This document shows positions 1 through 64,000 of a stretch of 64,000 nt of DNA, in pieces. The first letter of the stretch is position 1. Every line of letters begins with the position of its first letter. The notes below the pieces were generated by a model. The model worked only from the letters and a program-made list of their open reading frames with translations. It was not told the DNA's origin and made no database searches. The position numbers and the translations under genes were made by a program. Origin of the DNA: Psilocybe cubensis (lineage: Eukaryota); the NCBI GenBank assembly GCA_017499595.2, contig CM039009.1, positions 1,798,001 through 1,862,000 of the forward strand, given 5' to 3'.

Positions 1-3000
1 GGGCAAAGCTAAATGGTCGAAGTCGCCAATCATATACAGGTTTAGGGTTGTTGCCCGGTTTCACTGTGTTCGAGGTCACCATTTCAAAGTCAAGCGTAAG
101 GAAATAGCTCAGATTTTCTTCTTCAATTGTGACTTATGTAGTAAACTTGGATTATTTGATTTTCAAATAGGATACCCGACGAAACCATGGGCCTGCAAAA
201 CGTCGAGCACAATAAATGTCCACCTGATAATGTGGTTCTTCAATTCAAAGCATTGCGTCAGGCGTCATAAATACAAATTCAAACGATAAACGCCCAAGTA
301 AAGCGTCTTAAAGCTAAATTAGCCGAACTCGAGGGAATTCTGCACATTATTTTCGAGCAATGCTTGACCGCGACTTGTTTCTAATACATCGTTTCAATGA
401 AATAGAGCGTTTTTTCTTTAATGTTGAATTCCATTTATCTGTAAAACCATATGCTATCTGATATGTAGTTTCTATTCTTTTCAGAATAAATGATGGCTAT
501 TAGTCCTTTAGTACAGGGGTGGACGCCATAACTTGGGACAGTCCTTCGGGTCCAGAGGATATGGTACAACTCTTGAAAACTATAAAATTGCGGTCAACGC
601 TACTCTCTCCTTATTCCAGTATCCCAAGGTCTTCCAGCGCTCTTTCAATCATTACACTCCTTGACACCGTACTTGATCAGCAATATGTTTAAACATTCCT
701 TTTTCACCTTGTCGCTCTATATTCTTCAAATACTGAGTGCTGGAGTCATCCAAGCACTCGGCGCTCCAAATATTCTTCGGGGTAGAACAGCCGAACGTGC
801 AAAAGATATGATATGAACTGGGAAAAGCATAAACACCGTTGCTGACGGTAGATTCTATTTTCAAGTACCGGCCTCCAACAAAGTAGGAGGAGGAGGATAT
901 GACGACGAGTCTTCTGCCTCGCCTCCATGTCATAAATTCTCATGGCGTCCCATCGTCGAACAGAGAGATGACTCAAAAGGAAACGCTGCACTCGAAAGTA
1001 CGCTCAACGATGTAGGAATTATGGATGGAATGTCTCTTATGCCGCGGATGACACGTCAGAAGAACATTGAGTCTAAGCGTAGAAAATATCGTCACCCCGG
1101 CAAGAAAGGCGACGGCTCGGAGCCTGACGACCAAAAACCGGACTTGAAACCTTGGAGGCATAAGGATAAGAAGTATGGAAACGAGAAGCCTGAGGAAAAG
1201 AATGCTGTTCTTTTTGACGTCCAAGTGACCAGAGAACAAGCACATTAAGACTCCCAGGAACCTGCTACCACAACAAAGCAGCCGGCTTCTGGAGGTTGTT
1301 TTATCCAGGATGTGGTAGAAGTAGAAACTGGAGCGGATGGAGGGCGACGGTGGGACGTACATCAACATTAACTGTATTCATTCGCTAGGTATTTCTCGAT
1401 CTAGTGTTTCATTCTTTCTACCCGTAGTCCTTTAGGCTTTGATCTGGTCATCTTTCGTTCGTATGTGGTAAATTACACGCTCGTTTTGTTTTGATATTCA
1501 ATGGTTTCGTCGATTGTATGAATTTCATTAATTATATACTTGGTTTTCACCTTACGGTCTTGTCTTTTTTTGTGAACGAATTCGCCTATGTGCCACACAG
1601 CCGTTGAGCTGCGGAGGAGTGGGATTGAAGGGGGTAAATGGCCAATGGCATCAATAGCTAGATAACTGATCTGTGACGACGGCTTCTTACTTACCTTGGT
1701 CGGGTGGGTATTGAGGTCGTAAATGACAACAGGCTCAAGACGGCATGGAAGGATTGTTGAGCCGCATAGCCCTTCAACTCGTTTTGATGTTATGATATAA
1801 TTTTACTGGGTTATAGGTGCAGAATGGAAGAGAAATAGGTGGGGCAGGCAAAGGGTTGATGCAGGTCCAAGGTATGTCCATTGAGCTATAATTCAATTTG
1901 TGCAATGGCGATTGGATGAACCAGAAGCCCTTTTACGCAGGAAACTTGTTCATTCACTGGTCATATCCCTGGAGATGCGGTATGTTGATTGTACTAGGCT
2001 TGGAAGTGTTCCGATGAATGCACGACTCTGCCCGTCATTATCTGGGTGATGTCACCAAAAGGCGGGGAGGATCCATGCGCGAGCACTGTGTTTTCTGGAG
2101 GAGAAAGACATAAAACATATGAAACGCAGTTGTTGTTAAAGTAGTGGTTGCGGGCGAAATGGCAGGAAAGGGAAGTCGGCGTTGACTGAGTTTCAAAATG
2201 GAAAATGCGCGTTGGGCACAAGTCCTCTCTGATCGGGGCCATCACCGGCTGTGTTTTGTATTTTGTATGTTAGAGAAAGGACGCCCGCTTCTCACCCTGG
2301 ATCCGTGCCGATTCTGCAATAATTGCTCGGAATTGTACTTTTGTGCGTCCTTTTGCTTCAAGACCCTGCTTATGTCTTGAAGCTGACCGACCACCACCGC
2401 AAAGACCGCGTAACGAGCGTTCGTTTTCTCCTTTTCTTTCATCTCAACCAGCGACCCACCTTTCGCCCACCGATTATCACACGTCTTTGTCATTCTGCGC
2501 GGTTGAGTCAGCGGAGGAGGCACAGTCGGCGTCCCCACACGGGCTACAAGGTGAGTTGAACCTTGGTTCACACATTGCGTTCTGCAAGTACTGTATTCAA
2601 GTGCTCCAGGTTTGGTTTCCAGTGCTAATTTTGCTTTAATCCAATCAGTTTATTTTCGACAGAGACAAAGTCCGCGCGGGTGCCCTATCTGCGCCAACCT
2701 CGAGGCGTGCTTGTTCTAAACCAATTCTGAACTGCCATATACATTCCTGATCCCCCATTCCCCCGATTCCCACATTACATTGTGAGCTCCCCGGCTTCGC
2801 TGCACCTGCATTCAGAAAGCAGTTGATTGTTTCATTTGCGTCATTCGGCTTGCTTTGGCCTTTTGACTGCTTTCGTCTTGAACGTCGAAACAAACAACAA
2901 TCGCTCAAACGAGCCCACGACCCCCTTCAACATAACCTGTACATGGAGGTCTCAGCGATACAGCCTGTGGTGTCGCCTGTGCCTAGCGCTCATAACGGAC

Positions 3001-5613
3001 GCTCTCAGAACAAGGTCAGTCACTTTTTCCCAACCGTTATTTGCACATGCACCGATCGTTGCGTTCAACTTTGTCTTTGTACTTACTCTTTATAACTGCT
3101 ATGTTGCTTGTGTAGACCCGTGGCTGCAGCACACATACGAACAAGCTTTCCTTTTCCCAAACGATCTCGTCACTCAAGGGCATCATTCGGATACCGAACC
3201 GCAGGAAGCTTTCCACACCCCGCATTCACTTCCACTCTCAGTCGCAAGATGATGCGGACAGCACCAAGTCCACCTCCAACCCCCATTTCACCTCCAGACC
3301 GCGGCCCACGCACGGCCTCTCGCACTCGCTCGACACGCAGGCCCATCTGCACTCGCGCATGCGGAGCACGGGTACTGCTGCGTCCAACGGGAGTGGAAAT
3401 ATCGACGGCATTATCTCTGATACTGAAGACTACGATAAACAACAAAGGCGGAGGAGCAACATCAAGAATGACCCGTATGCGCAGTTCTCGCGCACGGCAG
3501 AGGGCCTGAACTATACTTACAAGCCATATATGTCCCAGCCGATGCTTGGCGCTGAGCTCTCCCGGGGCACTGGTGGGGATGAGTTGGTCACTGGTTATGA
3601 TTCAGAGTCTGGCTCTGCTTCTGGGTCGGGATATGGAGGGGGTGGTCGTTCGCCTGTTGGGACAGGTGAGGGTGGAGGGAGGACTCCCTTAGGGTTTTCG
3701 GCAACGTCACCACTAGCGCTGCCATCCCCATCGCCCTCTCCGACTCCAGTCTTATTGTCATCTCCTCCTGCTATACACCCGGCGACGGAGGTAGCCTTTT
3801 GTTTGGGTGGAAAAGTGGAAGATACGTTAATCCAAGTGCAGCACGGCGATCAGGGAGATGAGGGGGAGAAGGAGGGGGATATTAATGATCTCTATGATGG
3901 CAAAGCTGGAGGTTCTCTTAACAACGCCGCACCTAGCGACACGAACACGGACACGAACACAAACACGAACATTGGTACTACTGCTAATACTGCACAATCT
4001 ACGACTCTAGCTCAAATTTCATCGTCTACATTTACACCTACGTCAACTATTCAAACTAATTCACATGCCCGCTCCAACTCACCCTTGCCATTATTACCTC
4101 TACCTGATGGACCCTCTTCGTTGACATCTGCGTCTACATCCGGGGCAGCATTGCGCCCGCGTAGCAGCAACGGCAGCGGTAGAACACCTGCACCCAGACG
4201 TGCGTTACCGCCTCCGCCACCTGAATCACCAATATCTGCATCTTCTTCTGCGTCAGCCGCCCTCTTTGTTGATCATTTTAACAGGAATTCCACAACGTTA
4301 AACAAAAGCCACCTTTCCATTCAATGCCCATCTCGATTACGTCCCCAGTCAGGCCGCCTACCTACAACACGCCCATGATCTCTTATTACTTCGTATATAC
4401 CGATCCTTCCTTGCACTTCCGACGGATTGTTCAGCCAGAGTCCAGAAATCATGTAATTCGGCCTATCAGCTTTCTTCTCTAGGCAACATACAAAACTGGC
4501 CACCCAACACCGTCTTCTTCGACTTGCGATAATCCTTACCCCCGTGCCGACTATCTGGCACTAATGAAGCACACCATCTCAGAGCGAAAGCTTGAAGGAA
4601 AAAACTTGATGCAGCAGTATCGAGGTGCTTGTCGAGACAGCTATGAACTTTGTTGGGAAAGATGACGCACAGATCTCGAAGATCACTCCAGCCAATGTGC
4701 GTCAACATTCTTCATCTTCAATGGAAGCCAGCTGGATGCAAACATGATGGGTGTTATACAATACCAGTGTTAATTTGGGATGTCACTAGTACCCGACGTT
4801 GTGAGGAAATGCCTGAGTCCCAGAGAAATGCTCGACTCCACCTCATGGGCGGCATCTTGTGCGTGTTCCTCCTTTTATTACCCATCCACTGACAATGCCA
4901 TAATAGTAAACCAGGAAAACCTGAAGAATGAGAGCAAATTGATTGTGCGTGAGATCATTGTCGAGCGCCCCCTTCGGTGAGTTTCCTTTTTTTCTCAACA
5001 AAAAACCCCTCCGACACAGCCAATGAATTTTTAGTGTATTTGTTCTCACTCCTCATTCCCGATATCCATCCAGTTGTGATTGTAATGATCTCGACATAAT
5101 CCTCCACCTCTCCGTCTGCCATCCACACCATTAAACATTTCAATTACTCTTTCAACTTCCTCAGGCGTCGAGATGATTCCCCTCCGTTGGAACCAAACTT
5201 GTGAAACAATGGAGAAATTTGCCTGCGGGCATTACGCGTCGGGTGACACAACAAAAAGAAGTACGCGCGAGTTGGGCGGATTCCAATGGCGACACATCGA
5301 TGATTCGCTTGTGTTCAAGGGTGTGCTGTTCAACAAAGGACATCCACCTGCATATGCAGCGTAAACTCAGCTTTCAAATCCCGCCATTGTACATTACCGA
5401 CTGCTCAACGACCGCTATACGGCGCATGCACTCATTCCAATCTAGGGCAATGGCGGGATTAGTGCCAAGGCCAAGGCGGGACCCCCACGTGTGATTGTGG
5501 TGACGTGACTACCCGTTCCAACGCGTCAGCACCCTTGTCGCCACCTGTCTCTCACCCTCATCGAGTGCTCTCTGTTGCCGCTTTTTCGACGCCATCCACC
5601 AGCCACATTCCCA

Positions 5614-5713
5614 NNNNNNNNNNNNNNNNNNNNNNNNNNNNNNNNNNNNNNNNNNNNNNNNNNNNNNNNNNNNNNNNNNNNNNNNNNNNNNNNNNNNNNN
5701 NNNNNNNNNNNNN
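5614..5713. other. Assembly gap (100 N)
   Basis: Run of N in the sequence. Confidence 0.99.
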
Positions 5714-6285
5714 TCGCAAGGAGTGACAACTCGGAGGATAGATATGCAAGTATTGGGAAAAGGTATCATATTGGGTTCTGGGTGCGTCACTACTCTTCTT
5801 TTTGAATGTCCCCACCCTTTCTTGCAATGGCAGCCTAGAAATACTCATGCCTGGGCATACACTGGGCTGTTCATGCTTCCCTTTTGATTTCTTTGAGGCT
5901 GTATGGTAATGTGGGTCCTAATTCAATCCAATACCGAAAGATACACAAGGATAACAAATAAAAAAAATGAAATACTCAGAAACTACAAGCAAATCAAACA
6001 ACCACATGGAAGACAGAAAAGACGATACAAGCAAACAGGAAATAAAGAGAGGAAATGGATAAGAGCTACATCAGCTCCCAATCGGCTCCCTTCTCATGAA
6101 ACCGTTGGTACAAGCGTGCAGGGCTTCGTGTTGTGCATTGCTGCCCCCCTCTCTCCTGCTCCTCCTCCTTGATCGCTTCTTGTCCCCCATTTAACGTGGT
6201 GCTATCATCGTCATCCAAGATCCGTCATATTCATCCCTCCTCAACCGACGCATGGTGCCGGAGAAATGATGACGAGGCGATATGC

Positions 6286-6935
6286 TTAGTAGAGGCGGAC
6301 GGGCTTGCCCATGATGGTCTTGATGTGAAGGGACTTGACGTTCTGCCAGTTCTTCTTGAGCAGCGAAACGAGGAAGTTGATGCCTGAGGCAGAAAGAATG
6401 ACGATTAAAGGAGTTTCAATTGAAAAAGTTCAGGGCGACTCACTCAGCATGACGTTTCCGAGGACCTTGTCGTCATTCACCTGGACGTGGCCAACAGCAA
6501 CACCCAAGCAAAGAACCTTCTTGAGCTGGAACTTGATGGTGGAGCGAACCTCAGTGGGCTTGTTGGTGAGATCCTCAGCGTGGGAGACAGGTGGGGAACT
6601 TTCCAGCTTTAATGGATATGTCAGCAACTGTGGACGTATGAACAGATTGGAGCGAGACTGACCCTTGGAGAGACCAGACGGGGGATCTGGTTGATGAGGG
6701 CTTCGGAAGCAAGGAAAGCATCGTCCTTCTTGGCGAGCTTCTGGTTCTTGTTCACTTTCAAAAAACGCAATCTGTCAATATGGCTAATTCGCCCTGCGAT
6801 AATTTTCAGTACTCACTTCTTCAAGTCATCGACGCACATGTATTCGAGCTCAATCTGCTTAGCACGATTGATGTCGGCGGCATCAGCGAGAATGCAATTT
6901 CCAGGAATATGGTGTGTGGCTGTGGGGTACTTGAT
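6286..6935 (-). pseudogene. RPL1: 60S ribosomal protein uL1 (L10a) pseudogene, 5'-truncated, introns retained
   Basis: Exons read CILADAADINRAKQIELEY, DAFLASEALINQIP, PVSHAEDLTNKPTEVRSTIKFQLKKVLCLGVAVGHV and [31 protein letters not shown]. Small deletions disrupt the KLVKK and LLGPGL segments, and the N-terminus is absent. Confidence 0.9.
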
Positions 6936-7107
6936 AGCTGATTGAGAAAGGCGATCAGGAGTTCGTCGGTTATGGTCCAATTACAAAGCCGATCAGTGGC
7001 AGGCTAAAAATTCTTTAAATTCATTTATGCTCAGAATTCCACAAGTATTTCGCTGTACACATGTAAAACGTAGATAATGTTTCTGTAGTAGTTGTGTGTA
7101 ACCTGCT

Positions 7108-8069
7108 TTAATATTCCAAACCAACGAAACTGAAGATTTCCTTCAACGCTGGTATTTCCGTCTCTCTAGGTAACCCTTTTTTCCCGCACGTCGCACATGA
7201 GTATATTATATGAAAAACTCCAAGCCTGGATTTTTTTCTGAGATTAAACACGCAGGATTTGCAGCATAGATGGCCGCATCCAGGAAATCTTAGGTTATAT
7301 TAGTATCAAATTGTTAAGCAATTAAAACTTCGAGACGCACAGTATCACCGAATCCTTTCCCATCAATTGATAGCACTTTGGGCACGATGATTTCTGAATA
7401 ATGAGTGTTTCTAACTGCTTCCGGCGTCAGAACAATCAGGGGGTTGATATTGCGAAGATGGTACATACATCCTGCAGTCTCTCTTCTGCTGTGTTCCGAC
7501 CAGTTGAATCCTGACCTGAATTTATAAATATGTCCAAACTTTCGCTATATAGCTCTCACTGGTTTTGTCTCGGAAATAAGGATATCTAATGTCTTTACAA
7601 GCACCTCAAGCTTATCAATTTCCTATGCAACTGTAAGTGTGAAAACTGCGTGACCATTTAATAACCATTGCGTACCTGCTGGCTTTCGGTGAACTGCTGG
7701 TACTTCTATCCCACACGTCATAGCTTAGGACATGTTCTAAATAGCAGAGATGTTATAATAGATACCTGTTGAGCGTCTGCCTGAAACTCGTGTAATAGCC
7801 ATGTAGCTTCTTCTCTCTCTTCCTCCAGCTCAACAAGACACTACAACGGCAAGGTAAGGTCGATTGACCGGCGAAATGATGGAAACTCACAATTTCTGAG
7901 CCCTGTATCTTAGACATCTGGTGCGCTGCCTTATATCTTTGAAAGGATTCCGATGCACCCAACGCAACCTCCAATTCGTTCATCTCCATTTCAAAATCCT
8001 GCTGAGTTTCTGGTACATTCTGCATAAAGGTTAGTGTGTCATTAATTGATGGCAGATTCAAGAGACATT
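7108..8069 (-). CDS. Coiled-coil + RING-HC finger protein (multi-exon, start approximate)
   Basis: Spliced C-terminus CPKC...CGHLCCKSC...CATC, stop at 7108-7110; upstream exons are helical and E/Q-rich. Confidence 0.65.
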
Positions 8070-8761
8070 TGGCTTATTGGTGTTAGGTAGAAGCATAGAG
8101 AGTATCCCTCGTGCCCTTGAACCGGATTTGAACTTTGCCAGAGACATAACTGAAGGAGCAGTGGTGTATATAATGAGCTATAATCAATGGTATAAAGTTT
8201 CTTTATATAGTTTTGTCTCCAGTGTCCACCAGAAAGTGACATTTCCAGATCATGTTCGCACTCTGTATTGTGACCGTGTGTAGATATCCTCGAATGTTGT
8301 TGAACAAGCGCAATGCGACTCGCCAGGAACTGAACATGGTTGCGAACATGCCATATATCCAATGCAACAACAACAACCCTTGTTCTATAAAGGTCAATAC
8401 AACATACAGGGATGCCAGGGTTGCTGATATAGTGGTCACTTCGCAACAGATTGAAGATTCCGTCAGGCCGATCACTTGCATCGGACAGTCTTGGTAGACT
8501 ATTATTTCCTTGAAATAAAGTCAATGCAATTAATATGGAAACAACTTTCGCGTATACTGCACAAATGGTCACAACGACAGTGTGAGATCTCGTTTATGTA
8601 AAGTAAGCGATCATTTGCGACTCGATTATTACAGACGGAGTACTGGTACTGTGTGTCGGTGACCATAGGAACTATACTTTCCCTAAATTTGAGCGGGAAA
8701 GCATAAAGCATAAATATTAGTTCAACAACCCCAAGATCGACGAGTTACAATCAGGTTCCCC

Positions 8762-9961
8762 ATGTCTCACTTTTCCTACTTGAATACACTTTACCACTAC
8801 TTTCTGCACTTCAGACATCAATTCCTTGCGTACTCGAATTTGGAAGATGTCGCCAATGCACCGTTGGTAGTCCAGACACGATTTTCAGATTCAGCATGGC
8901 TTAAGCAGGTTATCTTGGTTGGAGAAGTCGCACCCGCTAGATCGGGAACAGCACTCGGAGACATAGGGAATGTAATCCACCTTGCTGCAAGTCATATTAT
9001 TAACTTGCAAATTGCTAAATTGACGTAGTGATTATTTATAGAACGGGACCCAACTCCGTACCGTGCAAGATGGAACATCTGTTCAGATTATTATCTCCCT
9101 TCGCAGGCCGTCCAATAACATTGCAGAAACAAATTTTATATGGGACGCGCAACTTACGCGCTTTCAGAATTTGGAGAATCTGATCAACCGGATATACATA
9201 CCGTTTACGGTAAATGAAGCACTCTCTCTGGACCTGGTTGCGCGGCACAGAGCTAACTTGAACTAGAGATTCGGTGCCTCAAGAATTGTTTCCTTTGTGA
9301 GCAAGGTGGATGAAGAGGATATCGTGAATATCAAATTCGAAAAGTTTAGAGTATGGTATTTTTTCATCTCTCCAAACAATGTACTGTTCACAAGTGAGCC
9401 ATTCCCTTCGTAAGGAAAGGAGAGACGACGATGAAGTCGTTTATTGGCGTGATGTCGGACAGGGTGCGCATTTGAGTGCCTATAACGAACAACTAGGTTA
9501 CCCACACTGACTATTTGGATATTTAGTTCGTAGCGGGGTCGTGTATTCTCACAGAGTTATGGACCACGAGCTATCGCCTTTTTTTGACTTGGAACACGAT
9601 GTTCTTGTTCAACCTGAGGTATATGACGATTTGGGTCATCTCGTCCCGCCGTGGCTTCTTCAAAACGAGTTGCGACCAGGATCAATTGTTATGGTTGAAG
9701 CCGTTTTGATTCCCAGAGACGACTTTAGTTCACCCACGGATGCATCACGGGTGCGTTTGTCATCTTTAAACCTAACATCGTTTAAGAAGGTATCAATACT
9801 GATCCGTTTAGAGCTTCGAAGCTTGGGGTAGACGCGTGCAGGTACTCAGAAGGGGCCAAAGCAAATCTGAGCAAAATATTTTACCAAAAATCTCGAATCA
9901 CTGGCTGATGTCTCCCGGCTCGGGGAGGCCGGCAAAGAGGCATCGGAATGAGTCTGTATGA
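8762..9961 (+). CDS. Uncharacterised multi-exon protein, paralogue of 56649-57902
   Basis: Blocks shared with the distal copy: ILVGEVAPARSGTALGDIG, IWDAQL, VLVQPEVYDDLGHLVPPWLLQNELRPG, FEAWGRRVQVLRRG. Start approximate. Confidence 0.7.
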
Positions 9962-12752
9962 GTTACCATAGCCGTACAACATGATATCGCCTTGCTGTAA
10001 GTAAGGCTCTCCCAGCCCATAATTATGTAAGAATGTTGAACCAAAGTTTGACTGTATTTTTGCAAGGGCATTATTACTAATATCTCATGTGTAATAGCAA
10101 TATTAAGTACCGTATAACGAGGAATTAGTGCCAGCCCCAGCCTCAACGGGATGAAGTTTGGGCTCAATCTAACCCAATGTCAAATAAAGATAGTTAAACT
10201 TGCACTGTACTGATTTATCCTCTAGAAAACCTTCTACTGGTTTTCTCAAAATGGTCTGTTTTATCTCCATATTACATCTACTAGTAGTATATCTACTACA
10301 AATTGAGAAATATACGTGCCCATTCCATCCATTATTGGGTACTGCAATTCGATATCGTGCCCTCATTGACAATCGACAGTGTAGTAGGACAGCAAGGCGC
10401 TTGCCGACGGAGACGGCCACTAGTGAGAAATATATATCGGTATCATGATACTGTTGACGGATTTTCATTACGATATGTATTACACATCAAAATTCATAAG
10501 TATCATGATGATTTCTCGCCTCGGATTATTGTGAATTACTTTGCAAACCGCTAGATCATGAGAATATGAGATATATATTATACATTACTTGCTTTGTAGA
10601 ACAGAGGCCTACGGCTTCTTAACTTCATACACACCGTCCAGGAAGTGACGTGTAATTTACCTTGTTATCTACGTCGATACAGAACTCAGAAGTAAATTAC
10701 CTGTGTAGTAGGAACCACAACTGCAGCCTTCCACAGCATTGTCCAAAAGACAACCTGTTTTACCCATGACGCACACTAAAACATCCAGAATAACCATATA
10801 TCTGGATTGCGGAATCTTCAAGAAACATTGTGCTAAGAAGGTCACCCCGCTGTTTGCCTGACGCCAGCCACGCGGCAGAGTGTGTGTTGTGGTGGGTACG
10901 CACAGCATGACAGGATTGCACGCGGGGCACTGCGTGTTCAGGTGGATTGGGCTTGGGGGTGCCCTGTGGCGTTCGTGGATATGGAAAGCTGGGATGGCAG
11001 GGAAGAGAGCACGACATGCAGCTGAGTGCGTGTCGTGATGAACAGTGGCGGCGGATGGCACAATACGAAGTGCTTTGTGTATTGTTATGGGCGACGGAAG
11101 AAGCAGCGGGGGGAGCAGAGGGTGGACTGAGAGTGGAGGAAACGACACGCGGTCGCGAAGGGGTGGACCGCAATGTGCATGTCATCGTGGGCAGAGAAGA
11201 TGGAAGTGGAGTCGCGGAATGCGTATTGTGGTGGCGGGTGTGTGTGGATACGTTGTGTCGTGTTGTAGCGAGAGGAGCAAGCAACGTGTGTAATGTGAAA
11301 GCGGAGGTGGCGTGGAAGCGCTGCGTGTCACATTGGGGGAGCGGCAGGGACGAGGTGAGTTGCCTGGGAGCGATATGCGGGAGGCGGCGGTGTATAGAGC
11401 ACAAAACCGTGACGCAGTGCCGTGCGTGTTGTGTGAAGCGGAGAGTGTGGCGGGGTTGGGGGGCATGCAGTAAGACGCAGCATGTTGCTGTAGCAGAGAG
11501 TGGAGACATGTGCAGGCGCTCTGTGTCGTTATGGGCAAGGAGTTGAGGAGACGGGGTACAGAACAGAATACACACCGCCGTGCCTATCGCGGTGGGCGGA
11601 GAGGGCATAAGCAGCACAGAAGGATAGGGAACACAATGCGCCCCGAAGTGAGTGTCATGCATGTCGTGGTGGATGGAAAGAGCGGCGGAGTTAGCAGTTA
11701 TCGTTTAAGGAGGGGAATTGGGAGACGAGAGTGATGCTGTGGTCGGTAAATTACAGCGGTGGCAAGGTCGATGTCGACGACGAGGATTTCAAAGACAAGA
11801 CCGATACTAGATTGAAAAATACCATGCCACAATTCCATACCTGTATCAATCGGCGCCTGTCTGCAGAAATGAAGAAGGAACGTGGAATACTTACCACTGG
11901 CAAATTTGGTTCCATGTGAATGACAACATTGAGTGGCCAGCATAAATCAGCGATGATATGGGTGCTATATGCATCATTAATAACAATCATCGATGTACTA
12001 TTGACCATGATAACGGTTAAAACGGTCTCATCATGAAGCTGCCCAGCACTAAGATAGTTCTCGAGCCACGAGTCAAAATTATAGGTCATAAGAGACAATC
12101 AAATGGAAACGAACTGTTGTCTTCGCCACTTCCGTAACCGTGATACGATAGACCGTTGATGGTGTTGTTGGCTTCCTCCCACCGTTTGCCTGGGAAATAC
12201 TAACAAAGGGACAGTTTCAAAAGGGGAAGAGTACCTGATCTGACTTCCGCCAGCGGCCAGTGGTACTTCATTGCTCACCTTTCGACTGTTATTTGGAAAG
12301 CTGAGAATGCGGCGGGGGGCAAAAGGCCACAACGAACAGGAATACTGCTACTCGTTGTCAAATTGAAGGAGTGGTGGTGGGAGATGGGCGTGACAAGCAT
12401 TGACTGCTTGACGTCGTTGAGGGAGCGGCGGGAAGGGACGGGCGACAACGGGTAGAGCCAAATGGCTGCTTGTTGTCTCTATTGTCAGAGAGGGTCGGAG
12501 GCGACGTGAAGACAAACAGGGTGGGTGGTGGCAAGTACGAGACCAGCGGCTTAGATGATGAGACGGTGCTACCTCCATTAAAGGTCACGAGCTCACTCGG
12601 GCAGCGGGAACCGGCCTGGATGCCGGTCCTCAAACGACGAAAAACGCGCGGTATATTTGCGGTATATTGATGAAGAAAAGAAAAGATTAAGTTCTTTCGA
12701 AGAACTCTCTAACATTTTGTTGAAACTAGTATGCTATTAAACCAAAATCTAG

Positions 12753-13207
12753 CTAAGGAAATGAAACTATGATTGTCATAATGTCCCAATCTGTAGTCGC
12801 AGATGGAAGTGCGAGTTCAATCTCTCTCTCGATTTGATGCCTCGCATCTTCTCGCTCCTGGTCACCGAGGATTCTCGAACTCCAACAATGTGCATGGATA
12901 ACCACTCCCTCTAGGTCTGGAAACATGTCTAAATTTAGAAAACTGTCCAAAACTGTCCACGGTCCCAGGTCGGACTGTATGTGTGCCCTGGAAAGATTAA
13001 CTTGGTCCAACTCAATAGTCAGATGCCGTAGATTGTCTGGCCACGCTTCCAAAATCGAGGTTATGTGTGCAATGTAGCGCCCTATCGGTACGGCTCTCGT
13101 GGTTGGATGCATATGGTCTCGATGTCCGTAGTGTAAAGTCAAATCAGTGAGATAAACATGATTTGGAAAGTTAAATGCTAGGCGCGCGGGAAAATGTCGA
13201 TTAAGAT
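12753..13207 (-). CDS. Exon 2 of the F-box/LRR-like gene split by the 12.2 kb insertion
   Basis: Similar to the C-terminal exon of 27144-28502 (LTLHYG, ILEAWPDNLRHLTI, WTVLDSFLNLDMFPDLEGV, IEREIELALP). Acceptor gacctgatAG ends at 13208, phase 1. Confidence 0.8.
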
Positions 13208-13591
13208 CTATCAGGTCAAACACCCTGTTCTTCCTCGGCTGGACGTTTTGTGCCCTCAGCCCCTCTGCGCTGGTCTGATACCTACCCCATGATTTCAAAT
13301 CCTCGCTGCATGGATGCCTGTCATACCATACGAGCGCAATTTGGCACCACTAGGACGAACTTCGGAGTCCAAAAGCGGGCGTGTGGTTTTCGTTGTTGCC
13401 GCAGGGGTTGTCGATCAATATTCGCTCATGAACATCAGACTATCAGCTGTCCATTTGACGTCCAGACTCACAAATAACCTCATCCTCTGGATTCTGCCAT
13501 TCCGATTGTGTCGGTGTCAGCATTCAGTGAAGGAAACCTCATCAGGCCCGTCTTGCTACCAATGCAACCATCCTTCTTTCAACATTACACA

Positions 13592-14180
13592 ACGGGGTAT
13601 CGTGCCCTCCGGGGACTTTTCGACGGGGTATCGTGCCCTTAGGGGACATTTCGACGGGGTATCGTGCCCTCCGGGGACATTTCGACGGGGTATCGTGCCC
13701 TTAGGGGACATCTCGACGGGGTATCGTGCCCTCCGGGGACATTTCGACGGGGTATCGTGCCCTCTGGGGACATTTCGACGGGGTATCGTGCCCTCCGGGG
13801 ACATTTCGACGGGGTATCGTGCCCTTAGGGGACATCTCGACGGGGTATCGTGCCCTCCGGGGACATTTCGACGGGGTATCGTGCCCTCTGGGGACATTTC
13901 GACGGGGTATCGTGCCCTTAGGGGACATTTCGACGGGGTATCGTGCCCTCCGGGGACATTTCGACGGGGTATCGTGCCCTCCGGGGACATTTCGACGGGG
14001 TATCGTGCCCTTAGGGGACTTTTCGACGGGGTATCGTGCCCTTCGGGGACATTTCGACGGGGTATCGTGCCCTTAGGGGACATTTCGACGGGGTATTGTG
14101 CCCTCCGGGGACTTTTCGACGGGGTATCGTGCCCTTAGGGGACATTTCGACGGGGTATCGTGCCCTCCGGGGACTTCACG
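13592..14180. repeat. Tandem array of a 31-bp unit, ~19 copies (CGACGGGGTATCGTGCCCTYMGGGGACATTT), with degenerate copies to ~14290
   Basis: Units start at 13621, 13652 and so on; head-to-tail with no spacers. Confidence 0.97.
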
Positions 14181-14622
14181 ACAGTGTACTGTGCCCGTTA
14201 TCGTGCCCTTTGGGAACATTTGGAAGTGTTCTCATGCCCTCAAAAGACTTGAACGGCGTATTATTGTGCTCTTAGGGAATCTTGGAATGGCTCAGTGTCC
14301 ACAAGATGATTTGGCATTAGTGATTCTCTATGCTACTCTACGCACTCATCGATGCCTACGATGCCCAACTCTTCCACTTTGAGGCTCGCGACTTGCGAGA
14401 GACTGCGGCTGAGACATGTGGTCTCAGTAGACAAGAGCTCTGCTGGGACCTGGTCACGATTCACTAACTGGCTTATGTTAATATCAGTGGCTGTGATAAA
14501 GACCGTTGATCAGATATTAAGGCGGGAGTAAAAATGCTGGCTATCATTTGATATTGTAAGATACATATTCCGTCAGATCCATGTTTATGTTTATGTTTTT
14601 ATAACAGTTAAGTGGCTATGTA

Positions 14623-14997
14623 TTACGTAGACCCAGATCGCCACCCACGCTCAACAAATGCTTCATGCATAAGTTCGTCGACGCGAGCTCCTATTAAATA
14701 AGCATACCACTCCCCCTCTAAACAACTAGTGGTGTGGTCCCGAAGCATACCCTTGAGGTGATGAATTTGCTGGAATTTAGAAGTAATTGGACGGATAATG
14801 ATATCTATCTCCGATCGTATATATTGCTTGAGTTCCTCTGGAATGGGAGGAAGATGGTGATCTCCGACGCAGGACTCCATAAGGCGCGGATAGCGAGGGC
14901 GTGGGGGATTCTGGCTAAAAACGTATAAATTGATATAAGTGACGAAGTTTTTCAGATAGAAATTGACTCACGTTTGATCTCGGAATCGCAACGACAT
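14623..14997 (-). CDS. Small unknown protein A (~100 aa, 2 exons)
   Basis: MSLRFRDQT, GT-AG intron, then QNPPRPRYPRLMESC...LPPIPEELKQYI...GEWYAYLIGARV; paralogous to the adjacent gene. Confidence 0.75.
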
Positions 14998-15210
14998 TAC
15001 ACTTCGTGGTTATCACACAGGACTTTGGAATAAATGACACCCTGAGAAGCGTATAAGGTTGGATAAAGCAGCTGGGGCGAGGCTGAAAAACGCGCGCTTA
15101 TATGCACCAAATGAAACAAGTTTAAGCCGCTATCAATTCAAGGCTCTTCGCAGAAGCACATTCGGTAATACAATACTGCCTTCCTAAAAGCTACACAAGA
15201 CATTAACATT

Positions 15211-15551
15211 CTAGGAATGACTGGCGTGTTCTGCATGTATCTCGGCAAAAATTTGGACTATTCTTGCCGAGACAAAATAACCATACCATTCGCCGGTAGG
15301 CTCGGTAGCCTCCATCAAGTCTAAGACTTCATGAAAAGCTAGCATAGCAAGGTACTTGTCGCCTATTGCTCGTTCAACAATGGTTATGCGATCCTTGATG
15401 AACTGTTTAGTGGCCTCAGGTATGGGTGGCAGATCGGTGCTAAATGCACATGCACGAAGAGATCGAGGGTATCTGTAAGAAAACGTATCAGTCGAGAAAT
15501 AGAAACATGAATAGATCGGTTATACCGAGGAGGATTGGTGGAAGCAGACAT
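15211..15551 (-). CDS. Small unknown protein B (~95 aa, 2 exons); not in the ORF track
   Basis: MSASTNPPR, intron, then YPRSLRACAFSTDLPPIPEATKQFIKDRI...GEWYGYFVSARIVQIF...HS*. Confidence 0.75.
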
Positions 15552-15788
15552 TGTTAAAATTCAAGGGTGAAAATCAGTAACCTATGCTGGGTCGCCTAAA
15601 GTGTCAGAGTAATAATGGGTGATTAATATAGTGTTGCTAGAGGAGACTCACTGTCACGCGCGCCAAAAAGAAAACAAGTAAAATTTAGTGGGAATACCAA
15701 AGTTCTATTTATACACGAACGATGATCCTTATGGCTATATGTGCAGAGCAAGAAACAAAAAGAGCACACGCAGCAATGAATGTCTAAC

Positions 15789-17134
15789 TTAGACAAAGCC
15801 TCGATTATCTACGGCGATTGCCCGAACAGGTCCCCCAAAAGGTTTGGGCGCCCGCGCTTGACTGGTTCGTAGATCAAGCGGGGTGCCTGACGTACATTTG
15901 CCTGATGTGCTCTTCCGCGTCTCTGATTCCTTTTGACGCTCTGTCCCTAAATATGAGTACAATGTGCAGTTCTCAACAGAAACACATACCTTAAGCCATG
16001 GAAAATATATAGGATAAATCCCTAACTCTGCTAACGTCTGATCCGCAGCTACCTCGATCCGGAACAGTAAATAATCCTGGCAATACTGAAAGCATCGATA
16101 GCGTTCCAAGATGGCTGAAGGTGAGATCGGTGGGTTAATAAATTCGCATTCATTAAACAGGCAAAAGATATATAACTTGCCTAATCCGAATCTCTTTTCG
16201 ATTTCTACAGCCTCCTGTACAACTTCATACACTGTCTCGAACGGTGGTGTAGACTGCAGATGATGGTACAAAAGAAATGTGAAGCTCTCGGATTGCTTGC
16301 GCTGACGAAATATTGATGCTGTCATGCTTTTTAAGATCTCTAAATCCGTCTGCGGTACAACGGCCTCAGAAAGTGAGAGGACGCTAACCGAAAAGATTCG
16401 CTGAACAACTGCCATTCGTACAACAGCCATTTCAAGGCTGACATCAGGCAAGCGTGTACTGGCTTGTACCCACAGAAGCTTTGAAATAAAGAGCTCCTTC
16501 ATCCCCAGGAATTGAGCGGGACAATAGTACGCAGCTGTGTTTTCGAAGGGCTGAATGACCTTCTGTAGATACAACCCGGTCATCTCCATCTGTATGTTTT
16601 CTCTGAAATACACATCTTGGTTTCAAAGGAAATGTATAAGAACATTAACAATGCTTACTGTGCGACCTGATACCCATAAAACGCGCGCACTTCTGCTGAT
16701 GTAATTTCACTGGACAAGCGACTTAGTAGAGGCTGGTGGAGTCCAAAAGTCGGTACTAGTAGACGCAAGATATTCTGAATCGAAACGCGAGTGTCCAAGT
16801 TAACCTGCCTGAAATAAGCAGCTGTGTCTAACTCCGCGGGATACTGCTCGGCTATACACAGCCTGTCATGAACCGCATTCTTATATGCAGACCATATCTA
16901 ATAACCGTCAGCAATAAGGAATGGTTCAATAGGACGGACATCACCAATGGTTCCCGTATGGGAAAAAGAACGAAACACCGAGGATTAGAGTCTGTGAGTG
17001 GCTCTAAGCTCCTTAATCTCAAAACCTGTGGTGTCTACATGAACTATAATCGAGAGGCAATCTATGACTAGCATAAATACCTCTGTTTCTGGACCATCGT
17101 CGATTGGTAATAGTGAGCTAAAAACGTTGCCCAT
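15789..17134 (-). CDS. Divergent ribonucleotide reductase small-subunit (R2, ferritin-like) homologue, metal ligands lost; multi-exon
   Basis: Spliced EPLTDSNPRCFVLFPIREPL-IWSAYKNA, AEVRAFYGYQVAQENIQMEM, FTFLLYHHL...VVQEAVEIEKRF and IEVAADQTLAELG are colinear with class Ia R2. 3' end approximate. Confidence 0.8.
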
Positions 17135-17616
17135 ATGGATGCGTTTAATGATATATCGATATGTATAAGCTAAGGAGACGAGATGTGGATAAGTGTGATA
17201 AATGTACTGGGATGCAAAGTTGGCGCTTAAAAACCAATGAAACGCCCTCGTCTAAAACATGACTGTGTTGTCGCTGTCTGAAATGGCTCGCCTTCAGCGT
17301 GTCTTATGCGTACCTTGGAAAGATCTATGCTACTCACTAAGTCTACCTCTTGTATGGCATATGATTATCTGGCCTGACAAACTGATCTACGATTAAATAA
17401 ACCACAAATCAAGTGTTTATTGTGATTTTCTGCGGTCATAGCCAAACAAAACCCCTCCTAGCAAGGAATGTGGTTCCGATCTTATACTGCCAAGCTTGGA
17501 CAGTTCCCAGTCTCATGTCTCTCCGCATATATGAATGTGCGGATATCTCGGAAACACGCGCACTCTCCCCAATTCCTGTCTGCATTGCCATCTTTCCTAT
17601 CTGTCCTCCTTCTACA

Positions 17617-18927
17617 ATGGCTGCGAGAAAGAAACCTATCCCTCCCCCTAAGCCTGTGTCTGCTGAAAAGGGTATGAAATTAAACAGAAATATATCGCCT
17701 ACCTCTAACTTTGCAACTACAGACATGTCCGCCGTGCAGGATGACAGGGAAGGGAAGTTGGATGAAAGCTTGGTCGAGTTCCCGAGTATTGTCGATAATT
17801 CATTTGATCCACCTACGGCCTCATCGAATCATGTCGAAAGCCAGGGTTTGGCAGACGACACCAATACGGAATCCGAAAGTATGCGTCCCGCGCAAAATAA
17901 CTTGTCGAACAAGGCTCCGAAGGCACCAGTTCATGACCGTATGCCATCGCCCCCCCCTTCAAACAACCGCTCTCTTGCAAAGCAGTCGTCCGCCTCTTTT
18001 GTGGCCGCTGGGGGCATGGCTTCTCCCAAGACCACACAGAGAGGCAGACCATCCAAAAAACCTGCAGAACCGACAGCGCACGCAAACTCGTCAAAGCGCG
18101 CTACAAGAGCCAGTATGGCGCTCGACGCAGGTACTGCCAAGGAAGTGTTGGACATTGTGAATACTGTGAAAGTTCTTGATAGTCGTCTCGCTGCCCTGGA
18201 ACAGTCTGAGAGCGACCGATCTGCTGCCCCTCCCCCCCAAGTACCCGTTCCCTCTTCACAACCTCTGTCTTCCGACCCTCTGTTCAAGAGACTGTGTTCA
18301 GCCCATACTGATCTACGAAGCGCTCTACAAAATAACATGGATAACTTCAGGGAGTGGAGAATCACTCACGAAAGCGACTGCGCAGCTTCCAAGGGCGATC
18401 TGGCTGTATTGAAAGGCAGGGTCGCTGCTATTGCTGATGAAGTACATGGATTAAGGGATCGCTTGGATGATGACATACGCACTCCTCACTTCGACGTGTC
18501 TCCCAGCAGCCCCCACACATATCCTCGTATGCAACAAACACATCTTCCGCCCCATTCCCCTCTAGGGAAGCGCCCTTTCAACCAAGACGATGCGGATCCA
18601 ATGGACGTGCAACACATGCCACCACCTACGAGACTGAGAAGATCTGTTCCAGGAGATCTGCTCCCCGAGATATTATTTGGCCCTATTGCACAAGGCGACC
18701 CGATGACAAGAGCCTGTGACGCTATCAAAGATGCTGGTTTGTCGGTTGATGTTGTGGAGGCGGCTGCTCATGCTCGCAGGAAAGGTTTTATCGCCATTCG
18801 ATTTAGAGGGTCGGAACCTGCAAACGCCTTCCTATCCAAAGTCAAGCAGGGCATAGGCAGGTTGCTGGGAACAACGGCATATTGGAGTGAGCCTGTCAAT
18901 ACTCGCACCAATACTCCCTTCAGGTAA
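17617..18927 (+). CDS. ORF1-like protein: disordered N-terminus, coiled coil, C-terminal RRM-like domain
   Basis: Intronless ORF (ATG 17617) with heptad segments (LAVLKGRVAAIADEVHGLRDRL) and EILFGP...KGFIAIRF...ANAFLSKV; lies upstream of the RT ORF on the same strand. Confidence 0.7.
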   Translation: MAARKKPIPPPKPVSAEKGMKLNRNISPTSNFATTDMSAVQDDREGKLDESLVEFPSIVDNSFDPPTASSNHVESQGLADDTNTESESMRPAQNNLSNKAPKAPVHDRMPSPPPSNNRSLAKQSSASFVAAGGMASPKTTQRGRPSKKPAEPTAHANSSKRATRASMALDAGTAKEVLDIVNTVKVLDSRLAALEQSESDRSAAPPPQVPVPSSQPLSSDPLFKRLCSAHTDLRSALQNNMDNFREWRITHESDCAASKGDLAVLKGRVAAIADEVHGLRDRLDDDIRTPHFDVSPSSPHTYPRMQQTHLPPHSPLGKRPFNQDDADPMDVQHMPPPTRLRRSVPGDLLPEILFGPIAQGDPMTRACDAIKDAGLSVDVVEAAAHARRKGFIAIRFRGSEPANAFLSKVKQGIGRLLGTTAYWSEPVNTRTNTPFR

Positions 18928-19561
18928 ATATACCTGATAATGCGCTACTTCTCTTGTGTCTTGAGCACAGTTCTCCATCAACATTGACAATCTGACAGTC
19001 GACGAGGACAAATGGGGGTTGTTATGTTCGTTGTGGACTATGGTTCGTATTACTCTGATTTTCTGACTGATATGTCGACTGGAATATTGGACCTTTATTG
19101 TATTATTATCTTTGTCTCGGACTTTTCTGCATCTCTCCTTTGTGTCTTCCGGACCATTTCGCCTGTGATCTTTATATGGACCCAATAGTGTACTTCAACA
19201 ACCTCGGACACTTATTTGTAGCGTTGATTTCTCTTTCGACCACTGAGCATTTGGACTCAATATTGCCTTATTCCTAATAAAATCAATTAAAACGTGACCT
19301 AGGCCGCTGTTTGGCGAAATAGGTTACTAAATAAAATAGGGGGCAAATATTAATTGCGGCCGTTCACAATGTCTACATCAGATGTATAGACACCTGCATT
19401 TTTCCCCGCTGTAGACCTGTTATCATTGCAAAGGTGCCTCCATTGTAATCGACCTGTCTTATCATACCAATGGACTCTGTAGTTAAAACACAAAGCTTCA
19501 AAAGGGTACAAAACAGTAAGCTTATGCCCTCTTGTTGCGCCAGCTCATACAATCATAAACA

Positions 19562-20260
19562 ATGGACTTCCCTGCACTCGTCTCCAACCCCTCTCCCAAC
19601 AATGCGTCCAGCTCAAATTCTCGTCGTCGGTCTCGTAGGGCCCAATTGATGAGCGAGACGACAACGCCCTCTCTTGAAGAGCTAAACTCTCGCTTTGCGT
19701 CACTTGCCTTCAGCGTCCACAGAATCGAAGACACTTTAAGTCTCTTGTTGGGCAAAACCAATCGACACGTCTATGACATCGTTCACCAACGAGTACTTCG
19801 CGATTATCGAGGTGCTGAAGAATTGGGAACAGCGTTAACAACCATTCCGGAACTCAGGTCGGCCAAAGACGCTCTTGAGGAGAAACTGGATGCAATTGAG
19901 AAAAAGCGGCACCAGGAGTATGCGAATGTAGCCCTAACTCTGGCATGCATATCGGCAAGGTTGGCTGCTATTGAAGAAGGCCCTGCCGACGGAAACAGAC
20001 GAAACCAGGATGCACCGCCTTCTGTCGATGTTATGATGGGACCTTTCTCCAACGAATTCACTCGCAGAGGGACAGAGGACCGTTTGCTGGCGGCCCAAAA
20101 AGTGCTGGAAGGTGATGGAGTCAAGGTTATGGACTTACAAGACCGCCCGGGCTTCCTCCGAGTAACCTTTATGGATGAGGACTCTGCCCATGAATTTGTG
20201 AATAGGGTGGCTCACGACGAAGAACTGAACGTCAGGGGCATCTTTACCATCAAGCCTTGA
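19562..20260 (+). CDS. Second ORF1-like protein: coiled coil + RRM-like domain
   Basis: 232 aa intronless ORF with a coiled coil followed by DVMMGP...PGFLRVTF...AHEFVNRV. Confidence 0.7.
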   Translation: MDFPALVSNPSPNNASSSNSRRRSRRAQLMSETTTPSLEELNSRFASLAFSVHRIEDTLSLLLGKTNRHVYDIVHQRVLRDYRGAEELGTALTTIPELRSAKDALEEKLDAIEKKRHQEYANVALTLACISARLAAIEEGPADGNRRNQDAPPSVDVMMGPFSNEFTRRGTEDRLLAAQKVLEGDGVKVMDLQDRPGFLRVTFMDEDSAHEFVNRVAHDEELNVRGIFTIKP

Positions 20261-20956
20261 ACCCATGTGTGTATGTCCATCCCCACTCTCTAGCTGCCTA
20301 GGTTGACGGAATTTCATTTCATACTATAAAGGATTTTTCTGTGACACAGAAATAGGTACTAACACTTGGAATTGGTGAAATGCGAAATGGACGCTGCTTG
20401 TTATATTAATGTTGTATTTGTATCGTATTCCTACTGGTCTGAAATCATTGTTTGCGCTCATCCTTTGTCCTATGGATTCTCCATTTGAAACTGTTTAGCT
20501 TAAAGTAACATGACGTGAGTATTGAAGCGGGTCTACTACACCCTCATCGAGACGACGGCAGTGATCATATACTGGGAGTGTCTGATTGTCTGCCGCAAGG
20601 TGTACAAAATTGTGTTTTCTTAAAACTTGTCCCCTACCTTGACCGCTGACAGGTATGAAATTGTTTATCAATACCAATGGGCCTCTTGTAACTCGAAGGT
20701 ACTTTTAGTGTTAGCTCCGCCTGCAGCACCAGTCTGGACATTGCCACGGTTGCGTGGATCAAAAGACTGACACAGGTGTGTAACCTGGAAGCTGAGTTGC
20801 GATTACGGGATGACAGATCTGAATTAGAAACTCTTGACGCATACAACTTCTGCCTCTTACATTGACCATTGACAACAAACGCTCAACTTGGTACTCCAAG
20901 CTGACAAGTGGTACCGGTGACTAATAACGTTTCTCTCTCCCAAAACTATCTTTCTA

Positions 20957-23900
20957 ATGCTAAGATTACCAGAAATGCTTGACTCTGAGGGTGCGGTGGC
21001 TGTAATAGTGGGTCCCATTAAAGGAAACGACCCTCAGTGTGATGTCAAATGGATGATGAGGGAAACACTGCTTCCTGAGGACGCCGTGCTGTACGTCTGC
21101 AACGCCAAAAGACAAAACTTCTATATCCTTCACTTTATCACTTCTGAAAGGGCTCATCAATTCATACGAGCGATCCATAACTCTGACAATCCTAAACTGA
21201 GGGCGTGCTCGGCTTACAGGAAAGATGCAAGAGGCATTGACCACTTGCCTACCCACCTTTCCCTAGCCACCTGGAATTGCAATGGTCACCTCGCGGCATG
21301 CATAGGATCTAAAGCCTGGAAGTCACTTATAAAGGCTAATGACATAACCATCTTTCAAGAAACCTTCCTGGGGCCTGACCAACACGAATCGCTAAAACTG
21401 CCTAGAGGCTTCAGAGCTGAAGCGGCTTCAAGACCCTGGTCGCACTCGACAGGTGGCCAACGAGGAGGTGTCGCTGCCATAATCAGAAAAACAGTCAAAT
21501 ACACACGACGAGCAGATCTGTCCTTCCCTGATACCTTGGTTCTCGAGCTTGAAAACTTCGTCATAATTGCTGCATACATTGTCCCTGAAAACAGTTATTG
21601 GGAATCTTGGTCCGAGGTAGATCCTAAGACCCGTGTAGCGGATGCTGCTGCTGTGTGTGCTCTGGAAGGGAAGCCAATAATAGTACTGGGGGATTTAAAT
21701 GCTAGAACAGCATCGCTTCAACAAGATTGCTCCCGTTTGGTCAGATCCTCTCCAGATACAATATGTTCGTCTAGGGGACGTTGGCTTCTTGACGTCTGCG
21801 CCGGCCTGGACTTGCATATCCTCAATGGGACAGATTGCGACATTACCCGCAAACCTTACTGGACGTCATTTCAAAATGCGGGAAATGCGGTTGTGGACTA
21901 TGCAATTATCTCCTCAGACCTACTGCCCTGCCTAGACAAAATGGAGTGTTTCCAGGTAGAAAAGGGAGCCGATCATGCTGCCATTAGAGTGTGCCTCACA
22001 CTCGAAGACTCTAGTTGGTCTCAGGAACCATGGAAAAGTCTCGACCTCTCAAAAGAAGATGTTCTGGATGGCCTCCAGCGAAATGTATACTTAGACGCTT
22101 GTCTCCAACATACCCTTTCATGTGCTATGTCCCCTGAAGATGCGACAAAATACCTATATGGGCCCACATTTTTTAACTCCAACCCAACTCAAGTCTTTAT
22201 GGCGATTGCGGCCTCTAACTCTCGTGACCAATGGAGCGTCGGCTTCAAAACACTAGGAAACCAAAACGTCGTGCTCAGATCCATACACTCTAAGCGTAAC
22301 AACATTTGGGAACTGGCGATAGCAATGTTGCTCCTCGAAAAACCTCCCACGATGCCGCTTATTATCTATGTCTCTTCCCCTGAAGTGGCTAACTTCCTAA
22401 CTACCAAGGCTGGCTCTCTCTTTCTGAATGGTTGGAATGGTCAATTGGACAGCCCGAAAAGGCTGACTTGCACGCTATTGAGAAACCGTCCTGCGTCTAC
22501 CGAAATACGTATCCCCAGGATTTCGAGCCCGGGTGAGCAGTGGGAGCTTAATGTGGTACAATCAACTCTAGTTGGCCTTGAAACCGACGGTGTGGACATA
22601 ACATGGTTGCCTCCAAGGATCGAGGATATCCCCTGCTGGTTCTATCCGCCTGATAAGGATCCGTTGCCGAACGTGGCCTCTAAAGTCTTCATGGGAAAGG
22701 TCACATCAAAACAAATCCCACCCGCACGTAATTCTGAAAATCAAAGAAAGCGTAAAAGGCCGAAAGAGGCTGCGGTGCTTGACATAAAAAGCGAAAAAGC
22801 GGACAGAGAAGTATTGACTCGACATAGAACGCGTGCGAAGATCAGACGAATTTGGGTAGAAAATCTGAACAGGTTTGAAAATATGGCCAGCGACTCCCCT
22901 AAACAATTTTGGAAATTCGTCAAGGAACACACCGAAAAGAGACCTGTGGGGGCAGAAGTTAGTGGGACGGACTTAGTGGACATGACCATCACCAGAATGA
23001 ACCCTCCCTCTTCAATTCCAGATTGCTTTGACTCAACAAAATTCTCTGCAGAAAAAGATGCCTATAACGAGATGCCTATAGCCCTAACAGACAACGCGCC
23101 ACTCCCAAGTTTTACAGACCCTTTCTCATCCGACGAAGTGGATGACGCTAAACAAACGTTGAGAGCTCATTTGTCGGGTGCGAAAGGTATAGACGGCATA
23201 TCTAACGCGGAAATCCTCAGAATCCCTAGCGACAAGTTAGCTGATCTGTTCAACAAGTGCATCCAAACCCTTGATGCGCCGGCCACCTGGCTAACAACAA
23301 TGCTTGTGGGGATTCCTAAAGCCGGAAAATCGCCAAAGAAGGCAGAGAACTACAGAATCATTGCATTGGAATGTTGTCTTCTGAAGATGCTAACCTTGCT
23401 CATTGCAAAACGGTTTAGATCTTGGACTTGCGCCCAAGGTATTTTGCCAGAGTCCCAACATGGATTCCGTCCAACCTTCCGAACAAACAGCTGCGCTTTT
23501 GTCCTAAGAACAACGATCGAAACGTGTTTGGCTAATAATGAAACCCTCGTTGCCGTATTTGTTGACTTGGAGAACGCCTTCCCATCCGTAAACTTGCCCA
23601 CCTTATGGCTTAAACTAGTCAATGCCGGTGCGAATGGACCCATCATGGACTGGATGAGAATGATTTACAGAAGGATGCAATATACTGTGGTACACAACGA
23701 GGGCAACAAGACATTCTCGGCTCTCTTCAGGTCGCTGTGGGGAATACTTGCGGGTGACTCATTCTCTCCAGATCTATTCACATTCTACATTGCAGATTGC
23801 AACCCCCCAGAATCCGACTACGACATTCGATTGGCTGGAAAACTAATAGCTATGCTCCTCCTGGCCGACGACATGATCTTGGTAGAAAAGTTGGGTCCAA

Positions 23901-25165
23901 ATCCAATGCATAGCAAGTTGCAATACCTATCGCAATCCTGGTGCAGGTCCAACTTTATTCGCATAAATGTTGATAAAACAAAAGCAATGCTATGGGGCCC
24001 TATTCCTTCCCTACTCCCTATCCTCTCTCTCCCAAACTCGACAAAGACGATAGAATGGGTGGATTGCTTCGATTACGTGGGTTTAACTTTCCAATCTGGA
24101 TCAAAATTCTTGTTCCAAAAACATGGGATGCGCAAAGCTCTAACAGCATCGCAGTGCACATATATCCTCTTTATGCTGAAATCGGTGATGGGAGATGTAT
24201 TGCCTCGACTGGGAATCCGTTTATACATGGGAAAAGTAGACCCTCACCTCATTCACGGATGCGAGGTAGCAATTGACGTCGACATGAGTACACTTTCACT
24301 TCTACAGAATGCTCAAACAAGAGCTCTCAGAAAAATATTGGGACTTAGTGACCACTCCTTGACGACAGTCCTATTCACAGAGCTTGGTGTTATGCCCATT
24401 CGATACAGGAGACTCCTCATTGCGCTACGCTATTTGAAACACTTAATGGGACTACCGGAAGACAGGCTAGCTAAAGCAGCTCTGGTTCAAAACTGGACCC
24501 TCCTTAATGATGGGAAATCCTGCTGGCTTGGTGATCTAAAATGGGCACTGGCTTCCTTGCCTTGTCCTGTCAAGATCACTCGAGCAAATGTTGCAAATGA
24601 ATCCGCGGTGGACATGCTGGCCGAAAAAGTGAAAGAGTCCTGTGCCTTGTCTCTGTACCGCGAGATCGAAGGCTGTCCAAGGCTCCCTCTCCTTCATAAG
24701 CGTGTTCCCCCCGACAAATCTCACTCTCTCCGTGACGTCGTCAAATTTCGTGCGTACCTACAAATTGTAAGGGTTTCATCACATAGGAAAGCATTGGCGA
24801 GACTTGTGTGTGCGGAACACCCCTTGGCAATAGAAGTATTACGACGTCGAAACGTAAATGGAGTACCCATCCCCAAGGAAAGACGACTATGCCGATTCTG
24901 CAAAACAGATATTGAAGACGAACCTCATGCTTTGATGGAATGTCTAGGATGCCCCCTGCCAATAAAGCTGAGAAGACTGATTCTCTTGAATGAAGCAAAA
25001 GAGGCTTACCCGAGGGAATACTGGGACGTGAAAAAGACTGGTGACAGATATGACCTGCTTCGCCGTTTTCTGGGTCACGACGAGTTGCTTCCAAAGTTTG
25101 CATGCTTTGTGTATCATGTGCTACAGGCCTTTGAAGAGGCCCCCATTTGTATCCCGCAAATTTAA
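20957..25165 (+). CDS. Non-LTR retrotransposon ORF2: RRM-like, AP endonuclease, degenerate RNase H-like, reverse transcriptase, C-terminal Zn finger
   Basis: APE motifs TWNCNG, FQET, GDLNAR, VDYA, DH; RT motifs QHGFRP, FVDLENAFPSV, GDSFSP, LLADD; Zn finger RLCRFC..EDEPHALMEC. 1402 aa with no interruptions. Confidence 0.95.
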   Translation: MLRLPEMLDSEGAVAVIVGPIKGNDPQCDVKWMMRETLLPEDAVLYVCNAKRQNFYILHFITSERAHQFIRAIHNSDNPKLRACSAYRKDARGIDHLPTHLSLATWNCNGHLAACIGSKAWKSLIKANDITIFQETFLGPDQHESLKLPRGFRAEAASRPWSHSTGGQRGGVAAIIRKTVKYTRRADLSFPDTLVLELENFVIIAAYIVPENSYWESWSEVDPKTRVADAAAVCALEGKPIIVLGDLNARTASLQQDCSRLVRSSPDTICSSRGRWLLDVCAGLDLHILNGTDCDITRKPYWTSFQNAGNAVVDYAIISSDLLPCLDKMECFQVEKGADHAAIRVCLTLEDSSWSQEPWKSLDLSKEDVLDGLQRNVYLDACLQHTLSCAMSPEDATKYLYGPTFFNSNPTQVFMAIAASNSRDQWSVGFKTLGNQNVVLRSIHSKRNNIWELAIAMLLLEKPPTMPLIIYVSSPEVANFLTTKAGSLFLNGWNGQLDSPKRLTCTLLRNRPASTEIRIPRISSPGEQWELNVVQSTLVGLETDGVDITWLPPRIEDIPCWFYPPDKDPLPNVASKVFMGKVTSKQIPPARNSENQRKRKRPKEAAVLDIKSEKADREVLTRHRTRAKIRRIWVENLNRFENMASDSPKQFWKFVKEHTEKRPVGAEVSGTDLVDMTITRMNPPSSIPDCFDSTKFSAEKDAYNEMPIALTDNAPLPSFTDPFSSDEVDDAKQTLRAHLSGAKGIDGISNAEILRIPSDKLADLFNKCIQTLDAPATWLTTMLVGIPKAGKSPKKAENYRIIALECCLLKMLTLLIAKRFRSWTCAQGILPESQHGFRPTFRTNSCAFVLRTTIETCLANNETLVAVFVDLENAFPSVNLPTLWLKLVNAGANGPIMDWMRMIYRRMQYTVVHNEGNKTFSALFRSLWGILAGDSFSPDLFTFYIADCNPPESDYDIRLAGKLIAMLLLADDMILVEKLGPNPMHSKLQYLSQSWCRSNFIRINVDKTKAMLWGPIPSLLPILSLPNSTKTIEWVDCFDYVGLTFQSGSKFLFQKHGMRKALTASQCTYILFMLKSVMGDVLPRLGIRLYMGKVDPHLIHGCEVAIDVDMSTLSLLQNAQTRALRKILGLSDHSLTTVLFTELGVMPIRYRRLLIALRYLKHLMGLPEDRLAKAALVQNWTLLNDGKSCWLGDLKWALASLPCPVKITRANVANESAVDMLAEKVKESCALSLYREIEGCPRLPLLHKRVPPDKSHSLRDVVKFRAYLQIVRVSSHRKALARLVCAEHPLAIEVLRRRNVNGVPIPKERRLCRFCKTDIEDEPHALMECLGCPLPIKLRRLILLNEAKEAYPREYWDVKKTGDRYDLLRRFLGHDELLPKFACFVYHVLQAFEEAPICIPQI

Positions 25166-25519
25166 AGTATATTGTAAAAACGTAGGCAGTCAATTGACGA
25201 TTTGTATTCTCCTATATGCACAATGGCTGAAATAGACGACAGCTTTCAATCATGAAAGCAAACCTGCCCGTTAATCTTGGACTCATGGACGCTAACCAGC
25301 GAGCCGGATGCAGGGCAAGGAATGTTCTTGCCCTTGTCGCCCGTGACACAACTGCATGCGCCATGACGTTCTGTGTAGGACAGGGGAGGCATCGGGCCCC
25401 TTCCGCTGCTACGCACCGGGCGGTCCTGTTGAGGGCTGTTTGGTAATCTCGTAAACATAAACATAAACATAAACATTAAGTAAAAAATGAAACAGTCGAG
25501 GTAATGATATGGAACGCAC

Positions 25520-26288
25520 CACATGGATCAAACATGACACATAGGCGCTCAATGCTTGATGAGAAGTGTTCTTCTAAAATATCAAATTCTTCTTTGAGGA
25601 CCTGAGGCCCAGCAGTATCTGTCTGGTCGATACGTAGGCATAAGATCTTCAGAGAAGGTTCTTCACCATCCGTTGAATGGAGGCCGACCGGATATATTGT
25701 CCGAACAACCGATAACTTGTCGGTCTCAATGGTTTCAAGGCTTGGGAGTCGAAGGGCATTGGTATTCGAATATGTCATCGTATTTGATACCTCACAGGCA
25801 ATGAGAGTCAAATCTACAATTGATGTCCCGTCGAGGATGTTCCTTGGGAGGTTTTCTACGTTGTTGAGCTTGAGCGATACCAATTGGTTGGATTTAAGAA
25901 GATTTCCGAAGGATCTTGTGATTCGTTGGTGCATAAACCAGTCAGAATAGAACAGGGGACCAGATAAATAGAGCGTTTCCACCTGCGAACTGGGGTGACA
26001 AAGCATATCAAGAACAATATTGAGGTTTTGGAGAATTTGGATCTTCATAGCGAGAGTCAGAGTATACACGGTGCCGACCTGAGCTTGCACATAGAGGATA
26101 CGAACTCCTGGAAGAATACCAGTATCACGAAATTCCAGCAAACTGCGAAGGAGGAATAGTCTCAAATGGATTTCAAGTGCATTATTCCCCGCCACACATA
26201 TAGTTTCAAAAAGATGGCGGTGTTCGGGCCAAGGAAATGAAGGCGAGGAGACCTCATTTTCGGGTTGCGCAACGAAGGTTAGTGACAT
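25520..26288 (-). CDS. Exon 1 of the F-box/LRR-like gene split by the insertion (F-box N-terminus shortened)
   Basis: Similar to the first exon of 27144-28502 (LVSLKLNNVENLPRNILDGTSIVDLTL, LETIETD, LKILCLRID). Donor GTGCGT at 25519, phase 1. Confidence 0.8.
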
Positions 26289-27143
26289 GGGGGTGTTGAG
26301 ATGAAGGAAATGAGAAAGAATTTGTCGGAATATATTCTATGTGTCCATCAGATGGGTAGAGCAAAATATTAACGCCCTGATTGATATATTGATGCCATGG
26401 CTGATCATATAATTAACGCCCTGACATGAACAATTCTTGGTGTCAACTTGCTGACATGTAGATGTGAAGTGTGCGATTTGGGGAGTAATGAGAACATACA
26501 AGGGCTCCAATGACCTGATCGTGATCGCAAGCTCCGTGCCCTATTGGACTTGGACAACTTAAGGGAAATCTAGTATAAAAAAATCCTGGAATTAATCAAG
26601 CCACAAGTCATTGGCCGGAATAGCTAGTAGGCTTCGGCTCGATTGAGATATTGTTCCTGTATGCCAGGTATTCGGGAGAGCTACGGCATAAATGAAAGTA
26701 GAGTTAAACATTTCGTCCAGTGCCAAACACACAGCTGTATATAAACCCTCCCTTATTGCAACTCAAGTGTACATACCAAGCACATGCAAGTCACATTATG
26801 TGAACTCATGCTAATGGACTCTAGCTATACTCCTGACCATATAAAGACTGCGCTACGAACCATGATGTCCGCGTGGCTTGTCAGAGGCTCCTGGGATCAT
26901 TGTAGGTGAGCGATAATCGAGACATTGAATCCATTTTTGTTCCCCTCTCATTCTCATATAAAAGATGTATCGGGAACATGCTCTATTGGCGATGTACATT
27001 GGTGTCCTTTGCTATCTTTGCGGTCGGTCATCAAATAACCTTTTCGACATTTCGACAATGGATACATATAAATTATTACGTGATGATATGCCATCGACAC
27101 AGCGCGTGGATAACTAAGTGATCATGACCACCTTGGTAGCCAG

Positions 27144-28502
27144 CTAACGGCATGAAACCGCTACTGTCATCTTGCCCTGCTTGTGCAGAGTGGGAAGAGC
27201 CAGTTTGATTTCCTGCTCCATCCGAAGCTGTTCCGCTTTGCGACTGTGGTTAGTCATAATATTGTTAGGAAATAGACAGAACGCCTTGATGTCGACACCA
27301 CCGAGATGTGGAAAAATGTCCACGTTTAGTAGAATATCATCAAGTTTTGTCCATGCCTCGATTGGCATACCCAGCGATATGTCCTCTGCACAGTAAAATA
27401 GATTGTCAAAAATGAGTGTTAGTCGTTGAAGAGAGGGTGGCCACGCTGCGAGAACTGTGATCGCATGGCTGACGTATGCTTTAGTTGGCAATGACGTCCT
27501 TGACAGGTCTGTGGGTCCGTAACGCAGGGTCAAATAGTTGAAATTATTGAGTTTTGTAGAATAACTCATTGGTGGAGTTAGAAAAAGTTGAACAAGGTCT
27601 GTTGAGTCATGGGTTATGAGCACAAGAGGGTTAAAATGGAGGTAGCAGATAATACCATTTGAATCAAACACAATATACAAACTCTTAACGGATGGAAAGA
27701 GCTCCGCCACTGTGTCGCATTCCTTGTTGAGACCCCCAAAAAAACAAGTTCTCATATCGATACGCAGGCATACAGATTTGAGGCAAGCTTCTCCATTGCT
27801 GATCATTGAACGCTGGGTCTCTGGATATAAAGCATGAACCATAGGAAGATCGGTAGTTTCAATGGTTGCGATCTGAGAGAGAGGAAGATGGACATCCATA
27901 GCGCCCATGGTGTCGGATATGTTGCAATCAAGAACAGTCAAATGAATTATTGATGTCCCTTGTAAGACGTCCTTGGGAAGGTCTTGCACTTCGCAAAGCC
28001 TAAGAGATAGCAATGTTGGGGAGCGGATCAGGTTTTGAAGGGATCGCACAACCTTGGATGGTAGGGAAGAGAAAAGTGGGCCATGGAATTCAAAGGTGTG
28101 TAACCGAGCTTCTGAGTGACGAAATGCATTCAGAATGAAATCAAGGTCTTCGATTATTTGCTTGCAACGACTAGGCTCCGGATTGCCGAGAATGGAAGTA
28201 ATGGGGGCAGACATTTGAAAAATTCGAATATGGCGGAGTATGCTAATTTCCATGTCTGGGAGATCAACGAGGCTGCGAAGGTGCTTTAATTTTACACGGA
28301 ACGCATCCTCATCATCCTCAAAGAGGCTGATAAACTTGAAGAGGTATCGTTTTGCACTCCAGCGGAAGGTAGGCGAGACACGGAGACATGTGCGTAATGT
28401 CTGTGCACAATCCGGCTGGAGAATTATATAACCGCTATGGTCAGAGACAATTGAATCAATAATTTGAGTCTGGATCTCTGGGGGGACTCTTTCTTGAGAC
28501 AT
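27144..28502 (-). CDS. F-box-like/LRR-like protein with one in-frame 57-nt intron (27599-27655)
   Basis: N-terminal VPPEIQTQIIDSI...LRTCLRVSPTFR...YLF F-box-like pattern followed by leucine-rich repeats; GT-AG intron. Confidence 0.75.
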   Translation of the reverse strand: MSQERVPPEIQTQIIDSIVSDHSGYIILQPDCAQTLRTCLRVSPTFRWSAKRYLFKFISLFEDDEDAFRVKLKHLRSLVDLPDMEISILRHIRIFQMSAPITSILGNPEPSRCKQIIEDLDFILNAFRHSEARLHTFEFHGPLFSSLPSKVVRSLQNLIRSPTLLSLRLCEVQDLPKDVLQGTSIIHLTVLDCNISDTMGAMDVHLPLSQIATIETTDLPMVHALYPETQRSMISNGEACLKSVCLRIDMRTCFFGGLNKECDTVAELFPSVKSLYIVFDSNGIICYLHFNPLVLITHDSTDLVQLFLTPPMSYSTKLNNFNYLTLRYGPTDLSRTSLPTKAYVSHAITVLAAWPPSLQRLTLIFDNLFYCAEDISLGMPIEAWTKLDDILLNVDIFPHLGGVDIKAFCLFPNNIMTNHSRKAEQLRMEQEIKLALPTLHKQGKMTVAVSCR

Positions 28503-29013
28503 GGGGGTTCACATCATTTCGAGTACGATTTCTCAAATTTAAACAAAACCATAGTAGGTTCACGGGATGCCAGGAGCTTGAACATCCAATGTAACTATGG
28601 TTTCTCGAAGTCTTGGCCTTCTATATACATCTTCGCCAACAATTGTAGATCAGTAGTTTGTATACATTGCGACAAGTCGCTAAATTAGCGCCGATTGCCA
28701 ACTTCGAAAACTTAGGTTATGCAAATGTTGATAACCAACCATTCCCGATACAACCGACCTTAGGGAAATACGCATCACGTACCTGGAAATACTACATTGG
28801 TCGCATTTATCGTTTTATCGTGCATAATGAGCCACGGCGAGAGTGGAGTCATTACAGTTTCCCACGCGTATATTGCTTCTTTTGGTTTGCTCATCCTAGA
28901 AACGAAAAAATAAGCGAGTCGCATACCTTCAGGTATTGATCAGGTTCAAAATGTACCTTGCCTCATTGGCGACTCGTGAAAGATGTACAAATGCGACTGA
29001 ATAAAGGTTTCAT

Positions 29014-29176
29014 TTTGGTAATTGACCAAACAATCAACCTTGTTCCAAAATCGTCCACGTACCTGTGAAATTGACACACTGTGACTTCGAAGTCAAGAGC
29101 GTACAAATGAAATTTGGTAATTGACCAAACAATCAACCTTGTTCCAAAATCGTCCACGCACCTGTGAAATTGACAC
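29014..29176. repeat. Two direct copies of ~64 bp, ~100 bp apart
   Basis: tttggtaattgaccaaacaatcaaccttgttccaaaatcgtccacg..cctgtgaaattgacac occurs twice. Confidence 0.9.
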
Positions 29177-29877
29177 TCGGCACTGTGACGCGACTTCTAA
29201 ATTGAACTTTGACCTGACTCTCTTTCCATCTATGGAAATTCGTCATCTAAATATAAAATCGAGCTAGGCGCCTCCTCACCGAACCTCACCCAACCATACT
29301 CGATCTTTATTCACGTGATAAAGAATTCCTGTTATCTACCTTCTGCTTCAATATGTCACACAGTGTCAATCGAGAGCCTCTTTCAATGTCTGCCGGCACA
29401 GATTGTTCCCCCTCACAGTCTTCAAAGTTGTTAGGACCGCAGACACGCGTTAAGTCCGTTTTGTGTTAAAATACGTTAAATTCTGACGCGTTAAATACAG
29501 TTACGTCGTTCTAAGCGCGCAAAGGCGAGTAAATGCTGTTTGTCTGCGCCATTATATCTTTCTGATTTAACCACTATAGAGTTACAGACCCAATAAAAGA
29601 TTGGAGGACAGGGACACGTCTCAGATGCACCGGACCCAGCCTGCGGCCACATACCTTGTTGGTCAATCTGTTGAGAAACAAGTAAGTTTCCCTGGTCCGT
29701 GTATTCCCAAGATATGTGTTGATATCTGACTCGTTATATTTGTGGCGGCTGTTTGATTGCAGAACGACAGTCGGATGTTACTTGACCACCAAGTGCCCGA
29801 TAGTGTACAGTCAATATCGCATAAGCAGGCGGACCTAATCCCGGAGACAGAGGTAAGAAAATTTTCTGCCTTTCTCT

Positions 29878-30693
29878 GTGTTCTCACCGTTGACGTGTCT
29901 AGTTCAGATTAGTGAATTAAACCAACCACAAGTCAATTGTCGAGACATGCATAATGGGCCATGTGCTGGCCTTCAAGACATAAAACGCGACTATGAGAAG
30001 CATATTAATGCTGTTAATCATGACCGTGAACTTGAGAGAAAGGAATTGAGCGAGACAAAGATGATGCTCACTTCTTCTATGCTAGACTGTGCAACACTGC
30101 TCTCCGAATTCCAACAAGCGAAAGATGCATCAGACTCCCAGCGTGAATACTTCGAAACAATCATCCATACATTATCGAATGAACTGGACGCAGCAAAGGC
30201 TACATATTGGAAAGACGTCCAGTCTGTCCTTCTTGATTACCAAAGGTCTGAGGCAAACCTTCGTATGATGCATGTCGAGACAATTGCAGCGCAGAGGACC
30301 CTTGAAGAGCGGTCAAAAACTATAACCGAACTTGAAGCTCGCTTGGGATATGAGAGGGCAGCTCGTGAAAGGCTCGATGATGACCTTGCTATTGCGAAGA
30401 ATGCTCTGGCCGGTGAGTGTAATGTCACAGATCAAACTCCGGCTAACCCAGGTCGTATTTTAGATGCCCTTGCTGGGGAATCTCGCCAGTTCGAGGCCCA
30501 ACGCTCTAGAGAGCGATTAATGGAGGCTTTTATTACAAGGATGAGGGCCCAGGTCGCCGATGCTACACTTATTGATAAATATGAGAATACCTTCCACCAA
30601 ATCCCGGAGGTCATCGATCTTATAGAGAGGCATCGTAATTTGGTGGAAATTGTTGGAAGTTTTTCTACGGTCATTGAAGCAAGCGATCAATAA
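29878..30693 (+). CDS. Coiled-coil protein (last exon; short upstream exons likely from ~29350)
   Basis: Long E/R/A/L-rich helical ORF, with GT-AG signals upstream. Confidence 0.55.
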   Translation: MFSPLTCLVQISELNQPQVNCRDMHNGPCAGLQDIKRDYEKHINAVNHDRELERKELSETKMMLTSSMLDCATLLSEFQQAKDASDSQREYFETIIHTLSNELDAAKATYWKDVQSVLLDYQRSEANLRMMHVETIAAQRTLEERSKTITELEARLGYERAARERLDDDLAIAKNALAGECNVTDQTPANPGRILDALAGESRQFEAQRSRERLMEAFITRMRAQVADATLIDKYENTFHQIPEVIDLIERHRNLVEIVGSFSTVIEASDQ

Positions 30694-31816
30694 AAAAATG
30701 ATGTAGATTATCTTTAGCTCTAATACCAGTAGGTAACTTCGAAGTATGCAATATCTAAAATGTGATTCAGTATATATGCTCTGGTAAAATAATGATACCC
30801 AGGAAGAACTCAACTCAAACCATACTCATGCCTCTCTTGAAAGTGAAACACGGGTAAACATGGACAAGTTCAATCCATATGAATCTCCTTTACCCAATGG
30901 TGTGCCAAATTCCATCCCCAGCTGGGGCTGTTTAACCTCGACTGATGAAGAGATCGGAGTTGTTATCGAGGTGCATGTCGGGTCTGAAATCAAACTCAAA
31001 CAAAGATGAAGAGTTACTACCACAAATCAAAATAATTTCTGGCACTTCATCGGCTCTGCCTGCATATGCCTGCATCCACCGTAATATATAAAGATGTGAC
31101 CATAAGTTTTATTGAGTGTAGAGACTCTGAGAAGGAAGAATTTCTCATTATATGTCAAGGGAGAATAATCACAAACAGACATATAGGCAATGGGGTTTTG
31201 AAGACTCGTACATGCCATACGAAGTGGTGGCCCATCTACAAGTTTTCCCGTGTAGAAAGTGCGCTGTACAGTGTATATAAACACCGATGTCCAGGCATGC
31301 ACGGCATAGACAGAATGCCGAAAAATGACTGTATATCTTCGGGATGAAGAAAGGTAAGAATAATCATACAAGGAACCTTCAGATATAAGTGAGGGAACAA
31401 ATTATGTATAAGAGGGAGTGTTTGCTCTATGTAAGGGATTGTGATTTGTATATGTGGGCACCAAAACTATATGTATGGTACTGAAAATTGTATCCGAGGG
31501 TGCAACCTATGAATGTATGGATACTGGATTTATATGTTCGGAAACCACCTTTCTCTATACTGGAAACCAGATTATGTATATGGAATTGTGCATAATTGCG
31601 ACTTCTATGTATGGGAAAAAAAGTTTATAGATTGGTATTAAATGTGCAAACGGACAGCCATAGCACAGGTCCAACCTGGAAACACGTTAAATTGAAAACA
31701 GATATCAGCGAATTTGTTACTTACAAACGGATCGCCGCTCTTAGTAAATGCCATGATACTACTCTGAACAAGACGGTAAATCAGCAACCGAAAAAAGAAG
31801 AATAAAATCGCACCTA

Positions 31817-32520
31817 TTACATCTCCCACTCTCCATCTTTCGCAAATTGCTCCGGGTGTTCAACAGGACAGGGAGGTACGTCCGGATCGCGTTCGAGACG
31901 TGCAGGTTGAGCACAGAGTCGTCCCACACACCCCTCTTTCGTACGTCCCTCCGACGCGTACCTGCCGCCTCCCAGGATGATGAGTGAGTTCTTGTGTTCA
32001 GTGTCCTGGTATCTCGGGAACCAATACTCATCACCACCGTCACCACCGTCCCACAATGTCAGCCATCCCAAAGAAAACGCGTTGACAGATGAACGCACAG
32101 CGCTGACTTGTCCTCTTGTAGGCTTGATCGCGTACGCCCCGCGCGGAAGTTGGGACTCCGTCGAGAACAAACCTACGTCCTGACCACCGGCGACAGATCC
32201 AGGCTCTCATTCAATACGTAATCAACAATATTTGCCGCGTCTTCTTCTTCGAGTCCGGCGAGGAAGGGCAAGAGATGTACAGCGTAGCCGTTAGTGGCGT
32301 GTATGACATACTCGCAAGTCAGTATTTCCTCGGGCATGTACAAGTTCCAACGACGGCACGGCTATTTTGATAATTCCTGCTCGATATTCGTGATGGATGT
32401 AACAGGGGTCTTGATGTGCAGCTCAACCGTCACCTTGGGTAGGGGAGTTTGGGCATCTTTGAAGAGATGGGTAACGAGTTTGCATGGCCAGAGATTGTGA
32501 CCCCGTAGATGAACAGCAGA
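31817..32520 (-). pseudogene. FAD-dependent oxidoreductase (DAO-like) fragment
   Basis: HNLWPCKLVTHLF, YVIHATNGYA.HLLP, PTRGQV, EYWFPR and IILGGGR motifs, with a stop and frameshifts. Confidence 0.7.
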
Positions 32521-35500
32521 GTACCCAAGTTTAGGGTCCACATGTTACTTCTGCGCGCAGGTCGAATCAGGTCGAAACGTAACAAGGAAAAGTAGGCTGA
32601 CCTTGCTCAGCTTCTCGTTGTCTATCCACTCAACTTTCGCGTCCGGCCAACAATCCCTGCGCTTTTGACCTTCTCCCAGTCATCCCGAAAGGCCTACTCT
32701 TCTATTTTGTTTCTGAATAACGTCAAATGACCAGCCTCGACCAAATCGACTTCATGTTCCAGTCCATTCTGCTTGATGGACTTGACCATCCCGTTGGATG
32801 TATGAGCTTCTCACGCGAAGGATTTCAACGCTTCTGTTGTATTGTAGCGGGCTTGCAGAGCCGAGAAACCGTGGAAGGTAATGGGAGTCAGGTGTCCACC
32901 GTTTCTTCCTAAACTTTGTCATTCGAACCCATCCATTATTGAATCTTAAGAATCTTGCTTGTAGCACCCGAGCCTTTGAACGTTCAATTCAAAAATTCGA
33001 CATGACAGATATAAGAAAAAGCTCACAAAATTGACGCGCTTCAAGAATAACCACACTCCTCTGGCGTTCGTACTCTTTGAGAGAGTTGTCCTGGAGTAAC
33101 TTGGACAAATTCCATGGAGTAACTTGGACAAATGCCAGGCGGCACTAACGCCAGTGATACCGCCCCCGAATAAACAGATATTGGCGTCCGTTGTGAGCGC
33201 ACTTGTGCTTCCATATTCTGAGAGGGTCTTTCTGTTTCTGCGACAGGATCATGATGGAAGGACGCATCCAATCCAATGAAGTTCATTGAAACAAAACAAA
33301 GAGGTTCCCACGACTGAATAGTAGTGGGTTTTCTGCAGGTTTTCTGCGTCCATCCTAAATTTCGTGTGTTGCACCACGTAATTTATTCACACGATCACCA
33401 TCTGTATCTGTATTTTGCGCCCGCCCACGATTTGTAATGCCCGCGTTAGCTTTAGGGCCACAAAATGCCCCTAAACCTCTATATAAGATATGTTGAGAGT
33501 AAGGGTGTTAAAGATCGGGATGGAAGTTTCGACAAGGAAGGATGTCAGAAATCCGTTGTTTTGGATATTCCGTGGGTGCGTAAGCTTTGGCGGGAGGTCT
33601 GAAAAGACCAAGGTTGAGACATCACGTGAGAGGCTGCCTTCGAGATGACAGACGCGACACAACGCGATGCGAGAGGATGTAGAGGAGAGATGTGGGCCGC
33701 CAAAGGCCTGAATGTTTGGGTCAAACCAGGTGGAAACCAAAAGGGATCCAACGGTGGCTGTACCAAACATTGGAAAAATATAAAGAGGGAGAGGAGGGTG
33801 GGCAGAAACAAGGGGTGCTTGAAAAAAAAAATTCGGCACACGGGGTTGTTTAATTTGGATAAGGACTCCGAGACCCCTCCCCCCCCCTTCCTAAATTGGC
33901 AATAAGTAGTCACGTGTAGGTGCACGCGTTCACAAATAATCTCCTAAATAAGTAAGAGTGATAATCTCCTAAATAAGTAAGAGTGCCGGACATTACTAGG
34001 GACTGGATGCAACGCCTGCGCTTTTTAATACCATTGACTCTACCTCCTCCATTTCTTCTGCATTCATCATCAATACACATGCGTCCATTATGCCCCCAAT
34101 GTGTGATGTGGACGATAGAAAAATGGGGGAAGGGGATAAATGTATGAAATGTCTGGTGGTGCACTTTCAGCTAGAGTTACTAGGGTAAGGATGCAATGAC
34201 TTACCTCTGCCAACTATTCATATTTCCAATGCCCACTACAATGTCCAAGATTTGAGTAGCAGAACGGCAACGGTTCACGAGGGTAGGTGTAATTGGAAAG
34301 CAGCGGGAAGTTGTTTGTTGATCGTGGCAAAATCGAGTGCGATGACAATCCGTGACTGTGACAAAATATGCATGTGATACCCCTGATCATTGCTGCAAAA
34401 TGCAACAAATCTGCAATGCAACCTGTAACGACAACTGACGACAACCTTTAGAAAGCTGGAATAGCAATAAAATGACTGTAGAGTGGTTTTATTACATGTA
34501 CCATGCTTCAAAATTGGATAAAAACAATTATGAAATTAAAGCGACTTTTAATTCGGATAAGCCTGGTCTGGCCCCCCCCTCCCCCCCCACCCTGTGTGCC
34601 GGCATTTGCCGGCGCGTACCCCTTGGGCAGAAAAGAAATTAAAAGCAAGGAGAAATTCGAACGAGTTTAACAAGCACCCTTGACAAGTAAGGGGAGAGAG
34701 ACGAAGACGGTGAGGGATGTAAAACGAGGCTCATAGTTTAAATAGGATGTATGTACAGATACACAGAGGAGTACTAGAAAATAAAAGAAGGTGATGCAAG
34801 GTGAAACCTGACAAAGTCAGGCACTTAAGTAGACATTGTAAATCATAAGCTGATAGAAGATTGATGAAGCGCTCAACTAGAAAAATCAAATTCTCGCTAA
34901 TCTCTTATCCGTAGATGAGTGCGCAGCACTCATCGTGGAATATACTACTTAATTTTACCACTTCGGCCCCAGGTGCGATAATTACGAACCACTTGTCACA
35001 ACACGTGCAGCGTTTATGCCCAAGAAAGCGCGACTGCTGCTGTTATCCCGTCGTGCCCTTGTTATGATATTAACCGATCAAAACCACAGTGCGTCATCCA
35101 GCCAAATGAATCCACCCAGAAGAACAACCGTCCATTCCCCTGAAAGAAACTGAATACAACGTAAGTCTCAGCCGGAAGGAAACAAAGGCTATATTGTGAA
35201 CCTGAATACAACGTAAGTCTGTAAACTAAGTCAGTCAATGTTCTACAAGCAACACAAAACTGAATGTACCTCAGCCGGAAGGAAACAAAGGCTGAGGTAT
35301 CAGAAATGAGACAAATGACTATATGTGAGGAACACCTAGTTACAGAAGTAATCAGGAAAATTAAGAAGGTGATGTGTTGTATGTTGAAGGAAAGTGAACT
35401 GCTAAAGAGTGTGCATGAATAGGAGCTATCGGATCGAGTGGTCCGAAGACAGAAAAGGAAGGTGTGAATATAAAAAAGGAAAGAAAGAATGTGGAGATGA

Positions 35501-37499
35501 TGAACGGAAAGCGCGTATTCCAACATCCCCTGCCCGTCAACGTCAACTTCATGAACCGCGCCGTCTTATACAATGTACATGTTGGATGTGCTTCAAGGTG
35601 CGTCTGTACAATCCACTATAATCATTCATTCCCCTGCTTACCACAATCCTTTCACTCGTCTTCATATTGTCAGCCTTTGTTCTATGATCTCCACCTTCAT
35701 GACCATCATGGATCACACTCAGTACTCACTGTGCTGTTGCACTCGGCAGACACTGCGACGAGAGCAGTCATGACTCCAGCATGCCTGGGTGTTAGAGCCG
35801 TCGGTCTAGGTGCGTCGCTAGCATTTTCTGTGTCGTGTGGCGCCCGTGCTTCTTTTGGGGAGAGAGTGCATAGTGAACAGGAGGGTCAGCACCCGCCCAC
35901 CGTCGAGGGTTTACAACTCACCGAGGGAGGCCTGGACAGGTGCGACTTGAGCATGTCAGGGTAAAGGTCATGAGCGAGTATGGCAAGGTACGTTGTCATT
36001 GTTCTGCTTGCTGATAATATCCATCAAGTACGTAGCAATAAGAGCGGGGTCAGCACCAGTTCATTGTTGATGGGTTAGCTCACCGACCTAGTCCAATAAT
36101 GTCTACAGTATTCTCCGGTTCCAAGGGGCAATTCTAACTGGTCAGCGGGATTGGGTTGTGAGGGCGGCATGCATCGTGCTGGATTGGCTGATAATACCAA
36201 GCTGCAAAGTGACAATAGAGGGGGGGAGGGTCGTGGGCAGGTATGTCAAGATACCTCGTCATTGTTCTGCATGTTATGTGCCTGCGGCTTGCTGACAATA
36301 CCTGTGTATAAAGAGAACGGGGTCAGCACCAGCACATCGTTGAATGTTTAGCGAGGTCCTTGACCTGCGCAGTGGCAAGAACGGGGTCAGTACCAGCGCG
36401 TCGTCAAAAGAGTACAGCTCACCACCGTAACCTACTCTGCACCGTCAAAACTGTCAAGCACAGAGTACAGGTCAGCACCAACACGTCGTCGAGAGGGTAC
36501 AACACACCGTTGTAACCTATCCTCTAGCGTCAAGACTGTCAAGCACAGGTTCAGCCCTATTGCCGACAGAATACACAACTGCGCGGCTTACCGTCAAAGG
36601 GTGTTGTGTGGCTTCAATGCTCGACTATGCTGAGCCAGTGGGGTCAGTACCAGTGCGTTTCACTGTCGTAGTCCGCTTTGCCGCGTCAAGACTCTAGATC
36701 ACATTATTCATTAGCACCATCAATATCGGCAACTAGTCTCGACTCCAGACAATCCGGATATACCAGGTTTCACACGGTATTGAAATAGCTGGCGCTCGTC
36801 CCTCCTAGTATATCCAGATAAATTTCATCACATAATTTAAACTGACTAATACTCGGAGGCCACATGTGTAAGCTAGCTATCACCTATAGAGACTGGGTTC
36901 GAGTCTAATCGGCAACAGGCACAACCAAAACGACTTACCATCGAGGCGCAGGCACCATCAGAGGCCACAGACAGGGAGGAAAGGGTGCCCCTATTAGCCC
37001 CTATCCGATCTTTATCTGTACTTCTTGAAATTCCCGCTAAGAAAATTAATTGCTCTTCAGTATTTCGACAGGACAACGAATGTAGCTATAATAATTCCTC
37101 CTTGTACATAGTGTACTTGACAACTTGACAACATGATCCAATATTGCAGCGCACTTTACTTTGCCAAGCTGCATCAGGCACATCGTTCAAACCCGACCAA
37201 TAGCACACTGTACAGGAAGTACCCTCTTTGTGATAGTTCTAGGTTCCTTTTGTACATATATAAGCGACAATGGTACACGCATTTTCTACATCTTTACCAT
37301 GGCAATAGTGACGTGCTTGAAAATTCTGTATCACACCATCAAACAATGCCTTCTTCAGATCGGACAACATTATTATTCACTCATCTCAGGAACTCCTAGC
37401 ATGAGCTTCGACTCAATGAACTCTCTACCAGGAAACAACGTAAGCCATTGTCATGATAAACCGTCTCATTGTACAATATATAACTTATTCATAACGTCA

Positions 37500-38308
37500 G
37501 ATGACTGATATGGTAGTGGAAAGTGCTGCTGAAGTCAGTACCTGATCATAAGTGTTTTGTTACAAAATGAAAATCTGATTCCCTTTGTTCCGCTCTACAG
37601 CTCAGACTCGATAATCTTTTTACAATTGTTGATAATCATGCTGAGGTTGGTTCTGCTCCCTTAGTAAAGCCAATAAAGCACTAACACATTTTCATTGTCC
37701 GGCCTAGGAAATTCACGATCTACATGTTACATTACATTATCTTAAGCGTTCTGTGGACAAAGCTCGTCGAAATGTCCATGAAGTTAGTAGTCATTTTTTG
37801 GTTAGAGTTGTGATCACATCTAAGCTCTTGTATAGGTAGAAGCTCGGAATAGGGAAATTCACAGGCTGCTAATACAGGTTTATCTAACGCAACAGCGTAT
37901 TAATTTGTTCACCTACTAAAAAATCTACAGGAAGCCTACACTGCTGCTGTTCTTCGTGAACAGCTCGAGCAGAAGGAACGATGCCTCAATGCTCTTAAAT
38001 ATCTTTTGACGTGCACCATTTGCCACGACTCTGTCAAACAGCCTACCATGTGAGTGTTAATAGCAACCGTACATATATAGATGATTGGATTTTCCTCATG
38101 AATGTATTCATCAAGCAGGCTTAGTTGTGGCCACGTTTTCTGCGAAGTTTGCATTGACTTTTTGAAGAGTCACTATGACAATGCAGCCAGCAGAACGGAT
38201 GATCATAAATGCAATATCTGTCGTTCGCGGACACATATATTGGAAGGACCTACGCAATTTGTTCAAAAGGTTGAATCTGTGATTAAAATCTCCATGGAAC
38301 CAATATAA
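37500..38308 (+). CDS. Coiled-coil + RING-HC finger protein (multi-exon, start approximate)
   Basis: LTCTICHDSVKQP, intron, LSCGHVFCEVC...HKCNICR. Confidence 0.7.
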
Positions 38309-38469
38309 CCGAGATGTGAAAGGTTGGGAAACAACTTGTCCAGTGAAAGCCACTGCTACGTATGGCAGATACGAGTCCATTCTATTTTTTATTCCCATTT
38401 TATAAAATATAACAATGCTTCGTAAAACAATACACAGCTGAAGATTCGAACAGGCACCTTAATCATTAA

Positions 38470-39240
38470 AAAGACTTACGCCGTGACCTCCCACAAACGG
38501 CGTCTAGCTCTTCTTGGATACGTTTGTGCGCTTCGGGATGGCATGCGGCTGCCAATACCGTGACGCTGATCATCGACGCGTCAGGCAGCGGTTGACAGCT
38601 TGAATATTGGGATCTTCGTAAGTTTTGGCCTGTTTTGCATACGCAAGTGCCAAAACTACAGCAGCGGCATATGTGGTATATTTGCATCGGAAAGTGAATG
38701 TGTTGTTTCCATCACAATTGTGCAATAGGTGGTGGAGGAGGATGTGATATCAGTAAGAACGATATAAGATATAGCATTGTCGGATGAATGATGATTCAAA
38801 GTGTGAGACATGTCGAAAATGAGTTAATATACAATGTACGTACCGTTAAGCATGATCTTGGTGCCGGTGAGGCTCGTCTATGATGTTCATGATGTGCCCC
38901 TTTGCATTGCGCATCAACGTAGGCGCATAATTGGAAACAATCTTGGGTTGGAGGTGGGCATGAAGAGCTCTACAAACGCAATGAAACGGTAGCTTTAGAA
39001 TATCAGGTCGCAATGGACGCTCTCTGGGCATATCAACGCATCTGCGCATCTTTTTGAACCGTACCCCGGCAGGAGTCAGTAACATCAGTAACATCCTCAT
39101 TCCCCCTCCCCCCCCGAAAGCGTCTCCCCTGCAGCGATGGCTCAGCGGCCGAACCTATTGAAAGCCGGAAGAGCGTGCCCAGACAAAAACCAAACATCGT
39201 CCGGCAGGTATGCCGAGTGATCGCTAGGCAACTCACCACA
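38470..39240 (-). pseudogene. Cytochrome P450 fragments
   Basis: AAGETLSG..MRMLL..RFKKMRR-ALHAHLQPK and VLAAACHPEAHKRIQEELDAVCGR (I/J-helix region); stops and large deletions. Confidence 0.75.
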
Positions 39241-42200
39241 TGCAAAACAATGCTGAACGACTTCCGACAAGATGACATCTCCCCACAAATACTACGAAAG
39301 CTCCGTTCTTCTGATATTCTTAGGATCTGATCGACAGAGGGGATTTAACAGTGTAAATCACTGCCTTTGGGGCACTGGCGATGATGACTGCCCAGAGAAG
39401 GAGCCTGGAGGCGGTGTCGGTACTTCTAATGGTCTCGGCACCATACAACACAGTTTTCACGATGCTCACGATGTGTTCAGGCTTCAGTTTAAGATTTGAA
39501 CGTCCGGAGAACGATGCTGGGAAGAGGGTTGGTGACTGACAGTTGGCTACACGTCGACAGCTAGGGATGGTATTGAGAATAGAAGGGGAGTTTATGCCCA
39601 TGTTGCTCCGACACCATATATCGCTTTCCCGCGACCAGCCTGTTCACGCCAGGCTACTGTTTCTGCTATCATCCGACGAATCGACCACTTTTAGCTGCCT
39701 TCGGGTCGGCGAATCGAAGAACAAGATTGCACTCGAGCTGCCCTCTGGCAGGTGCATCGACCCTGGCATCAGGTACAGTCGACAGCGTCTGTAGCTCCAG
39801 CTTACGTCTACATCTGTAAAGTCTGATTTTCGGCTACAGCGTCCAGTTAGCGCAGCGCCAAGCTCGCTTAGCAACGCAGTACAGCGTGCCACCGGGGAGA
39901 CAATGTATCCCGATTCAATGTGGTGCTCGCCCGCGGGACAAACATCGACCTGTACCCCTCAGTACTCTGCACGTCGCATTATCCATCACAGGGCTGCGCT
40001 AGTACCCCCTGCCAGACGTTGGAGACGACGAGCTCGAAAGTCTCAGCTCGGCGCTGTTGTCTCTGAAACACTAACATCCTGGCGGAAGCGCCCTTATTAG
40101 GAACCCTTAAATGAGCAAGCGCAGGCTAACTGCCTGTGCCTGCAGAGCAGAGATCGCGGTAGTAGGACCTGCCGCCTGCGAGCTATAAGGGTTGAAGAGG
40201 CATACCCAAGGGACAAGGCTACACTATACGACAACAATGCCTGCTCGTGCGGTCATCTCCTCATTCCCTATGAATAGCAACCGCGGGCGCGCAATACTGG
40301 TCTCCCCACCATGGGAGGCGTCTGACGCAACTACAGACACGTCCGAAGACGAGGACACCGAAGACAGCGATGGGGGTCGGATTGTACTAGGCCACGCGTT
40401 CAGGATGCTCGTGAGACGCTTGATAGCGGAGGCACGGAGGCAGGAATCAGAGGTGGAGGTTAGACTGAGGGAAATCAACGGTCGCCTCTTCCGCGCCTAC
40501 ACCGGAATCAACACTCTAGTAGCCCGAGTTAATACGCTGTCCAGGCCTTCGCCTGCTCGCTCCAACGTCATTGTACGCGAAGCACAGACATTTCAACAGC
40601 TACGTGTAGAGGTGGAAAGACTTGCCAATCGCGTGTAATAATCTATATGTACAGACAAACAGCTTTCTTACCGTAAAAACCTGGATAAACAACAACTGGC
40701 TTGAGACCACCCGGACCAGTGAGATCAATGACCGGCAACGGTCACCACGTCACAGCTGCGAGGGAGTCGAAAGTCCCATCGGAGCACCCGAGTTGAGCAG
40801 GTCTCGGGGGCGGCCGATGGACCGACGGGCATTCCTATATTGGGACCAATAATCCGTCTACCTACCTACCTTGCATTGAGTTTGTCCCTGTTGACCAGCG
40901 CGTTTGCGGTAATCCACCTCCCGAATCCCATTGTGAGTTGCGAGTGCAACTTCCACTTCGATTTCTTTCAGGACTCAGGAGACACTGACGCTGACAACGA
41001 CACCTACACCTAGATGACACCCTCCATCTATAAGCTACACTGATTGCTCTAATCTATCACGCGTTCCTCCCACGGGCACCCCTCTCATTCCCCGCACCCT
41101 CTCTTGATTCTGACTCGGAATCGCAAATGGTCAAATGACCAGACCTTGACCTTGCACCTGTCATGTCATGGCATAGCGCAGATTCTCTTCAGAATTCTCA
41201 GCCAACTCAAGACGGTGCGTCACCCTGAACTCTGAACTCTGAATCAAGCCTGAATTTTGAAGTTTAAATCTTTGAAAAGTGATGGACGAAGACACTCATA
41301 CAGGCATCTCGATCATCTCGGGCGCGCAAAGCAACTAAGCGTACATTTCAGCTAAAGTCGTATAACGATTTCATCACCAATTCATTGGAAAGCTATTACT
41401 CTTAGAACAAGTGCATTCTAAGGCCTAATTCTGAAGCCACCGAAAATATCTGCAGAGCAGGACCGCGGAATATACAGAACTTTGTGGCACCCGTCGTTGT
41501 CATTTTCATTTTCAACTTCATATTCAGCGTCTGCGTCTGCGTGCGCGATCCACCCATTGACATCCATATCCGTCTCTGTGGCTGCCTGTCTGTCTGTCCG
41601 ATCTGTCTGCTCTGGAGCTGCGTCAAAGTCAAAATCAGAATCAAGTTGGGAATACACTGTCATATAACGTTTATATAACCCTCACACGCACGCGCACATC
41701 ACACCTTGAACGCTTCCGCATTTAATTCATATCCGAATCCCTCCCAAGTGGGAAGCAGACAAGCGCCTCCACACGGATCGTGGAAACTCGTCTGTGACAT
41801 ATTGCTATGTATGATTTCCTTCCTAGACTGTCAGACTGGGATACCCACAGCGCACAACGGTCGACGCCTCAGGCCTCGGCGCTTGATTGGATTAAATATA
41901 GTTATAGCCATAGCTATTTGGATGGTGGCTTGGGATACTCCACGGCCCGCCGCCGCCGCCGCCATCGCAAGACATGGGCATAGGCATAGGCATAGTCACT
42001 GGCATAGGCATGGGAATAATCACAGGCATACGGTTCGAAATCGGGATTGGAATTGGGATCAACCCAACTATCCGAAAACTTGTTTTTCTATTTATTTTTG
42101 GCTTTCCCATCCACAACCGACAAATGTACAAATGGAGTCGAATTCTCGACAGAATGACTTAACTGCTCCTATACTCAGTACCCCCACTCATCCTACCCAC

Positions 42201-44707
42201 CAGCGTGACGGACAGACGCAGGCGCGCCTACCCAGTCGCGAACACACCCACCACGCGCCTCCACATGCACACGCACGCACACACACACACGCGCGTCTCT
42301 TAACCTCTCCCACTCCCTTAGTCTTCCTCTGTATCTACGTCCAATTGGCAGATCCGCGCCACAGCTCGGGCGGATGCTACTTACTGCTCCACCTGTACCT
42401 GTACCTGCACCCAAAGTTGTCAGAGACAGCGGACAGCGGACGGTAGACGGTGGCACCGAACGCACACGAGGGAGGTGAGGTGCAAGCGGGTCTGCATTGG
42501 AGATGGGATGCGAATAGACCTGTGGTGGCGAACATCTGTCGTCTGCGTCTTGTGTCTTGTGCCGCGTGTCTTGTGCCTTGGCTTTAAAGTCTGGTGGCGG
42601 AACTGGTGTCTGGTGATGGGATGGTGTTTAGAGTCTGGTGTCTGGTGTTTGTGGAAAGTTTGTGATTTGACGACGATGGGATGGGATCACGATGGTATGT
42701 GATGCGACAAATACTGAATTGTGTATCCTCTTTCTCTTTCTCTTTCCCTTTCTCTCCCGTCGTGGTCCATAATTATATCTCGTCGAGCCTGACTCCTGAG
42801 TGATCGTATGCCATGCCTCTGCCCAGATTTGGGGGTGTAACCCACCGAGAGTCGTGAGTCACTGATGCTTCTAGCGCTCCACGGTCTGGATATGAATCCA
42901 GTACACGATGCTCGTGGAACCGAACTCGTGGAACGGAGGGGTGGCATGCTATTACTGGACGCACCTTGCACCTTGCAAGGCGGCTGTTAGAGCTCGGTGC
43001 TCAGCCGACGCCCTGTTTCTCGATTCATTGGAATAGTAAACTGTCCAAATGACAAGTTGGCAGGCAGCGAGAGACACGGGCAGATGAGGGGTGACTTGTA
43101 AAAGTAAGAGAATGTGTGTGTGTGTGTGTTACGTGTTGCGTGCTTTGCTGATGCCTTCATGTGGATTTCCAGGTGCACATTATCTGCGGCCTGTAAAGTT
43201 GTCAATTCAGACTGAATCATTCACACCGGGAATGTGAATCCACAATCAAAAAACGCAGATACAAGCATGTGTGTACAGGACATAAAAGCTGGATGACCGA
43301 CCAGTCAGTGTCATATATGTAATAGATGTATATACAATGAGAAAAGCATCGAGGTCGAGGACATGTTACAATGAAACAAAAATTGAAGGCGAGGAAGAGT
43401 AGACCTTCAAGCAGGAAGACGAACAATGGTGCTATAATTATATTACAAGTTCAATCTCAGTGTGCCATGAATCAGAATCCGAGTTAGCCATAAATAATAA
43501 GAAAATTCATATCCATCTTATGTTGAAGGCATTTGATTAGATATTGAAGACTTGATAGGACCCGCACGCTGAGGACTCTATGATGCAAGTGGTGGCCAGC
43601 AAGCACTCGACCATCGGGCTCACAAAATTCAGACGCGAGTAGAGTACTGGAGGAGAGCTATCAACTAAGGTTGCCTATTCAATTGAAGCGGGATTCCTGT
43701 GATGTTGAGCATTGAGAATTTAGCAGCGTTTTGAGTTGTTTGTTGTTGTTGACTAGAGGGGAGGCGTTGCTGCTCATCGTCTAGTAGGTAGGGGTAGCAA
43801 GGCGAGGGGGAAAGGCTGTCTGTTGGGTATGTCTGAGGTGTGTTTTTGATTGTTACAGAGGTGGGAAGAGGACGGTAGCCGTTGCCTTCAGCCTATCCAG
43901 CGAGCACCGTCAGTCGCCCAATTGGAAGATCATGAATTAGACAGCCTAACAGACACGGAGGACATGTTATACACAAGGCACAGGGACGAGTTACAGCTAC
44001 TTAAAACCTGTAAAACATCGGGCTCTAAGTTACCCGGACCAGGGAGATCTTCGCTCAGCGGACACGTGGGTCGATTATTCGTATCTGTGAGGGAGCGGTG
44101 AGTCCCCCCGGAGTCTCCAAGTTTCAGGGCCTTGGAGGCGGCCGGGGGACGGCAGGCATCCTTTTTAGGACTCACCGTGTCAGCGGGATTTGGGAATAGT
44201 CCAGTGTATCCCTTGCAGTGACTGAGCCGGGCGGGGAATCCACTTCCAAGGTGTGTCGGTAAAGCATATAGCAAATGTAGTAAAGAGGGAGAAACTAGGG
44301 TATACTTGGCGAAGGCGGTTCATTCTGGGTACCCTCGTGCGCAGTACTTCCAACTCAATTCTGTCATATATCGGAGAAGAGTCACTTGATAATTGAGCGA
44401 TACACAATAGCGTAAGTGACATATAAGATAATAATTTTCAAGATCACTACTACTATGTAAGTACTGTACATATACCGGCGGAGTCACTGTTAGCAACCTT
44501 AAGATGTCGAAAATATCAAGATATAAAGCAAGGTGAACGTAGTAATGACAAAGGGAATGAAAGAGGCAAGCCTTTGCTCAGTCTTTGATGCCACCTTTGA
44601 AAGGGTATCAAAGTATCGGTTTAATTTTGCTATATCAGCAGCGCGTCGACGGTTGGATTCAGTTTGAAAGGCCTATAAGTGTAATTAGCATGTTACCGGT
44701 AGGAAAT

Positions 44708-45163
44708 TCATAACAACACACTGACCTGATAGATTTTCATATCGGTGCGAAGTTTCTCGAGCTCGTCCATTATGGAGTGTTGATTCTGCCGTAAATATGA
44801 TGCCTCTTCACAATTTCGTTGAGAATGTGAATTTATGGCAAGTTGTTGCTCGTTCTGATGATCTTTGATGGAGCGAAGGGCGCTTCGAAACCTTTTGCTC
44901 ATACGACGAATGTTTGAAATGTCAGAAATGATCTTCTCGCACCCCATAATCAAGAATACAATTTTTCTCCTGGAATCGTCAATGTCATTCCTGGCCTGGA
45001 AAAGTTCAATAATTATGGATTGCAAGCGTTGTTCCAGCTTGAACGCCTCCGTTCTTTCAAGAAAGTATTCGATGTGCCTGGTATGATGCGAATTGTTTTC
45101 ATTTTGTTGAACATTTTCATTCCTAATGCCACTCCTGCCACGAAATAGTATCATTGGCCCCAC
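44708..45163 (-). CDS. Coiled-coil protein exon, unknown function
   Basis: Heptad-rich ORF ending at a GT donor. Confidence 0.4.
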   Translation of the reverse strand: MGPMILFRGRSGIRNENVQQNENNSHHTRHIEYFLERTEAFKLEQRLQSIIIELFQARNDIDDSRRKIVFLIMGCEKIISDISNIRRMSKRFRSALRSIKDHQNEQQLAINSHSQRNCEEASYLRQNQHSIMDELEKLRTDMKIYQVSVLL

Positions 45164-45965
45164 CTGTTACTCGGGAATAATTAGCTCATTGAGCTACTAT
45201 GCAGCGGTATGTATTGCGGACCATAGTTAAATTCCTATCAATATATTGTTTCTGGTCACTAGAGTTGATGTCTTCATCTTGTGGGGAGTTGCTTGGAGAT
45301 AATATAATGGGTTTAACAACCCCGGAAGTCGGGATGTTGCTTGCATACTTGAAGGTGGTGGTGGCTTCAGCATGACGCTCTAAAAGAAGATGGAACCTGA
45401 TGATGAGCTTACATTCCTGTCAGTCAGCATTGTGTATGCGCTCTTGCTGAATTTTCTGTGATATATGACTTGAAAGCAATGAAATGATGGGAGATACTGA
45501 GGGATGGAAGTTGCATAAGTTTCTTTATTATAGCAATTGCCAGAGTCGCTTAAGAGAGCGAATAAACTTGTTGGGTTGATACAAAGAACAAGGAAGTACC
45601 AATATGGCAATTGCAACGCAAGTCAATCGGAAAACGTTTAGAATTCAAAGTTTCTAATTCAAGGTTACCAAAAAGACTCCAGTTTCCATATATAGTTGGG
45701 AACAAGGTCACCATTGTGGCATCAAAGCAATCGTATCCAGCGCAAAAACGAGTACAGTCAAATTAGTCGAATATAGCTTCAGAAATGTACGATAGTTAAC
45801 GTTCTCATGGTTGCACAATAAACGTTCTCATGGTTGCACACTTAGTACATCACGACGATCGATTATGGATAGTGATTACCTCAAAAGTACGTACCCTTGG
45901 GCCTTTTTATACTGTTTACGCAGCTAAAGTTCAACACCATAAATCATTCCTCTGCCCCATCCCAC

Positions 45966-47100
45966 ATGTCTGCTCTATATCTTGAACGAAAGCGTCATTA
46001 TGAGCAGTACAAAGCACGACAAAGGAACTCAAATTACGCTGAATACAAAGTAAGGGTAGTCTCAGCTGTCATGAATCATACCATTAAAAACTAATAAAAT
46101 TGACAAGACTGCACAGACAAGCCATCATGCCAGCCAAACAATGGTTGAAGTGACAACTGTAAAGTCTAATCATTCTGGGACTCAAATCGGGAATCAGAAG
46201 CTTAGGGAGGTAAGTATCTTTTTTGTCCCACGGACTGAGGCTCACACATGACTTACTGACATCAAAAGGAAACCAAAGAACTAGCTAAACAGAACCGGGA
46301 GCTCCAGAGAAGGCTGGACCATGCTAATCTGGAACAGGAGCTTATGTGCCAGGTAAGCTCGACGTAGTAAAATCAATGTGTGCTCTGGAAAGCCCAATAA
46401 CTTGCTTCATTTTCGATCAACCAGCGGAATACAGAGCTTAATAATAGAATCCTTGAACTAGAGAAATTAGAGCAAGTGCAAGAAACATTGAAAGCTGTGA
46501 GTTCCCAAGTTGATTCCAGAGCTTAAAATTCACACTCTTCTAACAAAAGACCAATATTGTGGCTGGTAAAACCATCGAAGAACTTCAGTGTAGCATTGCG
46601 GATGTAAATCATCGGTACGATGATCTACACAATTGCTTAACAGAGATGGCGATTTGCTCCATATGCTGGTCTTATATGGTGCACCCTGCAATGTAAGCCC
46701 GTACCAAACAAAAAAATCCTGGTAGTTGAATTATCTTAATAGACTCTCATGCGGGCATATATTTTGCGCGGCGTGTCTCGGAAAGGTCAAAGAATTAAAT
46801 GACTACATCTGGGAAAGTGACCACAAATGTGGTATTTGTCGTGAGCGCGGGCCCATACTGGACGGACCCACTCGATTCGTTCGCCAAGTATTCTGGTTGG
46901 TTCTTCCCAGGAATGAACCATCACCGGCACCTTTAGAGAACCAAGACAATGGGGAGGAACATGATAGAGTACTTCAGACAGGAGGCACGGACAGTTTAGA
47001 TGAAGTGGATAATCCGAGTCATGATTATGGCGGGATCGAAGACGACCAGAGTCTTGCAGGATCAGACGATTCAAACGACGATGAATATGAGTCTGCTTAA
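45966..47100 (+). CDS. Coiled-coil + RING-HC finger protein with acidic tail (multi-exon)
   Basis: MAICSICWSYMVHPA, intron, LSCGHIFCAAC...HKCGICR..ILDGPTRFV; paralogue of the 37.5-38.3 kb gene. Confidence 0.75.
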
Positions 47101-47771
47101 TCGTTGACATTGAAGCTAAAGGGTTCTGGACATTGTCTTAGTTCAATATAATTTGCGTCCCGTCGGTCGCCAATTAAACTTAAGACTAGAACTCAATATT
47201 TTTGTAGTCTACATCCATTTATTATTACATACCAATTAGTAAAGCTGATACTTATGGAAGAACTCTTCGTCAGTCACATCTACGTATAGACGTAGCGAAA
47301 ATATAATGCACCGATTAGTAAGTCTTCCTCTAGTTCAAACGGATCAAGCAGGGTTCAAACACGCTGTACGATTCAGGTCGTAACCTCTGACGTGATGTTA
47401 AAATGGTACCTTCGTTCACCCTTGCAGATCGATGAATCTCTAATGTTGAGATGCTAGTATAATGAAAATCGTAGAATATTGAGTCATTTAGATATGTCAT
47501 TGTGGTATTTTCAACAAAGGTGAAAACCATATCAGGACACCAGATCTCTATAAATCAAGCTGCGTGGATCTATCCCACGCATACAAGGGGGAACCCACTG
47601 TAGCTCAAACCAAGACTTGTTGATCTGACAGATATTTAAAGACACCAGGACATCATTCTGCCATAGATTCAGGAAACCACCGGGAAAGAGGTAAATTAAC
47701 TACCCAGTCACAGTCAACCTCTAAATTTAATGTCAAACCCGACAATTAGAACACCGTTACTATAGAGCGCC

Positions 47772-48716
47772 ATGGAGTATAACAAACGCAAGTCATCCCT
47801 GGTTGTTATTGAGTGGAAGGATGCAACCCAGAGCAATAACAAAGGAGAGAGCCAAACCAAACCACCCCGTCGAAAAAAGCCTGCAAATCACATTCCGCGC
47901 CCACAAAACGCATTCATCTTATTTCGATCCGAGTGTATTCGACAGAAGATGATCCCGAAGTCAGTAGAGAAAGACTATCGTAATTTATCACGCATATGCG
48001 GGAAGGTGTGGAAACAAATGTCTGCAGATGAAAGGGAACCGTGGTTTCGTATGGCAGACCAGGAGAAGATCAGTCATTCAATTAAATATCCGAACTATAA
48101 GTTTCAGCCTATACCCCGTAATGTTCGAGTAGCATTATTGCCAAGCTTGAAGCCAGGAGAGACGATTGTCGACTTCGACAGTGACGAACCTGACTTGGAC
48201 GAGCCTCGCATGGACAAGCCTTGTATAGGGAATATATATATGGACGACACTTTCATGAACGACCTTTACATGCACGATACTTTCATGAACGACCTTTACA
48301 TGCACGATACTTTTATGGACGACCTATCCATAGACGACACTTTCATGGACGAGCTTTGTGACATGGGCAAGCTTTACATGGACAATACTTTCACAGAAGA
48401 GCCTTATACTGATGAGCCTTGTATGAGCAAGGTTTACATCGACGGACCTTGTATGGGCGAGGTTTACCTGGATGAGACTTGCGTAGACGAGTCACACATC
48501 ATCAATGAGCCTTGCGTGTGCGAGCCTTACACCAATGAACCTTGCGTGGGCGAGCCTTACATTGACGAACCTTACATGGGAAAATCTTACACGGAAGACG
48601 AATTTTCCGCCATGGACTGGATAGCCGTTATGGAAGCAGCTTCTTTGCAGTACGTACATAATATTAATTTCCTGTGGTATCAGTATCCCGACCTCATACT
48701 TACTACAATTATATAG
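47772..48716 (+). CDS. HMG-box protein (MATA/Rox1-type) with repetitive acidic C-terminus
   Basis: HIPRPQNAFILFRS...LSRICGKVWKQMS..EREPWFRMADQEK..H..KYPNYKFQP. Confidence 0.9.
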   Translation: MEYNKRKSSLVVIEWKDATQSNNKGESQTKPPRRKKPANHIPRPQNAFILFRSECIRQKMIPKSVEKDYRNLSRICGKVWKQMSADEREPWFRMADQEKISHSIKYPNYKFQPIPRNVRVALLPSLKPGETIVDFDSDEPDLDEPRMDKPCIGNIYMDDTFMNDLYMHDTFMNDLYMHDTFMDDLSIDDTFMDELCDMGKLYMDNTFTEEPYTDEPCMSKVYIDGPCMGEVYLDETCVDESHIINEPCVCEPYTNEPCVGEPYIDEPYMGKSYTEDEFSAMDWIAVMEAASLQYVHNINFLWYQYPDLILTTII

Positions 48717-50399
48717 TAACTCTACCTTCCAAGACAACATATATTCACTGTACTATCCTTACGAGTTTCTGCGTAACACTCAGCTAGATTTCACACTGCC
48801 AGAATGTGAGACCGACTTCCTCCACCCAACAATTTTGACCGAAATAAATGAGGCTCGTCATTGTCGAGATATACCCGACATTAATCTCGTTGAACAGGTG
48901 AGATGTTTAATCTCCATCACCTACATATACGACTTTATTGAATGCGCTGTAAAAGACCGTAGTAAATAGCTCACCCGCTAAGATACTCAAGTGGGCGCCA
49001 ATACTCACCAATGCCGACTTTCAATGATTATCCTTCCAGAGGCAACTTATGTTTTTAGATGATGATGTAACTGGGAAGCCTGTTAGGTCCCATAAATATC
49101 AGATGTTTGTTTGTGCATTGCTGTGGTCATATTGGGACGGTAAACACCACGCGGACTCTTATCAGACCTCCTGTTTATAAGGGCACTTACTTTGGTTTGT
49201 TTATTCCCTCTCTTCCCTCTCTTCCTCTCGTGTCAAGGCGCCGGAGTAAGTTTGAGTTGACCCTTGCAACTCGCAATTGGAGTTGTCTGACAGCGCCCAC
49301 AATTTAATTTGGCGATTCTTGTCATCGGCTTCCTCCTTTAGGAACGACCCGGATGACGAGCTGTGAGCAAAATTACTACTAGGAACGCCTGATGCACGGT
49401 GGGATCTTTACTAGTAATTATGAGTTTTTATGTATGCATTTTTACTAGTAATTATGAGTTTTTATGTATGCATTTAAATGGAGAGAACCTGCTTAGCCTT
49501 GGTCTCAGCAGCAGTGTACTTGCACATGAATTAGAATGCTATGGGATATTTTTGTTATGAAGAGATGATCCGTTGCTGGTGGTTCGTAGGTCAAAAAGTT
49601 GTGATCGGCGACTGTGAGCGCGACGGGAAAGGATACTTTACTCGGTTGATAGTGGTGTAGCAGCAGGGAGGAAGAAACCTGAACATAACATATCTGTCGT
49701 GTCTAATGTTCGTCAGACATGATTGATGCACATTGATACGGAGATCACTGCGTGTAGGTTATTCAGTTGTGGCCTACACGAAACCTCGAGGCTGCGATTG
49801 CCTGCATGTATTCGAAAAAGTGGTGTACAGAGAACAGGGCTAGAGACTGGGGTAAAATATTGATTCTCGGGATTCGGGAGTAGAGACTGGATATCTGCCA
49901 GACACAGTGTCGGAGAAGAAAATGGTCTCAAATATCAGAGAGATGTTCTCAAACACAATATTCTGAATAGCAGTTATTTGGACAGATCTTGTTGACCAAT
50001 AGTATGAAGCTCACGAATTTGAAGTCGAACTGTGGAAGAAGGGTTAAGGACTCCAGTACTCAGGAGGGAGGACGGAGTCGAAAACGGCGGAAGCAAAGTT
50101 TTTTGTCATGAATTGAAATTCCCACGGTTTCCAGGGGCTAGAGTATGGCCACGGAGTACACATTGACTACCAACCACCATCAACGATCACAAAACAGACG
50201 TCTGTATTTTCTCTTTTTCTACACCTTCACATCCGTCTTTTTTCTCTTTTCCTTCTTCTCTACTGTCCGAAGAGCCGTGAACCTGGGAACGTGGAAGAGC
50301 AGATCTCTAGTTGGGTGATGACGAGCTGCGACCCAAGAACTACTCAACATTAACCACTATTATCAGAATCCCATCGCCTCTATCCCTACACCGTCCATC

Positions 50400-50898
50400 T
50401 TGACTGCCATTCTGTAGAAGAGTTCAATATCATCATCAGCAGCACATCCACTACGAACACCAACAACTTGAACCAGGACACACGTCCAGTCACAGGAAGC
50501 AACAGCGATCTCGATGGCGAGCCCAGCACCACCATCATCTGCATCTTGCAGGCAACGCGCCTCGCACACCGTCGTGTCGCCAACGGCCCACCACAACAGC
50601 CATCACCACCATCACCAGCTATATTCGAACCAGGGGCACACGTCGTTGCTCCCGGTGCCCCATCACAGCAACAACGCCGATTCTCACGCTGACGGCTAGC
50701 CGAGCGCTGCGCTCACCCAAAATCCTCAATACCCCGACGTGTACGCGCACCCGGCGGCGGTAGCGTACAGCGCCGCCCATCCGAGACGAACCATCCCCAA
50801 GTTTGGGCTCGGAAAGGTTAAACCCGGGTTGCACAGCCAGTGGGGAAAAGAGGTTGCTGTAAAGTTGATTCGCAGAGGGAATATTGAAGTCTTGAAGG
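50400..50898 (+). pseudogene. Kin4-like (CAMK group) Ser/Thr kinase N-terminal fragment
   Basis: PRRTIPKFG, then GKVKPGLHSQWGKEVAVKLIRRGNI and EVLK; the glycine-rich loop and alphaC segment are deleted and the rest of the kinase is absent. Confidence 0.65.
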
Positions 50899-52949
50899 TA
50901 TGTTTTATTTTCTGTACTTTTTATTTCGATCGGCGTTCTCGCTACGGCGAAACTGGCTGGGTAGTAAAATTTGATTCTGTGTTCTACCGGCTGTATCTAT
51001 TTTGCCTCCATGAACTTATTGTCCGGAAATTTGGATATCTGTGACCCTTGAACGAATTCAACCCAAGGCCATCTTTTCTCACACGAGATGAAGACGTGCT
51101 CAACTGAAGGGCTGAAGGGATCACACTCGCTCAAATAAATCACGATTAGGACTTAAAGTATACAGGGGTACGAGGTGCGGGAAGTATCATATGGATGAAA
51201 TTACAATCCGATTACCAAGTCGAGTAAAGGTGCACGATGACAGAGGTGTAGTGGAGTAGAGGCTAGATAGGGTCAGGATGGATGTAATAGGGCGGATTTA
51301 TGAATATATGGTAATAAGGTGTGTGCTAATCCATCCCTCCCCTCTTTCTATGCCCAGCGTCATTCCTATCACCCCAACACCCTTGCTGAGCATCCGCACC
51401 CACCACCATGATGGGGACGACAGTGTCAGAGTCAACACTCGCATTCCTAACCTCGAGGTCTGCATGATATTAACCAGAGCTTTTTGCCGCCTCACAGACA
51501 GCCTTATGTGTGTCCCATCAGTTTATGAAGTTTACTGAATAGGCGTTTACAGTTGATCAAGCACACGCAAGATCGCATTGGGAATACTTCTATCCCTATT
51601 AACCCAGACCGTGTTGTTGCAATGCAATCATCCCGATAATACAGGCCAAAATTCTCCAGAGGTCAATCATTTTGGTCCAATTTCCTGACTGCGGTCTCAA
51701 TATATCACACATCAATTCATGATCAAGCTTCTTTTATGATCAAATCGGTGTATCCAAATCTCAATTTCCTTTTCAAAAGCCACGGAAAGCCGCCCGCGTC
51801 CTCTCACACTTGTGTACATCGGCGAAACACGAAAAACCGACGCGTAGAACGACGAAGAGGTCCACGGGATTGCGAGAGGCACACGGCAAAACCACCTACA
51901 CAGCGCACCTCCCTGGCTGCCCATCACGCGCTCGTTCAACTTGGATCGCGTGTCCAGTCGGTCTCTGCGGGAGAGGGTCAAGTTTGGGGGCGGGAGTCGT
52001 GCACGACGCGAAGAAATGGTGGTGGTGGTGATGAGCGCGTCAGGCGACGTCGACCTGGTGTGATGTTCAGGGGTGCGTCAGTTATCACCGTCTCTTCAAA
52101 AGACACCAACACTCACCTTGATAGTTTCCAAACCCTTCCCTTCGTTCTCCCCCCTCCCTCCTCTGCTCGTCGTCGTGCTCTGCAGCGAAGAAAGGTGAGG
52201 AACGCGCACTTACCTGGCAGCACCAAACAACACCACACAGCGCCACAATGGTGGATAGGGGTCACTGCTTGCACTCACCGTTGGCTTGCAGACAGCGTCG
52301 CCGTCGTTGACCCGGCACTAGGTGGAATAGGGTGAGTATGTTCAGGTCAATGAATGCATTTGAGCCTCGTGCATGCTTGAGGATGGGATCGATTGCTAAT
52401 TAGAGTGAAATGATTGCGGTGTCGCGCATATGCCGATTCGACGCACCATGATGCATGATGCATGAGGCCTTTAACTCTCGCGCCGCCCAAAGCCAACACC
52501 GTTGTGTTTGTTGTGCAGCCGAAGACGTTTAATCTCCGCTCAAAATTCGATGACGTCAGCGCCATTTCTCCCATAATCTTAGTATGTGAGTAGAGCTTCG
52601 CGCACCATTAGAGTACCTCTAGATTCATTACAACGATTTTTAGTTTTAGAGGAGAACAGTGTGTAATCATGTTTGCACTTGATAACTACAACAAAGTGAC
52701 GGAGCATACAGCTTTCAGGTAATCGGTTCAGTGCCCGATGTAGTACATATCACGGTAATCGCGGCGAAGCTTCCTTTCTACACAAGAGAATGTATTCGCA
52801 TAGCTAAGTTTGAAGGCACACGACGCCCAAGTCTGTATTCAGGTGATTAAACTGACAGGTTTGTCTCTTTGAGCCCCAGAATACCAGGCTGATATGTCCT
52901 TTGGTCCGAGCTTTTTTACCCGATGAAATGACCTACGATTCAGTTGTGA

Positions 52950-54670
52950 CCAGCGCTTCTGCAATTCATTTTACCGGCGCTTCACACCTGATAAACTATT
53001 ATTCGTTCAGAGTTAACGAATTATGCGAAAATGGATTTTCTACTCTAGGTTCAATCTTTGTCCCAATATCACTCTATCACATCAGTTCCCTTAATGTCGG
53101 CAAAACATTCCAGCCAGCTTGCTCCCGTAGCAAAGAAATGCACTATATCAATTGATTAGTCGGTGCAACGCTCAATAAAAGATACTTACGTCGTATATGA
53201 TTGGCTTCCAAGAAGGAACAGCTAGAAGAAAGACCAACAAAACAACGGCACCAACCTCCACCCTTGTTGGAGGTACGTATTCTATGGCTCTTTCTGATGA
53301 TACTTCAAGGGTCCTGTGATCCTTCAGCGAAGCAGTTATTCTCTCCCAAAGGTAAATTTTCCCTCCGGATGTGCCAGAAATCAGGAAAGAGGAGCTACCA
53401 ATGGATTGTGCCACAGCAACTGTCTGTGTCATTTCGCTCTCTAAGATTTTGTGTGGTCATAGGAAAGTAAGTAAAGTAATGAGCTGTGATCGCGTTGGCA
53501 TACCTATTTCTCCAGTACCCAGCGACGCTACTACGTCATTTGTTGATATTTCGACCACATACATTCTGTTTGTGTCACTGCCGCACACGGCGTATTTATC
53601 GTTGTCCATGAATCGACACTGCTTGATGAAAGTTCGCGATGAGATAATGGGTAGAGTCTTTATGAGCACCGTGGGTGCCAGTCGATAGAGTTCGGATGTT
53701 CCGTCCGAAAGATTGTAGGCAAGTAAAAGTGACCTGTCGTCGGATACAGAGGCACTTCCGCTATAGACGCATCAATAATTCAATCACGCTATCATAAAAT
53801 ACATAGCTTACATTGCGCCTGTCAAACTTCTTCTCCAAACGACGTTGCCGCTGGATACATCCCAACAGACACTGAATATAAAAACTGGGTCAATATTGAA
53901 TATTTGAACATTAAAACAGACGTACACTTCCGATGTGTGAAGTGCAAACGTAAGAAGGAATTGGTTTTCGGATCCCCAGAAAGATAGTCCTCCTGGAGCA
54001 CTACGTCGATAATCAGCCATCCAGAGACAGCGCACTAGTGCTACAGTGGCCTATCAGCGAGGAGAGAGCGCGTGGAACGAATATATATACATTTATCGAC
54101 GGTATACACCCTCAAGTCACCAGATTGACTCGCAACTGCAATTCGGGAGTGGATTGGGTCGTAAGCATGAAATTCCACAGGATCGTTGTATTGAAAGACG
54201 GTTGATGTGGTCATTTCAGAGACATTCAATGGCTTTGGAGAAATATAGTTCAGTGATTATGTGATGTGTAAGATCACTGCAACGTACGTAACGATTACCA
54301 GTATTCCACGGAACAAAAGAGAGATTCCCTCGAGCAGAACCAACGCAAAGTAATGCTGTACCTGATGTACATTCAACAGAGGTGTCGGGGTATAGCAAGG
54401 ACAACGTTGTGACCTGTCCCCAACTATCATTCTCAATAGTCTGAAGACATAGCAACGTTGTCGTGCTCCACACTCGGACCTTTCTATCGTCGCCTGTTCT
54501 TATGTATAAATGCTAATTGACCGTGACATCCAAGACTTGAAGGCGTACCTCCAGATAACAAATATTTCCCCCCTTTGCTGAATATTAACGAGTTAATTGC
54601 CAATGAGCTGTTTATGTCCAATTTCCCTTTGAGAGAAAACTCGAAGTTTGTTATCTGAGAGACTCATCAT
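52950..54670 (-). CDS. WD40-repeat protein with a C-terminal hydrophobic segment (multi-exon, ends approximate)
   Basis: D+RVRVWST, LLCVGSARG, IAVASQSGDLRVY, YAVCGSD and LISGTSGGKIYLWE repeats, then VGAVVLLVFLLAV. Confidence 0.7.
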
Positions 54671-55197
54671 AAGTAAGTTGGTGGTTGACAGTTTAAATGA
54701 CAACAAATTAGCAATAGCTCTTACATTCGATTTGTGCATGATGCTTTGTGTTCGATATTGAATACGATTTATGGTCCAGTAATATATACTCTCAGTTGGA
54801 ATACCAGGGACAAGGTACCCTCGAAGACTGATAAAAAGGGTTTATAAACCTCTTTCTCAAATGGACCATATATCCATTGTCCGCCATAAATAGAAATTTC
54901 TTGGCGCCCAGGTAGAGTGTGTTGTTCAACAAAGTCGTCAGCGGCAGAAAAAGGAAGGTTGGTTGGTTGCTGAGGGAAGACGTAAGTACTACCCGAGATT
55001 GAGTTCTAATTAAGTGGCTTGATTTTTTGAGCCTTTTCAGCTACTTCCGGCGTTGATGATATGCGACTTAACAACCGTTGACACTGGAATTTCAATCCTT
55101 CTAAATGTTGCCAGCATTTTTCTAGTTCTTTTCGGAATTGGGAATATATAAATATTACAGGATCGAGCAACATGCGTACCAACTTGAAGTTATCAAA

Positions 55198-56170
55198 ATG
55201 AGCCCTCGTTTTTATGTCCAGCCTCTTCTCCCTGTTATCATGGCGCGCTTCGAGTTCGAGGTTTCTCCACCTCCCAAGCTTCCTGTGATTCTTATGAGGA
55301 TTAATTTCGATCACGCCAGCCACCTTGAATCAAATAGTGCTAATAGTGGTAACCATGCTGATGACTCTTCAGAGTCCAGCTCATCCTCTTTACTTACAGA
55401 CGAAGAAAGTATACGTATGTTCTACTATCCGTGATGCTTCTGCCTTGTCTTGACAAAGTTGATTTTCAGACCCAGAAACTCCGGAAGAGTCGGGAGCTTT
55501 GGAAGTTCAGGTCCAGCAGGAAGAACCCGTGGTTAATCCTGTTGGGCCAAGTGAGCAGCTTCAACAACGCCCCACTCAGGAGCTTCAACAACGCCCCACT
55601 CAGGAACCAAGAGTTCCTTCTCCCGCCATATCCGTTGTTGATCAAACACAGGGATTGAGGATTCGCGAATGGGTGGGTCAGAGATCCCAGAATAATGGTA
55701 CACCATCCAGCGACGTTCGAAAAATTCCCAAGCCACCTGGCGAGCCAAGTCGTCGTGCAAACGGGTACCCCTTTAAAGAAACCCTATTGTCTCATGGGTG
55801 GCTTGAAAGTGATATAACAGCATTCAGGGTTAGACAAATATGGTCATCCGACCAGTTACATTATATACTTAATGATGGCTGATACCAAACATCAACAGGA
55901 ACGTGTGAAAATTTTAGTCAAGGACACGCTTAGTGTAAAGCTCCCTTACAGCAGTCAGAAGAAAAATGTAGAAAAGATTTGTGCCGAGGTTTGTCTATTG
56001 AGATTTATCACTTTATTCTACTCTCAATGGAATGGTTTGTGACAGGTCCTTAGAGACCAAAGGTGGAGTGAACTCCTCCAAAACTACGAGAATAACTGGC
56101 CCCTTTATAGTGCAGTTAAAGTTGCGCTCAAGTCTGAACGTGATAAAGCCGACAAAGCGTTGGCTTAGGG
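55198..56170 (+). CDS. Uncharacterised multi-exon protein with a KIPKPPGEP...GY...W...NWP C-terminal domain
   Basis: Spliced reading KIPKPPGEPSRRANGYPFKETLLSHGW...YENNWPL; internal 21-bp duplication encoding QQRPTQE twice. Ends approximate. Confidence 0.55.
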
Positions 56171-56648
56171 TAGCGAGCACGATGTCATAGTTCGTGGAGA
56201 TGACATAGTATGACAACAAAGGCAATTGACGCGTAGGTAGTATATGTTCATAGCCACCGAATGTCAACCTGTAAAAGTGATTCAAAGTTGCAACCAAGGG
56301 GGTACCGATCTTCAAAAATCGGACACGACGTTGGTTTTTTTTTTTTGAGGGCAATTTGTCCAACCTACCTCCGTACCCCCTTGGTTGCAACTTGACTGTG
56401 ACGTGCTTAATGTGACGTACCTGATGCGTTAATACCTGATGCTTTATGCCAAATTGAGCACAATAACTCCAGGTCCAACCCCGTCAGGGGTGGAACCATA
56501 GCGAATTGGCCTGCATGTTAACGTCCAGATCATTGGACCATTTGAGCATACTGTAGTCGGAAAGATAACGGCCCTTCCTTTAAAAGTCAAATGAAAAAGT
56601 TTATACCAACATCCCATAAACTCTCAGCCTTTCAAGAACAATCCCAAA

Positions 56649-57902
56649 ATGAAAAATGCACCGTTCCAGGTTCTTGCCGATGCAATTGAACGCCAGGGCC
56701 ACCGGTTCCTCTACCAAGTAAACCCCGCGCTCACTCTGAATCCACCTCTCAGTCCTGTGTTGAAATCCTTTCTCATTGTTGGTATTGTTGCACCTGCCTC
56801 CATGGGTACCGCATTACATGATATTGGGGATGCTGATATCGCGGTAAGTACAATTTCATAGACCCCATTATATGAAATTTGATTGATGTTGGATCCCAGA
56901 ATGCTCCTCTGTGTGACGGTACTCCCATTGACGGTGTATTGACGTTAATGAGACCGCTAGAGAAGGACCCATTTTATGATGACATATGGGACGCTCAGAT
57001 TAATAAACTTTGCTTGTACCAATCTACAATGAATGCCAGGTATAGGCCTAAAACGGATAACGTAAGGATACTGTGACGAAAGTTATTGTGGTCTAGATTT
57101 CCTAAATCGTCTATAGGGATCCTACTTTCAATTTCCATTGTTAAAGCCTCACAGCACACAAACAGTCATTGATATCAAGTTCCCCAAAATTAGGGTACAT
57201 TTTCTCTCTCATTTATAGCCTTAAGCTGACGCATTTCATCGATTAGCCAAGGGAAAGAGATGACGGAATTGTTACGTGGCGAGACATAAGCCAAGGTATG
57301 TCTGTTTCTTGTATAATATGGTTACATATTACTATATCTAATATGCATCAGTTGTACCCGGGGCTACTTACCACCCCAGTATCATGGATCATGCATCGCA
57401 TCCTGTCTTCAATTACAGAAAGGATGTCCTCCTTCAACCCAACATATATGACAGCTACGGTCACATGGTGCCCCCTTGGCTGTTGCAGAGTGAACTTCGC
57501 CCACACACCATGGTTTTAGCTGATGTATATCCAACTGTCACAGACTCGGTGATTATATCGGACACTGGGACACCTAGATCATGTCGGGTATGTAAGCAAC
57601 TACATATGTGGTACGCATTCATATCTCATGAATATCATTTACAGACCTTTGAGATCTGGGCGAAAAACGTAAAAGTCCTCCAGCGGGGGACTTTGCCAAT
57701 GGAGAAAAATTTTCTACCATCGTACGGTGCAATTGAACGAGTTTCGTACCGGCCCAGGGAAGTCAGACTCAAAACAAAACGAGTAGCAAGAATGAGCACT
57801 GGTGGAAAGCCTCCCAGAAGGAGAAAGAGTGCTCAAAGTGGGATTCGTGAGGGTGATCTAACATCAAACTCAAAAGAAGTAGATAGAAGTAGGTTGGACT
57901 AA
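56649..57902 (+). CDS. Uncharacterised multi-exon protein (paralogue of 8762-9961) with a C-terminal histone H3-tail-like motif
   Basis: LIVGIVAPASMGTALHDIG, IWDAQI, LLQPNIYDSYGHMVPPWLLQSELRP, FEIWAKNVKVLQRG, then KTKRVARMSTGGKPPRR. Confidence 0.75.
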
Positions 57903-58099
57903 CACACCGAATACGCGTAGCTTATTTAAAGGAAATAATTCTAGTAAAACCGAGACTGAGAACCGAGACTGAGTAAAAAAAAAATTCTGTGTGCTACGGG
58001 GGACAGAAGCTATGGAATTTGAGCATACATTACTCATGTATTTTATATTTACTCACTTGGGGACACAATTTTGGAATTGAACTCGACAGGTCAAGCTAC

Positions 58100-58590
58100 A
58101 CCTCTTCTGACACCAATCTTCTCCGCGCTCTGCAGAATCTAGGGTGTCACCCCCACTGACGCACCGGGGACGATACCTCCCTCTTCAGTAATGGCGGTCG
58201 CTTCGACGATGGCCCAGTCCAGAGGCTTGGATGGGTCCCCGTGATTGCGGCGGAGGGAGTAGTAGCCGTATGTGAGATCTTGTGGAAACACTATTGGTTC
58301 ATTGGGAATGGAAGTGAGTGGGGTGTCGGAGAAAGGAGGTACAAAGAAAAGACGCACTGAACAAGTGTTTATCTGCAAACACAATCCTTCCTGCATTGAT
58401 TCCCTTTGCTATGTCTTTTCCGACCTGATGGGGGTACCGCCACGCGATCCTAAACGTGTAGTCGTGAAGTAAATGTGAGATGAAGCGTACATATCGAGTC
58501 TCGCCCATCTGTCCTCCACTTAGGGCCAACACTGGATCCTACGAAAAGGTTGAACTTTTTCTTTGCGCTGTCGACTGCGAGCAACTGGTT
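58100..58590 (-). pseudogene. ACH1: Acetyl-CoA hydrolase/CoA-transferase fragment
   Basis: [42 protein letters not shown] and [31 protein letters not shown]; in-frame stop, both ends missing. Confidence 0.85.
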
Positions 58591-60903
58591 GTGGAATTTT
58601 TTGATTGCGTTTTTCACGCCTTTCATTACCTCCGCAATTAATTTTAGATATGGGTTCGTCTTTGCGGGTAAGATACCCATTCACGTTGTATAGAAATCGT
58701 TCCGCGATATAACTGAATTCTCTTTGTCCAGCATGTAACCTCACTGGAGCTGTGATTGTGTTTTTCTTCTTGTACGAGAGTTCGGACCTTTCGCTAGAGA
58801 GTGTCGATAACGTACGTGTTGTTTTTCGAATCGAATTCAAATCTAATATCCCATTGACCCGACTTCGGCTGACCACACATTCTTAGATGTACAATGAGCC
58901 ACATTTCAAGCCTTGGACATCCAGCTCCTGGGCTCCTGCTGGTTACTCATCACGCTACGACCTTGTCGAACAAACAAAGGCGGCCCAGGCACGCAAGCCG
59001 CTCGCGAGTGGTGCCATTGAAGAGAAGCAAATCGAGCACGCCGGACAGCCGAATGGCGTCAATGGACAGGCGGTCCCTGGGTATACGGCTGCCCCCGGTG
59101 TTGGAGCAGGATTCGGAGGCGACGCGGGTGCGGGAGGTCTCCAAGCTCCTCAAACGATGATGAACATGCCTAACTTGATCTCCAAGGCACTCAGGGTTAC
59201 AGACGGGCTTCGAGTCGCGTTCCACCGCCACCCAGCGATAGCTATACACTGCCTCCTGAAAGTGGGTTCGGGTTCGCGACTGGGGCTGCTGTGAAACCCG
59301 GTCCTGGGGGACGTGAGATTACCGTGGACATGGACCCCAGCAGGGGTCTGCAGGGCGGAGTTGGTCTGACCAAGGAAGGCCCTCCGGGAGGTATCGGAAT
59401 GTCGGAAGCTGATGGACACGGAAACAAGGGCAACAGGTTGGAAGCGGGAGACTTGGGGAGGGTGCTGTGAGTTATCATGACCCTGTTTCCTCTCTGCACT
59501 TACATTATTCCACCCATGCTATATATTGGATTATTATAACAGACGACATGATGTCATGATTTCTCCTACATATCATAGTTGTATGATAGCTCGGTGTATT
59601 ATTTTATTATACGGCTTGCGGGATTCAGAGACTGGTCCCTCAAAATTGATGGTTTTGCGTTCCGTTATCTTATGTGTGGACGTCAGTTTAATTATTCATG
59701 GTTTTACCTTAACTCCTACCGCCAGTATGCAGGGGTGACGCGCGTCCATTGTCAGTCGTGTAGTCGTGTATATATCATATAAGTCTCGTGCTGGGAATTT
59801 TTTTTTTCCGAAAAAAAAATAGCAATCGGCGTAGCATTGCCGACCTTCAGGGACAGGGGCTGTTAAGGGCCAGTTATCGACGCTTCCGAGGTGGTTCATG
59901 TCTAAGCTCATGGCCGATGTACTGTGATTGGGTACCATAGGGCTACAATTCTCGATCAACGTGTACAAGCGAACATGCCTCACCTTTGGTCTTCACCTTT
60001 GGTCTGCATTGCCTTCATACACCCCTGTGCTTCAATGCAAGTCTTTATGTGACGTCGAGGTTGGGGGGAGCTGCACATTGCGCAGACGTGGTGTTACGCA
60101 CATCGTAGATTGAAAAAATATGTGAGAGTTCTGGCAGTTAGGTCGAACCCGGACTTGTTGGGTGGAGTACGGGGTTACAACTGACGATCGTGGTGCGGTG
60201 GGAGTCGAGACTTAAAAGCGAAACAGAAACAAGTCGAAAGAAAAAGGGAAAGCGATGGCATGAGCCCTCCGCAGAGCTACTTATAACATTGACCGCCATG
60301 AACCGAATGCCAACCAGCGTTCGAGATTCGAGGAATAGACTTAACCCCGGATCTGGTTGAAGGGGCGCGTTGGTACCAATTGATGCAGTGGGCGGTGTCG
60401 GAGTTTGAAATGCTTGTTCTGCTGCTCACGTATCTTCCGACTTCGTCACTTTTAGTGACGATCCGACCCTCGCACTCACAGAACTGCAATATTTTCTGAC
60501 TTTGTTCACACTGTATTCTCTATTCTCAAAATCACTGCATAGTGTCGTGTTCGGGTTACCCGCAACCGATCAACCGGCTCAATTATAAATTTCCTTTTAC
60601 GACTTCAGTCATTGTGTCATCCATAAATATCTTTTGACTGTAAGTATCACATTCATTGTGTTTTGATTTCCTTTTAGGCTGCCAGATTGTTGTGAGATAC
60701 AAGCAAAAGTGACAGTGTTGAGCTTTGTAGTAGTATCCATGGTTTCGATTTCCTTTTAGGCTGCCTGATTGTGGTGAAATACAAGCAAAACTGAGAGTGT
60801 TCAAAGGTTTTAAGGCCTACCATTTTCTCCGGCGACACAAAAGACCTCAAACCGCGTGGACTTTCAACGGCAGAAAACTCGTCTTTTTTATCTGATTCGC
60901 CAT

Positions 60904-63900
60904 ATGCCTCCAGTATATGTGTGTCACTGCACGTTTCGGGGTTGTGGAAACGATCCGAATGGGGTCACGCTGTCATGCCGTGTTTACAAGGACCATCAGG
61001 CAAGGGAGGAGAAATACCAGCAAGGCCTGAACTATCTGAAGCTTCAAAGAGAAGCTATAGAGAGACAAGAAGACCGAATAGCTCTGGAATTAGACAACAT
61101 ATCCCCGAGTGACCCCATTGCTTCCTTTTCATCCTTTACCCGAGAAGCCAAATACAGAGCCGACCATAAAAAACGTCTGATAGATAATATCAGCCTAGCG
61201 CGCAGAGATGTCCAGGCCCTACTCAAAGATATCACAAGCATCGGCAAAGCTCCCATTAATTATCCACCGGCTCATGAGATTGAGCATTCCCTTCACCAGT
61301 GTTCGGAAATTCGGAAGTCTGTAGAGCAACCATCCCGAGTGCTCCATACGGCACAAACCAGCGCTCTCCGTAAAGAGCCATCCATTATAGCCATGCGAGA
61401 GGCACTGCACACAGACATCGATGAACTCGTGTCACTTACGAACGATATTGAAAGGTCGTGGATTGCGGCCTCGGTTGAACGTCAGGAATACGAACGTTTA
61501 CGCCAGGGAAAGTCAGACTATAATACTGGTAAGTCTCCCTTCTACATTCATGTAGAGCAGAGTCTTACAGTTCCGCCCTTTAAGACCGGCATTTTGAACC
61601 TATATTTGTAGGGACGTCACCTATCATACAGCTCGCATCGTTGATGGTGGTCGTGTGTAATGTAATACTTGGCTTACCACGACGTGGATGCTTCTGGCTT
61701 TTCGAAATGTGCGCGTTCATTGTACAGGGAACCGCCGAAAAAGCGTTTGGGAATGGTCGACTGACACCATATTTCATCAATTTACTCTCACTTTTTCCCC
61801 GTGATGTGAGAACCCAAACATTGATGTTTCGACTTGACAGTGAAGCCACAATATACGCAGTCTGTCCAAAATGTCATGCTACATATAAGCCAAGCGGAAA
61901 AACCTCTCTGCCAGTTTATAGAGAGAGATGCAACTCGGAGCGATACAGCAATCGTTGTGGTGAAATAATTGTACAGCCAAAAATCATACAAAACAGGCGT
62001 GTGCTACTGCCAATCATTCCGTATGTGGTTTATGACTTTCAGGATTGGATGGCGAACCTCGTATCTCGAACTGGATATGAGCAAATGATGGACGATGCAT
62101 GGGAACGGACAAATGTACCATCCGACGGAATCATTGAAGACATTTTTCAAGGAACTGCTATTCGTGAATTCAAAGGTCCTGATAACAAGACACATTTCAG
62201 TCTAACCGGAGATGAATCAACTGGGAGGTACCTTTTCTCAATGGGCTTTGACTTTTTCAATCCGCTTCGCAACCTTGCCAATGGAAAGAAGATATCTATT
62301 GGAATTATTGCACTCGTCTGCCTGAATCTTCCAATCCATCTTCGATATAAGCCCGAGAACATGTTCTTGGCCGGAATAATTCCAGGACCCAAGGAACCTC
62401 GACTTGACGCCATTAATCCATACATTCGGCCAATTGTTGACGTCTTTCTGCTGCTATGGAGAGGCATAAAACTAACGCGTACCGCAAAATATGATATTGG
62501 GCGTATTATAGTATGCGCATTGATTGCCATCATCTGTGACCTACCTGCTGCCAGAAAAATAGGCGGATTTGCGGCCTGCACTCACGAATACTTCTGTTCT
62601 GTCTGTTGGTGTACCAAAACAGAACATACCTTCAATAATTTTGAAGTGTCGACGTGGAGGAGGAGAACACGCTCTGAATGTCACAATCGCGCTGCTCAAT
62701 TTCTCGCTGCCCCGACCTTGAAGCATGCACAGAGTTTGCTTGACAGATCAGGAATACGCTACTCTGAGCTCTGGAGGCTTCCGTATTTTGACCCAACAAA
62801 ACATCTTGTTATCGACCCTATGCACAACCTGTTTCTAGGATTACTGAAGGAGCACTTCCAAAATATTCTTGGATATATACCAAAAGGCACAAAGGATAGA
62901 AGGAGGCCAGAACTGTGGAATCCGGAAGAGGTTATCTCCGTTAACCTCACCTTTGATCCAGACAACCCGCTGCCAGATCACACAAAAGAACGGGCATCAG
63001 TTCGGAGGTTACTCGCATATCTCAAAGCCCCACTGGGGTTCAGTAAAGATGATGTAATATTGTGTGACGCAGCTGTCAGCCGCTGGAGCACTGTTCATTC
63101 ATCAGCACTAGTATTCATCGGTAGAGGATTGGGCTGCATTCCTCGGTCAGTGATGCCTGATGGGAAGGATACATCAGATCTATCCGGAAAGCGTCGCTTT
63201 ACAAAGAAAAAACTGGCACATATGCTCCTCACATGGGTAAATATTCGCAATGTCATAATTTGAAACTGGTATTGATATAGTAAAATTGTCAGAGGTTACA
63301 GCAGGTAGAAAACTCTGCTCCTGATACGAATAATCAACTGGTTCCTGGGGTAATTTTCACTCAGGACGAAATTGAAGCCATATGGTTGGATATCGAAACA
63401 GTTGTCAAACCATCTTGGGCAACATCGGTTCCGCCAACCATTACTTCGATCGGCCCAAAGCTCAAATCTGACCAATGGCGAAGCATTGGCACCCTTTTTT
63501 TGCCTATTTCTCTCTTGCGTTTATGGGGGAAAGAAGAACAAACCCAAGCGCGGAAGGACCTCCTTCATCTTACCATGTTACTTTGCTCGGCAATCTGTAT
63601 AGTGACGTCTCGAACTATTTCTCTCAAAGGTCAAGCTGACGAGTATAATAATTACATGATACAATATCGGAAAGAGCTCCAGCGGCTCTTTCCAAGATAC
63701 AAATGTCATCCCAACCATCATATGGCTATGCATATAGGAGAGTTTCTTAGTTTGTATGGACCCGTACATGGATGGTGGACATTTCCTTTCGAACGAATGA
63801 TTGGAACTCTACAAGGCATAAACACCAACTACAAGAAAGGTAACAGTATAGATAAAATTAAAGTGCTGGCATTAGAGACTAAAGTCAATTTAATTTTAGG

Positions 63901-64000
63901 GCAATTTGAACAGACCATTTCGAAGACTTGGCATCTGTCCTCAAATTTCAAATCATTGTTTGTCAAAAATATTTGCCCCCAGGCCATTCGAGATTGTGTC
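60904..64000 (+). mobile_element. CACTA/EnSpm (Transposase_21/tnp2-type) transposase gene, multi-exon, runs off the window
   Basis: DFFNP, CLNLP..RYKPENMFLAGIIPGPKEP, CDLPAARK, SELWRLPYFDP, IDPMHNLFLG, KSDQWR, HPNHHMAMH, YGPVHGWWTFPFERMIG; introns near 61529-61611, 63237-63292 and 63840-63899. Confidence 0.9.

Follow-up and report, generated by a model that had tools for sequence, protein, structure and literature searches.

A LINE-ended block of composite make-up between two exons of a Psilocybe cubensis gene

The split host gene and the inserted block

On the minus strand of the window, the 64-kb stretch of Psilocybe cubensis DNA that was analysed as a whole, two orphan exons flank a block of 12,254 bp, and an intact paralogue of the split gene lies nearby. 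The features at this locus are as follows.

25520-26288, minus strand: 5' exon of the host gene (34% identity to paralogue residues 43-280, E = 1e-34)
12753-13207, minus strand: 3' exon of the host gene, stop codon included (35% identity to paralogue residues 324-450, E = 1e-18)
27144-28502, minus strand: intact neighbouring paralogue, with a 57-nt GT-AG phase-1 intron at 27655-27599
25477-25519, minus strand: donor-side remnant of the host intron, from the intron reconstruction
13208-13222, minus strand: remnant of the host intron on its acceptor side, ending on the plus strand in the 5-nt AAACA (13218-13222), a putative target-site duplication
13223-25476, plus strand: the whole inserted block, between the two intron remnants

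The two orphan exons are halves of one gene, collinear with the neighbouring paralogue, as a sequence-only reading of this DNA had proposed. The spans aligned to the paralogue were 25521-26288 (minus) for the 5' exon and 12756-13205 (minus) for the 3' exon, and with 25520-26288 spliced to 12753-13207 the frame runs uninterrupted for 407 codons to its stop. The splice sites are both phase 1, as claimed; they fall within an Asp codon, at the position of the paralogue's 57-nt intron. Excision of the block in silico leaves an intron of 58-59 nt (the T at 25476 is ambiguous), compared with the 59 nt given previously and 57 nt in the paralogue.

Inserted DNA makes up the sequence between the orphan exons (13223-25476), with a LINE at its right end; the junctions, the tail, and the APE and RT domains described below bear out the proposed insertion into a host intron with a non-LTR element as its 3' end. 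AAACA is found at both block ends, abutting the left edge at 13218-13222 and within the (TAAACA)n tail, so that one short duplication encloses the LINE together with the extra 5' sequence. This duplication is weak evidence, because it is 5 nt long and identical to the tail unit; we put the likelihood of its arising there by chance at a few per cent. A terminal-repeat comparison found no LTRs or terminal inverted repeats for the block, and no second copy of it lies within the 64-kb window.

A contig from run X5, which comes from another study, bridges the left junction (12200-13254) with 0 differences; the right junction was masked as repeat in the read comparison, and independent bridging applies to the left junction. 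We considered that a DNA-level event (recombination or segmental duplication) or a mis-assembly might have put the block between the exons. The host region is missing from run X11 at 80% likeness, and X11-X13, which carry the same species label, contain 0.02-0.03 of the words of 9000-18999, compared with 0.97-0.98 in all five block-carrying runs; the neighbourhood is therefore structurally polymorphic, as such an event or artefact might leave it. Against this, the left junction is bridged independently, the block finishes on the right precisely with a LINE tail, the intron as reconstructed equals that of the paralogue in position, phase, and length, and terminal inverted repeats are absent. 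A DNA-level or artefactual origin is thus extremely unlikely.

The LINE at the 3' end of the block

The 3' ~8 kb of the block (about 17.4-25.5 kb) is a real LINE consisting of ORF1a, ORF1b, and ORF2, with its own 5' end probably at about 17.2-17.5 kb.

17515-18927, plus strand: ORF1a, 470 aa, disordered and coiled-coil-like, with a predicted C-terminal RRM fold (C terminus against the ORF1 of related locus L004, E = 5e-5)
19562-20260, plus strand: ORF1b, 232 aa, with a C-terminal RRM-like module (against the C terminus of L004 ORF1, E = 4e-4)
20957-25165, plus strand: ORF2, 1402 aa, with an N-terminal RRM-like module, APE, RT, and CCHC
21266-21985, plus strand: APE of ORF2 (Pfam)
23333-24091, plus strand: RT of ORF2 (Pfam)
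24890-24943, plus strand: CCHC motif of ORF2
25166-25451, plus strand: 3' UTR, its last ~120 nt highly repeated
25452-25476, plus strand: (TAAACA)4.2 tail

Pfam identified the APE (PF03372, E = 3.3e-13, residues 104-322) and the RT (PF00078, E = 4.5e-17, residues 793-1045) in ORF2, and C1312, H1324, and C1329 of the CCHC motif are invariant across aligned relatives. With APE and RT in ORF2, a simple-repeat tail, and neither LTRs nor terminal inverted repeats, the element has the make-up of an APE-type non-LTR retrotransposon. The tail, previously placed ~290 bp past the RT stop, begins 286 nt past the ORF2 stop. Read depth over the 3' UTR is high, at 128 in 25160-25639 for run X9 and 610 for an X11 contig piece covering 25328-25444.

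The same RRM-fold module is common to the C termini of ORF1a and ORF1b, the N terminus of ORF2, and the end of L004 ORF1; ORF1b also aligns to the ORF2 N terminus (E = 6e-4). AF2 predicted a beta-alpha-beta-beta-alpha-beta fold for the ORF1a module (pLDDT 76.7), and the top Foldseek matches of this model were almost all RRM domains (best E = 1.5e-3); Pfam gave no hit for the ORF1 proteins. On this model, the ORF1 proteins would be of the RRM type known for LINEs, with a predicted RRM fold and genes on the same strand as, and upstream of, ORF2. The RRM-ending ORF1 of L004 is directly upstream of L004 ORF2. Because the module is shared, and because neither the spacers nor the 5' part of the block yielded LINE coding remnants, ORF1a, ORF1b, and ORF2 are best read as one unit and not as stacked truncated LINEs. 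The earlier view that the two ORF1-like genes and ORF2 belong together gains support from the homology to L004 ORF1 and from the shared module.

Relatives comprised proteins P0001 (Psilocybe cyanescens), P0002, P0004, and P0003 (Tricholomella constricta) and metagenome loci L001-L005; among 11 related loci, only L004 has more than 2 kb upstream of ORF2. ORF2 is 44% identical to P0001. Like this LINE, its Agaricales relatives have a full-length collinear ORF2 with APE, RT, and a C-terminal CCHC; L004 likewise has an RRM-ending ORF1, and L001 a microsatellite tail, (TATC)8, ~310 nt past the ORF end. Unlike this element, with its two ORF1s and an RRM on ORF2, the relatives have a single ORF1 or an ORF1-ORF2 fusion (P0003), and they carry a recognisable RNase H between APE and RT, whereas Pfam found no RNase H here. 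The 4.2-kb 5' extension also sets this element apart from these relatives. In L004, 9.6 kb of upstream sequence holds ORF1 and then, further upstream, the host FKS1 gene; neither an array nor any similarity to the cargo was found at this one comparable locus.

The composite 5' part and its antisense genes

The 5' 4.2 kb of the block is a composite of a repeat-module mosaic, a 31-bp array, an inverted tail, and three minus-strand ORFs with introns. The mosaic and the inverted tail were absent from the sequence-only reading.

13225-13397, unstranded: repeat module M, 173 nt, multi-copy elsewhere in different context
13423-13607, unstranded: second repeat module, present elsewhere in other contexts
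13592-14277, plus strand: 31-bp tandem array, about 19-22 units, degenerate at its right end
14581-14599, minus strand: inverted (TAAACA)3 tail, 18 nt, 100% complementary to the LINE tail
14626-14997, minus strand: small paralogue 1 (public model P0019, exons 14997-14971, 14913-14749, and 14688-14626)
15214-15560, minus strand: small paralogue 2, its upstream exon and 53-nt GT-AG intron placed by eye
15789-17133, minus strand: degenerate ribonucleotide-reductase-R2-like gene with introns (PF00268; start codon placed by eye)

The claimed tandem array and pair of small paralogues were both recovered: the array core is 31 bp x 18.8 at 13592-14174, with degenerate units reaching 14277, and the paralogues share 32% identity (E = 5e-19). 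Small paralogue 1 is spliced in its public gene models, and the R2-like gene has a canonical 56-nt intron (16658-16603, GTAAGC..TTTCAG); these agree with the earlier observation that the intron-bearing genes are antisense and the sense ORFs continuous. The claim of an RNR-like gene stands in part. PF00268 matched two collinear exons on either side of the intron (E = 7.4e-4, profile positions 143-237, and E = 2e-3, positions 12-91), and because the matches are collinear, homology to PF00268 is likely on sequence grounds. The scores of 19.4 and 18.0 bits lie below the curated 33.6-bit cut-off, however, and the protein is degenerate. Aligned to yeast RNR2 (E = 0.019), RDEGLH corresponds to RQRKQS, with E and H replaced, and the R2 motif ENIHSE reads ENIQME (by eye), so that the di-iron ligands of the E..H motifs are not retained. 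No relatives of the ORF were found among 1.84 billion representatives.

Repeats at the left edge also occur outside the block. Module M has loose ends at 13225 (36 reads in X9, and two contigs in X11, sharing a single consensus upstream) and at 13397 (33 X9 reads), and its word depth in X5 is 46-110, compared with 24 in the flank. Its other copies share upstream sequence, while their downstream sequence differs from the block. Since this 173-nt start of the block lies inside another repeat elsewhere, CCCTGTTCTTCC, put forward previously as the shared 5' end of the copies, is not a family terminus. The second module has a loose end at 13607 (53 reads in X9), and an X11 piece matching 13423-13572 lies within a 1242-nt contig otherwise unlike the block. 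Array depth is high in X11, and array contigs are present in X6 too.

Such edges raise a further possibility, a multi-partite chimera, in which the RT jumped serially from LINE RNA to other RNAs, so that every 5' module represents the 5' part of a separate transcript. Known template-jump chimeras have short parts, of about 1 kb at most, and the idea is hard to reconcile with an inverted tail and 2.8 kb of intron-bearing genes in antisense. The modules at 13225-13397 and 13423-13607 do start and stop abruptly relative to other genomic copies, and those copies share conserved sequence upstream of the start, as for a transcription start. A fungal precedent with flanking direct repeats comes from Magnaporthe, whose WEIRD/Mg-SINE/MGL chimeras arose in this way (PMC2104539). 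We regard serial jumping as very unlikely for the block.

Within the 64 kb, such sites number just two, the inverted (TAAACA)3 and the LINE tail; 0.48 tail-motif matches would be expected, and none of 100 shuffles reached five. Position 14581 is a loose end in X9 (74 reads, flank agreement 0.52), that is, a multi-flank boundary, and 14581-14599 is likely the 3' end of an older minus-strand retro-insert. If it carries intron-bearing genes that are sense-oriented with respect to that tail, the insert is no processed retrocopy; either unspliced RNA was its source, or the tail-like repeat is just part of a 3' UTR. The segment holding the small paralogues (14618-15768) has a ~83% identical copy in X5 and in X11. 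Among the differences from the window, C>T and G>A changes are abundant, making up 84 of the 153 places listed for X5 and 83 of the 153 for X11. X11 has this segment, though it has no reads at least 80% alike over 16040-24199.

The inverted tail bears directly on sequential nesting in place, in which a LINE of ~8-9.5 kb arrived first and a minus-strand retro-insert (14581 to ~17.4 kb), and perhaps others, later. The multi-flank boundary at 14581 is in its favour, as is a fall in X9 depth from 48.6 (14600-15079) to 26 (17000-17479), which a 5'-truncating minus-strand family would produce; the AAACA duplication would still pair both block ends. Under nesting, 13223-14580 would possibly be the array-bearing 5' UTR of the first LINE. 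Several observations oppose it: the LINE is very young (~9 of 3105 positions differ between copies, see below) and the host exons are intact, leaving little time for extra insertions; the intermediate form was unseen in the five block-carrying runs; no target-site duplication of at least 7 nt was found around the inverted insert; and module M is multi-copy in X5, whereas the LINE body is not. We consider nesting unlikely.

Copy number and origin of the block

In X5, a contig covering 14145-20684 has a depth of 23.5, compared with 24.1-25.6 in the flanks, and is single-copy. Contigs covering 20655-21151, 21145-24249, and 24240-25357 have depths of 45, 40.4, and 40. Depth changes at the contig overlap:

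20655-20684, plus strand: start of a second, near-identical LINE copy, from contig depths

This copy, from ~20655 to the 3' end, is the sole extra LINE copy in X5. Among the pieces listed for that run, no second cover at least 80% alike was seen for 15768-20655, nor was a master locus, which weighs against the origin favoured below. Between the doubled contig 21145-24249 and the window, 9 of 3105 positions differ; given this and the still open host exons, the insertion is young. Depth in X9 steps up towards the LINE 3' end (27.8, 62, and 128), and X11 has LINE pieces only from 24902 to 25444. Together with the second copy in X5, these are 5'-truncated family members sharing the 3' end.

These data weigh on the proposal of a LINE lineage of unusual size whose six ORFs include three passengers, that is, a transposition-competent element of ~12 kb with the array, small paralogues, and R2-like gene as standard antisense passengers. 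One duplication pair encloses the whole block, the antisense genes keep their introns while the sense ORFs are continuous, all cargo ORFs are open, and the small-paralogue segment has older decayed copies, like a transposable-element component. In X9 raw reads, moreover, the block centre (about 14.3-20.4 kb) has a depth of 27.8, compared with 14.0 in the flanks (summed). This 2.0x depth could reflect a master copy or equally a second, near-identical transposed copy with other flanks, which would favour a lineage. The proposal nevertheless fares poorly. The extra X5 copy begins inside the LINE, the left edge is no shared terminus, L004 lacks the cargo, the small-paralogue segment occurs independently, the inverted tail marks part of the cargo as a separate, older insertion, and the R2-like ORF has neither relatives nor the metal-ligand residues of the yeast alignment. 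No two copies at different sites were seen to share the 5' end and cargo order, and the cargo was not conserved at the one locus of one with more than 2 kb upstream. Most of what had been set out beforehand as counting against a gene-carrying lineage was observed. A true cargo-carrying lineage is unproven and, in our judgement, quite unlikely, with the X9 depth keeping it in consideration. That the 12.25-kb composite is itself transposition-competent, copying three antisense intron-containing genes around the Psilocybe genome with the X9 copy as daughter or master, we hold to be improbable.

The explanation we favour, with a probability that we judge evenly balanced, is that a composite or read-through master RNA was integrated in a single target-primed event. 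Once the LINE endonuclease had nicked the host intron at ...AAACA/TTAAG, a long plus-strand RNA would anneal there by its (TAAACA)n tail, and copying would run to position 13223, leaving the AAACA duplication. The 3' ~8 kb of this RNA would be the LINE, with its three ORFs, 286-nt 3' UTR, and tail. The 5' ~4.2 kb would be sequence in or upstream of the master's 5' region, co-transcribed by 5' transduction or read-through, and not cargo that evolved with the LINE. Within it, 13223-14580 would be a mosaic of unrelated repeat modules plus the 31-bp array, and 14581 rightwards an older minus-strand retro-insert with the inverted (TAAACA)3, the two small paralogous ORFs, and perhaps the R2-like gene; template jumps may have occurred at the extreme 5' end of the copied RNA. 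The introns of the cargo genes would have survived RNA passage because the genes are antisense to the transcript. We infer that the block arrived as one unit, as first suggested: the AAACA pair favours a single integration event for both ends, although the 5' part is composite.

Human L1 and SVA can take 5' flanking DNA along by 5' transduction, in transcripts that start upstream or read through, as in SVA-MAST2. The block resembles these cases in having one duplication pair around a retroelement plus 5' non-element sequence and in antisense features that stay unspliced. It differs in the extra part, which is ~4.2 kb (7.4 kb from the second copy's start), much longer than usual, and contains three ORFs and an older inverted retro-insert; a 5' transduction of 4-7 kb is far longer than typical L1 cases. 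Mouse L1 has tandem-monomer 5' UTRs, and the array here is likewise a short-unit, sense-oriented repeat near the 5' end of a LINE-containing unit. Unlike those monomers, it lies 3.2 kb from ORF1a with antisense genes between, and the same array occurs without the LINE body in X11. Among fungi, the Magnaporthe chimeric LINE retro-elements (WEIRD/Mg-SINE/MGL; MINE) have foreign sequence fused 5' of a LINE copy by fungal LINE machinery, in several parts and flanked by short direct repeats, as here; their parts are short sense copies of abundant RNAs, whereas the block has kilobases of antisense intron-containing genes and an inverted tail (PMC2104539). MarorLINE-6 (Inkcap) and MarorLINE-7 (Tad1) of Marasmius oreades are described as active and low-copy, with a single master giving rise to new 5'-variable insertions; the portion of that report available describes no cargo or composite 5' region (PMC9674265). 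By copy pattern, the family here, with one full-length and one shorter copy, fits that description.

If one-step arrival is true, the block is among the longest 5' extensions carried by a LINE and a natural analogue of the antisense-intron retrotransposition reporter, in which genes cross an RNA stage keeping introns and promoters; this would be a route to duplicating intact genes, which ordinary retrocopies lack. Were the composite transposition-competent, LINEs would be natural vehicles for duplicating unspliced, promoter-bearing genes in fungi; a mere nest would be an ordinary block. The LINE itself is young and apparently intact, with three RRM modules, and its copy number varies among strains of this mushroom, which recommends it as a tractable marker of ongoing transposition.

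The split host gene and the edges of the inserted block

The features discussed here are as follows.
12753-13207 (-), orphan host exon
13223-25476, inserted block
13592-14277, 31-bp tandem array
14626-14997 (-), small paralogue 1
15214-15560 (-), small paralogue 2
15789-17133 (-), R2-like gene
17515-18927 (+), ORF1a
19562-20260 (+), ORF1b
20957-25165 (+), ORF2
25520-26288 (-), orphan host exon
27144-28502, neighboring paralogue of the split host gene

The two orphan exons that flank the block are collinear with the neighboring gene: 25521-26288 (-) matches its residues 43 to 280 with 34% identity (E = 1e-34), and 12756-13205 (-) matches residues 324 to 450 with 35% identity (E = 1e-18). The intron of this paralogue (27655-27599, GT-AG) lies in phase 1 within an Asp codon; the orphan exon boundaries share this phase and fall at the homologous Asp, and fusion of the exons gives 407 codons and a stop, which upholds the sequence-only reading that they are halves of one gene. 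The block opens with CCCTGTTC... at 13223 and closes with a (TAAACA)4.2 tail at 25452-25476, and AAACA is found at 13218-13222, immediately 5' of it. Excision of the block and one AAACA leaves an intron of 58 to 59 nt, compared with 57 nt in the paralogue, much as had been reconstructed.

We consider it very improbable that the arrangement is a DNA-level event or an artefact; the left junction is bridged with 0 differences by a contig (12200-13254) from X5, a sequencing run from a study separate from the possible source runs. The right junction is repeat-masked in the read comparison, and none of the 5 joints listed across four runs is the empty-site joint (13222 to 25477), the tail region being masked. 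Just 0.02 to 0.03 of the words of 9000-18999 are present in X11, X12, and X13, runs with the same species label, and the host region (9000-13222 and 25477-26599) may show presence/absence polymorphism among strains. One 500-bp bin in it, 11000-11499, has a GC content of 0.588 and a GC skew of +0.476, far above neighboring bins, and overlaps long ORFs of both strands, 10760-11662 (-) and 10947-11546 (+).

The LINE in the 3' 8 kb

The 3' 8 kb of the block are a genuine, young LINE, a new member of an Agaricales LINE lineage. ORF2 (1,402 aa) has APE and RT domains by Pfam and a conserved C-terminal CCHC motif, and aligns over its full length with proteins from Agaricales, with 44% identity to one from Psilocybe cyanescens and 33% and 29% to two others. 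For both ORF1a and ORF1b, databases list an identical protein from Psilocybe cubensis. Metagenome contigs yielded 11 related loci; one of these, L004, carries a 435-aa ORF1 (8267-9574) immediately 5' of ORF2, and the C-termini of ORF1a (E = 5e-5) and ORF1b (E = 4e-4) both match its C-terminus. The N-terminal 100 residues of ORF2 in turn match the ORF1b C-terminus (E = 6e-4). An AlphaFold model from a four-sequence alignment has the RRM order beta-alpha-beta-beta-alpha-beta (pLDDT 76.7), and the top Foldseek matches were nearly all RRM domains, none better than an E value of 1e-3. On these alignments and the predicted fold, one RRM module is present three times in the LINE, and both ORF1a and ORF1b are the ORF1-type genes they had been taken for. 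Their link to LINE ORF1 comes from the L004 alignments and not from database proteins P0001 to P0007, to which BLASTP gave no significant match (E ≥ 0.77); an atlas search with ORF1a gave weak leads only (feature scores ≤ 0.83, TM < 0.5).

The tail begins 286 nt after the ORF2 stop, in line with the earlier estimate of about 290 bp, and the related locus L001 has the same layout, terminating in (TATC)8 about 310 nt 3' of its ORF. BLASTX against LINE proteins (E < 0.1) found no ORF1 or ORF2 remnants in the spacers or the 5' part of the block, which speaks against a stack of truncated LINEs; such a stack was ruled out also because truncation spares 3' and not 5' ends.

In P0002, a database protein among the closest relatives of ORF2, an RNase H domain (324-458) lies between the endonuclease (APE, 9-250) and the RT (686-933), and likewise in P0004; its usual position is after the RT. 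The spacer is present in the window ORF2 (22100-22650 by alignment), gives no Pfam RNase H match, and by eye has apparently lost the first-strand catalytic Asp.

Composition of the 5' 4.2 kb

The 5' 4.2 kb of the block are a composite. In the 64-kb window (TAAACA)n occurs at two sites only, the LINE tail and a perfect, inverted 18-nt copy at 14581-14599; tail-type matches numbered 5, a count reached in 0 of 100 shuffles, against 0.48 expected by chance. In X9, a set of raw reads with the same species label, a read boundary falls exactly at 14581 (74 reads, mixed flanks, agreement 0.52), and depth to its right drops from 48.6 to 26 across 3 kb. This pattern marks the likely 3' end of a minus-strand retro-family whose copies are truncated at the 5' end. 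Around the inverted insert, the search for a target-site duplication gave at most one non-adjacent 7-mer. Twin priming was ruled out, because segments made in that way have no tail and because 1.36 kb separate the inverted tail from the left junction.

Elsewhere, the block's initial 173 nt (13225-13397) follow one common upstream sequence (36 X9 reads and both X11 contigs) and precede another common downstream sequence (33 reads), and the module at 13423-13607 behaves in the same way. The 5' end of the block therefore lies within another repeat, and the idea of a shared family terminus at 13223 has to be given up. A search for small-RNA identity of these modules over 12000-26500 gave 0 Rfam matches (E ≤ 1) and 0 genes in a tRNA scan. 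The 31-bp array belongs to an independent, dispersed family of minisatellites. It is found elsewhere at far higher depth (X9, X11, and X6; up to 345 in X11), and some units there are broken by a 14-nt insert; the window array is free of it. Upstream of the L004 ORF1 lies a host FKS1 glucan-synthase gene, and the locus has neither a tandem array nor sequence similar to the 5' part of the block.

The R2-like gene gave PF00268 matches on two collinear exons, both sub-threshold, separated by a canonical 56-nt intron, and alignment with the yeast protein shows that the RDEGLH motif has lost its E and H. No relatives of the R2-like exon were found by word search, by atlas, or by exhaustive phmmer of 1.84 billion representatives. 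Given this intron and the intron-bearing models of the small paralogues, the contrast drawn earlier between antisense genes with introns and continuous sense ORFs is correct; public model P0021 gives ORF1a an in-frame intron of 51 nt, across which the reading frame stays open.

The small paralogues share 32% identity (E = 5e-19), and database searches found no relatives of them beyond P0019 and P0023, gene models of the same locus; the match of small paralogue 1 was accordingly rejected as an independent homologue. Its exons are modeled, with introns, at 14997-14971, 14913-14749, and 14688-14626 (or 14491-14336). P0019 ends at 14626; P0023 (115 aa) is spliced from 14752 to the exon at 14491-14336, spanning the inverted (TAAACA)3. 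Copies of the small-paralogue segment at about 83% identity are present in X5 and X11, and the differences in X11 are exactly those in X5. Loose-end sequences just outside are by eye still window-like, so the paralogous region probably extends farther. Over 14618-15768 the window copy is less mutated than this other locus. C>T or G>A changes make up 84 of 153 listed differences between repeat copies in X5, 83 of 153 in X11, and 447 of 843 in X9, an excess that suggests deamination-type decay of methylated repeats.

When the 11 related loci were searched by tblastn, residues 61 to 108 of small paralogue 1 gave weak matches beside the LINEs in L001 (2860-3030, -; E = 1e-3 to 2e-4) and in L005 (603-677, +; E = 3e-3 to 5e-3). 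These were judged unreliable as homologues, being short, of differing orientation, and in one case overlapping the frame of another ORF; they are probably due to chance, with a possible hint that the ORF family travels with these LINEs.

Copy number and origin of the block

Copy number was assessed in one read comparison of four runs. In X5, whose contigs are near-identical to the window, word depth is 24.1 and 25.6 in the flanks, 23.5 in the contig 14145-20684, and 40 to 45 in the contigs covering 20655-25357, the longest piece of which differs from the window at 9 of 3,105 positions. The X5 genome therefore has one extra, near-identical LINE copy that starts near 20655, about 300 nt 5' of the ORF2 start. 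In X9, with both strand columns summed, depth is 14.0 in four flank bins, 27.8 in 17000-20359, and 62 in 20840-25159, so the block center stands at twice flank depth; this could be due to a second copy, either master or daughter, or to hemizygosity of the flank in a dikaryon. In X11, both host flanks and 16040-24199 lack depth, coverage gaps that are no proof of absence; the run contains 13225-13397 (two contigs), 13423-13572, the array, the 83% copies (14618-14844 and 15297-15550), and LINE 3' pieces (24902-25198 and 25288-25444).

The doubled X9 depth is the main result sustaining the sequence-only proposal of a cargo-bearing LINE lineage, which we now regard as unlikely; against it, the pieces listed for X5 include no second ORF1a or ORF1b and no further copy of the 5' genes and array. 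The accompanying claim that the block arrived as one unit survives in part. A single recent event for the whole block is favored by the duplicated AAACA, by the clean reconstruction of the intron, by host exons that are intact, and by the near-identity of the two LINE copies, and later nesting in place is improbable; the composite anatomy of unrelated repeats points to earlier construction of the 5' part at a master locus. We give about half our credence to a single recent target-primed event with a pre-assembled, co-transcribed 5' part. At the master locus, repeats of unrelated kinds would first have joined an older retro-insert in inverted orientation; a transcript that read through or began upstream would then have carried them together with a full-length LINE, and the whole would have integrated in one step.

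The block resembles L1/SVA 5' transduction and fungal LINE chimeras but differs from both in its size, its antisense intron-containing ORFs, and its inverted tail; a literature search on P. cubensis LINEs and 5' transduction found nothing specific. Template jumping is reported for Magnaporthe LINE chimeras in PMC2104539, and similar jumps may have contributed at the extreme 5' end; a pure template-jump chimera is a distinctly poor candidate for this composite block.

The last ~120 nt of the 3' UTR (25328-25444) are far more common than the rest of the element, with a word depth of 610 in X11 and, in X9, 128 for the bin at the 3' end. Either copies truncated to a very short length share this 3' end, or a non-autonomous partner does.

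Follow-up and report, generated by a model that had tools for sequence, protein, structure and literature searches.

A putative paralog of the ribonucleotide reductase small subunit (R2) was found next to a LINE in the window, that is, the whole stretch of 64,000 nucleotides of Psilocybe cubensis DNA that was analysed. Judged from its sequence, the gene is real, open and catalytically dead; its status as cargo of the LINE is not shown. Our preferred reading, held tentatively and at a little under an even chance, is that of a radical-dead R2 duplicate made at the DNA level and kept as a folded protein, which lies in a mosaic, transposon-rich block, outside the LINE unit that recently moved. A fungal R2 gene would have been duplicated with its introns retained, and its radical chemistry would have been lost long ago while the folded protein was kept.

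Gene model

The frame of the R2-like gene (Table 1) runs from an ATG at 17134 to a spliced stop that ends at 15809, with zero internal stops, and its five introns comprise four of the GT-AG type and one of the GC-AG type. The preliminary description of this locus had reported open exons and mostly canonical splice sites, which agrees with this model; its left end, 15789, is the stop of the reverse-strand frame in which intron 5 is kept, and was moved accordingly to the spliced stop. The call of the GC-AG intron is supported because its splicing brings back the canonical R2 spacing. Indeed, the anchor motifs are 23 residues apart in the spliced model and 45 in the unspliced one, the canonical spacing between these motifs being 22 residues in 65/65 reference R2s with both motifs matched (from a set of 70). 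The R2-like gene is head-to-head with the ORF1-like gene ORF1a, as had been described with a distance of about 480 bp, and 482 nt separate the ATG at 17134 from the ATG at 17617. This divergent spacer may be a promoter common to the R2-like gene and ORF1a, which it could co-express.

Table 1. Positions of the R2-like gene, the adjoining LINE and neighbouring features in the window
Feature	Position	Strand	Description
31-nt x 19 array starting CACAAC	13588..14174	+	Tandem repeat
X2	14623..14997	-	105 aa, one intron; paralog of X1
X1	15211..15551	-	95 aa, one intron; downstream of the R2-like gene; diverged paralogs in read set X5
R2-like pseudoenzyme gene	15809..17134	-	Six exons, 352 aa, open frame
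R2-like gene, exons 1-3	17134-17081, 17025-16945, 16897-16659	-	Exon 2 with alternative acceptor 17034
R2-like gene, exons 4-6	16602-16181, 16114-15990, 15946-15809	-	
GC-AG intron of the R2-like gene	16115..16180	-	66 nt, in frame, stop-free
Last exon of the R2-like gene	15809..15946	-	Arg/Lys-rich basic tail; exact acceptor uncertain
Spacer between the start codons of the R2-like gene and ORF1a	17135..17616	.	482 nt
ORF1a	17617..18927	+	436 aa; RRM-fold domain at the C-terminus, a homologue of the RT ORF's N-terminal domain
Possible in-frame intron of ORF1a	17672-17722	+	51 nt, weak
ORF1b	19562..20260	+	Second ORF1-like cistron; domain motif pattern in a three-way alignment
LINE part with a second near-identical copy	20655..25476	+	302-nt leader, RT ORF, 3' UTR, tail
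ORF2	20957..25165	+	1402 aa, open; RRM-like domain, AP endonuclease, reverse transcriptase
6-nt repeat tail, LINE end	25452..25476	+	Preceding ~130 nt high-copy

Homology to R2 and predicted fold

A search with Pfam PF00268 (Ribonuc_red_sm), which the preliminary description had proposed, matched two unspliced pieces of the gene, weakly (E 8e-4 and 4e-3) and in both cases below the gathering score. In the PDB, 12 of the 13 matches of exon 3 and four of the six matches of exons 4-5 were eukaryotic R2. The spliced model is colinear over residues 25-302 with a profile of 70 R2 proteins (88 bits), in line with the colinearity with class Ia R2 noted earlier; this score is favoured by the reference set, taken from 136 candidate ORFs at 80 metagenome loci and selected for resemblance to the query, which leaves the Pfam and PDB matches as the independent checks of R2 homology. 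The R2s of these 80 loci are of canonical type and share 25-36% identity with the R2-like protein over long matches, none being closely related to it, and identity with the two closest eukaryote-type R2s to hand is 28% (77/272). Two metagenome R2 genes (L053:3478-4797 and L054:9059-10378) are longer and are interrupted at the iron-ligand motif of helix C, perhaps by an intein or a similar insert.

Exons 4-5 are predicted to form helices throughout (pLDDT 70.7), and the top fold matches are eukaryotic R2, with mouse and human best; this model was built on an R2 alignment and is not independent evidence of the fold. The R2 (ferritin-like) profile and fold that characterise an active class Ia R2 are both found in the R2-like protein.

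Loss of the cofactor and radical-path positions

The di-iron ligand columns, which are Asp, Glu, His, Glu, Glu and His in R2, have become Phe, Glu, Gln, Gln, Arg and Ser, and one of the six ligands is kept, namely the glutamate of helix C. The columns of the radical Tyr and of the radical-path Trp and Asp hold Thr, Cys and Gln, which leaves 1/9 of the cofactor and radical-path positions. The four motif changes read earlier (FAASDG to LVPTFG, ENIHSEMY to ENIQMEMT, VEGIFF to VQRIFS and RDEGLH to RQRKQS) proved exact. The predicted protein cannot be an active R2. Selective loss of the iron ligands was considered and rejected, with 1/9 of the cofactor positions kept vs 51/138 of the other invariant columns (Fisher p 0.11).

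The end of the protein is also altered: a C-terminal Phe is present in 70/70 canonical R2s vs 0/7 possible tail readings of the R2-like gene, and by the likeliest reading a basic tail replaces the acidic one that ends in Phe and binds R1 in R2. The C-terminal tail of R2 is described as the part that binds R1 (available text of PMC3824934).

Sequence relatives

A HMMER search among 1.84 billion representatives gave a single match, P0001, an R2-like fragment of 149 aa with 27% identity. Word-index protein searches for a relative gave 0/564 and 0/2429 candidates, and the ESM Atlas gave no usable match for the R2-like protein. Both P0001 and the R2-like protein are degenerate at the cofactor sites and they have 10/63 doubly derived residues in common (permutation mean 3.7, p 0.003), whereas P0001 retains more cofactor residues (His, Glu, Asp). 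The ends of P0001 fall near the exon 4 boundaries of the R2-like gene, and this fragment might be a single exon. In an R2 tree of 22 rows (20 of the 70 canonical proteins, the R2-like query and P0001), the last two were not grouped and neither was placeable on its long branch, that of the R2-like protein having about 10 changes per column.

The adjoining LINE

The neighbour of the R2-like gene has the characters of an APE-type non-LTR retrotransposon, namely an AP endonuclease and a reverse transcriptase in one ORF, a 3' repeat tail and dispersed copies. The closest relatives of its ORF2 were found in Psilocybe cyanescens (43%) and Cyclocybe aegerita (37%). The divergent neighbour had been called ORF1-like, and this assignment is borne out: the C-terminal domain of ORF1a matches the N-terminus of the RT ORF (E 3e-8) and is predicted to fold as beta-alpha-beta-beta-alpha-beta, with RRM domains as its leading fold matches (best E 4e-3). 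In the ESM Atlas, ORF1a matched only unnamed clusters, at 0.83-0.84. Pairwise BLAST of ORF1b against ORF1a was not significant, the former having been recognised by its motif pattern. Since ORF1a is a true relative of the LINE, the adjacency of R2 and LINE is not wholly random.

The element shares with APE-type fungal LINEs the endonuclease and RT ORF, the repeat tail and the RRM-fold ORF1-like protein, and differs from them in having an RRM-like domain in two separate upstream cistrons as well as at the start of the RT ORF. This layout, with the domain in three successive cistrons (17617-25165) and spacers of 630-700 nt, is unusual for a LINE. The 3' end of the LINE (25357-25487) is far more abundant than its body (depth about 300 at 25413); numerous very short copies, or a SINE-like element that depends on the LINE, may account for this.

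Copy number and boundaries of the block

Read depth was analysed over 14200-34100 in four of 14 listed runs, chiefly X5, X8 and X9, of which X8 and X9 belong to one study. The fourth, X13, presumed to be RNA, showed zero depth across 14200-30799, which speaks neither for nor against expression. Runs X10-X12, labelled as the same species, contain almost none of the sequence words, a comparison by words that does not establish absence. A single 6540-nt contig of X5 spans 14200-20684 with X1, X2, the R2-like gene, ORF1a and ORF1b, at a depth of 23.5, which is similar to that of the right flank (25.6); contig depth is no copy number, and X5 may be the source of the window. No other X5 contig at 80% likeness adds depth over 16192-20175. 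Over 20655-25357 the X5 contigs have a depth of 40-45, with contig breaks at 20655/20684, and the depth excess of the boundary bin is explained by a second near-identical LINE copy, which starts at 20655 and is without R2, ORF1a and ORF1b. The multi-copy part of the LINE begins 3.5 kb from the start of the R2-like gene and, as duplication was seen only for 20655-25476, the duplicated part holds no R2. In raw reads the ratio of RT depth to R2-ORF1b depth was 2.12 (X8) and 1.87 (X9), and ORF2 variants were present at mixed frequencies in both runs. The block has three copy histories: the X genes have diverged paralogs, R2-ORF1a-ORF1b is single and ORF2 is doubled. At window positions 18969, 21218 and 26059 almost every read of X5, X8 and X9 disagrees with the window sequence, which points to assembly errors or strain differences.

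The R2-like gene had been described as carried inside the retroelement. This placement is not upheld, since the other near-identical LINE copy seen is without R2 and no enclosing target-site duplication was found. The latter was sought for any 5' end in 13000-20900, the 5' end of the LINE being undefined, and none enclosing R2 rose above chance: the best flank match was 10 nt and that at the tail junction 8 nt, with controls of 7-9 nt, in view of which the 8-nt flank matches were rejected as target-site duplications. At loci with RT relatives, an R2 match was present in 0/45, these relatives being remote (21-31% identity) and their contigs mostly short.

The usual fate of LINE copies is 5' truncation, and the duplicated part 20655-25476 could be either the natural unit or a 5'-truncated copy. 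Under the second option the R2-like gene might be true cargo, which we consider unlikely: the LINE would be multi-cistronic and 9.7 kb or longer, three of its cistrons would bear an RRM, and its 5' end would carry, in antisense, a radical-dead R2 gene with introns whose product tunes the host ribonucleotide reductase; the R2 introns would survive retrotransposition because they are on the opposite strand. The presence of R2, ORF1a and ORF1b on one contig, the kinship of the RRM-fold domain of ORF1a with the RT ORF, the high copy number of the last ~130 nt, as with frequent truncation, and the depth of the R2-ORF1 block relative to the right flank (1.56x and 1.61x in X8 and X9) all agree with cargo. 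They are opposed by the only other near-identical copy seen, which starts 302 nt before the RT ORF and has no R2, by the failure to find a target-site duplication, and by the Cyclocybe relative of ORF2, in which a metalloendopeptidase is joined directly before the endonuclease (annotation only). The possible sense-strand intron of ORF1a also speaks against cargo, weakly; as proof against retrotransposition it was rejected, such a match being present in 174/1000 shuffles. We tentatively retain a DNA-level duplicate that would adjoin the 5' end of the LINE source locus, outside the unit that recently moved.

The flank 25488-30799 has about 60% of the R2-block depth in X8 and X9, as if it were present in one nucleus only. 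A second nucleus that has the block and another 3' neighbour, as for a mobile unit, and a flank deletion fit this depth equally well.

The other flank and the rest of the window

The fungal DNA of the window is rich in introns and contains many pieces of transposons. Downstream of the R2-like gene, a single two-domain gene was considered and rejected in favour of the two small genes X1 and X2, which are paralogs (score 146 vs a best of 42 in 1000 shuffles). No relatives of X2 were found in viral contigs. A diverged X5 contig (depth 54.3) matches the X-gene region at 80% likeness up to ~15768 and does not match into R2. The CACAAC array beyond these genes resembles what we take to be the subterminal array of a DNA transposon (CACTA-like end), and its partner end was not found within the window. 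A Tnp2/Plavaka-like transposase ORF is located at 61584-63263, 47 kb from the array.

It is improbable, in our estimation, that the R2-like gene is cargo or a remnant of a DNA-type element, either a Helitron or one that includes X2 and X1 and has a CACTA-like end at 13588, the position of the LINE beside it being secondary. The array and the Tnp2-family ORF, together with the common orientation and the introns of R2, X1 and X2, agree with such an element; the match of the diverged X1/X2 paralog, which stops short of R2, and the array's missing partner end in the window count against it. The duplicated R2 gene of a mosaic block is again preferred.

Three ORFs (12753-13349, 25476-26336 and 27144-28508, reverse strand) look related and F-box/leucine-rich-repeat-like by eye, with no convincing Pfam match, and flank the R2/LINE block on both sides. 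A short element of very high copy number at 31285-31663, with strand-switch joints and >1000 loose read ends at 31662, probably marks where a small transposon with inverted repeats ends. Furthermore, an HMG-box gene with coding repeats of 15 and 30 nt is present at 47766-48716 (forward strand). The last 40 residues of the ORF at 57342-57902 (forward strand) resemble the N-terminal tail of histone H3, with Met at one lysine position; the best 60 of 98 PDB matches of this tail were all H3 (best E 0.16), and the ORF is possibly an H3-tail mimic.

Maintenance as a protein

The R2-like protein keeps 52 of the 148 columns that are conserved at >=90% in the R2 references, counts in which two of the 70 references, interrupted at helix C and without residues there, were left. 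Neutral decay to the same retention was simulated from two reference R2 genes, and 0/1600 simulations remained stop-free (mean 10-13 stops, minimum 2). The kept invariant residues are clustered along the protein (permutation p 0.0015). By segments drawn after the data were seen, retention is 7/9 in the N-arm, 9/13 in the first half of helix C and 14/20 in helices F/G, and is low in the cofactor-bearing middle (10/61); helix B keeps 4/13. The N-terminal arm and the helix C segment are, as we presume from R2 structures, the R2 dimer surface. Hydrophobic character is kept at 26/36 substituted hydrophobic invariant columns (expected 53-58%), a value reached by 0-4% of simulations. By their BLOSUM mean, the substitutions are no more conservative than neutral ones, 67-90% of simulations reaching the observed value. 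The X5 contig has one difference from the window in 6485 nt, lying outside the R2-like gene, and no variant within the gene was seen among 40 of 1288 listed.

The gene had been presented as a maintained pseudoenzyme rather than a decaying one. As none of the neutral simulations was stop-free and the kept residues are clustered, maintenance as a protein is supported for most of the history of this predicted gene; the open frame speaks for past, not present, selection. That the gene is a once-useful paralog, now a relaxed and unexpressed relic with no current role, is quite unlikely: the very long branch, the unconservative substitutions, the non-selective ligand loss and the dearth of close relatives would suit it, and the open frame with five usable introns, the near-identity of the X5 contig and the clustered retention argue against it. 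A folded protein that would have been kept after the loss of its radical remains our tentative choice.

Comparison with known R2 paralogs and possible role

Non-catalytic R2 subunits are known as helpers, namely yeast Rnr4 and the apicomplexan R2_e2. Saccharomyces cerevisiae Rnr4 (beta-prime; PDB 1jk0_B, 1sms) is a direct match of pieces of the R2-like protein in the PDB sequence and fold searches. Like Rnr4, the R2-like protein is an R2 paralog that should be unable to hold the di-iron/tyrosyl cofactor, and its sequence indicates the inability to assemble this cofactor that defines an Rnr4-type beta-prime subunit. Rnr4 shares 55% identity with Rnr2 and activates it; three of its ligands are lost and its dimer surface is preserved (available text of PMC2704937). 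In contrast, the R2-like protein is without 5/6 ligands, is ~28% identical to the R2s to hand, has a basic tail and is encoded in a transposon-rich block. The earlier likening to Rnr4 is thus apt for a cofactor-dead R2 paralog and fails in the number of ligands lost, in the level of identity and in the absence of an R1-binding tail.

The apicomplexan R2_e2 (Plasmodium R4) is likewise described as a long-branch R2 paralog with intact frames in which the radical Tyr is often absent; most of its functional residues are retained, as is a conserved motif at the C-terminus that binds R1, and the P. falciparum protein interacts with R1 and R2 (available text of PMC3824934). In the R2-like protein both the functional residues and this motif are lost and, with its R1-binding tail gone, it could not work as described for R2_e2. 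Rnr22 of Cryptococcus neoformans is, similarly, an additional, non-essential R2 paralog of a basidiomycete, and retains the conserved residues and can replace Rnr21 (available text of PMC9431586). The R2-like protein, as predicted, is more degenerate than the beta-prime subunits described.

Without forming a radical itself, the R2-like protein probably pairs with host R2, which its conserved N-terminal arm and helix C segment would allow. As it would have neither a radical nor an R1-binding tail, dampening of host R2 is likelier than help: the protein may dampen, sequester or relocate host R2, an inhibitory role being somewhat more probable than that of a helper. A helper role like that of Rnr4 would be the main alternative. 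A nuclear signal is a possible function of the basic tail.

That reverse transcription is limited by dNTP supply is a weaker premise than had been stated. According to the available text of PMC3002893, Ty1 mobility rose through recombination in mutants without negative regulators of ribonucleotide reductase, cDNA levels not being raised, and hydroxyurea stimulated mobility in the wild type. Either lower or higher ribonucleotide reductase activity could serve a transposon.

In the literature covered, from which subscription papers are mostly absent, no fungal LINE, Helitron or other transposon was reported to carry an R2 gene. As a candidate, the R2-like protein might naturally inhibit or relocate ribonucleotide reductase. 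Should the gene be no more than a neighbour of the LINE, it would count as another degenerate paralog of an accessory region, and its interest would be modest. If transposons keep such genes, these may serve to steer the dNTP supply of the host or its replication stress, something that affects the mobility of Ty1 in yeast (available text of PMC3002893).
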